Shown here piece after piece: positions 1 to 64,000 of a stretch of 64,000 nt of DNA. The stretch is taken from assembly GCA_963706025.1 (NCBI GenBank), contig CAVPLM010000005.1, positions 864,001-928,000 of the forward strand. The letters are read 5' to 3'. This DNA is from an uncultured Actinomycetes bacterium. GTDB lineage: Bacteria; Actinomycetota; Thermoleophilia; RBG-16-64-13. A model generated the notes under the pieces. That model searched no databases. It saw only the letters and a list, made by a program, of their open reading frames with translations, and was not told the DNA's origin. The translations under genes were made by a program, and so were the position numbers. The number at the start of each line of letters is the position of its first letter. Position 1 is the stretch's first letter.

Positions 1-209
1 GTCACCTTCACCCCCCAGACCTCGACCCCTAGACCTTCAGCGTCGTGGGCTTCGCGCTTCTTGCTGCTCGGTATTGATACCAGTCCGCGCCGGTTTGGTG
101 CAAACGGATGGCCTCGCCGTGGACGAGGAGAACCTTCGCGCGACGTCTTGCCGCAAAGGATAGGTGTGAATGCGCGTGGTATTAGGGTGGGAGATCATTG
201 TCGGAATCG

Positions 210-494
210 TCATAAGGCCCTACTTCCTGGGGGTGGCGGCCCGGTAGCCGGGAAAGATGCGTTGGCGGCGAGCCCCTCGGTCGTCGCTCCCACGACCGGC
301 TTAGCCGCGCTCACCGATTCCGGTGCCACTCGGGGCGCGGTGTCCTCAAGAAGTGTGAGCAGTCTGGTCCTCAGGTTCTCCCTATGGTCGGCCCAGGTAT
401 GGGGTCCATAGCGATGAATCACAAACATGATGAAGAACCACAGGGCCGCCAACGCTACGACAGCTTTCAAAAGCCGCCCAACAGTGCGCCTCAT
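210..494 (-). CDS. small membrane-anchored hypothetical protein
   Basis: ATG at 494 with GGAGG-like RBS upstream; N-terminal hydrophobic helix (AVVALAALWFFIMFVI). Confidence 0.5.
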   Translation of the reverse strand: MRRTVGRLLKAVVALAALWFFIMFVIHRYGPHTWADHRENLRTRLLTLLEDTAPRVAPESVSAAKPVVGATTEGLAANASFPATGPPPPGSRAL

Positions 495-933
495 GACTCC
501 CTCCTCCCGTCTTCTTGCTTTGGCCCCGTGTGTATACCCACTTGAGAACGTGTGGTAACGGGTCGTCGGGGGTTGTGGGGGGCTCCGGTAGCTGCGGCGC
601 GGGGCTCTCCTCGGGCTCGTCTTCAGGCACGGGCTCCAGTCCCAACGCCGGGGAGATGTCCTCGTACAGCGCCTGCATCGCAGCCGGGTCGTGCAGAGCC
701 TCGACCGCATCCGCGCCGGGGATGAGGGTCATGGTGATGCTTTCCCGGCGGTTTTGGCGCCACCGCCCCGAGAAGACTCGCCGTCGCGATGAGACGCCGG
801 GGGCCCATAGTGCCCTCGGAACCGGTTACACAGCTGGCCGTACCAAGGGTGAGTAGAGTGTCACGGCAAGGGCATCCGACCCTCCGCAGCACCAAACTGC
901 CGGCGGCAAGGGCGCCCGGCCCTCCGGACTCGA

Positions 934-2811
934 TCAGCCCGGCGGTCGTTTCCACTCCCGCAATTCCCGCACCTTCTGCACGAGGAGGAAGAAGGCCGGA
1001 ACCGCGAGCAGCACCACGATCACCCACAACCAATAGTTGATGACGAGAAGTATCGCCGTGAAGACGGCCAGCACGGCCGCGATACCGGTGACGGTCCTCG
1101 TGTACTCCCCGCGGAGGATGGATTCGATCACCACCAGTGCTATCAACATTATGATCAGACCCACCCACAGGTAGCCGCGGGCCACGACCAGCAGTGCCAC
1201 GATGCCGAAGAGAATGAAGCTGAGGCTGACCGCGCCCCAAGTCTCGGCAGCCCGGTTGAAGCGCATGGCGGACGGAGCCACCGGTTCGGCCAGTTCGCGG
1301 ATGTGCGCCCGAGGATCGTCTCTACGGCCGGCTTTGAGCCGGGCCAGTCTCAGTTGCAGCGCACTGAGCACGGCCTCGTTCTCCGACCTCTCCTTGCGGA
1401 GGCCGCTCAGCTCTTCGCGGAGGTCGGCACTTCGTTCTGCCAGTAGCCTGTGCGGCTTCCGCAGATGAGGATTACCCTGCATCCCAGCCAACTGCGCTCC
1501 GATGGCGTGCAACTCGACCACTCTCTCGTCGGTCATCTGATCGATCTCCGCCCGCCGCTCTTCCAGGCGGGCGCAATTCTGCTCGAGTAGGCCGATGGCG
1601 GCCATCGGTGGCGGCTCCTTGTCGAGCCCGGCGAACGCCAGCGGATCGTACCAGGCGCCGCGGGGAGAACCGTCGCGGTTATACATCGGCCCGGCAGGAG
1701 CGTTCTCGCCGGAGATCGGATCACGGGCGAACAGCCCCCACAGACCGCGATACTGGCTCACCCAGGGAGTCGATTCGTCGATCACCACCGGCGTCCACCC
1801 GTCCTCCTGGCCGGGGCCGATACTCTTGCCGTCTCCACGCGCGTAGTCCACGAACGGGATACGCAGCGGATCCCGGCCCTTTGTCGCCTGCCCGAGGGTG
1901 CTGGTCCAGAACCGGTTGAGCGAATGGGCCAAAGAGTGCATCCATTCAGGCAGAGGTAGAGCCACCGCCGCCTGGTACTCCCCTTGCCGGAAGTAGGAGG
2001 CGTGAGATCCGGCCCCGGCCCACACCACCGGATGACCGTCCACCACATCGAGCTGCCCCCGGTCGTCCCAGCGCCTGCGCAGATCCTCGCCGTGGAAGTC
2101 GTGCGAGGCATAGGCGGCCCACTCGGGCCACAGGCGGCCATCCTCCTCAAAGAGGTAGAGGAGAACGTTCTCCCAGTCGGATTCGTGATCGTTCACCCCA
2201 TGGAACCCGGAGCGCCAGCTGTTGTAGCAGTAGAAGAACCAGTACTGGAGCACGGTCCAGCCCCCCTGCCGGACCACCCTGCCGTAGTAGACGTACCGCT
2301 CGTCCTCTTTGAGCATCCGGTGGTATTCCAGCTCCGCCGAGGCTGCGGTGACGGAGGACACCTTGCCCCGTAGCAACAGGGAGAAGGAGAAGAGAGCGTC
2401 GGCCAACCGAGCCAGGAGACCTCCCCGGGTCAGCCGCCCCATTCCCGGATGAAAGACGTTCCCCGTCTCCCGGCGCAGGCGGGCGACCTCCCCCAGGACC
2501 CGAGCACTGTCGGCCACGCCCAAGGCGTCGCTGAAACGTAGGAACTCCACCGTGCCGAAGGGATACTCGCGGGGTTCAACAAGTCTCTCGACGTCGAGCT
2601 CTCCCTCTCGTACCAGGTTCTCCTCCCGCCCGTCCGGATAGTGCGCCCAAAGACCGGCCTGAGCCACATAGCGGTCCACATCGGTAGGAAAGAACTGCTC
2701 GCCGGCCGTGAAACGCACAACCGGCTCGAAGGCGCGCAACAATTCCAGGTCGGGGGCGTCGGCCGGCGCCGAGCGTCGATCGTCCTGGATAGGCCGGCCG
2801 GGGGTGCTCAT
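934..2811 (-). CDS. Vps62/NPP1-like domain protein with coiled coil and C-terminal TM helices
   Basis: 625 aa ORF; motifs FEPVVRF..E.FFP, LQYWFFY.YN, HESDWE, GSHASY; hydrophobic C-terminus. Confidence 0.6.
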   Translation of the reverse strand: MSTPGRPIQDDRRSAPADAPDLELLRAFEPVVRFTAGEQFFPTDVDRYVAQAGLWAHYPDGREENLVREGELDVERLVEPREYPFGTVEFLRFSDALGVADSARVLGEVARLRRETGNVFHPGMGRLTRGGLLARLADALFSFSLLLRGKVSSVTAASAELEYHRMLKEDERYVYYGRVVRQGGWTVLQYWFFYCYNSWRSGFHGVNDHESDWENVLLYLFEEDGRLWPEWAAYASHDFHGEDLRRRWDDRGQLDVVDGHPVVWAGAGSHASYFRQGEYQAAVALPLPEWMHSLAHSLNRFWTSTLGQATKGRDPLRIPFVDYARGDGKSIGPGQEDGWTPVVIDESTPWVSQYRGLWGLFARDPISGENAPAGPMYNRDGSPRGAWYDPLAFAGLDKEPPPMAAIGLLEQNCARLEERRAEIDQMTDERVVELHAIGAQLAGMQGNPHLRKPHRLLAERSADLREELSGLRKERSENEAVLSALQLRLARLKAGRRDDPRAHIRELAEPVAPSAMRFNRAAETWGAVSLSFILFGIVALLVVARGYLWVGLIIMLIALVVIESILRGEYTRTVTGIAAVLAVFTAILLVINYWLWVIVVLLAVPAFFLLVQKVRELREWKRPPG

Positions 2812-2812
2812 G

Positions 2813-3274
2813 TTAGCTCCTACCTATATCGAAGGCCCGGTGCATCGAGGCCAGGTTCAGAACGAACATCAGGACCACCCCGGCCAACATGTTCGGGTAT
2901 CGGGGTTCGTGCAAGAAGTAACGGAACAGTCCCACGGCGAGCGACAAGGCGACGATGGTCATCATCGTCACCCACGCCCATCTTCGCCTGCGCAAGAAGC
3001 CGACCAGGAGAACGAGGCACGCCAGGCCGAAGGCCACGTCGAAGTCGGAGGCGAACAGCCGTCGACCGGCCTCCGTCAGGCCGACATTTGAGAAGAACGG
3101 CGGGAGAAGGACGTCGCCAAAGATACCGAGATCGAAGAGCGTCTTGATCCCATAGTAGAGATGGACGGCGGCGGTAGCAAAGATGATGAACGCCACGATC
3201 GCCATGGCGGCCGTTGGGCGCTTCTCCTTGACCTCGGGGCTTCCCGACGCTTCGGCGCTCCCGGTCTTCTCCAA
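2813..3274 (-). CDS. 4-TM membrane protein (DUF2127-like)
   Basis: 153 aa, four hydrophobic segments, GFLRRRRWAW motif; abuts the downstream gene. Confidence 0.6.
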   Translation of the reverse strand: MEKTGSAEASGSPEVKEKRPTAAMAIVAFIIFATAAVHLYYGIKTLFDLGIFGDVLLPPFFSNVGLTEAGRRLFASDFDVAFGLACLVLLVGFLRRRRWAWVTMMTIVALSLAVGLFRYFLHEPRYPNMLAGVVLMFVLNLASMHRAFDIGRS

Positions 3275-3538
3275 TTGCCCCCCGATCCACGGACGACCTT
3301 AGGTTGGTCGGCGTCGCTCATCACTGGTTCCCATCTATTGATACCAGTTATGCGTGGTCAGAGGCAACCCGGCCAGGACTCACCTCCCGTGGGAGTTCCT
3401 CTTCCCGCGACGACCCTGCCACGAAGGAACGCCATACCGCGCGTGGTATTTGGGTGAGAAGAAGCCCAAAGAAGGACCGGAGCCGGGCGGTGATCCTCCG
3501 ACCCCGGTTTCCGCCACGGGAGGAATCGAGGGGAACTC

Positions 3539-4720
3539 ATGAACCGAGAAGAAGAGCCTTCACTTGCTGTTCCGCCGGCCCACTCGACCTCGGGTGACCA
3601 GCCGCGTGCACAGGGGGAGCCTTCGCGGGCTATCGACGATGGCGGCCTGGCAGAAGGGGTGAAGGCTGGAGACCGAGATCTATTCCACAGCCCGACGGGG
3701 CTGCTTCTTGCGCTCGCCTGTGTGACCATAGTCCTCTACGGGATGCGCTATTCCCGATCGATCCTGGCCCCCATCTTTCTGGCTATGTTCGTCGTGATGG
3801 GACTGAGCCCGATACTGCAGTGGCTCAGGAAGAAGGGTATGCCGCCGTGGGCTGCCATCGTGGTCGTGCTGATTGGGTTCCTGGTCGTTGCCCTGCTCCT
3901 CGTAGGCATCATCGCGGCTTCATTGGGGCAGCTCAATACCGTGCTCCCGGTCTATCAAGAGAACCTGAGCAGGATGGTCACCGATGTACAGGTGTGGTTG
4001 GCAGACCGCGACATAGACATCAGTGGCCTCACCAGCAACGTCCTCCGACCCGACCGCATCGTCGGGTGGATCACTTCCACCATAAGGATGCTGATCTCTC
4101 TCCTCACCAACGGCTTTCTGATAATCCTTATCGTGGCCTTCATGATCGCAGAGGTCTATTCGTTTCCCCGAAAGGCTCACGCCCGATTGGGTTTCAGCCC
4201 CAGACTAAGTGAGACCTTCGCCAACTTCGGCGGCGTGACCCGCAAGTTCCTGTTCACATTGACGTGGCTGAACATGCTGACCGCCGTGATCGTGGTCGCC
4301 GTGTATTACGCCTTCGGGGTCGATTTCGCCCTCCTCTGGGGTCTGGTCTTCTTCCTCCTCAGCTTCATCCCCAACATCGGGTTCGTGCTGTCCGTCATCC
4401 CTCCGTTCTTCGTGACCCTGCTCGAGTTCGGCTTCACCCGGGCCGCCATCGTGGTGGCCATCGTCATCTTCTTCAACGGCCTCGTGAACAACGCCGTGAC
4501 TCCGCGCTTCTTGGGCCAGAAGACGGGCCTCAGCACGCTGGCCGTCTTCCTTTCCCTGGTGATATGGGCGTGGATCCTCGGACCCATAGGGGCCCTCATG
4601 TCCGTGCCTCTCATGCTCATGGTGAAGCTACTGTTCTTCGACTCCTATGAGAGCACCCGCCCGATATCGGCCCTCATCAGCCCGCTGCCGCGGACGATGA
4701 CGAAGGATACCGGCGGCTAG
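3539..4720 (+). CDS. AI-2E family transporter
   Basis: ILAPIFLA, LSFIPNIG, WAWILGPIGALMSVPL motifs; multi-TM. Confidence 0.9.
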   Translation: MNREEEPSLAVPPAHSTSGDQPRAQGEPSRAIDDGGLAEGVKAGDRDLFHSPTGLLLALACVTIVLYGMRYSRSILAPIFLAMFVVMGLSPILQWLRKKGMPPWAAIVVVLIGFLVVALLLVGIIAASLGQLNTVLPVYQENLSRMVTDVQVWLADRDIDISGLTSNVLRPDRIVGWITSTIRMLISLLTNGFLIILIVAFMIAEVYSFPRKAHARLGFSPRLSETFANFGGVTRKFLFTLTWLNMLTAVIVVAVYYAFGVDFALLWGLVFFLLSFIPNIGFVLSVIPPFFVTLLEFGFTRAAIVVAIVIFFNGLVNNAVTPRFLGQKTGLSTLAVFLSLVIWAWILGPIGALMSVPLMLMVKLLFFDSYESTRPISALISPLPRTMTKDTGG

Positions 4721-5734
4721 TCCGACTGGTGAGACGGGCCTACAGGTCGGGACGCGAACAGGTCGAGGCCGAGCTTCCGGGAGAGGAACTTGGCAGCCAG
4801 CTGCCCCTTGACGCTGTTTCCCGCGGCGTCGAGCCGCGGGGCGAACGTCCCCAGGCCGCCCTTACCCGGCGAGATGGTCACGATTCCGCCGCCGATCCCG
4901 CTCTTCGCCGGTAGGCCGACATCGTAGAGCCAGTCACCCGAGGTCTCGTACAGCCCGGCCGTCGTCATCACCGCCAGCACGTAGTGGCAGAGAGCGGGGT
5001 CGATCAACCGCTCCCAGGTGACGGGGTTGACGCCGCCATCTGCCAGCGTCGCCCCCATCACCGCTAGGTCGCGGGCGGTGACGGCCAGACAGCTCTGCCT
5101 GGTATAGAGATCGACCGCCACTTCCGGGTCGCAGAACAGCCGCCCACGCTCGTCGAGAAGACGGGCGATGTCGCGGTTCCGATGATTGGTGGCGGAGGCG
5201 GACGAATAGACTTCCTCGTCAAGATCCAGCGTACGACCGGCGAACCGGGAGAGTGCACCATGGATGGCCAGCCACTTGTCCTCGGCCGTATCGCCGGGAA
5301 CCAGGCTGGTGGTCGCGATCGCACCGGCGTTCACCATCGGGTTCGTCCTCCCGTCTTCGCTCTCCCTCACCGCGTCCAGCGAGTTGAACGGCAGCCCCGT
5401 GGCGTTCACGCCCACCCGGCGGCGTACCTCTTCGGGCCCAATGGCCTGACACACGAGAGCGAAGACGAACGGCTTCGCAACGCTCATGATCGCGAACGGC
5501 CGGTCATCGTCGCCGACGCCAGAGACCCCACCGGTCGTCCCGACGACGCAGATGCCGAACAGATCGGCCGGCACGCTGCGCCAGTGCCGGATAGACCTGC
5601 GAGTTCGTTCCTTCGCCGATCGTGCGAAAGCGCTCGTACGCCACTTCGACCAGTTCCTGCACCCGCCGGGCGGGCGGCAGGTGGCCGGTGGATACGAAGC
5701 CTACTTCGTCCCCGGAGAAGTCGTCGGCCGGCAT
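4717..5734 (-). CDS. glsA: glutaminase A (frameshift near 5578)
   Basis: SVAK catalytic motif, NPMVNAGAI, PAKSGIGGG; N-terminus (VSTGHLP...SQVYPALA) lies in another frame. Confidence 0.9.
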
Positions 5735-5769
5735 CACGAATCGCTCTCGCTCTTTGGGATCGGCTCTTC

Positions 5770-7495
5770 TCAGGCCGGCGCCCCCGGTCCCATGGGGATG
5801 CCGAGCAGGTACCAGATCACGAAGAAGATGATCCACACTATCGTGAGGATGATGAAGTACGGCAGCATGAGGGCGATCACCGTGCCGATGCCTGAGCGCT
5901 TGTCGTAGCGGGCGGCGAACACCACGATCAGCGGGAAATAGGCCATGATGGGCGTGAAGATGTTCATGGGCGAATCGGCGACCCGGTAGGCGGCCAGCAC
6001 CGACTGCGGCTCGATGCCCAGACGTAGGAACAGGGGGATGAAGATGGGGGCTAGCAGCGCCCACTTGGCGATGGCCTGCGGCATGATGATGCCCACCACC
6101 AGGGTGATGAGCATAGCCAGAACGAGCAGCCCAATGTCGCCGATGTTCAAGCCCTCCAACGTGTCCCCAAGGCTGACGGCCGCCACCTGCGGGATGTTGG
6201 AGTAGTTGAAGTAGGCTATGAACTGGGCGATGAGCAAGAACAGGAAGAGAAGACCGGCCAGACCCGCCCAGCCCTTGATAATCATCTTGATGCCCTCGGT
6301 GGCGTTCTTGATAGTCCCGGTGACCTTCCCATAGACGGCTCCGGCGACCAGGAACACGATCGTGATGATCACGATCAGGCTGTCCATGAAGGGAGACGTG
6401 CCGATGATGCTGCCCGTCTCCGGATCGCGCAGGGGCGCCCCGGGGATGGCGGTCAGCAGGGCGAAAACCACGATCACCCCCAGGATGCCCAGCGGCCGCC
6501 CAGCGCAGCCCCCTTGCCTCCGCTTCCGGAGAGACCGTGTGTGCCGCCTCGGCCGCAGCCTCAGCCGGACCGTTGGTCGGAGCCACGGACGGGTCGTAGG
6601 TTCCCAAGCGCCGCTCGATGATGCGCGTGGAGATGAGCCCCATGACAATGGTGAGCATGATCGTCGAACCGATCCCAAACCATAGGTTGGCGGTGATGTC
6701 TATCGATCGCGCCGGGTCGACCAACGCTATCGATTCGTTGGCGATCTCGGTCAGAACGGCATCGGTCGGTGTAATGAGGAAGTTCACGCCGAAGCCCGCG
6801 GCCACGCCGGCGAAGGCCGCCGCCATGCCGGCCAGCGGGTGGCGTCCCACGCTCATGAACGCCGCCGCCCCCAGCGGGATGAGCACCAGGTAGCCCGCGT
6901 CCGAGGCGATGCTCGAGACGATGCCGACGAACACGATGATGTAGGTGAGCGAGGCAGGCGAGGATACGGCCACCAGCTTGCGGATGAGCGCGCCGATGAG
7001 TCCTGAGGACTCGGCCAATCCCACCCCGATCATGACGATGAGGATGATGCCCATGGCCGCGAAGCTCATGAAGTTGCTGATGAACGAGGTGAAGAGGAAG
7101 CGGACTCCGTCGCCGTCCAGGAGACTGTTGATCTCCACAGTCCTCGTTTCTACCTCGTAGTCCTCAGCGTCCACCCGCTCGGGTGGTAGGACATCGACGG
7201 GCTCGGTCGACCCACCTACATCGTATTCCTGCACCGTGACCGGGGGAGGAGTCACCACCTCGTAGGTAGCGCTGATGCCTATCCAGGCAAGGATCTGGGA
7301 GAGGATGATCAGGCCCACGATGAGGGCTATGAACAAGATAGCCGGGTGAGGCACCTTGTTGCCCACCCGCTCGATGAAGTTGAGCACGCGCTGCATGACG
7401 GTGGGGCCTTTGGCCTTGTCCTTGGAGCTGTCGCGCTTCTCGGCCGGCGCGTCTTCGAGCGGCTCGCTGTCGGGCTGTCTGTCCTCGGCGCTCAC
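5770..7495 (-). CDS. abgT: AbgT family transporter (frameshift near 6490)
   Basis: [32 protein letters not shown] motifs split over two ORFs. Confidence 0.9.
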
Positions 7496-8847
7496 GATGC
7501 GGCTCCGGCTCTGGAGACCTCGGCTATGCGGCCCAGCAGGTCGGCCTCAGCCAGCACCGCCTTTTCGAACTCGTCCAGCAACACCCGTTCATTCGGCCCG
7601 TGGATGTTGGCGTAGCCGTCGGTGGTGCCAACCAGCAGGATGTCGGCGTCCGGGACGGCGCGGCTGAGAGCGTTCACCAGAGGGATGGAACCGCCGCTGC
7701 CGGCGAACACCGAATCCGTACCCCAGGCCGCCGCCCAGGCCTCCTGGGCGGCCTGATAGACCGGACTGGACGTCCGGGCGGCAAAGCCGTTCCCGGTCGG
7801 GCCGGCCTGGACATCAAGCTGTACGCCGAAGGGCATGGCCTCGCGCAGATGCTTCATCAGTGCCGCCTGCGCCTCCTCAGCCTCCTGCTCGGGGTGCACG
7901 CGCAGGTTCATCGACGCCCGGGCATGGGGGGAGACTGAGTTCACAGCCTTGTCGACGGAAGCGACATCGATACCGGTGACGGTGATGGCCGGTCCCGACC
8001 ACACCCGGGAGCCCAAGGTCCCGGTGCCGATGAGGGGCAGACCCTCCAAAACGTCGGCCAAGGCGCGAAACTCCTCTTCGCTGCTGCCGCCGCCGGTCCA
8101 TTCCTCGCGACGCAGGCCCTTGACCGTCACGTCGCCGTTGTCGTCGTGGAGTGACGCCAGCGCCCGGATCAGCGCGAGGAGCGCATCCGGCGCAGCGCCG
8201 CCGTACTGTCCACTGTGCTTAGCCGACTCGAGCGTCCGTACCTCGATGGTGACGTTGGCCATGCCTCGCAAGGCCACGGTGAGCGTGGGCACCCCCGGCC
8301 GCACGCTCCCCATATCGCCGATGAGCATGACGTCGGAGGCGAAGGGCTCCGGATGCTGGAGGACATACGGCACCAGACCGCCCCCTCCGACCTCCTCCTG
8401 ACCCTCGATCACGACCTTGATGCCCACGGGCGGCCGGCCGTCCCAGACCCGCAGGGCGCCGGCCAGGGCCACGATGTTGGACTTAGTGTCCGCCGCGCCC
8501 CGCCCGTATACGGCCCCATCGCGCTCAGTGGGTTCAAACGGGGGCGTGTGCCACTCCGACTCGTCGCCCGCCGGGACGACGTCGTAATGGCTGTAGAGGA
8601 GCACGGTGGGCGCTCCAGGCGGAGCGGGCATCTCGGCCACGACTATGGGCGCCGTGTCCGGCACTTCCAGCGACTCGACCCGCGTGCAGCCGGCGTCGCG
8701 GAACAGTCCCGCCACCATGTCGCGCGCCTGGAGGATGACGGGCCAGGTCCTTTCCGGATACCCGGCTTCAGAGACCGAAGGTATGGCCACCAGCGCGGCC
8801 AGTTCGGCCTTGAGTTGCGGCATCAGACTTCTTACGCGCGCTCTCAT
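7492..8847 (-). CDS. M20 family dipeptidase
   Basis: [31 protein letters not shown]. Confidence 0.9.
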
Positions 8848-8881
8848 GCTCCCTCCTTCTAGGCTCACTCGGTCTAGACTG

Positions 8882-10444
8882 TCAGAATCCCCAGAAGACG
8901 GGGACGAGAAACACCCCCACCAGCCCGTAGAGCGCCAGCAGGGGAAGCCCCAGCTTCCAATAGTCGCCGAAGCGGTATCCGGCTGCTTCCATGGCCATGA
9001 GGTTGGCCGGGGTAGCCACAGGGGTGAGTAGCGCGGCTGCGGCGAACACCGCCACCGCCATAAGGATGGGCTTGGCAGACACTCCCATGTCCGCAGCGGC
9101 CGCCAAGCCGATCGGGATGACGATGAGGGCCGTCGCCATGTTGCTGATAAGCTGGCTAAGGACCGCCGTGATGACGAACAGACCGGCGAGCAGGGCATAG
9201 GGTCCGGCATCGCCCACGACCGCGACCAGGCCGTCGGCCAACTGCTCAGCAGCTCCGCTCTTGACCATGGCGGCCGAGAGCGACATCATCCCGGCCACGA
9301 GGATGACCGTCGTCCAGGCGATACCGCGGTAGGCCTGCTCAATGCTGATCACCCGAAGCACGATCATGGCGAGGGCGGCCAGCAGGCCCGCCACTGCGGC
9401 CGGTACGACCCCCGTCGCGAGCAACACGATCATCATCACCAGGACGGCGATGGCCCGTCTTGCCCCCGCTCCCAGAGGAACGGCCTGGCGACGCACGCGC
9501 TCGGGCGGATCCACTACCAGCACGTTCGGATCCTTGACTATCTCCTCCAGGGCATCCCATGTGCCCTGGAGGAGCAAGGCGTCGCCGACGGCCAGCTCGG
9601 TTTTGTCTCGGATCTCCCGGCCCTTCCGATGCACGGCCTTGACCACGAGCCGTCCGCTCTCGGTGAGCATCCCCGGATAGGCCAGGTCACCGATGAACAC
9701 GGACCGAGGCGGGATGACCACTTCGGCGGCTCCAAGCTCCTTGGTCATCACCACCCGCTCCTTAGCGTCCAACCCGTAATGCTCCGTGAGGATGTCGGCG
9801 TGGCCACCGAAGTCGCGGAGCACCTTGTCGGTCTTGCGCCGGGGTACCAGCCGGTGTCCAAACAGCAACACCACGCCGATGGTGCCGATGAGCAGGGGGA
9901 TCCCCACGAGGGCGAAGGAGAACAGGCCTATCCGACCCACACCGGCCGTTTCGGCGTAATCGTAGACGAGCAGGTTGACCGGTGATCCGGTGAGCATGAG
10001 AAGCGAGCCGGCGTGAGCGGCGAACGCAAGGGGCATAAGCAGCTCGGAGGGAGAACGCCTGGCCCGGACGGCCATCACGACCGCCACGGGTATGAGGGCC
10101 GCGACCGCTCCGTTGACGTTGATCAGCGCGGTCAGCGCTGCCACCATGAGCATGACCACCACCATCAGCCGCACCCGGCTCTCCCCGATGCGGGCCATGG
10201 CCTGCTCGCCGACCCAAGCGGTCACCCCCGCGGCGTCGAGACCCTCGCTCACCACGAAAAGGGCGGCGATGAAGAGCACCGTGGGGTCTCCGAAGCCGGC
10301 CAGGGCCTCACCCAGGTCCAGGACTCCGGTGGCCCAGAGGACCAGAGCCACCCCGGTCGCCACGACCGCCACCGGCAGGCGGTCGAGCATGAAGACCACC
10401 ACGGTCAACCCCAGGACTATGAGTGTGATGGTCGCGGCGCTCAA
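8882..10444 (-). CDS. SLC13/DASS permease with TrkA-C domain
   Basis: [32 protein letters not shown]; soluble middle domain. Confidence 0.88.
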
Positions 10445-10521
10445 CAGACCCGCTTCACCCCACCGGCAAGGCCGTGTTCAAGGCTTCTCCTTGGCCACCC
10501 GCCGAGTTTTGGCTCGTAGTA

Positions 10522-11884
10522 TCACAAATGCTCCGGCGGCGCAACAGACAGGCCGTGGCACCTCTTGAACTTCTTGCCGCTGCCGCACGGACAAGGATCG
10601 TTGCGCCCGGCGGCGGCGTAGCGCTGAGCCTCCTCCTCGGCGGCTCGCCGCTCTTCCTCGGCAAGGATGGCCATCACCCCGTCGGCCGGCCGGCCGCGCC
10701 GTAGCCGGTCGGCCATGATCCGCATCGGGTGGTCGGCGTGCTCGAAGAAGGCCTGGAGGCCTTCACAGAGCCAGTTGAGTCCCGGCTCGCCGTCCGGTGT
10801 GGTCAGCACCCGGTTCTTGGGGCACTCCCCGTGGCAGGTGAAGAGCCAGCGGCACTCGCGGCAGTAGCCGGGGAGCGTGTTCGTCTTGGCCGCGCCGAAC
10901 GCCCGCTGCTTGTCCGAGGCGACCAACTCCCCCAGGGGTGTTTCCAGGATGTTGCCCAGGAGATAGCCCGGCTCCACGTAGTGGTCGCAGGAATAGACGT
11001 CGCCGGTGTGCTCGAGGGCCAGCCCTTCACCACAGGTAGGACTGAGCACGCAGAGGCTGGAGTAGCCCCGCACGTAGGCGGCCAGCACCCCGTCGAAGAA
11101 CAGCACGAACATCTTGCCCACGTCGTGCCGGACCCATTCGTCGAAGATCTGGGTCAGGAAGCGCCCATACTGCCGCCCGTCCACCGACCGGTCGGTCACC
11201 GCCGTCCCTTCCTGGTCGCCGCTCTCGTTGTCGCGCTCGACGATGGGAATGAACTGGATGTATCGGGCCTCCAGCTCGTCGCGGAAGAAGCGGTAGACCT
11301 CGAGCGGATGTTGGCTGTTGACGGCGTTCACAGTGCAGAGGATGTTGAATTCCACCTGGTGTTCCTGCATCAGCCGCGACGGCCCCGACCACCTTGTCGA
11401 AAACCGAGCCGCCCCGCCTGTCGCGCCGGTAGGCATCGTGCAACTCCCGCGGACCGTCCAGGCTCAGGCCGACGAGGAAACCCTGCTCGCGCAGGAACTC
11501 GCACCACTCGTCATCAAGGAGGACGCCGTTGGTCTGGAGCGTGTTCTCCACTCGCACCCCGGGGGGCGCGTACTTCTTCTCCAGCTCGACCGCCTTGCGG
11601 AAGAAGTCGAGCCCCATGAGCGTCGGCTCGCCCCCCTGCCAGGCCATGGTCACCTCGGGCACCTGGTGCGCCTCGATGGTCTGGCGGATATACGCCTCGA
11701 GCACCTCGTCGGACATCCGGAAGGTGCTCCCCGGATAGAGCCGCTCCTTCTTCAGGAAGAAGCAGTAGGCGCAGTCGAGGTTGCAGCGCGCACCGGTGGG
11801 CTTCGCCATGACGTGGAAGGCATCCACCGTGCCGGTGCCGGCACTCATCGGTCTCAGAGGTTCATCAGGCTTTGGAGTCGGCAT
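10522..11884 (-). CDS. anaerobic sulfatase maturase (radical SAM/SPASM) with C-terminal SEC-C motif; frameshift near 11375
   Basis: CNLDCAYC, WQGGEPTL, YSCDHY, CRECRW..CHGECPKNR, GRNDPCPCGSGKKFKRCH. Confidence 0.93.
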
Positions 11885-11989
11885 GTCACGGTGATGCTTC
11901 CCCCAGGTAGCCCCTCCCTAACCTTTTCCGCTCGACAGCTGCAAAGGCTTGATTTGATCCAGCGGCCGTATAGAAGGGGGCGTACCAAG

Positions 11990-12018
11990 CCGACGGCCGC
12001 CCCGCGGGGCGGCCGTCG
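11990..12018. terminator. GC-rich hairpin downstream of the META gene
   Basis: cgacggccgc-ccc...ggg-gcggccgtcg inverted repeat. Confidence 0.5.
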
Positions 12019-12041
12019 GAAAGGGTGTAGTCGCAGCGAGG

Positions 12042-12845
12042 CTACTTGGCGACGTACTGGGCCAGCGCCGCCCCGCTCGCATCGCGCAGCCAGAGCTCGT
12101 CGCCGTCGATCGAATAGGTCGCCGTTTGTGGCAGTGCGGCCAGGTACGCGGCTTCCTGGGCCATCAACTCGTCGGGGCCCGCCATCTTGGTGCTCACGAT
12201 CTGAGCGTCGATAGTCATCTGGTCCTGCCCGGAGACGGTGTATTTGGTCGAGTACTGGTTGATGCCGGCATTGCCTGCCAGGCTGCCATCGGTCCCAAAG
12301 GTGGCTGTGATGGTGCTGTTCGCCGCGATCGACTGGAGGGCGCCCTTGCCGTTGTTGTAGGCAAGAGCCTGCCATTCTGTGCCGGTCAGCGAAGCTGGCT
12401 GTAATACTTCGTACTTCACCAGCACCTTGCCTTCGTCGTCCAGGAGCGTCAGAGCCGCGTCGCTGACTTCGTATGTGGCCGCCTTCTGTATCGCAGCAAA
12501 GTAGGCCGCCTCTTGGGCCATCGCGTCATCGGGGCCGGCCATCATGGTGCTCGCCAGCTCTCCGATCTGGATGGTGTTGCCGGGACCGGCCGTGTACGAG
12601 GCGCTGAAGCGGTTGACAGAACCGGAGCCTGCCACCGTGCCGGCGGCGAACCTGGCCGTGGCGGCACTACCCTTGGCAGTGAGCACCGACTCGACCCCCG
12701 CGATCTCGGTCGCTTTCCAGCTCTTGCCTTCGAGGGCCATCGAGTCGTCCGCCGTACTACCGCCGCCGCACCCGGTGACCGCTAGGAAGGTCAGCGCGAG
12801 TACCGCGGCGCCCATGATCGAAAGGACGGGCAGGGAACGCTTCAT
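12042..12845 (-). CDS. lipoprotein with two META (HslJ-like) domains
   Basis: Lipobox-like VTGC; two repeats of G..G.N...STxMAGP...MAQEAAY. Confidence 0.85.
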   Translation of the reverse strand: MKRSLPVLSIMGAAVLALTFLAVTGCGGGSTADDSMALEGKSWKATEIAGVESVLTAKGSAATARFAAGTVAGSGSVNRFSASYTAGPGNTIQIGELASTMMAGPDDAMAQEAAYFAAIQKAATYEVSDAALTLLDDEGKVLVKYEVLQPASLTGTEWQALAYNNGKGALQSIAANSTITATFGTDGSLAGNAGINQYSTKYTVSGQDQMTIDAQIVSTKMAGPDELMAQEAAYLAALPQTATYSIDGDELWLRDASGAALAQYVAK

Positions 12846-13166
12846 CTCATACCTCCAGTACTGGATCAGCTTTCTGGCAATACGCCACAATGCAGTTATC
12901 GACCAGAATCCTTGGCACTCAGCGACGAGTCCGACCGTCGGACGGCGTGGCCGACTGCCCGGGTTCCAGATGGGCCGGCCAGCTTCGGCAGGCGGGGTCA
13001 TCACCCATCTCCGGCGCGTTAGTCGACAATCTTACCTCGCTGAGGCAGTTCTCAAACTACCGAGCACCCGGCGTCGGACTCGGCCGGCTTGCCTCCGGCC
13101 TGGCACAGCAGACTCTTTCGGTTCAATATGGAGCCGCATCATACCAGCCTTCAGGAAGGTGGGACT

Positions 13167-14108
13167 GTGGAGATCCTGAGCACACTATTCACGATGGTGC
13201 TTGTCGTCTTCGTCGTTTCGATGATGCTCGCCGCGGGGCTGAGCACCACCATAGCGGCTCTTGGGCGGATTTTTCGCAAGGTGTGGCTCGTGCTGCTGGT
13301 TCTGGTCGTCAACTTCGTCCTCGTCCCCCTGCTCGGGTGGGGCATCGCCGAGCTGCTCGCTCTTGCCACTCCCGCGTTTATCGCCCTCGTGCTTATCGCC
13401 TGTTCTCCAGGGGCACCATTCGGGACGAAGGTTGCGGTCATGCAGCGGGGCGACGTCGTGACCGCCGGTGCCCTCCAGGTGCTCATGGCGGCTCTCGGCA
13501 GTGTTACGTTTCCGTTCACCGCGAACTGGATCATCTCCAACGCGGGTCTGGGAGCTGGCGTCTCCCTTCCCGTCTCTCGGCTGGTAGGGACGGTGGTAGT
13601 ACTGCAGCTCGTTCCCTTCGTGGTGGGCTTGGCAGTTCGAAACTGGGCTCCCCAGATGGCCGGGGGCTGGCTGAAGACCAGCGCCAGAGTCTCGAGCATT
13701 GCCTTCTTCGCCGTCGTGGCCGGTGCCCTGCTCGGGGGTTGGCGGGAGATAGTGGACCTGGTCGGATCAAAGGCGTTGCTGGGAGCCATAATCCTCGCAG
13801 TCCTCGCCATCGCTCTCGGCACCTTTCTTGCCCCGGGCAACACAAAGCAAAGGACCACGGTCGGCCTGCTCGCGCCCATGCGTAATGCCGGTCCGGTGTT
13901 CGCCGCCATCGGGATCGGATTCGACAACGACCCGGCTATCCTCGGAGCAGCTACAGCCCTATTGCTGGTGATGACCGTTGTAGGCATCCTCTTCGCCTCC
14001 TTCTTGGCGCGCAGAAGGCCCCTTCCGGAAGACGAGCCCTCTCCCTTGCCACCCGAGGAGGAAGGGGTGGCGTCTGTCGAGCCCCATGTCGAGAACCTCG
14101 AGGGCTGA
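13167..14108 (+). CDS. bile acid:sodium symporter family protein
   Basis: NFVLVP, CSPGAP, RNAG motifs; about 10 TM. Confidence 0.85.
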   Translation: MEILSTLFTMVLVVFVVSMMLAAGLSTTIAALGRIFRKVWLVLLVLVVNFVLVPLLGWGIAELLALATPAFIALVLIACSPGAPFGTKVAVMQRGDVVTAGALQVLMAALGSVTFPFTANWIISNAGLGAGVSLPVSRLVGTVVVLQLVPFVVGLAVRNWAPQMAGGWLKTSARVSSIAFFAVVAGALLGGWREIVDLVGSKALLGAIILAVLAIALGTFLAPGNTKQRTTVGLLAPMRNAGPVFAAIGIGFDNDPAILGAATALLLVMTVVGILFASFLARRRPLPEDEPSPLPPEEEGVASVEPHVENLEG

Positions 14109-14243
14109 TCGTGCCGCTCGTCGGGGCCCCGAACGCCGGGATTACCGTTCAGGACCGCCGGGTAAAGGAGACCAGCGAGCACCCGGCTAAGCGTCCTGGT
14201 CGCTACGCAGAGTCTTATTTCGAGAGTGAACGGAGGCATGCGC

Positions 14244-16598
14244 ATGGCACTGAGAGAATACGAGCCCGGGACCGCGTTCAACGGCGTGATCGGGCGGACA
14301 TACGACACCTCGGAGCCCGCCTGGCCCAAGCCGCTGCGGGCCAAGGAGGGTGCGCCCAACGTCCTCTTCATCGTCCTCGACGACATGGGCTTCGGTCAAC
14401 TCGGTTGCTTCGGCAGTCCCATCGAGACCCCCAACCTCGACGGCCTGGCGGCCGGGGGTCTTCTCTACAACAACATGCACACGACGGCGCTCTGCTCACC
14501 GACCCGGTCGTGCATCCTCACCGGGCGAAACCACCACTCGAACGCTATGGCCTGCATCACTGAAGGCTCCACCGGCTACCCCGGCTCGAACGGGTACATC
14601 CCCTTCGAGAACGGCTTTCTGTCGGAGATGCTTCTCCAGCACGGCTACAACACCTACGCCATCGGTAAGTGGCATCTCACCCCCGCCGATCAGATCTCGG
14701 CCGCCGGCCCCTACGACCGTTGGCCCTTGGGCCGCGGCTTTGAGCGTTTCTACGGCTTCCTGGGGGGTGAGACCCACCAGTACTACCCAGACCTCGTCTT
14801 CGACAATCACCAGGTCGAGCCACCGAAGACGCCCGAAGAGGGCTACCACCTCACCGAGGACCTGGTCGACACGGCCGTATCGTTCATCGCCGACTCGAAG
14901 CAGGTGGCACCCGACAAGCCGTTCTTCCTCTACTTCGCTCCCGGAGCCATGCACGCGCCGCATCACGTGCGCAAGGAGTGGTCGGACCGGTACAAGGGCA
15001 CGTTCGACGACGGGTGGGACGCATACCGGGAGAAGACCTTCGCCAGGCAGAAGGAGCTCGGCGTGATCCCGCCGAACGCCGAACTCTCGCGCCACGACCC
15101 CGACGTCAAGCCCTGGAAGGACTGTTCCCCTGAGGAGCAGAAGCTCTACGCCCGGATGATGGAGGTCTTCGCCGGTTTCCTCAGCCACACCGACCACCAC
15201 ATCGGCCGGCTGCTGGAGTTCCTCAAGAGCATCGGGGAATTCGACAACACCCTCATCATGGTCATCTCCGACAACGGCGCCTCGTCCGAGGGCGGCCCTA
15301 CCGGGTCTGTGAACGAGACCCTGTTCTTCAACAACGTCCCCGAGTCGCTCGACGAGAACCTGCGGCTGATAGACGACCTGGGTGAGCCGACGACGTTCAA
15401 CCACTATGCCTGGGGCTGGACCTGGGCCGGCGACACCCCCTTCCGCCGCTGGAAGCGGGAGACCTACCGGGGCGGGACCAGCGACCCGTTCATAGTCCAC
15501 TGGCCTGCCGGGATCGCCGCACGAGGCGAGGTGCGGACCCAGTACGCGCACGCTATCGACATGATGCCGACGGTGCTCGACGCGCTCGGCATCGAGCCTC
15601 CCGCGACCATCCGGGGCGTCGCCCAGTCTCCGCTGGAGGGCGTCTCCTTCGCGCACACCCTCGACGACGCCCAGGCGCAGAGCAGGCGCCACACCCAGTA
15701 CTTCGAGATGCTGGGCCATCGCGCCATCTACCACGACGGCTGGCGGGCGGTCTGTCCGTGGCCGGGCCCGTCGTTCACTGAGTCGGGGATGCCGTTCGGC
15801 GCTCCCATCACCGCCGACACGCTAACCGAGCTCGACGCCAAGGCCTGGGAGCTCTACCACGTCGACGAAGACTGGGCCGAGAACCACAACATCGCCGCCG
15901 AGAACCGGGCGAAGCTCATAGAGATGATCGCCACGTGGTACGTCGAAGCGGGCAGGTACAAGGTCATGCCGGTGGACGGCCGCGGCGTGCAGCGCTTTGC
16001 CGACGAGCGACCGCAGCTCACCGCCGACCGCAGCACCTACACGTTCTACCCGGGGACGCAGGCGGTGCCGTGGAATGCCGGCCCGCGGCTCCTCAACCGG
16101 ACGCACAGCATCACCGCCGATGTGGACATCCCGCCGGGCGGGGCCGAGGGGGCGCTGCTCTCCTTCGGGGGCAACGACGCAGGCTGCTGCCTGTACGTGC
16201 AGGATGGGACGCTGAAGTACGTGCAGAACTACGTCGCCCGCGAATACCTATGCGTCGAGTCGAAGGAGACCGTGCCCGAGGGTCGCCACAGCCTCCGCTT
16301 CGAGTTCGAGGTCACCGGGCCGCCGGACATCGCCGCGGGCAAAGGCACCCCGGGGCGGGCGCAGCTCTACATCGACGGCAGACTCGTGGGACAAGCCGAC
16401 TTCCCATACACGGTCCCGATCGCCATGGGAATCACGGGCGGATGGTCCGTGGGCGCCGATCCCGGGGCGCCGGTAGCTCCGTTCTACGATCCTCCGTTCG
16501 CGTTCACCGGCACCATCTACAGCGTCACGATCGATCTGAGCGGAGAGGTGATCAAAGACGACGAGGCCGAGTTCAAGATGCAAATGGCCCGGCAGTGA
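14244..16598 (+). CDS. arylsulfatase (Cys-type, formylglycine-dependent)
   Basis: PNVLFIVLDD, CSPTRSCILTG, GKWHL, HAPH, SDNG; RBS GGAGG. Confidence 0.95.
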   Translation: MALREYEPGTAFNGVIGRTYDTSEPAWPKPLRAKEGAPNVLFIVLDDMGFGQLGCFGSPIETPNLDGLAAGGLLYNNMHTTALCSPTRSCILTGRNHHSNAMACITEGSTGYPGSNGYIPFENGFLSEMLLQHGYNTYAIGKWHLTPADQISAAGPYDRWPLGRGFERFYGFLGGETHQYYPDLVFDNHQVEPPKTPEEGYHLTEDLVDTAVSFIADSKQVAPDKPFFLYFAPGAMHAPHHVRKEWSDRYKGTFDDGWDAYREKTFARQKELGVIPPNAELSRHDPDVKPWKDCSPEEQKLYARMMEVFAGFLSHTDHHIGRLLEFLKSIGEFDNTLIMVISDNGASSEGGPTGSVNETLFFNNVPESLDENLRLIDDLGEPTTFNHYAWGWTWAGDTPFRRWKRETYRGGTSDPFIVHWPAGIAARGEVRTQYAHAIDMMPTVLDALGIEPPATIRGVAQSPLEGVSFAHTLDDAQAQSRRHTQYFEMLGHRAIYHDGWRAVCPWPGPSFTESGMPFGAPITADTLTELDAKAWELYHVDEDWAENHNIAAENRAKLIEMIATWYVEAGRYKVMPVDGRGVQRFADERPQLTADRSTYTFYPGTQAVPWNAGPRLLNRTHSITADVDIPPGGAEGALLSFGGNDAGCCLYVQDGTLKYVQNYVAREYLCVESKETVPEGRHSLRFEFEVTGPPDIAAGKGTPGRAQLYIDGRLVGQADFPYTVPIAMGITGGWSVGADPGAPVAPFYDPPFAFTGTIYSVTIDLSGEVIKDDEAEFKMQMARQ

Positions 16599-16725
16599 GG
16601 TTTCGTCAAGCTTCCCTGTCCTAAACCCGCGCGCCCGGTCTCGGTCTGGAGACCCCTAGAGATGCCCCGCCCGGCCAGGGAAGCGGGGAATCGTAGGCCG
16701 ATCGTGGGCGAGTAACTCAGGCAGG

Positions 16726-17137
16726 CTACTCAGCGCGGCGGGCCCTGGCTCTTTCGGGCAGGATCCGCCTGCGCCCCTGGAGAACGATGTAGGCGCTCAT
16801 CGCCGCCGCCATCGACAGGCTGACGATCCTGACCGGCAGGTTGGGAGCGAACAACAGGGCTGAAATGGCGGCCGTAAGCCATGACGACGCGATCAGAGCG
16901 GTCTTGATGGGAAGCGACAAGCGCCGGCCCTGCGCCATCTGGGTGACGTACCTCCCGAAGAGCCTGTTCGTCGTGAGCCAGGGGTGGCATCGTTCGGAGC
17001 TGCGTGCGTAGCAGTACGCGCTCAAGAGAAGAACGGCGTCGTGGGCATCACCGGCAGGATGGCACCGATGACGGCCAGCAAACAGCGAACGATCCGCCCA
17101 GAAGGAGGAGGGTCCGTTTCGCACCCTTTGTGCGCAT
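16726..17137 (-). CDS. YbaN/DUF454 inner membrane protein (frameshifted near the 5' end)
   Basis: LPVMPTTPF in one frame continuing into LSAYCYARSSER..WL..NRLFG. Confidence 0.75.
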
Positions 17138-17416
17138 GTCTTCTGCCCGGGTGCTCATGTAATGCTCGTGATTCTGTTCATCGGTCGTCTATAGGGACGG
17201 TCGCGATGCTCCAAATGGTTCCCTCGGCGCCGGATCTACGCTTCCTTCATCGGCTCGAGGCGCCTGGTCCCCAAGAAGGCGCCTGCACCATCAATGGACC
17301 AAGTACGGTCTGGCGCCGGGAGAAGTGTGTGGTAATAAGGAGGAAGTCGGCGCCGGAGGGGCAGCGCTTCTCCGCCGTGCCCAGTCGGTCGAGGGCCCGA
17401 GAAGCGAGGAGTGCTC

Positions 17417-18666
17417 ATGAGCCCGGACGAAGCAGCACCAGCTCCCGCCCCGCCGGAGGATCCCGCACTGTCAGACGATCCGGCCTGCGCGACCAGTCGG
17501 CCGAGGAAGCCGGGCTCGCGCAGGCCGCGACCGATGCCGGCTCGGTGACCGGAGCGGTCGGGCGCAGCCGCAGCCTCATCGGAAGCCCGACCGGACTGCT
17601 CCTCGCCCTGGCGGGCGTCATCATCACCATCTACGGCATGCGTTACGCCGCCAGCATCCTGAACCCCATACTGCTGGCGCTGTTCCTGGCCATGGGCATG
17701 AGCCCGATGATTCACTGGTTGCGCCGCAAGGGATTACCTCCCTGGGCGACCCTGGCCGTAGTGCTGGCCATCTTCGTCGTCGTCGTTCTGTTGTTCTTGG
17801 CCATAACGGCCGGTGCGCTCACTCAGTTGGACGACAAGCTGCCCGTCTACAAGGCGAACCTGGCAGAGATGATGGCCGACGTCCAGGCGTGGTTCGCAGA
17901 CCGCGGCATCGACATCAGCGGGCTCACCTCTGGGTCGCTCGAACCCGCCAGCCTGGTCGAGGGCGGTGGCAAGCTCATCAAGGGGGCGATCAACGCGCTG
18001 TCCAGCATCGGGCTCATGATCTTCATCGTCCTCTTCATGGTCTCCGAGGTCTTCTCATTCCCCCGAAAGCTCACGGACAAGGTCAAGATGCCCGCCAATT
18101 TCCGGCGGTCTCTCGACAACTTCAGCAGTACCACCCGGTCCTACCTTTTCACCAAAGCCTGGCTATCGGCCATCATGACGGTCGTCGTGGTGCTCATCTA
18201 CTACGCTTTCGGTACGGACTTCGCCTTGCTTTGGGGATTGCTGTTCTTCGTCATGAGCTTCATTCCCAACATCGGCTTCGTGCTCGCGGTGATCCCCCCG
18301 TTCTTCGTCACGCTGCTCGAATCCGGCTTCTGGCCGGCCTTTGCCGTGTTGATGCTGGTGATCGTGGCCAACACCATCGTTGACAGCGTCATCTCCCCTC
18401 ATATCATGGGCAAGAGCGTGGGGCTTTCGTCTCTCATGGTCTTCCTCTCCCTGATGGTGTGGGGCTGGGCGCTGGGAGGCATCGGAGCCCTGATCGCCGT
18501 GCCCATGACGCTGATGGTGAAGCTCTTGTTCTTCGATTCCTTCGAAAGCACCCGCCCCATATCGGAGTTCATGGCGAGCAGCCCGCTCGAGGAGCACCGC
18601 AAGCGCAAGCGCGAGAAGAAGGCGGCGGCCGCGGCGGGTGCAGGCGGATCAGGCGAAGGCGACTGA
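17417..18666 (+). CDS. AI-2E family transporter (frameshift near the 5' end)
   Basis: RBS GAGGAG plus ATG 17417 parallels the next paralog; SFIPNIG motif. Confidence 0.88.
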
Positions 18667-18696
18667 CAGGCCGACCACAGGAAGAGAGGAGTGCCC

Positions 18697-19918
18697 ATGA
18701 GCTCGGACGAAGCAGCACCGCCTCCCGCCCTGCCGGAAGATCTCGCTACGGAAGGCCCGCCGGCCGAGGAAGACGGGCTCGTGGACACCGCCACCGAGGC
18801 CGGCTCGGCGACCGAAGCGGCGGGGCGCAGCCGCAACCTCATCGGCAGCCCGACGGGGCTACTACTCGCCCTGGCGGGCGTCGTCGTGATCATCTACGGC
18901 ATGCGTTACGCCGCCGGCATCCTCAACCCCATACTGCTGGCGTTGTTCCTGGTCATGGGCATCAGCCCGTTCATACACTGGTTGCGTCGCAAGGGGCTGC
19001 CCCCCTGGGCGACGCTGGCCGTGGTGCTCGTCTTGTTCGTCGTCATCATTCTCTTGTTCGTTGTCATCGCCGCCGGCTCCCTCACCCAGTTGGACGAGAA
19101 GCTGCCCGTCTACAAGGAGAACCTGAGCGAGATGACGGCCGACGCCCAAGCCTGGTTCAGTGAACAGGGCATCGACATCAGCGGCCTCACCTCCGGCGCT
19201 CGATCCCGCCAACCTCGTCGACAACGTCGGCAGCCTCATAAAGGGTGCGATCAACGCGCTCACCAACATAGGGCTCATGATCTTCATCGTCCTCTTCATG
19301 ATCTCCGAGATCTTCACGTTCCCTCGGAAGCTGACGGACAGGGTCAAGTTGAGCGCCAACTTCCGGCGGTCTCTCGACAACTTCAGCGAGACTACCCGCG
19401 GGTACCTTTTCACGAAGGCCTGGCTGGCCGCCATCATGACGGTCATCGTGGCGATCATCTACTACGCGTTCGGGGTGGACTTCGCCTTGCTCTGGGCCCT
19501 GCTCTTCTTCGTCATGAGCTTCGTTCCCAACATCGGCTTCGTGCTCGCGGTCATCCCCCCGTTCTTAGTCACCCTACTTGAATCCGGCTTGTGGACGGCC
19601 GTCGTCGTGCTGGTCCTGGTGATCATCTTCAACACCATCGTGGATAGCCTCATAGGCCCTCATTTCATGAGCAAGAGCGTCGGGCTTTCGACTCTCATGG
19701 TCTTCCTCTCTCTGATCCTGTGGGCCTGGGTTCTGGGAGGGGTCGGAGCCCTGATCGCCGTGCCGATGACACTGATGGTGAAGCTGCTGTTCTTCGATTC
19801 CTACGAAAGCACCCGACCCCTGTCGGAGTTCATGTCGCGGAGTCCGCTGGAGGAGCACCGCAAACGGAAGCGTCGTAAGAAAGCTGAGAAGGCCGCGGCA
19901 GCTGAGGGGTCTGGCTAG
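18697..19918 (+). CDS. AI-2E family transporter, tandem paralog (frameshift near 19200)
   Basis: Highly similar to 17417-18666; split over two ORFs. Confidence 0.88.
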
Positions 19919-19982
19919 GGCCGGGGGGATACCGGGTCCCAGCTGAGGCGCGTCGTGGCGCCCTCTTCCATCCGCAAGAAAC

Positions 19983-20018
19983 GCGGCCCGCCGGCCCGAT
20001 CAGGGGCCGGCGGGCCGC
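19983..20018. terminator. hairpin between convergent genes
   Basis: gcggcccgccggccc / gggccggcgggccgc inverted repeat. Confidence 0.65.
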
Positions 20019-20053
20019 ATCAGAAGGTGCGGGCGGTTACGGGTCCCGCGGGT

Positions 20054-20428
20054 CTACTCCTCGACGGGATTCTTGACCACTATGAAGGCGATCAGAACCA
20101 GCACATAGACGGCGAGCATGATCGCGGACCAGATCGGATAGACAGGGAGCATGAAGAACTCGGACACCGCAGCAACGGAAGCAGCGATGATACCGATGAC
20201 GCGCCCCCAGGTCCTACCCGTCATGGCCGCCATCCCGGCCAGGACGAGGAGCGCCCCGATGATCAGCCACCAGACAGCGAGTCCGGTTATGTCGACAAGC
20301 ATGTAACCGTTGTAGCCCAGTACGATCCACTCGTCTCTGAACAGGCCGATGATCCCGGTAATGAATTTGAATGCGCCCACGATCATCATCAGGATCGAAC
20401 CGAGCGCGTACCAACCCCTCCACCTCAT
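20054..20428 (-). CDS. DUF7144-like 4-TM membrane protein
   Basis: GW...ILM..G.F..I.G, WGRVIGI, PVYPIWS pattern. Confidence 0.75.
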   Translation of the reverse strand: MRWRGWYALGSILMMIVGAFKFITGIIGLFRDEWIVLGYNGYMLVDITGLAVWWLIIGALLVLAGMAAMTGRTWGRVIGIIAASVAAVSEFFMLPVYPIWSAIMLAVYVLVLIAFIVVKNPVEE

Positions 20429-20744
20429 ATGCACCACTCCTCTCGTCCTCAGAACCTTCGGATCGTCCGACCCCATTATGTGAGAATCACTCCCATTTTG
20501 GAAGCGCACACACTGCAACAATTCCGCGTTACCGGCGCAAACCCTCTAGCGCAAACGCTTCGCCTGACCCATAATGAGGCTATGCCGGAGGCGACCAGCG
20601 ACAAAACGACTTGGTGGAAAGGGGGCGACGGCTCAGAGGCGTGACCGGCGGGTGCATGCTAGGCACCCGGATGCCGGATGCCGCGGGTGGTTGCGACGAA
20701 GGCGACAGGACAGGCTGTAAAGACAGAGACTCAAGGAGACGTTT

Positions 20745-21104
20745 ATGGATTTATGGGACGTGATGTGGTCGATGTTCGTGTTCTTCTTCTGGTTCATGTA
20801 CATCTGGATCTTCATCACCATATTCGCGGACATCTTCCGCAGGAACGACATACACGGCTGGTCCAAGGCCGGCTGGCTCATCCTCCTCATCTTCATCCCG
20901 CTCATCGGGGCCTTGATCTACATGATCCGGCGGCCGAAGATGACCGAGCAGGACAAGCGCATGATGGAAGAGGCACAGCAGCGGCAGCATCGTGCGGCCG
21001 GGTACTCCGCGGCCGAGGAGATCGCCAAGGCTCAGGCGCTGAAAGACTCGGGCGCTATCACAGAGGAAGAGTTCCAGACGCTCAAACAGAAAGCTATGGT
21101 GTAG
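20745..21104 (+). CDS. PLDc_N + SHOCT domain protein
   Basis: DIFRRNDI.GW.KAGW, IPLIG; GAITEEEFQ..K.K. Confidence 0.88.
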   Translation: MDLWDVMWSMFVFFFWFMYIWIFITIFADIFRRNDIHGWSKAGWLILLIFIPLIGALIYMIRRPKMTEQDKRMMEEAQQRQHRAAGYSAAEEIAKAQALKDSGAITEEEFQTLKQKAMV

Positions 21105-21134
21105 GACCGCGCAAGAGGATCAAGGGGGGTCTAT

Positions 21135-21431
21135 ATGTGTTGCCTTCTTACTGTCATGACGTTCCTCGGCCCACGAGCCGCCGTGCTCATATGGTGGCTG
21201 GTCGATTGGTCCTTCTGGCAGAAAGCGTACGAAACCGCCTTCTGGCCGATCATCGGCATCATATTCGCGCCCTGGACGACGCTCTTCTATATGATCGCCT
21301 TCAGGAGCGGCCTGGGCATCGCCGGGGGATGGGACTATCTGTTGATCGTCATAGGCGTGCTGCTGGATCTGTTCAATTACTTCGGCGGTGGGTGGAAGAA
21401 CCGCAAGCGTGTTCCCGGATACGCGAAGTAG
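21135..21431 (+). CDS. small membrane protein
   Basis: 98 aa hydrophobic protein; GPR, PWTTL, GVLLDL pattern. Confidence 0.7.
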   Translation: MCCLLTVMTFLGPRAAVLIWWLVDWSFWQKAYETAFWPIIGIIFAPWTTLFYMIAFRSGLGIAGGWDYLLIVIGVLLDLFNYFGGGWKNRKRVPGYAK

Positions 21432-21450
21432 ACCAACCGAACAGCAGTAG

Positions 21451-22314
21451 ATGAGACTATTGGAGGCAGGCCGGCCGGAAGGCCGGCCTGCCTATCTTTC
21501 TTCAACGGAGCCGAGGCGACCGACCCTCTCCTATCTCGGGCACAACACGGTGCTCCTGGAGATGGACGGAGTCCGCCTGCTGACCGATCCGATCCTGCGG
21601 ATGCGGGTCCCGTTGCTTCGCCGCCACGGCCCTTTCCCCGATCTCGCCGTCACCAAGGACCTTGACGCGGTGATGATCTCTCACCTTCATCTCGACCACG
21701 CGAATCCCGCCTCCCTGCAGCTGCTTCCTCGCGATACACCTCTGCTGGTACCAAGGGGAGCCCGCGCGATACTGCGTCGGTATCGTTTCACCAACCTGCA
21801 CGAGTTGGCCCCGGGAGAGTCTCTGCACTTCGGCACCGTAACCGTCACGGCCACCCCCGCCCGGCATGAAGGGCGGCGTTATCCCTGGGGCCATTTCGCC
21901 GAGGCCGTGGGCTACACGATCCAGGGTCCACTCAAGGTCTACTTCGCGGGCGACACCGGCCTCTTCGACGGCCTGGCCGACCTTGCCGGCGATCTGGACG
22001 TGGCCCTGCTTCCGATCTGGGGGTGGGGGCTCAGACTGCCCGACGACCATCTCTCGCCGGAGACCGCCGCAAAGGCCCTGCAGCTTCTGCGGCCCAAACT
22101 GGCCATCCCCATACATTGGGGCACCTTCCTCCCGCTTGGGGCCGGACCGTTCTACGCGCACTATCTGGTAGACCCTCCTCAGGCCTTCGTCCGCTACGCC
22201 CAAGAGCATGCGCCAGACGTTCCTACCGCCGTGGTGCGGCCGGGCGAGTCGATCACGCTGCCGGATTGGGACCACGAGCCAGTGGACGACGGACGGAAGG
22301 AGGCCCGCGCATGA
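21451..22314 (+). CDS. MBL-fold metallo-hydrolase (UlaG-like)
   Basis: LTDP, SHLHLDH, ARH, YFAGDT, PIHWGT. Confidence 0.88.
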   Translation: MRLLEAGRPEGRPAYLSSTEPRRPTLSYLGHNTVLLEMDGVRLLTDPILRMRVPLLRRHGPFPDLAVTKDLDAVMISHLHLDHANPASLQLLPRDTPLLVPRGARAILRRYRFTNLHELAPGESLHFGTVTVTATPARHEGRRYPWGHFAEAVGYTIQGPLKVYFAGDTGLFDGLADLAGDLDVALLPIWGWGLRLPDDHLSPETAAKALQLLRPKLAIPIHWGTFLPLGAGPFYAHYLVDPPQAFVRYAQEHAPDVPTAVVRPGESITLPDWDHEPVDDGRKEARA

Positions 22315-23415
22315 GCGCCGGCGAAGCGCCGACTCCGGCGGGCCCGAGCAGCCAGAAGAAGGGAGGGCTCGAGGGCATTCCTGTAGTCGGGCCGGTGTGG
22401 TCCTGGTACCGGGGATACAGCCGGCGCAACGGCGCGCTGCTCAGTGCCGGCATCGCCTACTACGGGCTCTTCTCATTGGCCCCCCTCATGCTCCTCACTC
22501 TCCAGATAACCGGCCTCTTCATCGGCGAATCCACCGCCCAGGAGGAACTGAGCGAGACTCTGGAAGCATACTTGGGGCCTTACCTGGCGGACACGTTCAG
22601 CAGCGTCCTGTTCCAGCTTCAGGGCCGGGGCTCGAGTACAACGCTTGCCGTGGTCGGGGTCATTCTGCTCATCTACGGCGCGACCAAGCTCTTCCTGAGA
22701 CTGCAGGCCTCTTTCAATATCATGTGGGACATACAGGTCCGGCCGACGCGGTTTTCGTTTCGTCGAGTGCTGTCCCGGCTCTTCGCCTTCGCACTCATCC
22801 TCGCCCCGACGGTCATCCTAGTCGTTTCTTTGGTCTTGAATGCCGAGCATCTCGTGGCTCGAGGGCATCACCGACACCTCAGGACCGTTGCTCGGCCTGG
22901 CCGAAACGATCATCCCCTTCCTATTGGCCTGGGGAGCCCTGATCATCATCTTCGCCATCCTTCCCGACATCCGCATGTCCTGGCGGGATTGCTGGCTCGG
23001 CGCCCTGTTCACCGCCGTGCTGTGCGCCCTGGGCACGTGGCTTTTCGGTACGTACTTGTCGTGGTCGAGCAGCCAGAAATACGCCGGTTCGGTAGGGGCA
23101 CTCATAGCCCTCATCGTCTGGGTGGATTTCATGGCGATATTCACGCTTCTCGGAGTTAGGCTGAATAGGTTGCTCTACGAGCGCAGGGGAAAGACGATAC
23201 AGCCCTATCCGTACGCAGCCCTGATCCGGTACGTCGCCGCGGGGCAAACCGGCGAGGCCCTGCAGCCTGAGGCCCACGAGAAGCCCCCGGTCGAAGAGGC
23301 GACCCCGGCTCACGAGACGCGTCCTCCCGATGAGGCGGCTCCAGCCAGTGAAGTGGCTACTGCCGGTGAAGTGGCTCCCACCGACGAACGGGTCGAGCCT
23401 CCGAAGGAGCACTGA
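22311..23415 (+). CDS. YihY/BrkB family membrane protein (frameshift near 22845)
   Basis: SAGIAYYGLFSLAP, SFNIMW, YAGSVGALI. Confidence 0.85.
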
Positions 23416-23448
23416 ACCCTGACCAAGCCGCCGGCCGTCCGCGATACG

Positions 23449-23487
23449 GCCGAGGCCGGTGGGGCGAATCGCCCCACCGGCCTCGGC
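23449..23487. terminator. hairpin between convergent genes
   Basis: gccgaggccggtggggcga / tcgccccaccggcctcggc perfect inverted repeat. Confidence 0.7.
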
Positions 23488-23534
23488 TCATCTCAGCTTT
23501 CGCCGTTCGTTACGCCCTCGCCGGGCCTCCTCCG

Positions 23535-25097
23535 CTAGAGCGGGTTCACCACCGGGTAAGGTCCCTTGGAAATGATCAGGTAGACGCTCGAACCCGGCGC
23601 GACCGAACTCTCCGGCGGCGGCAGTTGGGCGAACAGTTCACCCTGCGGCGCCAGCGATGTGAAGATCTCGATGCTGACCGCTTTCAGGCCCACTTCTTCC
23701 AGCGTCGCCGTGGCTTCTTCCAGCGACATGCCGCGCACGTCGGGGACGATGACGAACTCAGCCGGCCGGGGTCCTATGGAGACCACGATCCCCACGGTTA
23801 TGCCGGGCTCGGTAATGCTTCCGGCCGGGGGCGACTGCAGACCGACCACCCCTAGAGGCACGATCTCGCTGTACACCTCGACTATGGCGACCTGGTAACC
23901 GACCTGTTGCAGAGCCTTGACAGCATCGGCCTCGGCCAGCCCGACCACGTTCGGCATCGTCACCGTCTCAGCCGGCTTCGGTCCTTGGGAGACGGTGATG
24001 GCCACCGCGCTCCCCCGCTGGGCCGTCTCACCGCCGGCCGGATCCTGGCTCACGATCAGGCCAACCGCGACGGTGTCGCTGTAGGTGGAACTGGGAACCG
24101 CCTCAAAGCCTGCATCCTCGAGCGTCTTGGCGGCGTCCGCTTCGCTCTTCCCGACCACGTCGGGGACCTTGGCTTCCGGATTCTTACCCTGGGAGACGAT
24201 GAGGTCCACTCTCGTCCCCGGCTCGGCGACAACGCCGCCTTCGGGTGACTGGCTGACGACGACACCTTCCGCCGCCTCTTCGTCGTAGGATCCCTTGGAC
24301 TGCACTTCGTATCCGGCAGCATTCAGAGTCTGAGTAGCCTCGTCCTGAGTCATGCCGATGACATTGGGAACGAGGGTCTCCTCCACACCGGCCGACACCA
24401 CCACGGTCACCTCGGAGCCCGGGGCAACCATCTCACCGGCGGCAGGCGACTGATCGACGACCGTCCCTGGTTCAGCTTCGTTCTCAACAGCGACCGACTT
24501 CACCGCGAAGCCGGCCGTCCCGAGCATCTCGGTCGCCTCATCCAGCGTGAGACCCAGGACGTCGGGCACCTCCACCTCGGCCTGGCCGGCCACCACCACG
24601 TCCACGGCGGTACCCTGTTCCACCTGCTCGCCGGCGTCCGGCTTCTGACTGACTATCTGGCCCTCTTCGAGCCCCGCCGGGACTTCCGAGGTGTAGTCGA
24701 CCCTGCCGAGTTCGAGCTCAACCTCTCCCAGTGCACGTACCCCTTCGGAGATCGTCAGCCCTTTTAGATCGGGAACGTCGGCGGTATTGCTCCGATACAC
24801 GCCTATGAGGACACCGCCAACTACGATCAGAGCGAGAAACACCCCCAGAAGGATCCACAACCACAGGAGGGACCTCTTCTTCTTAGGAGGTGGCGCCGAC
24901 TCAGAGGTCCAGGTCGGCTCGTGGTGACCAGGCGCCCCCGGACCTTGTGGCGGAGGCACAGGCGGTGGGGCAACAGGTGGCGGGGTCGGGGGCGGCGTCG
25001 GAGGCGGCGTCGAAGTTGGCGTTGAAGGTGGCGGGGCCGCCGGTGGAGGCGAGGCCTGACCACCTGCCTGCTGGTCGATTCCTTCAGACTCGTTCAT
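23535..25097 (-). CDS. membrane-anchored protein with six PASTA domains and no kinase domain
   Basis: Pro-rich N-terminus, one TM, six VP(D/N)VxG...QxP..G repeats. Confidence 0.9.
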   Translation of the reverse strand: MNESEGIDQQAGGQASPPPAAPPPSTPTSTPPPTPPPTPPPVAPPPVPPPQGPGAPGHHEPTWTSESAPPPKKKRSLLWLWILLGVFLALIVVGGVLIGVYRSNTADVPDLKGLTISEGVRALGEVELELGRVDYTSEVPAGLEEGQIVSQKPDAGEQVEQGTAVDVVVAGQAEVEVPDVLGLTLDEATEMLGTAGFAVKSVAVENEAEPGTVVDQSPAAGEMVAPGSEVTVVVSAGVEETLVPNVIGMTQDEATQTLNAAGYEVQSKGSYDEEAAEGVVVSQSPEGGVVAEPGTRVDLIVSQGKNPEAKVPDVVGKSEADAAKTLEDAGFEAVPSSTYSDTVAVGLIVSQDPAGGETAQRGSAVAITVSQGPKPAETVTMPNVVGLAEADAVKALQQVGYQVAIVEVYSEIVPLGVVGLQSPPAGSITEPGITVGIVVSIGPRPAEFVIVPDVRGMSLEEATATLEEVGLKAVSIEIFTSLAPQGELFAQLPPPESSVAPGSSVYLIISKGPYPVVNPL

Positions 25098-25488
25098 GCG
25101 CTACTCCCTCCCATGCCGTCGCTATGCGAATCCTAAGAGCCCACTCGAACGGACCGTATGAGTAGACCAGACCTTCTGACTGGGCTCATACCCACTACGG
25201 CCTGGTCGCACTCCTGCGCGTTCAGCGGTCGCATCGATCGGGCCGGGGTCAAGCATCCAGTCTAGCTTCTTTACGGGGATGCCATCCCCTCTCCCGAATC
25301 CTTGGGTCTGCAATATAAACGGTTCAAGCATTCAGATGACGCGCTTGTCCCGACTAGGGTTTCTCCAGTATCGCTATCGGGTAAACCGTCTCCGGCGTCG
25401 CAAACCAGGGAAACCTCCCCACCGGGGAGCAGAAGCAACCACCCGGCCGGGGGTCAGACGGAGTCATTAGGACGGAAAAGGAGCGGTT

Positions 25489-25995
25489 ATGGCAGAGAAC
25501 GAGTTCGGGATCGTCTACGCGGCGGCTTACGGGTCTCTCGAGGACGCGAAAGAGGACTACGAAGGCATCAAGGAACTGCACAAGGAGAAATGGATCGGCA
25601 AGTACGAGTCTGCCCTTTTCACTAAGAACGAGGACGGATCCGTCAAGATCCATGATACGGACGCCACCTCTCGCGGCCGCGGACTGAAGATAGGCGCAGC
25701 CATCGGGGCGGCCGTCGGCCTCATCTTCCCAGTCACGATCCTCGCGGGCGCCCTGATCGGCGGAGGCGCCGGTCTGTTTGGCGGCCACCTCTCGAAGGGT
25801 CTCAAGCGCGGCGACATCAAGGAGCTGGGCGACCTGCTCGACGAAGGCCAGGCCGGCATCGTGCTGGTGGCGATCGTCACACCCGACGAGGGCATCGACC
25901 GCTTCCTCAAGCGGGCTGCCAAGGTCATGAAGAAGCAGGTGGACGCCGACGCCGAAGAGCTGAAGAAGGCGATCGACGAGGCAGTGAAGGACTGA
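25489..25995 (+). CDS. DUF1269-family protein
   Basis: Gly-zipper segment IGAAIGAAVGLIFP...GG; KNEDG.VKI. Confidence 0.75.
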   Translation: MAENEFGIVYAAAYGSLEDAKEDYEGIKELHKEKWIGKYESALFTKNEDGSVKIHDTDATSRGRGLKIGAAIGAAVGLIFPVTILAGALIGGGAGLFGGHLSKGLKRGDIKELGDLLDEGQAGIVLVAIVTPDEGIDRFLKRAAKVMKKQVDADAEELKKAIDEAVKD

Positions 25996-26007
25996 GTCTG
26001 GTAGTGT

Positions 26008-26040
26008 GGGCGCACCGGCCCGCCGCGGGCCGGTGCGCCC
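26008..26040 (+). terminator. hairpin after the DUF1269 gene
   Basis: gggcgcaccggcccgc / gcgggccggtgcgccc. Confidence 0.55.
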
Positions 26041-26112
26041 CATCTCGTCCTGGTCACCGGCGGCCGGTTGAGCCGCGGCTGTCCGATCTGCTGAGGGGGA
26101 GACCGGGCAGAG

Positions 26113-26898
26113 ATGACAAGCCAGCCTCTTGATGCCTTGCCCATGTGGGCGATCTACCCCGTGACCGTAGCGGTCCTGCTGCTGGCAACTTGGGGAGGCT
26201 ACCGGTATGTCAAGGCAAAGCACCGGACGAAGGCCCCGGAATCCGATGCCGGGCTTGGCGCCATCTCCGGTGCTACTCTCGGAATGCTGGCCTTTCTGCT
26301 GGCTTTCGTGGTCGGTTTCGGGTTCGAGGTCTACGGGCAGCGCCGTGCCCTAGTGTTGGACGAGGCCAATGCGATCCGCACCACCTACCTGCGGGCCGGT
26401 TACCTCGAGGACCCCTATCGAGTCGACTCGAGAGCGCTGTTGACCGAGTACTTGGATGGGCGCATGACGCTCATCGATCACCCGGAGCAGCTGGATCAGC
26501 TGAAGGCGCGCGCGGAAGAGATACAAGGAGAGTTATGGGCGGCCGCCGAGAAGGTCGTAGCCGAGGTGGACAAATCGGACACCACCAGCGCCTACCTCGA
26601 TTCGCTCAGCCAGGTGATCACCGTGCATGTCGAAAGGGTGGTCAAGGGCCTACAGGTACGCATCCCACCTCTCATCCTATTGGGCATGTATGTGATCAGC
26701 CTGGTCACCATGTTCTTGGTGGGGATGCAAAGCGGCTATGCTCCGAACCGCAGCGTGATGGGTCTGGTGATGCTGGTCCTTGTTTTCGCGGTAGTCCTCT
26801 ACCTGGTCGTCGATCTGGACCGCGCCCAAGAAGGCCTGCTGAAGGTCTCGCAACAGCCGCTGATCGACCTTCACGGCCAGCTTCCCAGCCTGCCGTAG
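26113..26898 (+). CDS. DUF4239/bestrophin-like membrane protein
   Basis: LAFLLAF, EANAIRTTYLRA, DLDR..G. Confidence 0.75.
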   Translation: MTSQPLDALPMWAIYPVTVAVLLLATWGGYRYVKAKHRTKAPESDAGLGAISGATLGMLAFLLAFVVGFGFEVYGQRRALVLDEANAIRTTYLRAGYLEDPYRVDSRALLTEYLDGRMTLIDHPEQLDQLKARAEEIQGELWAAAEKVVAEVDKSDTTSAYLDSLSQVITVHVERVVKGLQVRIPPLILLGMYVISLVTMFLVGMQSGYAPNRSVMGLVMLVLVFAVVLYLVVDLDRAQEGLLKVSQQPLIDLHGQLPSLP

Positions 26899-27026
26899 AC
26901 TTGGCCGGCCGAGCGTACCGGGCGCCGAGGCACACCCGGCCGGAAGCTTGCCGTCATCGGAGCGACCTGCGAATATGATTCGCGATTCGCCGGTAGCTTC
27001 TAGGCGACCTCGAGGAGGAGTGTTTC

Positions 27027-29186
27027 ATGGATGATGACGGCCGCACGACCCCGGTCGACCAGTCAAGTACTCGCCGGGGCTCCGTCAACAACGCCCTATG
27101 GAAGCGTGCGGTTTTCGGCATCTGCCGCTTCATCGGTATCATCCTGATCCAGGCCGTGGCTCTATGGCTAGCCTCACAGGTCTTGCCGGGGGTCACGCTC
27201 GAAGGCGCGGGGGCTGCCATCGCCGTGTCCGTCGCCATGCTCGTCGCCACGATCGTGGTGTGGGCCCTCTTCATGCGCTTCCTCTTCAGACTCACCGTGT
27301 GGACCGGCGGATTGATCACCGTGGTGGTGAATGGCTTGATCGTGCAGGTGGCCGCTTCCATCAGCCCAAACCTGGACGTGGACAACTTCGGCTGGGCCGT
27401 CCTATTCGGCCTCGTCGAGACCGTGATCCTGACGATCCTCTTGGGGATCATCTCCTACGAAGACTCGCTGACCTGGAAGAGGCTCATCTTCCGTCGGCAG
27501 CGCCGGCAGGTGGACCCCGGTATTATCGACAAGCCCGGCGTGATCTTCCTCGAGATCGACGGTCTCTCCCACGACGCCTTCGTCCGAGCGATGGCTGCGG
27601 GAAAGACCAAGACCATGCGCAGGTGGCTCCAGTCCGGCTCCCATGTGCTCGTGCCTTGGGAAACCGATCTCTCTTCCCAGACCAGCGCCTCCCAGGCCGG
27701 CCTCCTCCACGGCAACAACGGCGAGATCCCGGCTTTCCGATGGTTCGACAAAGAGCTGGGCAAGGTCATCGTGTCGAGCAACCTCAAGGCCCTCGGGCCA
27801 CTGGAGGAGCAGCACTCCAATGGCAACGGCCTGCTTGCCCACGGAGGGGCTGCGCGGGCCAGCATGTTGTCGGGCGACGCGGACGAGGTCATGCTGGTGG
27901 CCAGCAGGGTGCGCGAGGAGAAGGGCGAGAGCTATCGCGCCTTCTTCGCATCTCCCCTCAGCTTCACCAGGGTGACGATGCTCCTCTTCTGGGAGATGCT
28001 GCTCGAGAGCGGAGCCAAACGATGGCAGGAGTTCCGTCACGTGGAGCCTCGTATCGACCGTCACTTCAAGTACGCGGTCGTTCGAGCCATCATGACGGTG
28101 GCCCTGCGCGATCTCAGCCTGAACGGCGTCATGGGCGACATGCTGCTCGGGCGTCCCTACTGCTATGCGACTCTCGCCGGCTACGACGAGGTGGCCCACC
28201 ACTCAGGCCTCGATCGTCATGACACCCTCGCGGTGCTCCGCAAGATCGACTCTCGTTTCCACAAGCTCGAGAACGTGGCGGCGATCGCGCCGCGGGACTA
28301 CCGGTTCGTGGTCCTTTCCGATCACGGTCAGACCCAGGGAGCTACGTTCCTGCAACGTTACGGTATCGACCTGGAAGAGCTGGTCCAGGCTTCAGTCTCC
28401 GAGGGCACCACGGTGGGCGGTCCCAGCACCTACGCAGAGAACGGCGCGGGCGCGGGAGTAGGCCCCGGACAGAGCGACTGGGAGCACACGGCCACCGTTG
28501 ATGGGGCGATGGGGGAATCGGGGTTGGACAAGAAGCGCACGGGCAGGCTGTTCCGCAAGCGACTTCGGGCGGGAGAGGCGGTTCCGACCATCGTGACCGA
28601 CGCGGTCGTGATGGCCTCAGGCAACCTGGGGTTGGTCTCCTTCACGGGGCCCAAGCATCGCCTGACTCTAGAGGAGATCGAGCGCGACCATCCCGATCTT
28701 CTCACGAAGTTGACCGCCCACCCCGGCGTCGGATTCGTCATGGTGGCTACGTCGGGCAACGGTGGCGGCACAAGCACCGGCCAGGAGGCCGCCGAGAGTG
28801 AGGGCGCCGCCGAGAGCGAGGGCGCCGCCGCGCCTGGGACGACCGACGCCGTGGCCATCGGCAAGAACGGCCGTCACTACCTGGGCGACGACCGCGTCGT
28901 AGGCGAAGACCCGCTTCTCCCCTATGGAGCCAACGCCGCCCGCCACCTGCGCCGGACCACCTCGTTCGGCAACTGTCCCGATATCCTGGTCATGAGCACC
29001 TATTGGGCCGAGACCGACGAGAACGCCGCTTTCGAAGAATTGGTAGGCAACCACGGAGGGTTAGGCGGCGAGCAGACCCATCCCTTCGTCCTCTATCCCG
29101 CCGAATGGCAGCTGGACACGGATGAGCTGATCGGGGCGGAGACCGTCTTTCGCAACCTCAAGCGCTGGACGGAGATCACCGCCTGA
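27027..29186 (+). CDS. holin-family (4-TM) domain fused to an alkaline phosphatase/phosphodiesterase domain
   Basis: N-terminal LT..TGGL...VNG; EIDGL, SSQT, YDEVAHHSG, SDHG, NHGGLGG. Confidence 0.85.
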   Translation: MDDDGRTTPVDQSSTRRGSVNNALWKRAVFGICRFIGIILIQAVALWLASQVLPGVTLEGAGAAIAVSVAMLVATIVVWALFMRFLFRLTVWTGGLITVVVNGLIVQVAASISPNLDVDNFGWAVLFGLVETVILTILLGIISYEDSLTWKRLIFRRQRRQVDPGIIDKPGVIFLEIDGLSHDAFVRAMAAGKTKTMRRWLQSGSHVLVPWETDLSSQTSASQAGLLHGNNGEIPAFRWFDKELGKVIVSSNLKALGPLEEQHSNGNGLLAHGGAARASMLSGDADEVMLVASRVREEKGESYRAFFASPLSFTRVTMLLFWEMLLESGAKRWQEFRHVEPRIDRHFKYAVVRAIMTVALRDLSLNGVMGDMLLGRPYCYATLAGYDEVAHHSGLDRHDTLAVLRKIDSRFHKLENVAAIAPRDYRFVVLSDHGQTQGATFLQRYGIDLEELVQASVSEGTTVGGPSTYAENGAGAGVGPGQSDWEHTATVDGAMGESGLDKKRTGRLFRKRLRAGEAVPTIVTDAVVMASGNLGLVSFTGPKHRLTLEEIERDHPDLLTKLTAHPGVGFVMVATSGNGGGTSTGQEAAESEGAAESEGAAAPGTTDAVAIGKNGRHYLGDDRVVGEDPLLPYGANAARHLRRTTSFGNCPDILVMSTYWAETDENAAFEELVGNHGGLGGEQTHPFVLYPAEWQLDTDELIGAETVFRNLKRWTEITA

Positions 29187-29280
29187 GTTCGACCACCCGG
29201 CGAGTTCGACAGCAAAGCGAGCCCGCCGGCTATTGACCCGCCTCGCCGGGGTCACCATCATCGGGGCGAACGGGAACTCT

Positions 29281-29736
29281 CTATTCTCCCGCGGCGCGGA
29301 ACTCGAGAAGGGTGTCGGCGGATTTGTCCTTGATGGTGAGCGTATCTCCGTCGACCTTGTACGCCCCAGCGGCCTCCAGATTTGCCAGATAGGCGGCTTC
29401 CTGTTCCATCACCGCCGGCTCGCCGGCCATCTGCGTAGTCACGAGCGGACCGATGGAGAGTTTGCTCCCATCCGTCTCGTACGAGCCGTTGTACTGGTTG
29501 ATCCCGCCGTTCCCGCTCACCCTCCCCTCGGCGAAGGTCGCGTCCACCATCGGAGTCGGCAGCGCATCCTGCATGGAGCCATCGACGGCATAGGCGGTCA
29601 GGACCCACTTCGTGCTCTCCAGCTCCTTCGCCGCATTGCGGCCGCTACATGAAGGCAGAGCTATCAGTAGCGCGGCGCAAAGCACGAGAGCCGCGAGAAG
29701 CGCTGGTTTGACAAGTGGCTTCAATGGAACTCTCAT
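29281..29736 (-). CDS. META domain lipoprotein
   Basis: LPSC lipobox-like; GNGGINQY, TTQMAG, MEQEAAYL. Confidence 0.85.
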   Translation of the reverse strand: MRVPLKPLVKPALLAALVLCAALLIALPSCSGRNAAKELESTKWVLTAYAVDGSMQDALPTPMVDATFAEGRVSGNGGINQYNGSYETDGSKLSIGPLVTTQMAGEPAVMEQEAAYLANLEAAGAYKVDGDTLTIKDKSADTLLEFRAAGE

Positions 29737-29973
29737 TTGACCCTCCTCAGAGATGTTGTCCGTCTCGCCCGACCACAGTAGAGCATACGAACGCCCCGTC
29801 GCGCTACCGATGTGCCGCCCCGCTCGTGCTCTGGCCGGGCCAGCGCGCGCCGTCTCGATGTTTGGCATGTCGCCCGCAGGGGCACACTAGGGTCGGCGGC
29901 AAGGCGGCCATGGGTCGTATTCTCCGTGGAGTCCGGCAGATCGCCGGAAAAACAATCAGCGCAAGGAGTTGCT

Positions 29974-30339
29974 ATGGAGTGGACACTGTGGGATGTGATG
30001 TGGTCGATGATGATCTTCTTCTTCTGGATCATCTACATCGTGATCTTCATCAGGATCTTCATGGACATCTTCCACAGGAACGACATCAGCGGTGGGGCCA
30101 AGGCGGGCTGGTTCATCTTCCTCATCTTCCTACCTCTCATAGGGGCCATCGTGTACTTGGCCAAGCGGCCGAAGATGACCGAGCAGGACAAGCGCGAGAT
30201 GGAAGCGCTCCAGCAGCAGCAGCGTCGTCTAGCGGGGTATTCCGCGACTGAAGAGATCGCGAAGGCCCAGGCGCTGAAAGACTCGGGCGCCATCACCGAG
30301 GAAGAGTTCCAGGAGCTCAAGCGCAAGGCTATGGTCTAG
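29974..30339 (+). CDS. PLDc_N + SHOCT domain protein (paralog of 20745-21104)
   Basis: Near-identical C-terminus EEIAKAQALKDSGAITEEEFQ. Confidence 0.88.
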   Translation: MEWTLWDVMWSMMIFFFWIIYIVIFIRIFMDIFHRNDISGGAKAGWFIFLIFLPLIGAIVYLAKRPKMTEQDKREMEALQQQQRRLAGYSATEEIAKAQALKDSGAITEEEFQELKRKAMV

Positions 30340-30387
30340 AGTTCACTACACTCCGGCCGGATGTGGCTAGATGCGGCCGGCATAAGT

Positions 30388-30429
30388 ACAATGCAGCGGG
30401 CCGACCCGGGGGTCGGCCCGCTGCATTGT
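30388..30429. terminator. hairpin between convergent genes
   Basis: acaatgcagcgggccgacc / ggtcggcccgctgcattgt. Confidence 0.7.
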
Positions 30430-30499
30430 CTCAAAGGGATCGAGGTCCTCGCGCCTCGCCCGCCCCCGGTACCGGGGGACCCTTGAAGCTCTCAGTCCA

Positions 30500-30775
30500 C
30501 TAGATGCCCAGGGCTTCCTCAGCGCTCTCTACGGACTCCTCCAGGGTAGACTCAAGCGCTGATTCCTCCTCCGAAACCACCCCACGTTTCTTGTTTATGA
30601 CGTCCGTAGCCTTCGTCCTCACGTCCGAGGCGAGCCGCCGGGCTTCGGACGGAACGTCTGGCAACGAAGCGGGGATGCTCTTTCCGGTCTGCTGGGAGGA
30701 TGACCATGCGAGCGCGAAGACAGAAGCCAGCAAGCTGCCTATGAACGCCGCCAGAACCAAACGGGCAAAACTCAT
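30500..30775 (-). CDS. small membrane-anchored protein (YtxH-like)
   Basis: RBS AGGAGG; N-terminal TM and acidic helical tail. Confidence 0.6.
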   Translation of the reverse strand: MSFARLVLAAFIGSLLASVFALAWSSSQQTGKSIPASLPDVPSEARRLASDVRTKATDVINKKRGVVSEEESALESTLEESVESAEEALGI

Positions 30776-31007
30776 ACTTCCTCCTTGTCGTCACCTTAGC
30801 TGTTGTGCAACAGAACCCTGTCTCCTGCAGTACCCCATTCCCCCGGAAACAACACGCGCATCCGAACGCGCGCATTTGAAGCGGCGCCCGCCCGTCTACC
30901 CGCAGAGACAGAGCGCCGAGTGAAGGACTCGAAAGCGCCGGGTCGTATCTAGGGCTCTAACGCGCGGGACCTGGGGCCCGCCGCTCAACCGGTGTACGGG
31001 AGGGACG

Positions 31008-32009
31008 ATGTCCAGGTTCGCAATCCTGTTGCACGGGGGACCGGTCGATGCCAGCGAGGTCGCCCGGGTGAGGGACTCCCTCATTTTCGAACCCCCCGAC
31101 CTGCAGAAGCGGCTGATACGGTTCGGAGCCCTGCTTATACTGGCCTCGGCCATCGCCACCTATGGCCTCCTGGGCGACTCCGTGGCGACCGTGATCGGAG
31201 CCATGATCGTGGCGCCCCTGATGCTCCCGATCATGGGCCTAGCCTTCGGCATCACCATCGGGGACCGTAAGGCCATCCTCAGCTCGATACTGGTCGGACT
31301 GGCCGGTATCGCGGCAGCCATAGCGGTGGGTTTCGTCCTCGCCCAGACGATGTCCTCAGCCTTCGATCCCACCTCGAACTCGCAGATCATGGCCCGTACT
31401 TCCCCTCGTTTGGTCGATCTGGCGGCCGCACTCGCCACGGGGCTCGCCGGCGCGTTCGCCGCGGGACGCAAAGACATCTCCGACACGCTCCCCGGAGTGG
31501 CCATCGCCATTTCCCTGGTGCCGCCGCTGACCAATGTGGGTATCTTGCTGGCCGCCGGCCGGGCCGACCTAGCACTGGGAAGCTTCCTGCTCTTCGCAAC
31601 GAACTACTTCGCCATCGTTCTCACGGGCGTGTTCGTGTTTGCGCTGTTGGGCTACCCTGGAGCCGCCCTCATCACGAAATCGCTGCGCGCACGGCGCATA
31701 GCCGTCGCGCTCGTCATCGTCATGGTCCTGGTGATCGCGACGCCCCTGGCCATCACCAGCAACCAGATATACCAGGACAATGCGGCCGAAAGCCGCGCGG
31801 CCGACGCCACCAAAGCCTGGATCGAGGACTCGGACTACAGATACGTCTCCGTCACGGCCAAGGACGAAGTGGTGACTGTGGTGGTGGTCGGTGAAGGGGC
31901 CCTGCCGCCCGAGGAAGATCTGCGCGGGGAACTGACCGGCCGCCTCTACGGCATGAAGGTGCGCGTCGAAGCCCTGCCATCGCAGAGCTTTGAGTTCGAG
32001 ACCGGCTGA
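31008..32009 (+). CDS. DUF389 membrane protein
   Basis: DS.ATVIGAMIVAPLM.PI, GVAIAISLVPPL. Confidence 0.88.
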   Translation: MSRFAILLHGGPVDASEVARVRDSLIFEPPDLQKRLIRFGALLILASAIATYGLLGDSVATVIGAMIVAPLMLPIMGLAFGITIGDRKAILSSILVGLAGIAAAIAVGFVLAQTMSSAFDPTSNSQIMARTSPRLVDLAAALATGLAGAFAAGRKDISDTLPGVAIAISLVPPLTNVGILLAAGRADLALGSFLLFATNYFAIVLTGVFVFALLGYPGAALITKSLRARRIAVALVIVMVLVIATPLAITSNQIYQDNAAESRAADATKAWIEDSDYRYVSVTAKDEVVTVVVVGEGALPPEEDLRGELTGRLYGMKVRVEALPSQSFEFETG

Positions 32010-32139
32010 TGCACGGCGCACGACCGACTCGCCCGTAGCGAGACGAACCGAGGCGCCGCTGACTCGCGGGGCGCGCCGCGCGCGACCACCCGCTGACCTG
32101 CCCGTCGAGCGCGGCGGCCGGCGCCGGCCGCCGCGCCCT

Positions 32140-33013
32140 CTACCGCTGGCAGACAGGACAGATGTTGACGTCGCCTCCCCCGAGGGCCAGCTTCTCGATG
32201 GTGCCGCCGCACTTCGCACAGGCGCGCCCGCCCATGCCGGGACCCATGGCCGGCACGTAGCCGCCCGGGCGTCGGTACAGGTCGCGCCACTGGTCTTTGC
32301 CGCCCAGCCGCAGTCGCTCGTCCATCACGAAGCGGATAGCATCGAACAGCGCCGACCGCTCGTCGGGGCTGAGATCCGAGGCTCTGCGCTTGGGGCGGAT
32401 CCCGGCCCGGTAGAGGACGTCCTGGAAGGTGCTGTTGCTGATGCCGACCACCACGGCCTCTTTCCCTACCAACACCGTCTTCATGGCTTTGTTGGCCGTC
32501 TCCAGCGCCGCGGAGAAGCGCTCGAGGGTGAACCCGCCCGCGTCCGGATCGAGGGGATCGAGCGTCTCGGGAGCGAAGTCCCGCGCGACCAGGTAGTGGT
32601 GGGAGAGTCCGGCATCGCAGGTAGCCGTGACGCCGCCCATGCTGGTGATCCTCACCGTCAAGAAGGAGCCGTCTTCGAAATCCAGCCGCAGGTGGTGTTT
32701 CTCGGGAAGCGATCCTTCTTGCTCCCACAAGAAGATGTCCCCTCCGTATTCGGGACTGATGACCACATTCTGCCCATTGTCGAGCTTCATCAGCACGGTG
32801 TTCCCCCGCGAGACCACCGACTCCACCGCGCCGCCGACGAGCTGTCCGTAGTCGCCGGCCTCTCTGTTCATGAAGCCGATCTCCTGGAGCCGCCCGGTAT
32901 CGCCCAAGCGCGAACCCGGTGACGGTCCTTCCGGCCAGCTCGTGCCGCATCTGGCCCGCCAGAATGGCAGCTTCCGGCCCCTCAACGCTCACCGCTCTTG
33001 CGCCGGCGGCCAT
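32140..33013 (-). CDS. Fpg/Nei-family DNA glycosylase (frameshift near 32900)
   Basis: VEGPEA N-terminus, SRGN, H2TH-like GISN...DVLYRAGIRP, C-terminal CxxC...CPVCQ zinc finger. Confidence 0.8.
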
Positions 33014-33223
33014 GACTCCTCCTCCAGCTTGCCGAGGACTACTGAGAAACCTCCACGTTCAGTATCAGTGTAACGAGCGGCTTGGTCCCGCGAAAGCCGA
33101 GTGACACCCGTTTGGCCGCGGTATGTCGGCCCACCGAGTGCGCGGGCGCTGAGCATCGCCCCGCGGGCGGTTGTATTATTGCCTCCAGAGAAGGATAGAA
33201 ACGGAACCCTGGAGGATCGCCCC

Positions 33224-33937
33224 ATGAGCCTCGGCCCGGACGCGAGCGATAGCATAGGCCAGGCGAACGACAGCATCAGTCTGGACGAGATGAAGAGACA
33301 GGCCGCCCGGGCAGCGTTGGCATACGTGGAGGGCGGCATCATCGGGGTAGGGACCGGTTCGACCGTCGATCACTTCATCGACATCCTCGCCACCGTCAAG
33401 GAGCGTATCGAAGGGGCGGTCTCGAGCTCGGAGGCCTCCACCGCGCGTCTCCTGGGCTACGGAATCCCGGTCTACGACTTGAATGCGGTGGGAGAGCTCG
33501 CCCTGTACGTCGACGGCGCTGATGAAGCCAACGCGGCGCTCCAGCTCATCAAGGGTGGCGGCGGGGCGCTCACCCGGGAGAAGATCGTGGCGGCGACCAG
33601 CCGGCGCTTCGTGTGCATCGCCGACGAAAGCAAGCTGGTCGACGTCCTGGGACGCTTCCCGCTGCCGGTGGAGGTCATCCCCATGGCCAGGAGCCACGTC
33701 GCCCGGGAACTGGTGAAGCTCGGAGGCTCACCGGTGTGGCGCGAGGGCTTCGTGACCGACAACGGCAACGTGATCCTCGACGTCCACGGGCTCGAGATCC
33801 GGGAGCCGGTCGAGTTGGAATGCCGCATCAACGACATCGCCGGCGTGGTCACGGTGGGTCTCTTCGCCATGCGCCCGGCGGACGTCCTCATCCTCGGGAC
33901 GCCAAGCGGTCCGCGGATCCTGGAGCCGCGGATCTAG
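33224..33937 (+). CDS. rpiA: ribose-5-phosphate isomerase A
   Basis: [31 protein letters not shown]. Confidence 0.96.
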
Positions 33938-33965
33938 TGACCGCAGACAGGCGAGAGCGTCACGT

Positions 33966-34016
33966 GAGCGACGGCGCCAGGCGAGCGACGGCGCCAGGCG
34001 GGCGACGGGGCCCGGC
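33966..34016 (+). repeat. 17-bp tandem repeat x3
   Basis: gagcgacggcgccaggc twice plus degenerate gggcgacggggcccggc. Confidence 0.8.
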
Positions 34017-34034
34017 CGAGAAAGGACGAGGGGG

Positions 34035-34616
34035 ATGACCCGGTACGTCTTCGATCCCGAGGAACTGCAGGAGGCCGCCGACCTCGGTCGGGGTCAGCCG
34101 ATGGGCCACAGATGGGACCTCATCTATGACGACCTGCGGCTTCACCACCCCGACTGTCTGCCCCGGGGCTACCGGTGGACCTTCAATACCGCCGGCAACG
34201 TCGTCTGCCAGATCGCTCTCATCTACGCTTCACCGATGGAGTATGTGGCCTTCTTCGGTACTCCCCTGGGCGCGACCGGCTTCTCAGGGCGGTACCCCTG
34301 GGCGGACGTATGGGATCTGATGGTCGATGGCACCATGCGGACGTTCATCCCCGGCCAGTTCGAGCCCACCGTCTACGGACCGGGTGACTCCGCTTATCTC
34401 CCGAGGGGGATGGGGAAAGGGGTCCAGTATGAAGCCCACACCTGGATGATCGACTACGCCCGCGGTCTTCCTGTGACCATGCTGCCGTTCGGAGTGCTGG
34501 CCCCCTGGTTCTTCGTCGCCATGGACGGACGCGCGGCCTGCACCCAGTTGGCGGAGTACGCACGCCTGACAATCGCGAACTTCCGGAGGAAGCCTGCCCC
34601 CGGCCTGCGGCCCTAG
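34035..34616 (+). CDS. ERG2/sigma-1 receptor family protein
   Basis: W.FN.AG, ASPMEY..FFGTPLG..G.SGRY, W..DY.RG..TMLPFG parallel the ERG2/SIGMAR1 motifs. Confidence 0.85.
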   Translation: MTRYVFDPEELQEAADLGRGQPMGHRWDLIYDDLRLHHPDCLPRGYRWTFNTAGNVVCQIALIYASPMEYVAFFGTPLGATGFSGRYPWADVWDLMVDGTMRTFIPGQFEPTVYGPGDSAYLPRGMGKGVQYEAHTWMIDYARGLPVTMLPFGVLAPWFFVAMDGRAACTQLAEYARLTIANFRRKPAPGLRP

Positions 34617-34691
34617 CCGGCGACCCTGGAGGGCGAAGAAGCTCGGCAGGACCCTCTCCGAGACCGATCAGGGCATCTGGCCTCGACCATC

Positions 34692-35468
34692 CTATTTGTC
34701 GCCCAGGCTCTTTGCGTCGCCGGAACTGGATTCGTTCACGTCGGCCTGGGGGCTGCCGTAATACTCGAGGTCGCCGGAGCTGCTCAGGTCGGCCTCGAGC
34801 CGGTCGGTCACCCAGATGATCGCACTACCAGAGGAGCTGAGGCCGACCGTAGCCGAGGAGCTGCGTAGGTCGCCGGCCTCGTAGTCGCCGGAGCTGCTCA
34901 GCCTCGCCTCCTGGCTCGTTACCTGCCCTCCGCCGATCGTCACGCCGCCACTGCTGCTCAGCCTCACCTCCAGGGAGTCGGCCTCGAGCGAGGCCAACTC
35001 GACGTCTCCCGAGCTGGTCACGTCCACGGTCAGATCCCCGGCCGTAAGCGCCGATGCGGTGACGTTGCCGGAGCTCGTCACCTCTATCGATTCCAAGCTC
35101 TTGACGGTCAGGTAGTAGCGGATGGCCTTCTTGGGTCGCAGATCGACATCTTCCGCCTCCTGGATACTGAGCACGCCGCCGCTCACCGTCGTCTCGAGAT
35201 ACTGCAGCAGGTTATCCTCCGCCTCTATCCGCAGCGACTCCTGGTCCCCCACCTCGATGGTCAGGTCGCCCAAGGTTCTCAGAGCGACGCCGCTGATGCC
35301 GCTCACCGGGCGGTCTTCATTGGTGACGTTACCCGATCCGCGCACGTTCTCCCCGTTTCCCCCCACGTCGATCACGCAGGCGGTCACAGCCGCCGCGCAG
35401 AGGATCAGAAGGAGGATCAACAAGAGGACCGGCGTTATCTTGAAGACTGAACGCAGAGACTTGCCCAT
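34692..35468 (-). CDS. DUF2807/head GIN domain lipoprotein
   Basis: VTAC lipobox, RGSGNV..E.R, AEDNLL, repeated SSG motifs. Confidence 0.85.
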   Translation of the reverse strand: MGKSLRSVFKITPVLLLILLLILCAAAVTACVIDVGGNGENVRGSGNVTNEDRPVSGISGVALRTLGDLTIEVGDQESLRIEAEDNLLQYLETTVSGGVLSIQEAEDVDLRPKKAIRYYLTVKSLESIEVTSSGNVTASALTAGDLTVDVTSSGDVELASLEADSLEVRLSSSGGVTIGGGQVTSQEARLSSSGDYEAGDLRSSSATVGLSSSGSAIIWVTDRLEADLSSSGDLEYYGSPQADVNESSSGDAKSLGDK

Positions 35469-35481
35469 GCTCTTCTCTCCT

Positions 35482-36059
35482 TCACTCTCCGTACCCCCGC
35501 CCGACGCTCCAGGCGTCGGCGATGTGCTCCCCCACCGCCCAGTAGCGGTTATCGGGCATGGTCAACACGAACGGCCGCAACTTGACGATGTCGGGCTTGC
35601 CGTCGGGGAGCAGGAAGCGCTCCTCCGTCCACGTGCCCACGATGTCGGCCACGAAAAGCTCGTGGCTGCCCAGGTCGACGGTCTGAAAGAGCCGGCACTC
35701 CAAGCAGAGCGGGCACTCGGCGATCATGGGGGCGTGCTCGAGCGACCCGCGGTACACGGTGAAGGGCGCGCTCTTATCCACCCCGCGGCCGGCCGACTTG
35801 AGGCCACACCAGTCGGTCACCGCCACCTGATCGACACTGGGGATGCAGACGCTGAACTGCCCGTGCTCGCGGATACCGGCGTTGGTGGCGTGTGCCTTGC
35901 CCATGCCGGTGACCAGGCGCGGCGGGTTGAACTGGCAACGGTTGACCCAGGCCACGGCCATGAAGCTGGGGCCACCCTCCAGGTCCGCCCCGACGAGGCT
36001 CATCGGCATCGGGTACAGAAAGCCCTGGGGGCCGAGATCGATCTTGTGGTCGGGTCCAT
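35482..36059 (-). CDS. flavin reductase family protein (frameshift near the 5' end)
   Basis: LYPMP, APMIAECP..LEC, HELFVADI. Confidence 0.85.
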
Positions 36060-36108
36060 GCGCATCCTCCCTTCGGTCGTCGTCTTCGCCGGCGCTCCGC
36101 TCGTCTCG

Positions 36109-36654
36109 CTAGTCCACCAGCAGAAAGGCGTAGCGGTTCATGATCTGCGATCGGTCTGTGAGCACCTCGATCGGGTATCCCAGCTTCCTGGCAGTCGCGA
36201 ACACGTCCATGGCGAGGGCTTCCGGGGTCGGTCGGCGCGATCCCGGGTTGCGGCAGTCGGTGGGGCTGGGGACACACTCCGGGCACAGCGAGCAGTCGCC
36301 CGGGAAGAGGACGACGGTCTTGTAGAAGCCGGCAAGGAACACAGCCCGCTCCAACTCGAGCAGCTTGGTGTTGATGTCGCGCTTCCAACGGTGCAGTTCC
36401 TGCGCGGTATCCCCCGCCTTCTGCAGATGAATGACCAGCACCCGCTCATACTCCCGGAAGAAGTCCCGGCAGTCCGCCACCGAGGGAACGTTGGGCGGGC
36501 AGCACGCCTGGCACCCGTACTCGTCGCAGGCATAGGTGCATTTCAGCCGCACCCACTGGCCCACGACCACATCCGAGCCGGCGGTCCATCGATAGTCGGT
36601 GAACCCCGCCGCCGTCGCCAGTCGCTCGAGAACGTCCATGCCGACTTCGTCCAC
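36109..36654 (-). CDS. DUF2284 predicted metal-binding protein
   Basis: VRLKC...C..YG...CPP, C..C..C, RP.PEA.AMDVF. Confidence 0.85.
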   Translation of the reverse strand: MDEVGMDVLERLATAAGFTDYRWTAGSDVVVGQWVRLKCTYACDEYGCQACCPPNVPSVADCRDFFREYERVLVIHLQKAGDTAQELHRWKRDINTKLLELERAVFLAGFYKTVVLFPGDCSLCPECVPSPTDCRNPGSRRPTPEALAMDVFATARKLGYPIEVLTDRSQIMNRYAFLLVD

Positions 36655-36885
36655 GTATTCATTCTACTGAATGACCCCCGTTCTACAAGAGTCTGTCGAC
36701 GCGCCGCTTCCTGTGACGGTCTCCCCGCTGACCGGGGGTGGTCCCGGCCACTGGATAGAAGCGTTCCGGGCGAAGTCATTGGGAAACCGAACCCAGCCTG
36801 TTGCCTCTTCAGGTCGCCCGCACTACACTGGAACGGGAGGCACCAGACAGTGCGCGGACGAGTAAGACCGACCGTTGTGAGACCG

Positions 36886-38950
36886 ATGGGGCCCGGCATT
36901 ATCCTGGGCGCCGTCGTTTTCCTGAGCGCTTTCCTGGTGATCGCGGCTGTTTCGCTGGCGGTGACGGTGCCGCGCCACTCACTCCCGCAGCCTATACTCC
37001 CGCCGCCTATGCTCCCGCCGCCTGGCCTTCCCCGACGTCCCCGCCTCCCATCCCTACTACGACGCCATCCAGGGCATGGCCGACCAGGCCATCATCGGCG
37101 GTTATGCCAACGGCAACTTCGGTCCCGAGGACCTGGTCATCCGCCAGCAGTTCGCCAAGATGATCGTGCTCACCCTGGGACTACCGGTGATCGGAAGACG
37201 ACTGGCAGGACGCCAGCAAGCCCTTCCTGGATCTGGACCCCGACGACCCGGCCAAGCTCTACCCCCATGAATACGTGGCCGTCTGCGCGCTAAACAACAT
37301 CACCAAGGGCACAAGCGACCCCACCAAGTTTGCGCCCCTTAACAAGATCACCCGCCAACAGGTGATCACCATGGTGGTGCGGGCCGCCGATAACCTGGCC
37401 CCCGGCACCTTGGAAGCGGTACCGGCCGACTGGAACGACGGTGTACTTTCCTACTCCGACCCCACCCACGGGCCCAACATCAAGAAGGCCGAGTACAACG
37501 GTCTGCTCGCCGGCATCCGGGCTTCGCTGGCCACCCCCGGGCTTACCGGCTGGAACACCGGAGCCAACGCCAGCCGGGGCGAGGTGGCCCAGATACTGTG
37601 GAACCTGCTTTCTCTAACGCGGCCCGAGCCGGCTTCCGGCGATCTGCTGCATTTCTGGTGGGAATGGGACGGCCCCTGGAAGAACGCCCACGTGGAGAGC
37701 GTGACCGCTATCGCCGGAGGGCCGGAGATCACGGGCCCGATCTATCGCACGCCCTGGGTAACGGGATCCAGCACCATCGTCGCCACCGGAGAGAACGGTC
37801 ATCTGCTCGTCTACACTGTCGCGGACGGCCGGCACGACTGGAGCCTCGTAGACGTCTCGACGGCGACCGGCCAGACGGTCGCACCCGGTACGCTGGTCGG
37901 ACCCCGCCGCGAGGTCCCCTCGACCGGACCCGCTACCCTCAACATCGCCGCTCTCAACTCCAGCGCTGACCTCCTGCACTTCCACGCAATCGCCGGTGGT
38001 ACCTGGAACTGCGTGAACGTCTCCATGGCCACCGGGCACAAGGTCGCCGCCCTGAGCGAGGACACCGTCGCGGTGATGTCCGGCAGCGCCGTCACCCTGC
38101 ACTTCTTCGGGCGCACTCCCGCCGGTGATCTGATCGACTTCCAGCGCCCGAGCGGCGGCGCCTGGCTGGCGGTGAACGTCTCAGCGGCCACCGGACTGAA
38201 GATCCAGGGCGCGCCCATGTTCTTCTCCGACGACACCCTGACCCCGTCACCCATGCTCACCTGGCCGCCGCCAGCCAGTGCCGGCGGGCTCCCCTACCAA
38301 GCTGCTCCTGTTCCACTGCACCAACAGGGGGGTGTGGAGCGTGGAGGACGTCTCGGCCGGTACCGGCATCAGCTATGGCGGATTCGCGATGAGCACCACG
38401 AAGGACAGCGCGATCGCGAACCGCCTCCTTGTAAGAGCCGCCAATGGCCACCTGTGGGAGCTGCGAGAGAAGCGCGCCGTCGGTGTCCGCCACTTCGGCG
38501 GCCACCGACATCTCCGCGGTCATCGGTGAGACACTTCACGTGGTTGTGCGAGGAGCATACCGTCTTCACCATGCCGACCCATCCGGCAGTGCCTGCCACC
38601 GAAACGCACTTCATGGGAATCAACACTGGCCGGCACCTGGTGGAGTTCTGGGCGGATGCTCAGGGGACCTGGCGGAAGGAGGACCTGTCCGATACCGTCT
38701 CGCAGCCGGTCATCCAGCAGCATCGACTGGTGGTCCACCTCAGCCCCCCGAGCGACACACAGAGGAACAACATGGGGATGAGCCCCGACGGTCATCTGGT
38801 CATCGTCTGGGGAGACCCCGGCACCCGCGCCTGGGAAGCGTTCGATGCCTCGGCCGCCATGGGCTACGAATAGCGGCCGGCTGGCATACCTCATCCTGGG
38901 TCGACGAGCCCGCCAATGACAACCACCTGGTAGCCATCGAGGGGGACTGA
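36886..38950 (+). CDS. secreted SLH-domain protein with C-terminal beta-propeller/lectin-like repeats (several frameshifts)
   Basis: FPDVP..HPY..AI, F.P...IRQQFAKMI, SRGEVAQILWN; repeated W..V(N/D)VS.ATG. Confidence 0.75.
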
Positions 38951-39014
38951 GCCTCTGAGCCTTCGCCGGCTCGGATCGGTGTCGTCCGGATGAATAGGGG
39001 AAGGCGTAGTGGGT

Positions 39015-40208
39015 TCAAGGGCCGAGCGCCGTCCCCGTGCCCCCCTTCGAGCTGCTCAACGTGAGGACGTCGACGGCGGCTATGGCCTCGGTCAGGTCCG
39101 CGCCGACTCCGGTGCGGCCGCCCCCCGGAGGCCCACCCGCCACCGGGGCAAGCGCGGCCAGCACCCGCGCGGTGGCATACGGCGAGGGCTCCTTCTTCTG
39201 ACCGAAGGAGAACTCCTCGAAGCCCTGGTAGCAGGAGCGCGGCGTCACCGTGCCGGTAGCTGGATCGACGTTGTAGGCGATGAGGCAGGCCGCGATCTCG
39301 GCTATCGCCCGCACGTCCTCGGGACGCGAGTCCCCAGCCCGCGCGTCATCGGCCGATGCGTCATCGGCTCGCAACTCGGTTGGAGCCCACAGCTCCGGAT
39401 AGCGCCCCACCGCATCCAGCGCCGTCAGCGCGTTGTACCAAGTAGCCGGCCACTTGACCCGCTTGAACTGCCTCCCGTGCCCGAACATGTAGGGCTTCTC
39501 ACTCCCCCGCTCGAGCCAGGCCCGCAGCGAGACCCGGGCCACGTCGATGAGCCACCCAGGCCGCTCCTCCGCGGGCAGGTAGGAGAACGCCCGCAGAGCC
39601 TGTAGCGTCACCAGCGGGCAGAAGTCCGCCTTGCGCCCGGGCCCGCGAAAGCTACTGGAAGGCTCCGGGCGGCAGGGCCAGGCCCGACCCTGGGCCAGGT
39701 CGGCTAGGTCGGCGCCCATCCGTTCCATGGCCCGCTTGACCCGAGGATCGCCCCTGCGGCCGAACCGCAAGAGCACCTCGACGATCGCGTGACTGTCACA
39801 CAGCAGCGAATGCCACGCCGGCTCGGACGCGCGCAGGCGGCCGAAGCTCTGGAAACGATCCTCCTCGTCCTGGTGGCACAGCATCGCATCGAGGACTCGC
39901 TCGACCCGCGGGTCCTCCCCGGCCGCGATCCCCATGTCCGCCAGGAGCCCGAGAAGATTCGGAGCGTAAAGCGGGCGGTCGTGCCCTGAGATCTCGTTCT
40001 CGGCCTCCCAGTCGGGAAGCCGCCCGAGCAGCGTGCCCACAGCCGGGTCCGCGACGACCGCCGCGTGCGCCGCCACCACCGCGGGGTCGTCTGCGGGCAG
40101 CCCGAGTATCCCCGTGAGCGTCAGCCAGCGCGCTCCCGGCTCAGGAGAAGCCAGGAGCCAGTCCACCGGGTCGGCGCCAAGGAGACGAGTGCGGGTCTGG
40201 GAGTCCAT
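39015..40208 (-). CDS. alpha/alpha-toroid (prenyltransferase/squalene-cyclase-like fold) hypothetical protein
   Basis: DWLL...EP, LADMG, Q..DG-like, P..WYN.L.ALD, KKEPS...T pattern. Confidence 0.6.
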   Translation of the reverse strand: MDSQTRTRLLGADPVDWLLASPEPGARWLTLTGILGLPADDPAVVAAHAAVVADPAVGTLLGRLPDWEAENEISGHDRPLYAPNLLGLLADMGIAAGEDPRVERVLDAMLCHQDEEDRFQSFGRLRASEPAWHSLLCDSHAIVEVLLRFGRRGDPRVKRAMERMGADLADLAQGRAWPCRPEPSSSFRGPGRKADFCPLVTLQALRAFSYLPAEERPGWLIDVARVSLRAWLERGSEKPYMFGHGRQFKRVKWPATWYNALTALDAVGRYPELWAPTELRADDASADDARAGDSRPEDVRAIAEIAACLIAYNVDPATGTVTPRSCYQGFEEFSFGQKKEPSPYATARVLAALAPVAGGPPGGGRTGVGADLTEAIAAVDVLTLSSSKGGTGTALGP

Positions 40209-40496
40209 CAGATGCTTCTCCAGGCCTCCTTCATGGCGCCGGCCCCATCCCCACATCCCCACGCTTCGGCGATATCCTCCCCGACCGCCCAGCGGCGGTT
40301 GTCGAGCGTGGTCAGCGCGAGGGGCCGAAACTTGGTCGTCCTCGGTACGGTCGCGACTTCCCCTTCCATCATACCCGCCTCCGGGCCGGCGCTTTGCATT
40401 CCCCGTGTCCGAGCTTAGGCGGAAGCCATCGCGGGCATAGTTGTCCAGTAGGAGCTGCCCAATGAGAGCTCGTGTCAGGCTCAGCAAGGAGTGGCA

Positions 40497-41105
40497 ATGA
40501 AGATCGGCATAATCGGGGCAGGCACCGTGGGGGTCTCGCTCGCCAACGGGTTGGTCCGCCATGGGCACGAGGTCATGCTCGGCACCCGTGACCTTGCCAA
40601 GCCGGCGGTGAGGGACTTCGTCGCCTCTGGGGGCGGACGCGGCTCGGCCGGCAGCTATTCGGAGGCGGCAGCCTTCGGCGGCGTGGTCATCACCGCCTTC
40701 CCAGGGGCCCTGCTCGACGAGACGCTACCCGCGATCGGGCTGGAGAACCTTGACGGCAAGCTCATCATCGACGCGGTCAACCCGGTGATCCAGCGCGAAG
40801 GCCGGTATGTCCCAGCGTTCGGTGAGGACGAGTCGGCGGCGGAACGGATCCAGCGCGCGGTGCCGACTGCGACCGTGGTCAAGGCTTTCAACACCACCGC
40901 AGCTGCGCGCATGATCGATCCCGACCCGACGGATGGTCCCACAACGATGCCCATCGCCGGCGACGATGCCGCCGCCAAGGCCGTCGTGACCGAGTTGCTC
41001 ACCGACGCGGGCTGGAAGGTACGCGACCTGGGCGGGCTCGAGAAGGCCCGGCGCCTCGAGCAGCAGGTGGCCGACTGGGTACAGCGGACGTTTGCCGGAT
41101 CGTAG
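40497..41105 (+). CDS. NADPH-dependent F420 reductase family protein
   Basis: IGIIGAGTVG, ID..NP, VVKAFNT, GDD..AK. Confidence 0.88.
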   Translation: MKIGIIGAGTVGVSLANGLVRHGHEVMLGTRDLAKPAVRDFVASGGGRGSAGSYSEAAAFGGVVITAFPGALLDETLPAIGLENLDGKLIIDAVNPVIQREGRYVPAFGEDESAAERIQRAVPTATVVKAFNTTAAARMIDPDPTDGPTTMPIAGDDAAAKAVVTELLTDAGWKVRDLGGLEKARRLEQQVADWVQRTFAGS

Positions 41106-41265
41106 CGGCGACCGCGGCGCAACACAGGCCTAGGGTTCGCGCCCGCCGGCGTAGCCCGGTCTTGCGGTACCGCCTCCGAACGGAGCCAGCGCCGGAGCCC
41201 GTGGTACTACTCGACGGCCAAGGCCGAGCGCACGACCGCCTTCCCATTGCTCCCTGAGACCGACC

Positions 41266-43038
41266 TCAGTCGGCCCACCAGAAGGCCGGGGCGATCACCC
41301 TCATCATGTTCCACATCACCTGGGCCACCTCTTGCCGAGGCATCGGGGCGGTCCCATCGGCAGCGACCCCGTCGAGGGGAAGATCGAGGAGCAGGTCGTT
41401 GTACTGGGCGATGCGGGCGTTGGCCTTGTGCTCAGGCAGGAGATCGAGACCCCACGTCTGGGTGAAGGCAGGGGGAACGGGCAGCAGCGCCGAGGGGTGC
41501 AGCCTCTGCACGGCCCGCACGGTCATGGTGACCACGTGGCCCCGCTTGATCTCGGTGTAGGGCTTGAAGCTGCCGTCGTCGTAGCCTTTGACTATCTGGT
41601 TGACATAGGCCGTCCACACGAACTCGTGCGGGTAGAGATTGGTGAGGTCGTCGGCGCCCAGGTCGTTGAAGTTGACCGGTGGGGTCATGTCCTCCAGCAC
41701 GGAGAGACCCAGCGCCCCGTCGATCATCTTGGCGTACTGGGCACGGAGCACCGAGTTCGCCGGCCGGAACTGGGTGGTCCCATCGGTCTGCGGGTAGCCC
41801 CCGATGAGCCTCCGTTCCGCCAGTCCTTGGATGGCCGAGAAGTACGGAGCGCCCACCAGGACGTCATCAAAGAGCGGGAGAGTCACCGAATACACCTGCG
41901 TCCCGGAGCCGGGGCCGGTCGAGAAGACGAGCCTGCCCCGATCTATACGCGGATCGCTCGAAATGGCGACAAACTCGCTCAACTGGATCGTCTGGCGCGT
42001 GACGGTGTCGTAGGCGAACACCGCGGCGCTCTGACCGTCGTACTTCAGCCACGCCACCCAGCGTCCGTCGGTATCGATCCACTCGTCGGAGAGGAGATCG
42101 TTCGTGACCCTGGTGACCTCATCGGTCTTGATGCTGTAGACCCACACCTCCTGGTCTGCGTCGTCACCGGTCGCCCAGGCGATGGTGTTCCCGCGGAACG
42201 CCACGAAGATCTTCCGGCCCGGCGACTCCGCCGCCCCCACCGTCACCGCCGTCCTGCTTGTGAGGTCGAGCATCACGATGTCGGGGTTGCTCGACGGACC
42301 ACTCTCCCAGACCGCCCTTCCCTGGTCGAGGTTCACCCACGTGTACGCCACCGCATCGTCGGTCAGAACTTCCGTCTGCCCCGTGCCGATCGTGTACAGG
42401 AGCACCGAGGCAGGACCGCCGAGCGAAGGATTCTCCCGCATCCAGGCTACATAGCCCCCATCCACCACGGCCCCGTAGTCATGGGCCGGATCCGTGCTCA
42501 GCTTGGCGGCGGCCCCGTTCGCCCAGTTGTACAGGTGGATGTCGGTTTGGCCGCCCGGGGTCGACGAGTCGTTCCAGGCGATGTACTGCCCGTCGGTTGC
42601 GATACCGGCGAACTCAGAAGTGAGGGTCGTGATCAACCTCTCCTCGCCGGTCGCCAGATCGACCCCCCAGATCTTGTACGGCTTGGCCGAGAAATCCACC
42701 CAGACCAAGAGGTCGCCGGCCATAGCGTGGTAGTCGTGGTGGTCCGGCGCACCAACATGGGTGGAGACGACCCGGACTGCTTCGGTGAGCGAGTCGTAGA
42801 CGAACATGGCGTTGCCGGCCGGATCATCCCGAGCTGCGATCCAGGCCACCCGCCCCGCATGGACCGCGACTCCCCCGTTGTTGAGCCCCACGCTGTTGCT
42901 TACTATCTCGGACAAGAACGAGGGGGCAGCCTGGGCCGCGCCTCCGCCGACGCCGCAGACCACCGCGGTCGCCATCACCGCCACCAGTGCCACGACCATG
43001 ACCCAACGTCCCGCAGCCCCACACCTAACGGCTTTCAT
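41266..43038 (-). CDS. secreted TolB-like beta-propeller protein with C-terminal SLH domains
   Basis: Signal peptide AQA; repeated DG..VAW; FDDV...YF.AI, FRP...RAQYAKMI, RQEVAQVMWN. Confidence 0.82.
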   Translation of the reverse strand: MKAVRCGAAGRWVMVVALVAVMATAVVCGVGGGAAQAAPSFLSEIVSNSVGLNNGGVAVHAGRVAWIAARDDPAGNAMFVYDSLTEAVRVVSTHVGAPDHHDYHAMAGDLLVWVDFSAKPYKIWGVDLATGEERLITTLTSEFAGIATDGQYIAWNDSSTPGGQTDIHLYNWANGAAAKLSTDPAHDYGAVVDGGYVAWMRENPSLGGPASVLLYTIGTGQTEVLTDDAVAYTWVNLDQGRAVWESGPSSNPDIVMLDLTSRTAVTVGAAESPGRKIFVAFRGNTIAWATGDDADQEVWVYSIKTDEVTRVTNDLLSDEWIDTDGRWVAWLKYDGQSAAVFAYDTVTRQTIQLSEFVAISSDPRIDRGRLVFSTGPGSGTQVYSVTLPLFDDVLVGAPYFSAIQGLAERRLIGGYPQTDGTTQFRPANSVLRAQYAKMIDGALGLSVLEDMTPPVNFNDLGADDLTNLYPHEFVWTAYVNQIVKGYDDGSFKPYTEIKRGHVVTMTVRAVQRLHPSALLPVPPAFTQTWGLDLLPEHKANARIAQYNDLLLDLPLDGVAADGTAPMPRQEVAQVMWNMMRVIAPAFWWAD

Positions 43039-43131
43039 GGCCACCTCTCTTGTCTCGGGCAGAGTCAGTGCCCTCATCGTACCTGGGAGGGGGACGCCCG
43101 TAAAGCGGGCGCCTCCCATTTCGCGTGGGGC

Positions 43132-43187
43132 TTGTTATACGAACATTTGTTCGTATATAATCACGCTCTCAACAGAACGTATGTTCG
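43132..43187 (+). promoter_or_regulatory. two LexA (Gram-positive/actinobacterial) SOS boxes overlapping a sigma-70 promoter
   Basis: CGAACATTTGTTCG (43140-43153) and AGAACGTATGTTCG (43174-43187); TTGTTA-18-TATAAT flanks box 1. Confidence 0.88.
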
Positions 43188-43249
43188 AAAAACCGACCAG
43201 ATCTTGATTGGATTCTTTTCATATTTATAAAAATGCAACATCTATTGCA

Positions 43250-46200
43250 ATGACACAGACCGACCCCCCATCCGGCAGCGGTCACGCCGGCGGCCGTCCA
43301 CCCAGCTCGAACGGAGGCCCGGAGGGCATGCCGCTCCAACGGTTCAACGTGCAGGGGATCCCGCCCAGTCACGACTACATCCGGCGGCCCGACACCGACC
43401 CCAAAGATGGCTGGGCCCGCGGACCCGCTGATCCCGGTCCTGCCCCCCGGCCTGGTCCCGTTCTTCAGCCGGGCGAGGCATCCACCCCGGCGGGTGAACG
43501 ATCCACTCCGGCAGACCCCGGCTCTGCCCGATCGGAGGCGCCGGGAGTACCTCCCTACGGCGGCATCCACAAGTTCGGCTACACCCGGCCGCTCAAGAAA
43601 CACGAGCAGCCAGCGGCCGCGGGCGCACCTGGGTCTGGCGCGACGGCCGGCACCGGCATCCCGGCTCACGCCCCGGTCGCCGCCGGCACTCCTGCTCCCG
43701 ACGCCTCCCCCGCTGTTTCGCCCGGCGTCTCTTCCTTCATCCACCTCCACGTGCACTCGAACTTCTCGTTCCTGGACGGCGGCAGCCGGATCGAGGAACT
43801 GGTCGCCCGCGCTGCTGAGTTGGGGCAGTCGGCTCTGGCCCTCACCGACCACGACGGCCTCTACGGCGCAGTCCGCTTCGCTAAAGCCTGCGCCAAGCGG
43901 GGCATCAAGCCCATCTTCGGGGCCGAGGTACGGGTGGAGTCGCTGCTCGCCGACAGCGGCCCCGAGGGAACAGTCGCGGCGCCGGCCGGCGTGGCAGGTA
44001 GCACCGCAGGCGCCGCGGCCGTGCCACATTCGCGCCCCGTCGACTCAGGCGCCGCCCCCGACGATCCTCACCATCTCGTGCTCCTCGCCGAGACCCGCGA
44101 GGGTTATGCCAACCTGTGCCGCCTCCTTTCCGCCGCCCATCTGGCCGATCCCGAACGCCAGCGCCCACCCGTCGTGACCCTCGAGTCGCTACGCGCTCAC
44201 ACCCACGGACTCATCTGCCTCACTGCCTGCCGTCACGGCGAGGTGGGCTACCTGGTCGACGCCGGCCGCCACGCCGACGCCCTCCACGCGCTCCTCCGCC
44301 TGCGCGAGATCTTCGGGCCCGATAACCTTTACGTAGAGCTTCAGTACTTCGGCTACGAACCTCACCAAGAGGCCCATGCCGGCCAGCACGGCTCTCCCGT
44401 GTATCAGAAGATCCCTGCCCACGGCGGCCGTCTCCGACATCGCCCCGCCGGCGATCATTGCACCAACTCGTCCGACCATCCGACGCCCAAGCCCTCGCCT
44501 CCGCCCTCCCTTCCGCCTCCCGCTCCTGGTTCAGGCCGAACGCATTCCTCAGTGCTTACCTCACCATTCCCTCTCGGTGCTACCACTGCCACCGAGTCCC
44601 ATTTTCTCCCTCTGCGCTATGATTGCATTGCAACCATAGTTGCAGAATGGCGGCCCTCTTTGCCTCCTAAATCTGTGGAAAACTCCTCGCGCCTCCCCCC
44701 GCTCGACCTCCGCCCCGATCTCCCTAAGGGCCACCCACAACGCCTCAATCCCTCGGACTATGATGTAGGGTTTCACCGAAACGGCCACCCCTGGCGTCTC
44801 TCCTGCCCCACCTACTGCCTCCACCTCACCCACCTCGCCCGCGCCTGCCACCTCCCCACCGTTCTCACCACAAACGCCCATTACGCAGGTGAATACGATC
44901 GCGCCGTCCATTTGATCTGTCGCGCCGCCGGCCACGATCAGCCTCTATCCAGCTACCCAGAGCCGATTCCCGGTTACAGGTGTTTAAAATCTTTATTCTC
45001 GCTTGAGACTTTAGTATCACCATTACTGAAGTTTCTCGATTTCTCTACTGAAGTAAGACCGGCCGCCGACGATTGCGCGGGAGTGCATATAGAACTAAAT
45101 GCAGAGACTATTGCGTATACGGAGGGCGGGCAAGAGGCCGGCACGCCCCCACCTTTAGCCGCAGCGATGTCCAGCGCAACTCCCGTGGGTCCCCTGGCAG
45201 CCCCCGCGCTCATCGCGCAGCGGTGCAACGTCGACCTCGAGCTGGGCGTCTTCCACTTCCCCAAGGTCGACGTCCCCGAGGGTGAGACCGCCTACTCGCT
45301 GCTCGCCAAGCGTTGCTTCCGAGGCATCGCCCGCCGCTACAGGCCGGTGCCCCCACGAGCCGTCGAGCTGCTCGAGAAGGAGCTCCGCATGATCCAGCAG
45401 ATGGACTTCGCCCACTACTTCCTGGTGGTGCACGATATAGTCAGGTGGGCCCACGCCAAGGGCGTGGCATGCAGCGGCCGGGGTAGCGCCGGCAACTCCA
45501 TCGTCTGCCACGCGCTCGACATCACCGCCTCCGAGCCCATCCGCCACAATCTGCTGTTCGAGCGCTTCCTCAATCCCAACCGCCGCGAGATGCCCGATAT
45601 CGACGTGGACTTCTGTTCCTCGCGCCGCGACGAGGTGATCGAGCACATCTACCAGACTTTCGGATCCGAGAACGTGGCCGTCGTGGCCAACGTCAACACC
45701 ATGTCGCCCCGCTCGGCGGTCCGTATCGTGGCCGAGGCCCTGGGCTTCGCCCCCACCGAGATCAACGCCCTGGCCAAGCACGTGCCCCGGCACGGGGACG
45801 CCGCCCGCATCCGCGAGTATCTGGCCGGCGCCTGGCCCGAACTGCGCGATTCGCCGCTGCAAGACGGCGCCCACCCTTCGCCGCTGCAGGACGGTGCTCC
45901 GCCGCAAGGCGCCCACGCCGTCGCCCCGGGGCAAGTTGGGGGGCGAAGCGCCCCGCCAGGCGCCCCGTCGCAGGGCGCTGCCCCGGGGCGCCCCGGCGGC
46001 CGCTACGCACGCTTCCTCGATCTGGTCGAGCGTCTCGACTCCTTTCCCCTGCACCTGGGCACTCACCTGGGGGGCTTCGTCATCGCCGACAGACCGATCT
46101 CTTTTTACGCCCCCCTCCAATGGGCCGCCAAAGGCGTCGTGGTCACCCAGTTCAACAAGGACGACGTCGCCGCCCTGGGCCTGGTCAAGATGGACATCCT

Positions 46201-48256
46201 CGGCCTTCGCACCCACTCGGCCGTCTCCGAGACCGTCCACCTCGTCCGGCAGCGCACCGGGCGCCGCATCCGTCCCTACGACCTCCCTCCCGACGACCCC
46301 GCCGCCTACGAGATCATCAGCAACGGGGGATCCATCGGGCTCTTCCAACTGGAGTCGGCCGGACAGCGCAACCTCGCCTCCCGCCTGCAAGAACGGGATT
46401 TCGACGACGTCATCGCCGCCATCGCCCTCTACCGTCCCGGTCCGCTGGAGGCCGAGATGATCGGGCCCTTCATCGACCGGCGCTGGGGTCTGGAGCCGGT
46501 CCGTCTCCCCCACCCCGCCATGGCCGAGGCGGTGGCCGACACCTACGGGGTCATCCTCTACCAGGAGCAGGTGCTCCGCATCGCCCAGTCGGTGGCCGGG
46601 TTCGACCTGGCCGACGCCGACTCCCTCCGCCGGGCCATGACCCGCGACCGCAGCCGGGAGGAGATGGCCAAGATCGGCGAGACCTTCATCGCCCGCGCCG
46701 TCTCCCGGGGAGTGCCGGAGGAGTCCGCCCGCGAAGTCTTCCGCCAGCTGGAGGGCTTCGCCGCCTACGGGTTCAACAAGAGCCACTCGGTGTGCTTCGC
46801 CGTCATCAGCTACGCGACGGCGTGGCTCAAGGCCTACTACCCGGCCGAGTTCCTGTGCGCCGTCCTCAACAACCAGCCCATGGGCTTCTACACCCCGCGC
46901 ACGGTGCTGAACGACGCCCGCCGCTTCGGGTTGGAGGTCCGGCCGCTGGATATCAACCTGTCGGGGCGTGGTTTCACGGTGGAGGATGAGATACCGCCTG
47001 ATGTGTGGGGCACCGGGGGTGAGTCAGACCTTCCGGGCGCGGGCGATGGGGCGACAAGTGACCCCGTGGGGGCCGTGAGAAACGTGGCGGCCACGCCTGC
47101 CGCCGGGGCGCCCGCCCCCTACGACCCCTTCGCTCAGGCCTGGACCGCCGAGCACGACTGGGGCCTCACCGAGGCCGATCTGGCCGAGCTACAGGCCGAG
47201 CAGGAAGGCGAGCAGGCCTATGCCGAGGCCCTGCGGGCGGCGCAGACACAGGTCGATGACTCTCACACGGCCGCGAACCTACATACGCCGGCTAAGGACA
47301 CCCGGTCTTCGGGGGCAAATCCTGGGGCCGTTTCGACCGGCAGCGCCGCCAACGGGGCGGCCAGTCCGGCACCAGGCGGTGAGCCGCCCCTGGACGGAGG
47401 CGTGGAGCCGGGCTCCTGCCTCGCCCCCAGTTGCGGCATCGCCCCGGATGCCGGCCGGGCCCTGCGGGTGGGGTTCTCCTACCTCAAGCAGATGGGCGAT
47501 CGCTCCCTGCACCGCATCGAGCAGGAACGCCGCCACGGCCCCTTTACATCCTTCGAGGACTTCTACCTCCGCACCCGCATCGACTACCCGGTGGCCGAAA
47601 ACCTCGTCCGGGTGGGCGCCTTCGACTCCCTGGAGCCCGACCGCACCGAACTGCTCTGGAGACTGCCTCTGCTGCACGATCGCCTGGAGGCGCTGGCCGG
47701 GTCGTCCGGAGGGAGGCGCGGCCAACTGCGGGCGTTCTTCTCCCCGCCCAGCCGCGCCGGCCTGGAGAGACACTGGAGCCTGGAGGACAAGGTCCGCTCC
47801 GAGCTCGAGCTCCTGGGGCTCACCGTGAGCTGCCATCCCTTGAAGCTCTACGAGGAGGAGCTCCGCCGGATGAGGGTGCGCATGAGCTACGAGCTCCCCG
47901 CCCTGGGAGACGAGGTGCCGGTCGTGGTGGCCGGAGTCTACGAGCGGGCCCAGAACCCCTGGATGCGCTCGGGGAAAAGGACCATGTTCCTCACCCTAGA
48001 GGACGCCTACGGCCTCTTCGAGTGCGTCTGCTTCGAGTCGAAGCTCGCCAAGATCGCTCCGGTGGTGGCCCGGGCCGGCTACTTCCTGGTCCGGGGCCGC
48101 CTGCAGAACAACCACAAGCGGGGCCTGGCCATCGTGGCCGAGGAGGTGCTGGATCTGGAGGAGGTCCTGGCGAGGAGGAGGGGCAAGCGGGCGCCGGCGC
48201 CGGAGGTTATTGCGCCGGGGGCGGGGACTACCGCGATACCGAAGAAGGTGGGGTGA
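43250..48256 (+). CDS. dnaE2: error-prone DNA polymerase III alpha subunit (DnaE2/ImuC-type) with large insertions
   Basis: HLHVHSNFSFLDG, TDHD, GRGSAGNS, FERFL, PDIDVDF, KMDILG, YGFNKSH, NNQPMGFY, FLTLED; SOS boxes upstream. Confidence 0.9.
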   Translation: MTQTDPPSGSGHAGGRPPSSNGGPEGMPLQRFNVQGIPPSHDYIRRPDTDPKDGWARGPADPGPAPRPGPVLQPGEASTPAGERSTPADPGSARSEAPGVPPYGGIHKFGYTRPLKKHEQPAAAGAPGSGATAGTGIPAHAPVAAGTPAPDASPAVSPGVSSFIHLHVHSNFSFLDGGSRIEELVARAAELGQSALALTDHDGLYGAVRFAKACAKRGIKPIFGAEVRVESLLADSGPEGTVAAPAGVAGSTAGAAAVPHSRPVDSGAAPDDPHHLVLLAETREGYANLCRLLSAAHLADPERQRPPVVTLESLRAHTHGLICLTACRHGEVGYLVDAGRHADALHALLRLREIFGPDNLYVELQYFGYEPHQEAHAGQHGSPVYQKIPAHGGRLRHRPAGDHCTNSSDHPTPKPSPPPSLPPPAPGSGRTHSSVLTSPFPLGATTATESHFLPLRYDCIATIVAEWRPSLPPKSVENSSRLPPLDLRPDLPKGHPQRLNPSDYDVGFHRNGHPWRLSCPTYCLHLTHLARACHLPTVLTTNAHYAGEYDRAVHLICRAAGHDQPLSSYPEPIPGYRCLKSLFSLETLVSPLLKFLDFSTEVRPAADDCAGVHIELNAETIAYTEGGQEAGTPPPLAAAMSSATPVGPLAAPALIAQRCNVDLELGVFHFPKVDVPEGETAYSLLAKRCFRGIARRYRPVPPRAVELLEKELRMIQQMDFAHYFLVVHDIVRWAHAKGVACSGRGSAGNSIVCHALDITASEPIRHNLLFERFLNPNRREMPDIDVDFCSSRRDEVIEHIYQTFGSENVAVVANVNTMSPRSAVRIVAEALGFAPTEINALAKHVPRHGDAARIREYLAGAWPELRDSPLQDGAHPSPLQDGAPPQGAHAVAPGQVGGRSAPPGAPSQGAAPGRPGGRYARFLDLVERLDSFPLHLGTHLGGFVIADRPISFYAPLQWAAKGVVVTQFNKDDVAALGLVKMDILGLRTHSAVSETVHLVRQRTGRRIRPYDLPPDDPAAYEIISNGGSIGLFQLESAGQRNLASRLQERDFDDVIAAIALYRPGPLEAEMIGPFIDRRWGLEPVRLPHPAMAEAVADTYGVILYQEQVLRIAQSVAGFDLADADSLRRAMTRDRSREEMAKIGETFIARAVSRGVPEESAREVFRQLEGFAAYGFNKSHSVCFAVISYATAWLKAYYPAEFLCAVLNNQPMGFYTPRTVLNDARRFGLEVRPLDINLSGRGFTVEDEIPPDVWGTGGESDLPGAGDGATSDPVGAVRNVAATPAAGAPAPYDPFAQAWTAEHDWGLTEADLAELQAEQEGEQAYAEALRAAQTQVDDSHTAANLHTPAKDTRSSGANPGAVSTGSAANGAASPAPGGEPPLDGGVEPGSCLAPSCGIAPDAGRALRVGFSYLKQMGDRSLHRIEQERRHGPFTSFEDFYLRTRIDYPVAENLVRVGAFDSLEPDRTELLWRLPLLHDRLEALAGSSGGRRGQLRAFFSPPSRAGLERHWSLEDKVRSELELLGLTVSCHPLKLYEEELRRMRVRMSYELPALGDEVPVVVAGVYERAQNPWMRSGKRTMFLTLEDAYGLFECVCFESKLAKIAPVVARAGYFLVRGRLQNNHKRGLAIVAEEVLDLEEVLARRRGKRAPAPEVIAPGAGTTAIPKKVG

Positions 48257-48317
48257 GAGCCCAGAACGGTCGGAACCAATCGTCCCCGCAACCCTGGGGT
48301 GAATCGCGTCCCCTCGC

Positions 48318-49367
48318 CTAGCGATCACCCTCAGTGCCGATGAGCAAGTGCATCACGATGTGGACTAAGACGTCCTTTTCCTCGGGACGGCTCTCGGCCA
48401 TCATGAGGGTCAGAGCGACCAACGCGGCGTCTGACACGCGTGGAATAGCGTCGGGTCCGGCCAAGACGCCGTTTCGCTCCAGGAACCACAAGAAGAGGGC
48501 GGCGGCTATCCGCTTGTTGCCATCGACAAAGGGGTGGTCCTTGACGAGGAAGTAGAGCAGGTTTGCAGCCTTCTCTTCGAGACTCGGGTACAAGTCCTGG
48601 CTCCCAAAGGTCTGAACGACCGCGTTCAATGCGCCCCGAAGCGCCTCCCCTCTCTCCACGCCGAACAATCCCGAACCACCAAATCGAGAGCGTAGCCGAC
48701 CCACAACCTGTAGAGCATCACTGTGAGTGAGGACGTAGCGCACCTCGCGGACAGAGGTGGGCTTGGTGATGCGCTGATGATCGTAGTCGTCCAGGAGGCC
48801 GAAAGCGCGGTTGTACTCGCCAACGATCGCTAAGAGAGCCTGTGCCTCATCTCCGCCAAGGTCGACCCGGACAGAGGTGTCGGCGATCAGGCGCACCGTT
48901 TGGTTGAGGTCGCGCAGTCTCTTTTGGTTCAGCGTGTAGCCCCGTACGATATGGTCGCGGATGACCCCCGTAGCCCAGATGCGAAACTGTGTGCCCCGCT
49001 TTGAATTCACCCGGTAGCCGATGGAGATGATGGCATCGAGAGCGTAGAAAGCGACAGGCCGATCAGCACCAGCAATGTGCATTTTTTGCACATTGCCTTC
49101 CCGCTCCAGCTCACCTGATGCAAACACGTTGTTCAGGTGCTTGGTAATCACACTGCGCTCGGTGCCAAAAAGCTCTGACATCTGCTTCTGCGTCAGCCAG
49201 ATGTTCTCGCGCTCCAGACGAACGTCCAGAGTGACCGTCCCGTCGGGGGCGACGTAGAGTACTACTTCGCCGGCAGGCGTCCCCTTGGAGATAGCCTCGG
49301 GCTGGAGGGACGCAGCCTCTCCGATGCCTGCCGTATCTGCCCGCTCCGTCGTCCTGTCATCACCCAT
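48318..49367 (-). CDS. RhuM N-terminal + Fic/Doc domain protein
   Basis: WLTQKQMSELF, IGYRVNSKRGTQFRIWAT; HPFVDGNKR. Confidence 0.92.
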   Translation of the reverse strand: MGDDRTTERADTAGIGEAASLQPEAISKGTPAGEVVLYVAPDGTVTLDVRLERENIWLTQKQMSELFGTERSVITKHLNNVFASGELEREGNVQKMHIAGADRPVAFYALDAIISIGYRVNSKRGTQFRIWATGVIRDHIVRGYTLNQKRLRDLNQTVRLIADTSVRVDLGGDEAQALLAIVGEYNRAFGLLDDYDHQRITKPTSVREVRYVLTHSDALQVVGRLRSRFGGSGLFGVERGEALRGALNAVVQTFGSQDLYPSLEEKAANLLYFLVKDHPFVDGNKRIAAALFLWFLERNGVLAGPDAIPRVSDAALVALTLMMAESRPEEKDVLVHIVMHLLIGTEGDR

Positions 49368-49409
49368 GGCTCTCCCCCGTTCGGTGTCCCCCGCGAAGAC
49401 GTCCGCCTC

Positions 49410-49439
49410 CCGATAATGCCAACTCCGACAATGCCAACT
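49410..49439 (+). repeat. 15-bp tandem repeat upstream of rhuM-fic
   Basis: ccgataatgccaact ccgacaatgccaact. Confidence 0.7.
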
Positions 49440-49549
49440 CTATAAGGGTAGCGCATGAGTCGGACGCTTCCGAACCATCATCGCAAACCGCCACGTGATG
49501 AGCATCGGACCGAAGGTGGAGATTGGCCCACAGCCTCCGCCACGGCCCC

Positions 49550-49825
49550 GGTGCTGGCCAGGAGGCGGGGGAAGCGGGCGCCGGCGCCGGCCGGGGGCGA
49601 CGGGCGATCGAGAACCGGACACCCGGAAGCCGTGCAACCGGCCAACAACCGTGAGGCACGAGTTAGTCAGAAACCCGCAGCCCCGGCGGGAGATGCCGCA
49701 GATTCCGGACGCCGTCGAGCTGCGCAGACGCCGGGAAGAGGAGACCTACGGGGAAGGCTCGGCCTCAGCCAAGAAGCGGCCGCCCGGGCGCAGGGACGAG
49801 GGCCATTCCAAGAAAGGTGGGGTGA
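49550..49825 (+). pseudogene. displaced dnaE2 3'-end fragment (copy 2)
   Basis: Encodes VLARRRGKRAPAP...PDAVELRRRREEETYGEGSASAKKRPPG...KVG*, matching the dnaE2 end and copy 3. Confidence 0.85.
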
Positions 49826-49870
49826 AGACTCAGGTCTTGCCCCGGAGGAGGTGAACACCGCGCTCCGTCG

Positions 49871-50242
49871 CTAGCCGCCGATGGGAAGCCGCCGAATCCT
49901 GATCCTTGAATGCTCAAAGACCACGACACTCCCTTGGGCAAGTTCCTCCGCGATCGAATCTAGATTGTTGAGAAGAAGAGCAAGCTGAGCTTCGGGGCGC
50001 CTGTTGATTCCACGCCTAAGAAGGATGACCGAAGGTTTCGGTCGGCCTAACAAGGCGAGCAGCGTGCCGAAATCAGTGTCTGCCGAAACCAGGATCCTGT
50101 CTTCTTTCTCGGCAAAGGCGAACACCTCATTGTCGCTCGCCGACTGCATACCAAAGTCGCGCACGTGAACGGAGTCATGTCCGACCAGGCTCAGACCGAC
50201 AGCGACACGAGACGAAATCGCGTTGTCCACGAGGAACTTCAG
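49871..50242 (-). CDS. DUF5615 PIN-like toxin (VapC45-like)
   Basis: [25 protein letters not shown]; probable CTG start overlapping the upstream stop. Confidence 0.85.
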
Positions 50243-50469
50243 GAAGCCACCCGAAGCGGGAGTTCTCTCTCACGAACGCTCTCGGCCGCATAGTGAAGCG
50301 CCTGTTCAATGTCCTCGGGCTCCAAATCAGGGTAGCCATCGATGATCTCGCCGGTCGTCATACCTTCGGCCACCATATCGACCACTGTGGCCACAGGAAT
50401 CCGAAGTCCGCGTATGCAGGGCACCCCTCCCATTTGCTCGGGATCGGTGGTTATGCGTTCGAACCTCAT
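50239..50469 (-). CDS. DUF433 antitoxin
   Basis: [33 protein letters not shown]. Confidence 0.92.
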
Positions 50470-50754
50470 CGAATGTCCACCTCCACGCATCCATGCCGAA
50501 ACTCGCTCGCTAGCCAACAGTATAGCCTGGCCCGTGAACCTCCTACCGATCGGCTCGCCACCAGCCGACTGGCAGAACGGCACCGAGTTTCGAGTACACG
50601 TCTAGGTACATCTTGGCATCGGCGCCGCGCTTGACCCTCAATTCATATGGAATGAGTACTTTGCCACGAGACCCCGGCTTGTTAGTCCGACCAAAGATGG
50701 AGCTTGGCGGATTGGACCTGACCTTGCAGCCCGATGCCCACCTAATCCCGATTG

Positions 50755-53268
50755 TCATCCCACCTCATACCCCATGGCTCGATAGCCTCGCAGCCGACGC
50801 TCGTGCATGCGGGCCAGAACCGGCACGTCAAGGTCGGCATAGTCGTAGATCAGCACCTCCGTCTTGCCTTCATCCAGACGGTGGAGACGTCCGGCGTACT
50901 GCACCAGAGTCCCCCGCCAGGAGATGGGCAGAGCAAGAAACAGGGTGTCCAGGCGGGGGTCATCGAAGCCCTCGCCCAAGTAGCGGCCGGTGGCAACCAG
51001 TACGCGCTCCTCACTCGAGGGAATGTCCACCAGCCGTGCAGCGATCTCCCGGCGACGCTTCGCTCCCATGCCCCCATGCAGCGCGATCACGTTGGTCACG
51101 TGCGGCTGGAGCGCCGCGACCAGGACCTGCAGATGCTCCCGGCGTTCGGTCAACACAACAGGGGATCGTCCGCTTCTGACCGCAGCGACCACGTCTTCCA
51201 CCATGAGACTGTTCCGACCATCGTCGGCCGCCAGCGCCGAATACAGCTCCTGGATGCCCGGGACGGCAGTCGCGGGCGCAGTGCCTGGACCCGGCTGAGG
51301 ATGAGTGAATCCGGTGCGCCGTACGATCACTCGATGCCCAAAGGGTCTCTCTTCCGCCTGCTTTCGAGGATCGACCTGGAAACGGATGGGACCGCACTGC
51401 ATGAAGAGAATGGGATGGTGGCCGTCCTTTCGCGTCGGCGTCGCGGAGAGCCCGAGCACGTAGCGCGCGTGAGCGGTCTTCGCCACTTGCTCGAACGTCC
51501 CGGCCGGTACATGGTGGCATTCATCCACGATCAGTTGCCCGTAGCCTGCCACCAACTCGTCCACCTGGCCCCGACGGCCCAGGCTCTGAAGCAGGGCCAC
51601 GTCGATCACTCCCCCGGGCCTGCGCTTGCCGGCCCCGATCTGACCGATCTGGTTGGGATCTATGCCGAGGAACGCCGCCAGCCGTGCTTTCCACTGGTCC
51701 AGTAGCTGCTGACGGTGCACCAACACCAGCGTGTTTACCTTGCGCGCCGCGATCATGTGCGCGGCGACCACCGTCTTGCCGAACGCAGTTCCCGCCGACA
51801 GAACCCCGGTGTCGTGTGCCAGCATGGTCTCTGCGGCTTCTTCCTGATCGGGACGAAGCCTGCCCTGAAACTCGACGTCGATCGATCGGCCCTGAAAACG
51901 TTCGTCCGTCAGATCCAGGTGTACGCCTAACTCGGTCAGCAGCCCCTCCAGCTCCGCAAGGCAACCGCGAGGAAGAGCGATATGCTTGGGGAAATCCTCG
52001 GCGCACCCGATGACGCGAGCATGCCCGAACACAGGCAGGTGCATGGCCTGCGCACGGTAGAACTCGGGATTCTGGAAGGCACCCAGACGGATGATCCGAT
52101 TTCTTAGGGCCGGCGATAGGTGCTCTTTGGGGATGTAGACTTGATTCGCAAGCACGACCGTCAATGATTGGGGCAGGTCGGCAAGAAGCCCCGCCTTTCC
52201 CACTCCCGGGATGCGGGCGGAGACCCTCGACAGCCGCCAGGGCTCATCCGGCCACTCCTCCTCCGGCACGACTCGCACCCCCATGATCTGGTCCCGAGCC
52301 TCGGCCTCGGCAATCAAGGCCTCTAGCCGCTCGTGTGGCACCCGTTCGCACGAAGACAGGTAGGCGAACTGATCGTCATGGGGGACGAGACGGTCGTTGA
52401 GGAAGACCGTATTCCCCTGATCCCGCGCCCGCCGTTGGAGAGGCAGGGCTATGAGGTTCCCGAAGCCACCCAGAGGCAGAGTGTCTTGGCTCGGGAACAG
52501 GCGGTCGTACGAAGCCAGACCGATTTCCGGACGCGACTCCATGGCCCGGGTCAGGAGCAACGATCCCAGCTTTCGCGCCGACGCCGCAGGAGCGGGCTCT
52601 GCAAGGAAGACCCACAGGTGAGCGCCATTCCCGGAGCGGGACCGTTCCAGGGCGCCCGATATCCCCAACTCGCGACAGGTGGCGAGCAGAGCCGCGGCGT
52701 CGTCCTGCCAGTCCGCGCCATCAAGATCGATGGCCACGAGCCAGCAGGTCTCATCAGGCAGGAGTGGATAGATACCCACGACGAACTCGCGGTCGACGCT
52801 GCTCTCCAGACAACCACGCAGATGATCGTGGAGAACTTCGGGAGTAAGCGGCAAGAAATCACGATTAGGGCACGCGGCGCAACGGGTGCGGCGCTTGTCG
52901 CACAGGCCTCTCACCCATTCGCTGCTGCACGCGGGCTGGAAACCCGAACGGTCGGAGCGTTGATTCTCCCAGCGGCGGGCATACACGTCGGTTCGTCCGC
53001 GAAAGAGGCCGGCAAAGAGGGCGACCTTCTCCGCGGCGGACGAGTGACGCGTTACAGGTCCAGGGCGCGAGAGGCTGCGCAGGGGCGCCGGAGGTGAGGC
53101 TCCGGAAGCGGTGCCGATCTCGCGAGGTGAAACTGCCCGGTCGAGGTGCGCGTCGGCCCGCAGGTTTCGGGCCCGATCCAGAAGCTCCGCCCGCTCGCGT
53201 TCAAGAGCGGTTACACGTGCCTCGATGGCCGCCAGTTCGGCGGCTTTGTCCAGGGAGGAATTGTTCAT
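50755..53268 (-). CDS. TOTE-type archaeo-eukaryotic primase fused to an SF2 DEAD/DEAH helicase
   Basis: LFRGR.DVYA.RW, Cys cluster, IDLD, ERSRSGNGAHLW, YDRLFPSQD; TAFGKT, DECHH, LSAT, QYAGRLHR. Confidence 0.88.
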   Translation of the reverse strand: MNNSSLDKAAELAAIEARVTALERERAELLDRARNLRADAHLDRAVSPREIGTASGASPPAPLRSLSRPGPVTRHSSAAEKVALFAGLFRGRTDVYARRWENQRSDRSGFQPACSSEWVRGLCDKRRTRCAACPNRDFLPLTPEVLHDHLRGCLESSVDREFVVGIYPLLPDETCWLVAIDLDGADWQDDAAALLATCRELGISGALERSRSGNGAHLWVFLAEPAPAASARKLGSLLLTRAMESRPEIGLASYDRLFPSQDTLPLGGFGNLIALPLQRRARDQGNTVFLNDRLVPHDDQFAYLSSCERVPHERLEALIAEAEARDQIMGVRVVPEEEWPDEPWRLSRVSARIPGVGKAGLLADLPQSLTVVLANQVYIPKEHLSPALRNRIIRLGAFQNPEFYRAQAMHLPVFGHARVIGCAEDFPKHIALPRGCLAELEGLLTELGVHLDLTDERFQGRSIDVEFQGRLRPDQEEAAETMLAHDTGVLSAGTAFGKTVVAAHMIAARKVNTLVLVHRQQLLDQWKARLAAFLGIDPNQIGQIGAGKRRPGGVIDVALLQSLGRRGQVDELVAGYGQLIVDECHHVPAGTFEQVAKTAHARYVLGLSATPTRKDGHHPILFMQCGPIRFQVDPRKQAEERPFGHRVIVRRTGFTHPQPGPGTAPATAVPGIQELYSALAADDGRNSLMVEDVVAAVRSGRSPVVLTERREHLQVLVAALQPHVTNVIALHGGMGAKRRREIAARLVDIPSSEERVLVATGRYLGEGFDDPRLDTLFLALPISWRGTLVQYAGRLHRLDEGKTEVLIYDYADLDVPVLARMHERRLRGYRAMGYEVG

Positions 53269-53294
53269 TGACGCGCACGATAGCGCATGAGCGG

Positions 53295-53923
53295 GCAGAT
53301 GGGCGACCGCTCCCTGGGCCACATCGAGAAGGAACGCCGCCGCATGGGGGTGCGCATGAGCGACGAGCTTCCCGCCCTGGGAGACGAGGTGCCGGTCGTG
53401 GTAGCCGGCGTCTACGAGCGGGCCCAGAACCCCTGGATGCGTTCGGGCAAAAAGGACGATGTTCCTGACCCTGGAGGACGCCTACGGCCTCTACGAGTGC
53501 GTGTGCTTTGAAAGCAAGCTGCCCCAGATCGCCCCGGTGGTGGCCCGAGCGAGCTACTTCCTGGTCCGCGGCCGCCTGCAGAACAACCACAAGCGGGGAC
53601 TGGCCATCGTAGCCGAAGAGGTGCTCGACCTGGAGGAGGTACTGGCGAGAAGACGGGCGAAACAGACACCGACGGTGACGGCCACCGCGGCCACAACTGC
53701 GGCGCGCGGCGACGGCCGATCGAGAGCCGGATACGCGGAAGCCGGACGAGCGGGGCGGGTCGCGCTGAACAAGAAGAGCCCCGGCCGGAAGATGCCGCCG
53801 ATCCCTGAGGCCGTCGACCTGCGTGGACGCCGGGAAGAGGAGACCTACGGGGAAAGCTCGGCCTCAGCCAAGAAGCGGCCGCCGGGGGCGGGAACGACCG
53901 CTATTCCGAAGAAGGTGGGATGA
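53295..53923 (+). pseudogene. displaced dnaE2 3'-end fragment (copy 3: OB fold + tail, with an internal deletion)
   Basis: QMGDRSL..IE.ERR joined directly to RM.VRMS.ELPALGDE...FLTLEDAYG...GAGTTAIPKKVG*. Confidence 0.9.
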
Positions 53924-54108
53924 GACAGGAAACAATCACAATAACTGAGACCTTCGATCAGCCCCGAAACACATACTGCTGGTGCCACTCCAGGAACTCA
54001 CCCTTCGGCCGCCGCCTGGCCGGCGACGACTACCCGGACAGTGTATCGGGTACCTCCATTCGCGGGATATGCTCGGGATAGCGGCGTCGCACGAAGGGAG
54101 CGTGGTCC

Positions 54109-55023
54109 ATGAGTCCTGAAGACACTTCCCAGGTCTTTATGATCGGCTCCTCGGACAGAGACGCGGCCGTCAGGAGCCTGTTTGAGAAAGCAGGCTTGGG
54201 CGATCTTTCCGGCAAGAGTGTGGCCCTCAAGGCCAACTTCAACAGCGCCGATCTCTTTCCGGCCTCCACCCACCCGGACACTCTCCGGGCCATAGTCACG
54301 CTGCTCAGGGAGGCCGGAGCGCGTGAGATCACCCTAGCCGAAAGAAGCGGCATGGGAGATACGCGCGAAGTCTTGGAGAGACTGGGGATCTTCGCCCTCT
54401 CTGAGCAGTTGGGCTTCAAGGTCGTCGTCCTGAACGACGAGCCCGCGGAGAGGTGGGCTCACATCGAGCGCGGCGGCACCCATTGGCTCCGGGGCTTCTA
54501 CCTGGCAAAGGTGGTCCTCCAGTCGGACATCGTGATCCAGACGTGCTGCCTCAAGACGCACAGGTTCGGGGGGCATTTCACGATGTCGCTGAAGAACTCG
54601 GTCGGCCTGGTGGCCAAGAAGGTCCCTGGAGGTCACTACGACTACATGTACGAGCTGCACGGCTCTCCATTCCAGCGGCTCATGATCGCTGAGGTCAACA
54701 AGTTCTACGCGGTGGATTTCGTGGTCATGGACGCGGCGAAGGCGTTCGTCAGCGGGGGGCCGGACAAAGGAGCAGGGGTTGAGCCGGGCCTGATGCTGGC
54801 CGGCAAGGACAGAGTGGCCCTCGATGCCGCGGGAGTGGCGATCCTCAGAGAGTTCGGGGCCTCGAGTTTGATGAAGAAGCCCGTCTTCGAGCTGGACCAG
54901 ATACGCAGGGCGGCAGAGCTGGGAGTGGGAACCGGGTCCGCATCGGCCATGGAGCTGGTGCCGCTGGACGAACAGAGTCGGGGAGCGGCCGACAGAATCC
55001 GAGCCATCCTCACGACGGAGTAG
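54109..55023 (+). CDS. DUF362 domain protein
   Basis: VALKANFN, THP, CLKTH, TMSLKN..G, DRVALD. Confidence 0.88.
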   Translation: MSPEDTSQVFMIGSSDRDAAVRSLFEKAGLGDLSGKSVALKANFNSADLFPASTHPDTLRAIVTLLREAGAREITLAERSGMGDTREVLERLGIFALSEQLGFKVVVLNDEPAERWAHIERGGTHWLRGFYLAKVVLQSDIVIQTCCLKTHRFGGHFTMSLKNSVGLVAKKVPGGHYDYMYELHGSPFQRLMIAEVNKFYAVDFVVMDAAKAFVSGGPDKGAGVEPGLMLAGKDRVALDAAGVAILREFGASSLMKKPVFELDQIRRAAELGVGTGSASAMELVPLDEQSRGAADRIRAILTTE

Positions 55024-55039
55024 CCGAACGTCGTCTGCT

Positions 55040-55231
55040 TCACACGATGCTCAGTTCACCGGCCTTGTGGACACAGGGGATCTGCCCGCAGGCCAGCTCT
55101 TTGTAGAGGTCGAGAAGGTTGGCGCCCAGCTCATCCAGGGTCTCGCCCTGGGTCCCGTAGTCCATATATTCCTCGAGCCGGCCGACGAGCATCCCATCTT
55201 CTTCGCAGTAGATGAAGCGCCTGGTCTCCAT
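55040..55231 (-). CDS. short HicB-like antitoxin (no adjacent toxin)
   Basis: DG..G.LEEY.DY.TQGETLDEL..NL.DLY. Confidence 0.7.
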   Translation of the reverse strand: METRRFIYCEEDGMLVGRLEEYMDYGTQGETLDELGANLLDLYKELACGQIPCVHKAGELSIV

Positions 55232-55514
55232 GACCGTCCTGTAGCCCGAGCGCCCAGCCGGCATCACGATGACCTCGCGCGTCCTCGTCCGGCCGAGAGA
55301 TCCGTGCAGGTACTACGCCGGCCGACGCCCGAACAGTTATCTGCCTCTGGGTGGATCTTGTGGGAGACGCCCTCGGCTGTCCGTGCCAATCTCAGACCAA
55401 AGACCTACTGCCGCTCGTGGGACCAAGGCGTAGGCTTCGTGGTCCACTGCACGAGACGCCCCCTGCTCGGCAGTTAGGTAGTATTCTCTAGACCTGATGT
55501 TCGAGGAGGCAGGT

Positions 55515-55727
55515 GTGTCGGTGGTCTTCAGGATCGAGCTCGAGCAGGAGACCGATGGGCGCTGGATCGCTGAGGTGGTCGAGCTCCCCGGGGTCTTGGC
55601 CTACGGCGCGACACAGGACGAAGCCATCGCGCACGTGCAGGCATTAGCCCTGCGTGTCGTCGCCGATCGTCTCGAGAACGATGAGGCCGGCAGCGAGCTT
55701 CTGAACATCTCATTCCTCGCTGCGTGA
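55515..55727 (+). CDS. HicB family antitoxin
   Basis: EQE.DGRWIAEV.ELPGVLAYG.T..EA; RBS GAGGAGG. Confidence 0.88.
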   Translation: MSVVFRIELEQETDGRWIAEVVELPGVLAYGATQDEAIAHVQALALRVVADRLENDEAGSELLNISFLAA

Positions 55728-55936
55728 CCGACTGGCCGAGCACTCAGGCCAAGACCGTTCTGGCCGCCCTTCTCCGCATCGGCTGGGAGGTCGAACGTCA
55801 GTCGGGTTCCCACCGGGTCCTTGCGAGACCAGGCTGGCCGCACTTGGTGTTCGCCTTCCACGACCGTGACGAGATCGGACCACGCATGCTCGCCCGCATC
55901 GCAAAGCACAGCGGATTGCGCCCGCAGGACCTGTGA
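55724..55936 (+). CDS. HicA family toxin
   Basis: LLRIGW..RQSGSH, AFHD..EIGP.ML.RI; GTGA overlap with hicB. Confidence 0.88.
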   Translation: MTDWPSTQAKTVLAALLRIGWEVERQSGSHRVLARPGWPHLVFAFHDRDEIGPRMLARIAKHSGLRPQDL

Positions 55937-55947
55937 ACGAGAGCAGG

Positions 55948-56421
55948 CTAGCCGGCTTTGGTCCCTCCCCCGCCGCCGTATTTCCGCATCTGCTCGCAGA
56001 CATAGCTCTCGGGGATGGGCTCCCCCACCATAGCCAGGAACATTGGAGCGGAAGTCGTTCCCAGGAACCGGAAACGTCGGGTCATGTCCGCAGTCTTGGC
56101 CTCGAAGTCGCCGAGCGAGCTCAGGTATCCGCCGAACCCGCCCGCGGTCTTGTCCAGTTCCAGCAGCATGGCGGCGTTGTCGGCGATGGCCTCGATCTTC
56201 TTGCGGTTCCTGATCACCCGAGGGTCGGCCGCAAGCCGGTCGATGTCGTCGGGAGTGAGCCGCGCGACCTTCTCGACATCGAAACCGCCGAAGGCCTCCT
56301 TGATCCCCGGCCATTTCGCGTCTACGACCTTCCAGTTGATCCCCGAGGTGAATATCACCTTGCTCATGCTCTCGAGGTAGCCGGCCAAGGACTGCGGCTT
56401 GTCGCCACGCGGATCGTGCAT
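55948..56421 (-). CDS. DNA-3-methyladenine glycosylase I (Tag)-like protein
   Basis: F.SG.NW.VV..KW....AF..FD, D.RVIRNR.KI.A..NA, FRFLG. Confidence 0.8.
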   Translation of the reverse strand: MHDPRGDKPQSLAGYLESMSKVIFTSGINWKVVDAKWPGIKEAFGGFDVEKVARLTPDDIDRLAADPRVIRNRKKIEAIADNAAMLLELDKTAGGFGGYLSSLGDFEAKTADMTRRFRFLGTTSAPMFLAMVGEPIPESYVCEQMRKYGGGGGTKAG

Positions 56422-56767
56422 CCCGTCTTCCTTTCCCACGTATGCCTTGCCGAGTGATGTACCCCGGGGCAGCCCAAACCACGCGCCCGGCGCCCGGCGC
56501 CGGTAACTGAGGCCTAGGGCAAATGCGTCGTGCGGGTTACGGCAAGGCCCAGTACAACCAAAGCCGGACGGAAGGGAGAATGATGTGCCGCACTGCCGGT
56601 GTCAGAGTCACCCCCGCGGCAGTTCACCGCGAGGCCCCAGATCGCAAGATCTCGCTCGGGCAAACCGGCGATCGCACACCCCGTGCCGCTAGGGTAGCCG
56701 ACTGCCCAACTCGAGGCTACAATCGGCCTGTACGACTCCACCGAGAAGCCGGAGAGGAGCCACCCGG

Positions 56768-57085
56768 ATGCCCGTCAACCTCTCTATCAAGAACGTGCCC
56801 GACGAGGTCGCCCGCGGACTCCGCAACCGCGCGGCCTTGAATCAACGCTCGCTTCAGGAGGAACTGCTGGAGATACTGAAGCAGGCGGCCAAAGACCAGG
56901 GTCCGGTCACGATCGACGACCTGTTGACGACCGCCCAGCGGAAGAAGCAGGCTCTCGACGAGGCGGCCGCCAAGGTTCGCGCGGCCCAGGACGCAGAGCA
57001 CGAGAGAATGGCCCGGCGCTTCGAGGACCTCGTGGCCGAACCCGATGACGCTCACCCGGGCGGACGATCCGGCGGGGAGATCTAG
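56768..57085 (+). CDS. Arc/FitA-like ribbon-helix-helix protein
   Basis: NLSIKNVPDEV...LR.RA..N.RSLQ.EL..IL. Confidence 0.85.
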   Translation: MPVNLSIKNVPDEVARGLRNRAALNQRSLQEELLEILKQAAKDQGPVTIDDLLTTAQRKKQALDEAAAKVRAAQDAEHERMARRFEDLVAEPDDAHPGGRSGGEI

Positions 57086-57152
57086 TCGCCCGGCGGCTCC
57101 TCGGCCAAGACGATCGGTGGCCGACTCTCGCTCCGCGGAGTCTTGCGGTCGC
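57016..57152 (+). repeat. 137-bp direct repeat, copy 1 (partner at 59740-59876)
   Basis: Aligned by eye with 4 mismatches. Confidence 0.93.
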
Positions 57153-57287
57153 CGGCTAATTCGCGGGCGATGGCCTCGCGCACCAGTGCGGCCACGCTGA
57201 CTACATCGTATCGCCGGCGTTCGACGAACTCGCATGAATAGTACAATCAGCGCTGTTAACCAGGAGTCTCCGGGAAGGAGCGGTCAA

Positions 57288-57596
57288 ATGGCCAAAGAGA
57301 TCATCCTCTACAACCTCGCGCCGGGCGTGACCGACGAGCAGTTCAAGGAATACGTGGACACCGAGAAGGGCCCCTACATCGACGGTCTTCCTTCGGTGAA
57401 GAGATATGAGCTGGTCAGGATCGACAGCAGTCGTTCGGGCGTGGTGCCCTTCAGGTACTGCGGGATCGTGCACCTCAACAGCCTGGAAGACTTCCTGAAC
57501 ATCGACACCAAGACCGAGGAATACAAGGCCTTCTCCGCCAAGATGGCGAGCATGACCTCGGAGATCCACGTGACTTTCGGGGAGGAGATCCACTAG
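57288..57596 (+). CDS. dimeric alpha-beta barrel (EthD/REDY-like) protein
   Basis: RBS AAGGAG; YNL.PGV...F.EY, LPSVK.Y pattern. Confidence 0.65.
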   Translation: MAKEIILYNLAPGVTDEQFKEYVDTEKGPYIDGLPSVKRYELVRIDSSRSGVVPFRYCGIVHLNSLEDFLNIDTKTEEYKAFSAKMASMTSEIHVTFGEEIH

Positions 57597-57752
57597 AAAG
57601 GGTGACCGCCGAGGCCTCGCCGCGCTTCTACGTATCGGCCGGAAGGTAGATGCCCTACCCGCCGCAGATGGTCTTCGCATGCTGCAAAGGGACCGCCTGC
57701 CTCGGCCTCGAGGCAGGCGGTCCCACGAAAGAGGCGTCGCCGATCTGGTTCC

Positions 57753-59039
57753 CTACTTCGCCAGCCGCACCAGCATGGCCTTGGCGAAGGCTGCGTGACC
57801 GCGCCCGATCCACTTGACCACGTGCATGAAGGCGATCAGCACGAGCACTCCCACGATCACTGCGAACGGTATCCCCCACAGCGGGAACCACCACTCGTAG
57901 GTGACGCCTTCCCAGACGAAGGTCTGATCCCCAAGCCACCCGGTCCACGCCCACAGCGGAGTCGTGATCAGGCTGAGCCCCACGGCGATCCCGGTCACCG
58001 CAATGGAGAAGTAGATGATGCCCAGGGGCAGCATCAGGACCATGTAGGCCATGGAGAGCCAGGTACGGCCGTCCTTCACCCAGAACCAGATCCGCTCGAA
58101 GAAGCCGGCGTTGGGAGGTTCGGCCCGCGGCCTGCGCGGCATCCGCGTCCCCAGGAACAGCTCCACGACCCGTCCTTCGAACAGCGCCATCCCGCGTACG
58201 ATCCCCAGCACCAGCAGGAACAACGGCACGCCGATAATGAGGATCAGCAGACCCCCGGCGGTCGAGACCCCGGTGACCACGATGGTGAAGTAGGCGATGC
58301 CCGTACCCAGCGCGATGATCATGTAGACGAGCGCCTTGTAGACCGCCGGGTCGATGAAGACGCCGAAGATCTGCCGCCAGACGCTGGGCGGCCTCTCTGC
58401 CCCGGCCGCGGCGGTGGCCCCGGCCGCGGCCAGGCCGGCCTGGACGCCGGTCGGGAGGGGCGCGACAGGAGCGACGGGGGCGGGAGGCGCCACAGGAGCG
58501 GCTGGCGCGACCGGGGGCGCCGGTGCGACCGGCGGCGCCTGGGCCGGGCCGGCAGCCGCGGGGGCCGCCATCTCGGCGGCCTCGCCCGAGATCGGCACCG
58601 CTTCCACGGCGGGTGCCTCGTCCTGGACCACCGTCACCTCGGCCTGAGCCACAGTCTGAGCCTCAGCGTCGGTGGGGGCCGCAGTCGGACCCGCTGCCGC
58701 GACCGCAGCCGCTGCCGCGACCGCAGCCGCCGCCTCAACCACAGACGGTTCCGCGCTCACGGGCGCCGCGAGAACCTCAGCCCCGACGTCGACCGCAGCG
58801 GGCTCGGCGCCCAACGCAGCCGGCGCCCCGCTCACCGGCATCCCCAGGTACGCCGCCGCCACTTCCTCCGGGGTCCCGTAACCCTCGGCGACGGTCGCGA
58901 ACCGGCCTCCCGCGGCCATCTCCGCCTGCAGGTACTCCTCGGCATCGAACAGAGCGTCCTGCACCAGCGCCGGATCCGCACCCGCGGAACGCAGCGCCGC
59001 CTGCAGTTCCCTCAGATAGCTGTCTATGTCATGAGCCAC
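57753..59039 (-). CDS. membrane sensor-domain protein (HAAS-like N-terminus, Ala/Pro linker)
   Basis: IDSYL.EL...L, YGTPEEVA; FFERI....KD.RTW...YM.LMLPLGI.YF. Confidence 0.8.
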   Translation of the reverse strand: MAHDIDSYLRELQAALRSAGADPALVQDALFDAEEYLQAEMAAGGRFATVAEGYGTPEEVAAAYLGMPVSGAPAALGAEPAAVDVGAEVLAAPVSAEPSVVEAAAAVAAAAAVAAAGPTAAPTDAEAQTVAQAEVTVVQDEAPAVEAVPISGEAAEMAAPAAAGPAQAPPVAPAPPVAPAAPVAPPAPVAPVAPLPTGVQAGLAAAGATAAAGAERPPSVWRQIFGVFIDPAVYKALVYMIIALGTGIAYFTIVVTGVSTAGGLLILIIGVPLFLLVLGIVRGMALFEGRVVELFLGTRMPRRPRAEPPNAGFFERIWFWVKDGRTWLSMAYMVLMLPLGIIYFSIAVTGIAVGLSLITTPLWAWTGWLGDQTFVWEGVTYEWWFPLWGIPFAVIVGVLVLIAFMHVVKWIGRGHAAFAKAMLVRLAK

Positions 59040-59436
59040 GATGTCCCTCCAGAACGGCATCCACGAATTCACGAGTCCGGATCCACGATTCCTGCCACAG
59101 GCCGACCGCCTGCCGGCCTTCCTCGGTGATCTGGTAGTAGCGGCGAGGCGGACCCGTCACCGAAGGCTCCACCTCGCTCGTAAGCAGCCCCCCGGCCTCG
59201 AGCGACCGCAGCACCGGATAGAGCGTTCCCTGTTTGACCGGCAATCCCCCGCCGAAATCTCCGAGCTCCTTGGCGATCTGGTAGCCGTACAGCGGCTTGT
59301 CCGCGTGAGCGAGGAGCGCCAGGAGAGCGAGCGACACGATGCCCGAGCTCAGCTCCTTCTGGAACTTGCGCACGCTGGCCGACACGACCTCCGGCGTATC
59401 CTCATCGAACTCTTGTGTTGCTGGTGTATCTGTCAT
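59029..59436 (-). CDS. PadR family transcriptional regulator
   Basis: YGYQI, GTLYPVL.SLE..GLL, PPRRYY.IT..G. Confidence 0.93.
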   Translation of the reverse strand: MTDTPATQEFDEDTPEVVSASVRKFQKELSSGIVSLALLALLAHADKPLYGYQIAKELGDFGGGLPVKQGTLYPVLRSLEAGGLLTSEVEPSVTGPPRRYYQITEEGRQAVGLWQESWIRTREFVDAVLEGHRGS

Positions 59437-59739
59437 TCAGTCCCGCCTCCGATCGTTCCGGACCGGTTGGCTGCCGGCAGGCCGGCGAGCCCTTGCTGTC
59501 GTTGACGAGCCCTTGAAACCCTGCCCTCTGGCACGGGCCGTTGCTTGTCATGACCCCACTATACTACTAAGTTCATAATAGTCAAGAGCTCGGAGTAGCG
59601 GAGATGGACGGACTGGTGAGGGAACGGCGAGAGGGTGGTTGCAGCAGAGGGGCGAGGAGGGGACGGAGCCCTTCTCTACGGACATCGGTCGGTCTCAGGA
59701 GGGAACCGACTACCAGGCGGACGACAGCTATTCGGAGAA

Positions 59740-59876
59740 GCGCTCCGAGGATCTCGTGGCCGAACCCGATAACGCTCACCCGGGCGGACGATCCGGCGGG
59801 GAGATCTAGTCGCCCGGCGGCTCCTCGGCCAAGACGATCGGTGGCCGACTCTCGCTCCGTGGAGTCTTGCGGTCGC
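59740..59876 (+). repeat. 137-bp direct repeat, copy 2
   Basis: Matches 57016-57152. Confidence 0.93.
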
Positions 59877-60777
59877 GTGCCATCTGCCAGATGGCCAGAC
59901 TGGCGAGCCCGGCGATGATGAGAACCATGCCGATCAGCTCATAGCGGTCGGGGCGTTCTCCCAGTTGGATCCAAGAGGCGACTACCCCGACCACCGGGGC
60001 GATCAGGCGCCCGAGTCCGGCGGTCCCCGCGGGAAGCTGCCGGAGGGTGTAGAACCACAGCAGTAGCGCCACCGCACACACAAGGACGACGTTGTACAGC
60101 AGCGCGGCCACAAAAGTGCCGGTCCACACCGGACCGGACTCCGCGGTCAGAAGCGCGATGACCACCAGCGGAATGGAGCCGAACAGCATCTGCCAGGCGT
60201 TCAGCCCGAGAAGATCCACCTTTCGGTCCCGGCAGAGGATCTTGGCGGCCACCGAGCTCGCGGCCGAGCAGACGCCGGCGGCGACACCGAGGATGTTGCT
60301 CATGGGGGTGCCTCCCGCGCTCCAGGGCGATAGGACGAAGACGAGACCGGTCAAGGCGAGCGCGACGGACAACCACTGTAGCCCCCGGACCCGTTCCCCC
60401 AGGATCACCCAGGACATGAGAAGAAGCCACATCGGCATGGTGTAGACAAGCACGGAGGTCTTGCCCGCCCCTCCGCTCTCGAGAGCCCACAGCGCCAACC
60501 CGATCGAACCCGTCATACCGAACAGACCCACGACGAGGGTGAGGGCCGAATTCGTGGGGCGCATCGACCGCCGAAGGACGGCCAGAAGGAGAAAGAGGAG
60601 TACCGCCCCGAAGAAGACGCGCATGGCGGCGAAAACGGCGGCGTCCGCGTAGCGTAGGGCCGTCTTCATGACCACCCAGTTGTAGCCGTAGATCAGGCCC
60701 GCGACTGCCAAGGCCCCCCAGGCCAGAGCGGAGGCTCGTCCGGGGGAAGGTACGGCGGGTTGCATCGAGGAGCGCAT
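59806..60777 (-). CDS. EamA/DMT family transporter (start uncertain)
   Basis: G.NWVVMK, AMR, YTMP, LGER twice; about 10 TM. Confidence 0.88.
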   Translation of the reverse strand: MRSSMQPAVPSPGRASALAWGALAVAGLIYGYNWVVMKTALRYADAAVFAAMRVFFGAVLLFLLLAVLRRSMRPTNSALTLVVGLFGMTGSIGLALWALESGGAGKTSVLVYTMPMWLLLMSWVILGERVRGLQWLSVALALTGLVFVLSPWSAGGTPMSNILGVAAGVCSAASSVAAKILCRDRKVDLLGLNAWQMLFGSIPLVVIALLTAESGPVWTGTFVAALLYNVVLVCAVALLLWFYTLRQLPAGTAGLGRLIAPVVGVVASWIQLGERPDRYELIGMVLIIAGLASLAIWQMARDRKTPRSESRPPIVLAEEPPGD

Positions 60778-60874
60778 CACGCTGGAGCGCTGACCTCGCC
60801 GGCGCTCCTGCCAACGTCCACCCCACACCAACTACCGATCAACTATCGACCCCCCTCGCATGTGATAGACAGCT

Positions 60875-62087
60875 TCATCCTTCAGCATTGTAGGGGTCGC
60901 TCTCACCGATCGAGCGGTATGTAGCCTTGCGCAGAGCATCGGCTCGAGGGTCGTCCAGGTGCGTGCCCATCTGATTGGGCACGTAGCCGAAGCCGATCTG
61001 GTGGTGCGGGTCCGCGTAGCCGAAGGACCCTCCTGATCCAGGGGCGCCGTAGGAGCTAGGGTGTCCGAAGGCGTAGCCCGGACCCGGCTTGGAGAGACCG
61101 AGCGAAGTAGCGGGCCTCGACCTTCAGGCACTCATCCCGTGATCTGAGTGTAGGCAGCACCGCAGGCGCCGCGAGCTCCCGGAGCGTCTCTTCGCGGAGA
61201 CCGAGCTCTTTGCCGCCGGTCGCGAACTCGCTGTAGACGCGGGCCAGGGCAAGGGCGGTGCCGACGCCTCCTCCGGCGGGCACTTCGAGGTTCCGGGCGT
61301 AGACCCGCCCTCGTGCCTCTGTTTCCGGCAACTCCGATCCCAACAAAGCCCGCCGGAGATTCGAACGCGAGTTCATCCCCGCGAGCGCAAGAGAGGGTGG
61401 CATTGTGAACAGCGACAGCATCATGCGTGCGGCCCGCGGCCTGTGCATCGGTGCCAGCCTGCTGTCCGGGATCTCTTCAGGCAGCCGGATGTAGAAATCG
61501 AGTCCCAGCGGAGTAGCTATCTCATCCTGGAAGTACCGCCCTATGCTCCGGTGCTCGGGATCGGCTCGGCGCAGGAGCTCGCTCTCGTAGAATCCGATGG
61601 TGACGGCGTGGTAGCCCTGGCACATCCCCGGCTTCCAGGCCGGCTTCTGGCGGGCAAGCACGGCCGCCAACCGGTCGAGATCAGTCAGCAGGGCAGCGTC
61701 CAATGGCTCGTCCAAGACGAACAATCCGGCCTGATGTGACAGGAGCTGCCGGACCGTGATCCCCCCCTTGCCCTGTTGGGCGAACTCGGGCCAATACGTG
61801 CTCACCCGCTCGTCGTAGTCGAACAGCCCGCGCGAATGGGCAAGCGCCATCGCCAGAGCGGCCATGCCCTTGGTCGCCGAGAAAACGATGACCATGGTGT
61901 CTTCTTCCCAGGGTTCGCCGATCGCCTTGTCCCGGACGCCACCCCATAGATCGACGACTTTTTCCCCATGGTGATAGATACAACAGGCGGCTCCAAGCTC
62001 GTTGCGACGTTCGAAGTTGTCGGCGAAGGCTCGGTGCACCGCTTCGAAGCCTGGCTTGGTAAAACCCGATATGGCTTGAGTTGCCAT
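60875..62087 (-). CDS. serine hydrolase (beta-lactamase/EstA family); frameshift near 61100
   Basis: FSATK, LLSHQAGL, GYH, YADP...GFGYVPN in the shifted frame. Confidence 0.88.
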
Positions 62088-62362
62088 TTCTAGGCCTCCG
62101 TGGTTCGAAGTATGTCGCGCGTGAACTGCTTGGTCTTTTCGACCCCCGTCTCGACCAACGGACCTCTATTGCACTACTGCCGTAGATGAAAGCCCTCCCT
62201 GCATATCACCCTGCCCCTGTGCAGCACAAGAGGGAGAATTCGGAATTCCGCGGTAGAGGGGCTCAGACTCCTCGCCGGCGGTGTCTCGCCACCCGGTCCA
62301 AACAGCACCAGATCTTGACCGGGGGAGTCCTGAACGCGAATGAGGTGCAGCGTGTCGGGGGC

Positions 62363-62788
62363 CTAGAGCGCGCCCACCCATTCCAGGGGGTCGACCACCA
62401 GGACTCCCGGGATCGACGCGAAACCGGCATCGACCGTGAGGATCTCTCGCACACCCTGACGGCGCGCGACCGCGGCGTGGAGCAGGTCGCGCGCGGAAGC
62501 CCCAGACCCGCTGGGTATCCGCTCACCGAGACGTCTGGCTTCGTCGACATCGTCGAAGGTCACGGGCAGGATCCGCCGGACCGCGGCGGAGATCGCGTCG
62601 AACGTGGCCCGGATCTCCTTGTGCCGGCCGATGCTCCGGTAGCGATGGAGGACCTCCTGCAGAGTCTCGGCGCTCGTGATGAGCACCGCTCTATCGGCTG
62701 CACCGGCACGGAGGATATGGGCGCAAGGGTCTTTGAACCGACTCTCCGCTCCCATCGCGTATATGAAGATGGTCGTTTCCACGTACAT
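62363..62788 (-). CDS. VapC PIN-domain toxin
   Basis: YVETTIFIYA.G, ETLQE, ARDLLHAA, LT.D.GF. Confidence 0.88.
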   Translation of the reverse strand: MYVETTIFIYAMGAESRFKDPCAHILRAGAADRAVLITSAETLQEVLHRYRSIGRHKEIRATFDAISAAVRRILPVTFDDVDEARRLGERIPSGSGASARDLLHAAVARRQGVREILTVDAGFASIPGVLVVDPLEWVGAL

Positions 62789-62799
62789 GGCGCGTGGGG

Positions 62800-63174
62800 C
62801 TAGTCGCGGCGGTTTGGACGGGCGCCCCTTGGAGGGCGCGATGAGCGCTCGGGGGCGCTTGTCCGCGCGGGTCCGCCACCGCGCGCCTCTGCAGCTGCCG
62901 GCGCCGGCGCGGGCGAGACCGCGGCCTCGGTCTCGTAGCCGGCGTCCAGTTCTCGGACGAGATCGGCCGCATCCTCAGGCACCGGTACCCGGAGGTTCAG
63001 TCCTCTCTCCAGCACCTGTTCGCGCCAGGGGCGCTCCTTGTCCGCCAGCTCGCGGGCGATGGCTGTGCGCACCAGCTCGGCCACGCTGAGGTGGCCCGCC
63101 GCCGCCCGGCGCTCGAGCTGCTCGTAGGTCCGCTTGTCGAGCCGTAGTTCCAATCTGGCGTCAAGCTTAGCCAC
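62800..63174 (-). CDS. CopG/RHH antitoxin (VapB-like)
   Basis: RLELRLD...L..RA....SVAELVR.AI; directly upstream of vapC. Confidence 0.8.
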   Translation of the reverse strand: MAKLDARLELRLDKRTYEQLERRAAAGHLSVAELVRTAIARELADKERPWREQVLERGLNLRVPVPEDAADLVRELDAGYETEAAVSPAPAPAAAEARGGGPARTSAPERSSRPPRGARPNRRD

Positions 63175-63370
63175 TGGTCCTCGCCTTGTCCGTACAACTT
63201 TGGTACTACATTGTATCACCGCCGCCCGGCCTATCGGGGACATCGACGTACGAGGGTTCGGCCTCATCGACGTGAACACCCTCGCCGGGATATTCCGCCA
63301 TGTATCTCAGGCAAGTACTCCCTGTGCTCGTCCGACGCGCGTGGGCTCGATCCGCTCAACGAAGAACGCG

Positions 63371-63970
63371 TCAATGCGGTGTACCGACGCCCGCAAGCCG
63401 CGCCTGGCCTCCTCCAAGCCTTCGCTCTAGGACGTCCCGCACCAGTACGGACGTCGTATCACCCCGGCTCAAGAAGGTCCGCTGCCGCAGGAAGTCGTTG
63501 ACCAACGAGATGATCGACCAGTAGGAAGATGAACCGCTCACGTCTGGGTGCTTCTCGTATCTCTCAAACCACTCCGCAACGTCAGCCCAGCGCCAGATTC
63601 GGCTTCGTCCCGAGCCGACCCTTGTCGAGGGAGTCGGAAAGCCCCCCGGGCCTCTCTCACCCCGTATGAGTAGACGGATGCTCTCGTTCGTTCGCCCTAC
63701 CCGACGGGCGATATCCGCAATCGTGACCAGAGCGTCGGGCTCGACCCGCACCACCGTGGCACCGACCCCGGCGCTCTCGATGGTCTCGATCGCCGACACC
63801 ACGGCTTCCAGCAGGTCTTCCGCCTCTCTCGAGAAAGCAGCAAATGGGACCCCTGTCGATCGTCCGATGGTCGCATCGTCGGCGCCGGCAGCATAGAAGG
63901 CTTCGAGCATCTCCTCGGTCAGATCGTGGCCTTCAAGCTCAAGGATCAGCGTGAAATCAAATGCCTTCAA
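63371..63970 (-). CDS. putative antitoxin/DNA-binding protein with C-terminal AlpA-like HTH
   Basis: FTL, F.REA..L.EAV.SAI..IE; DIARRVGRT.ESIR...RGPGGFP.P, W.WADV..W. Confidence 0.7.
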   Translation of the reverse strand: MKAFDFTLILELEGHDLTEEMLEAFYAAGADDATIGRSTGVPFAAFSREAEDLLEAVVSAIETIESAGVGATVVRVEPDALVTIADIARRVGRTNESIRLLIRGERGPGGFPTPSTRVGSGRSRIWRWADVAEWFERYEKHPDVSGSSSYWSIISLVNDFLRQRTFLSRGDTTSVLVRDVLERRLGGGQARLAGVGTPH

Positions 63971-64000
63971 CCTATCTCACCTTCTGGAACAGCGGCACGC

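Follow-up and report, generated by a model that had tools for sequence, protein, structure and literature searches.

In an uncultured soil-type actinobacterium, the 3' end of a DnaE2-like polymerase gene was found three times in direct orientation within the window (the whole stretch of 64,000 nt that was analysed, C5:864001-928000), at the end of the intact gene (48256) and again at 49550-49825 and 53295-53923, with blocks of unrelated cargo genes lying between the copies. Our best reading is that the locus would have arisen through homology-anchored displacement, a route suggested earlier for the rhs and T6SS arrays; new here would be the polymerase gene as the anchor and the unrelated cargo. 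That it represents a recombinase-free tail-displacement array, built by homology-facilitated illegitimate recombination, is an explanation to which we give about an even chance.

The gene upstream of the array (43208-48256, plus strand; longest ORF 1682 aa, with the in-frame ATG at 43250 as the likely start) encodes a protein with large insertions, the Pfam domains PHP, pol3_alpha, finger, HHH_6 and OB fold, and the C-terminus ...PGAGTTAIPKKVG before the stop codon. Its NCBIfam scores as DnaE (805 bits) and as error-prone polymerase (796.6 bits; NF004225, cut-off 939 bits) were both under the cut-off, and a canonical DnaE scoring over the cut-offs (1373-1396 bits) was found at C5:770963-774679, which makes the array gene a second Pol III alpha paralogue. 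No imuA or imuB domain was found in the upstream ORFs adjoining the gene, and the sole IMS-family gene of the genome lies at C5:722164. Two putative LexA box-like palindromes, CGAACATTTGTTCG and AGAACGTATGTTCG (43139-43188, plus strand), flank a TATAAT in an AT-rich stretch 20-70 nt 5' of the polymerase ORF, the former being a perfect palindromic box and the latter carrying one mismatch under the consensus that we take to be Cheo-type. Boxes of this type were not enriched window-wide (6 observed vs 3.1 expected), so the case for them rests on their position and the one perfect palindrome. As judged from its sequence, the anchor gene is DnaE2-like only; the name dnaE2, given to it in an earlier note on this DNA, agrees with the second Pol III alpha paralogue, and would with the putative LexA-type boxes, but not with the scores under the NCBIfam cut-off or the lack of adjacent imuA/imuB.

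The repeated portion of the intact gene (47488-48256, plus strand) comprises the HhH/OB-fold region and a short C-terminal tail, and its terminal codons ATHCCNAARAARGTNGGNTRR (up to 2 mismatches allowed) were matched at 3 places in the window, where 100 shuffles gave an expectation of 0.02. Copy 2 (49550-49825, plus strand) starts at the equivalent of 48163, with 90% identity to 48163-48203 at its start, is frameshifted with in-frame stops, and ends in IPRKVG and a stop codon. Copy 3 (53295-53923, plus strand), ending in IPKKVG and a stop codon, consists of a 47-nt piece (equal to 47488-47534) joined to the equivalents of 47851 to the stop codon. It has lost ~317 nt internally, between a pair of short imperfect repeats, carries an additional base near 53449, and is 85-91% identical to gene positions 47851-48199 (BLAST E 4e-118). 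Copies 2 and 3 are 76% identical over 239 nt and are both of a long-extension type, sharing a C-terminal extension of ~220 nt that is absent from the intact gene and present in the genes of many relatives. This long tail type was found in the same-genus genomes G002 and G003, and the short type of the intact gene is shared with G073. Differences between the gene and the window copy fell at codon position 3 in 25 of 35 cases (p 5e-6 against 1/3).

All cargo between the copies is encoded on the minus strand. A gene for a RhuM-Fic/DOC protein (48318-49367; Pfam; PADLOC candidate family PDC-S23, E 1.5e-119) separates the intact gene from copy 2, and between copies 2 and 3 lie DUF5615 (PIN-like; 49871-50230) and DUF433 (50239-50583) genes, identified with Pfam and resembling a toxin-antitoxin pair, together with an AEP-TOTE primase-polymerase fused to an SF2 helicase (50755-53322; Pfam; PADLOC PrimPol). 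The coordinates of the latter are those of the longest ORF; since tblastn alignments to relatives begin at residue 31, translation probably starts near 53230-53260. The name TOTE was taken from the Pfam entry only, and a literature search for TOTE as a conflict-system primase found nothing. The variable region probably runs past 53923, where the earlier note had ended it, to ~62362: the stretch 53924-62362 holds further cargo and no tail copies, its order and content vary among same-genus genomes, and its genes encode DUF362, methyladenine-glycosylase-like and FitA-like RHH proteins, a sensor/PadR pair, an EamA transporter and a beta-lactamase-family protein. A PIN (VapC-like) and RHH pair follows at 62363-63279 (minus strand), and in G003 and G016 its homologue comes immediately behind the stop codon of the polymerase gene. 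RhuM-Fic (PDC-S23) and PrimPol have PADLOC matches, but not all array cargo is defence: the cargo of relatives includes non-defence genes for amidase, CBM96 and LuxR proteins, plus an IS21.

Profile searches found no match to PF00589 (Phage_integrase) in C5:864001-928000, with 8 matches elsewhere in the genome, and none on or near the arrays of 5/5 array-bearing relatives. Genome-wide, no PF00239 (Resolvase), rve or RVT_1 match was found in this 92% complete genome, and all 5 DDE_Tnp_1 matches were on other contigs. Neither the window nor the five relatives' arrays contained a tyrosine or serine recombinase, rve or DDE_Tnp_1, and 20 cargo ORFs from polymerase-downstream regions of relatives matched no recombinase in Pfam except IS21 IstA/IstB in G073. 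A search for IS91-type capture gave no Y2_Tnp match, where control genomes were equally silent, no attC-type inverted repeat was common to the junctions, and the sequences after each stop codon were unrelated. A literature search for dnaE2 as a genomic-island integration site returned nothing relevant by title. Homologues of Ku and ComEC are present in the genome.

Two further candidate mechanisms were considered and rejected. A structured RNA or tRNA integration target was set aside because the window holds no tRNA and 43-58 kb gave no Rfam match at E<=1. A diversity-generating retroelement was rejected given the lack of RVT_1 in the genome and mismatches that were not adenine-specific (A at 19/42 mismatches in copy 3 and 4/42 in the gene).

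Among 61 species-level genomes of the family (uncultured Thermoleophilia/Gaiellales-type, sparsely sampled), displaced tails 3' of the polymerase gene were found in at least 6 (G000, G004, G015, G041, G070 and G073), spanning at least 5 genera. Variable cargo behind polymerase tails, as the earlier note had expected of relatives, recurs in only these 6 of 61 genomes, and at this frequency the term 'integron-like', which implies dedicated machinery and frequent capture, was not upheld. The displaced copies (at least 11) are all in direct orientation, range from 62 nt to 2.1 kb, and begin at no fewer than 9 distinct positions in the gene, with left ends at the window-gene equivalents of ~46174, 46262, 46342, 47440, 47488, 47523/47524, 47865, 48054 and 48163. 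Their right end is always the stop codon, beyond which the genomes share no similarity. The 10 junctions aligned per base were sharp, with 0-2 nt shared with the gene sequence replaced by the cargo flank, and such left ends would fit an illegitimate joint.

Codon position 3 accounted for 32/49, 21/25, 22/25 and 22/31 of the differences in G073 copies and for 32/57 and 82/163 in G070 copies, and G070 copy A, the eighth comparison, showed the same codon-position bias in a shifted frame. Since gene-copy differences lie mainly at third codon positions, the copies diverged as working alleles and not as drifting duplicates. Two relatives allow an empty-site comparison: the intact gene of G069 and its downstream cargo are collinear with G073 copy C and the cargo to the right of it, at 93% identity over 1173 nt and across the stop codon. 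On this alignment G069 (gene, then cargo) shows the empty-site state of G073 (gene, 13 kb, old tail, then the same cargo).

These observations can be interpreted through the following series of events. DNA from a related lineage, carrying the 3' part of the polymerase gene and that lineage's downstream cargo, would pair with the resident gene, the polymerase sequence common to both acting as the homologous anchor, and its far end would be joined illegitimately inside the resident gene, 5' of the stop codon. The gene would stay intact but end in an imported tail, followed at once by the new cargo, while the former resident tail, 5'-truncated and silent, would be pushed downstream along with its previous neighbours. 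Two rounds of this, or a single one importing a ready two-unit array, would give the order gene, RhuM-Fic, copy 2, DUF5615-DUF433-TOTE, copy 3 and older cargo. Both the recombination route and the direction of transfer are what we infer from these patterns, as would be any benefit of the locus as a defence or toxin-antitoxin hotspot.

What the earlier note had observed was confirmed, namely three direct polymerase ends (BLAST and the terminal-codon matches), the RhuM-Fic and DUF5615/DUF433 plus TOTE primase-helicase blocks between them (Pfam), copies with different starts that have diverged with synonymous changes included (variable left ends and third-position bias), and a window with no integrase, transposase or attC-like site (profile searches and junction comparison), where genome-wide all PF00589 and DDE_Tnp_1 matches lay outside it and Resolvase and rve gave none. 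Its proposal that the tail is replaced and the old tail pushed downstream agrees with the sharp variable junctions, the direct orientation, the third-position bias and the G069/G073 comparison. Serial capture fits the array order and the empty site, but some copies in relatives are mutual duplicates or abut IS21 ends.

Searches for a donor or a recombination endpoint gave no match. No donor with the tail-plus-cargo unit of the window was found in 49 named loci, 61 family genomes and 80 metagenome TOTE loci, none of the latter (0/80; nhmmer, tblastn) carrying a polymerase tail beside the TOTE protein gene, and no relative had an intact gene directly before the window's cargo. A sliding identity scan of 27 relatives gave no clear mosaic breakpoint toward the 3' end of the window gene. 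A short tree (291 columns) was mostly unresolved.

A bolder reading, which we consider improbable, is that the 3' end of an SOS-induced DnaE2-like gene would serve as a family-wide, recombinase-free landing pad, where incoming DNA sharing polymerase sequence would bring its neighbours and old tails would act as extra pads and excision repeats. Damage or phage induction would then raise recombination and couple the capture and reshuffling of defence and toxin-antitoxin genes to stress, and if true this would be a functional analogue of the integron made by homologous recombination alone.

The first alternative to tail displacement is a circular vehicle, in which recombination between donor tail copies releases a circle of cargo and one tail fragment and a single RecA Campbell-type crossover inserts it, duplicating the fragment. 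A circular-intermediate model was published for rhs arrays (Jackson 2009, PMC2935791). With lengths of 0.3-2.1 kb and 85-100% identity, the direct repeats would be good substrates for homologous recombination, and mosaic identity tracts show that gene and copies have recombined. However, a moving cassette should keep its junction of cargo and tail fragment, and no junction or cassette was common to genomes at the DNA level; the DUF5050/amidase cargo of G004 and G073, examined as a possible shared cassette, belongs to the same Pfam families with no DNA similarity. Almost every copy has its own left end, and the first fragment would still require an illegitimate event. We consider the circle unlikely.

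Local segmental duplication, through unequal crossing-over, replication slippage or IS activity, with cargo exchanged later and no imported tail, is improbable for the array as a whole, though traces of it are visible in two relatives. Certain copies in G070 and G073 group with the gene of their own genome at 97-100% identity (copies A and B of G070 and copy B of G073, support 98/95 and 98/88). In G073 a 164-nt insertion is common to copies A and C, and copies B and C adjoin IS21 ends at an equal gene position, so internal duplication, gene conversion and IS activity have also shaped these arrays. Against local duplication as the origin, most comparisons show a third-position bias of 65-88%, above the ~44% that we estimate ourselves for a neutrally drifting copy. 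Copies in G070 and G073 also carry hypervariable-linker alleles that differ from the gene by 20-45% (55-80% identity) between tracts of 99-100% identity, and no donor closer than the resident gene was found for these divergent alleles among 46 loci. Copies 2 and 3 of the window have a tail type unlike that of the intact gene, and in the G069/G073 comparison the old tail had kept its old neighbour.

Tandem integrative islands that repeat the 3' end of their target gene are a textbook pattern at tRNA genes and at some protein genes, and the array could be envisaged as such islands in decay at the polymerase 3' end, with replacement tails borne on attP and recombinase genes lost or acting in trans. 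The last ~46 nt of the gene are found in all copies, as islands of this kind would predict, but the terminal codons vary synonymously, which indicates conservation at the protein level. We regard decayed islands as very improbable, as no tyrosine recombinase was found in the window or near 5/5 relatives' arrays and no serine recombinase match in the genome, the repeats reach 2.1 kb with many start positions, and the junctions have no common core or inverted-repeat element.

The source genome and all compared genomes are MAGs (the source 92% complete with 7.3% contamination). The stretches 48059-50419, 48059-51032 and 50446-53324 are spanned by Logan contigs (95-99% alike) of 4 other runs from 1 study, which joins the gene, cargo 1, copy 2 and cargo 2 and reaches 30 nt into copy 3. 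The junction of copy 3 with its right flank (54018-56522) was almost uncovered in these runs, and a joint skipping 49165-50217 was left unused as its shorter side was only 27 letters. An assembly or binning artefact, in which strain variants of one tail were stitched serially, could draw on the contamination, on another tail allele in the runs (joint 53649->48194) and on two contig ends (C14, C11) that overlap at 96.5%, but can practically be dismissed because the copies are merely 76-91% identical and differ in length, every junction is unique sequence, the bridging contigs come from other runs, and like architecture was found in 5 other MAGs from different assemblies.

The proposed tail displacement by homology-facilitated illegitimate recombination can be set beside systems already described. 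Integrons resemble the present array in the serial, promoter-distal build-up of cassettes at one site, the newest presumably beside the anchor, but the window has no IntI, attI or attC, and its units are multi-gene, with promoters of their own, and for the most part converge on the anchor gene. With no IntI beside the array and no attC-type repeats bounding the cassettes, it was not classed as an integron. In tandem islands of tyrosine integrases, target-gene 3' repeats likewise separate accessory blocks and leave the gene intact; those repeats are short, with a fixed core and an integrase, whereas the repeats in the window and relatives span 0.06-2.1 kb with varied starts and no integrase found. 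Having no recombinase gene within and no fixed identical core at the junctions, the array was not assigned to integrase-mediated islands either.

The displacement arrays known to us so far lie at polymorphic toxin loci, and it is the toxin tip itself that is displaced in them. In rhs arrays (PMC2935791), an intact gene is followed, as here, by direct 5'-truncated fragments of variable length from its conserved part, each bearing a different downstream module, with no recombinase and with homologous recombination on the conserved part as the proposed route. Strings of orphan CdiA-CT/immunity and MafB cassettes are grouped with these C-terminal displacement arrays. The rhs variable module is described there as the gene's own C-terminal toxin tip plus an immunity gene (PMC2935791), so that displacement changes the rhs protein, whereas the window array has a conserved polymerase tail as its displaced unit, unrelated cargo genes mostly on the opposite strand, and a DNA polymerase as its anchor. 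Kirchberger et al. 2017 attributed effector-immunity arrays of the Vibrio cholerae T6SS to homology-facilitated illegitimate recombination at a conserved upstream anchor, where old modules shift downstream into an array that the authors liken to integrons with the integrase absent (PMC5361080). Those arrays retain orphan immunity genes selected for protection, whereas the window retains gene-tail pseudogenes and its cargo consists of defence, toxin-antitoxin and miscellaneous genes.

In summary, the displacement footprint would here mark a variable island behind a core gene that is ordinary though accessory, with silent gene tails recording one import after another. Should this hold more widely, truncated copies of the core gene at the flank may provide a simple signature of recombinase-free acquisition hotspots, the tails could order acquisitions in time, and it may become possible to estimate how often one-sided homology imports defence genes into uncultured bacteria. 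The Pseudomonas cDHS and E. coli hotspots, which reportedly lack mobile-element hallmarks, reportedly also have a fixed core gene bordering a highly variable block rich in defence and toxin-antitoxin genes, with turnover ascribed to recombination in the flanks, and we know of no description of serial truncated copies of the flanking core gene for them.

Analysis of the window showed that the 3' end of its Pol III alpha-type polymerase gene (43208-48256, plus strand) occurs twice more downstream in direct orientation, at 49550-49825 (copy 2) and 53295-53923 (copy 3), which confirmed the arrangement described in an earlier note on this DNA. The start of copy 2 corresponds to gene position 48163, and the copy carries a frameshift. 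Copy 3 shows 85-91% identity to 47851-48199 (BLAST E 4e-118), has one additional base near 53449 and includes a 47-nt piece corresponding to 47488-47534, which joins the remainder where ~317 nt have been lost between a pair of short imperfect repeats. The gene and both copies share the terminal codons ...IP[KR]KVG followed by a stop, a degenerate pattern found three times in the window versus 0.02 expected by chance. Both copies carry a C-terminal extension of ~220 nt that is lacking from the intact window gene; many relatives, G002 and G003 of the same genus among them, have this form in their genes.

The cargo separating these tails was also as previously reported, with a RhuM-Fic gene (48318-49367; PADLOC candidate family PDC-S23, E 1.5e-119) preceding copy 2, and a DUF5615/DUF433 pair (49871-50583) and an AEP-TOTE primase-polymerase fused to a helicase (50755-53322) between copies 2 and 3, all of them minus-strand genes. 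In G003 and G016 the polymerase stop codon is directly followed by a homologue of the PIN/RHH pair at window 62363-63279, and same-genus genomes differ in gene order across 53924-63279, so the variable region probably spans 48257 to about 62362, with tail copies borne by only its first 5.7 kb downstream of the gene. The block beyond copy 3 includes a methyladenine-glycosylase-like ORF (55948-56439, minus strand) and a FitA-like RHH antitoxin ORF (56768-57085, plus strand). TOTE homologues (61% amino acid and 67-69% nucleotide identity) were found a few kb past the polymerase in two further genomes (locus L017 of G023, 4604-7051; locus L053, 16652-18939), in opposite orientation and without displaced tails, and none of 80 metagenome TOTE loci held a polymerase tail.

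The window belongs to a 3.66 Mb MAG of 30 contigs (92% complete, 7.3% contaminated). Logan contigs 95-99% alike, from four public runs of one study that are possibly related to the source sample and hence not independent of it, bridged 48059-50419, 48059-51032 and 50446-53324, taking in the gene tail, both cargo blocks, copy 2 and 30 nt from the start of copy 3; the junction 3' of copy 3 was without cover in these runs and 54018-56522 was almost bare. Two of the runs (X1 and X2) included a tail allele with ≥95% identity to copy 3 (window 53325-53649); the additional base at 53449 is missing from it, and at the joint 53649->48194 it passes into the short tail end, as seen in one contig per run with a shorter side of 32 letters. 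This hints that a co-occurring strain may have copy-3-like sequence in its working gene.

The polymerase has PHP, pol3_alpha, finger, HhH and OB-fold domains (Pfam) and is unusually large (~1670 aa), with a likely start at the in-frame ATG at 43250 rather than the TTG at 43208. It stops directly after the OB fold and bears large variable insertions (~44440-44710, ~44970-45220 and ~47000-47400) that are poorly conserved and differ strongly even from genus to genus, as well as between a gene and its displaced copies, while the C-terminal extension ranges from 21 to 100 aa and always terminates in PGAGTxAIPKKVG. A canonical DnaE encoded elsewhere on the same contig (C5) exceeds the NCBIfam cut-offs at 1373-1396 bits, and the window polymerase reached neither the DnaE (805 bits) nor the "error-prone polymerase" (797 bits) cut-off. 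Upstream, an AT-rich leader (43139-43188) holds two palindromes around a TATAAT, one of them perfect (CGAACATTTGTTCG), that resemble Cheo-type LexA boxes; such palindromes were not enriched by a window-wide count, and the case for these two is their position. As imuA/imuB-like genes were also absent next to the polymerase, "DnaE2-like, probably SOS-controlled" is a fair label, short of membership in DnaE2 itself. G019 (contigs C32, C33) and G041 (C8, C28) each have two separate loci with a near full-length polymerase gene, some frameshifted, which may reflect either true duplication or a mixture of strains in the MAGs.

The polymerase gene is conserved across a family of uncultured Actinomycetota recorded as Thermoleophilia or Gaiellales. 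Comparison of its downstream regions, as the earlier note had proposed, identified additional tails on the same contig in 6 of 61 family genomes searched (the window's own genome, G004, G015, G041, G070 and G073). Three displaced copies lie in G070, two of which span ~2 kb, and G073 has three together with small remnants. Every displaced copy in these genomes lies in direct orientation; the left ends vary (~46174, 46262, 46342, 47440, 47488, 47523/47524, 47865, 48054 and 48163 in window-gene coordinates), and base-by-base alignment of 10 junctions showed each to be sharp, with 0-2 nt in common with the gene sequence replaced by the cargo flank. On the right, every copy ends with the stop codon, past which no sequence is common between genomes. 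The conserved final codons vary synonymously, so their conservation is at the protein level. Among the relatives' cargo are AbiEi/AbiEii, HigBA-like and TacAT-like pairs and a nuclease of the OLD type, and also an IS21, unknowns, and amidase, CBM96 and LuxR proteins, so that the former description of defence-only cargo was overstated.

Homology-anchored displacement is the best-supported reading for the array. Imported DNA carrying the 3' part of the polymerase and foreign downstream genes would recombine with the resident gene, and its far end would join illegitimately within that gene, leaving the old tail truncated and silent behind new cargo. The clearest comparative evidence comes from two genomes of one genus. 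G069 has an intact gene followed by HigBA-like cargo, and this gene-cargo sequence recurs in G073 (93% over 1173 nt, across the stop codon), beginning within displaced copy C ~13 kb past the stop of the intact gene; this collinear match indicates that the former tail moved downstream as one unit with the cargo that had adjoined it. Ku and ComEC homologues in the window's genome would allow end joining and DNA uptake, without demonstrating either. The mechanism of the earlier note is supported in part, as tail displacement fits the sharp junctions and the G069/G073 comparison; its integron analogy and its account of the cargo as defence alone, together with excision and an SOS link of capture, are unproven or overstated. 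A version through a circular intermediate, as in the rhs model (PMC2935791), ranks second since no cassette-plus-junction was common to different genomes.

A purely local duplication is less likely. Differences between gene and copy fall mostly at third codon positions in the window (25/35), in the G073 copies (32/49, 21/25, 22/25 and 22/31) and in G070 (32/57 and 82/163, with one more comparison equally biased in a shifted frame); this bias is that of alleles which diverged with both under coding constraint, and not that of a pseudogene drifting after duplication in place. In G070 and G073 the displaced copies are mosaic, with tracts 99-100% identical to the gene around a hypervariable linker of only 55-80% identity, and a closer donor of these linkers was not found in the sample. 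Certain displaced copies cluster with the gene of their own genome, G073 copies A and C have in common a 164-nt MITE-like insertion with terminal inverted repeats at an identical position (L066 ~2790-2950 and ~10380-10540; array L024), and G073 copies B and C, which flank an IS21 (IstA/IstB), begin at an identical gene position adjoining IS21-end-like sequence. Gene conversion, IS activity and duplication within a genome therefore act on these arrays as well. No clear 3' breakpoint was seen in the window gene against 27 relatives. A further remnant of the last ~175 nt and stop lies away from the polymerase locus on contig C14 (151283-151457; L001 9884-10058), and another on C11 (L002 9988-10165, minus strand). 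Each has an in-frame stop and is preceded by an IS3-type orfA remnant, and a minus-strand HTH_3 gene follows 10 nt past its terminal stop codon; the contig ends overlap by 5.7 kb at 96.5% identity, so the two are probably one locus assembled twice.

An integrase-based origin is also less likely, and the lack of an integrase at the array, noticed earlier, held in the window and in relatives: profile searches found no Phage_integrase in the window, with the genome's 8 matches all elsewhere, no Resolvase, rve or RVT_1 in the 92% complete MAG, 5 DDE_Tnp_1 matches each on contigs other than C5, no tRNA or Rfam match in the array region and no tyrosine recombinase on or near the arrays of the five array-bearing relatives (5/5), while the Y2_Tnp search was uninformative as control genomes were silent.

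In summary, polymerase-anchored displacement arrays recur across a family of uncultured actinobacteria. The same route has been proposed for the T6SS effector-immunity arrays of V. cholerae (PMC5361080), and the circular-intermediate model of rhs C-terminal displacement (PMC2935791) is close to it. Those earlier displacement arrays are at polymorphic-toxin genes, whereas the anchor here is a DnaE2-like polymerase gene and the cargo is unrelated to it.
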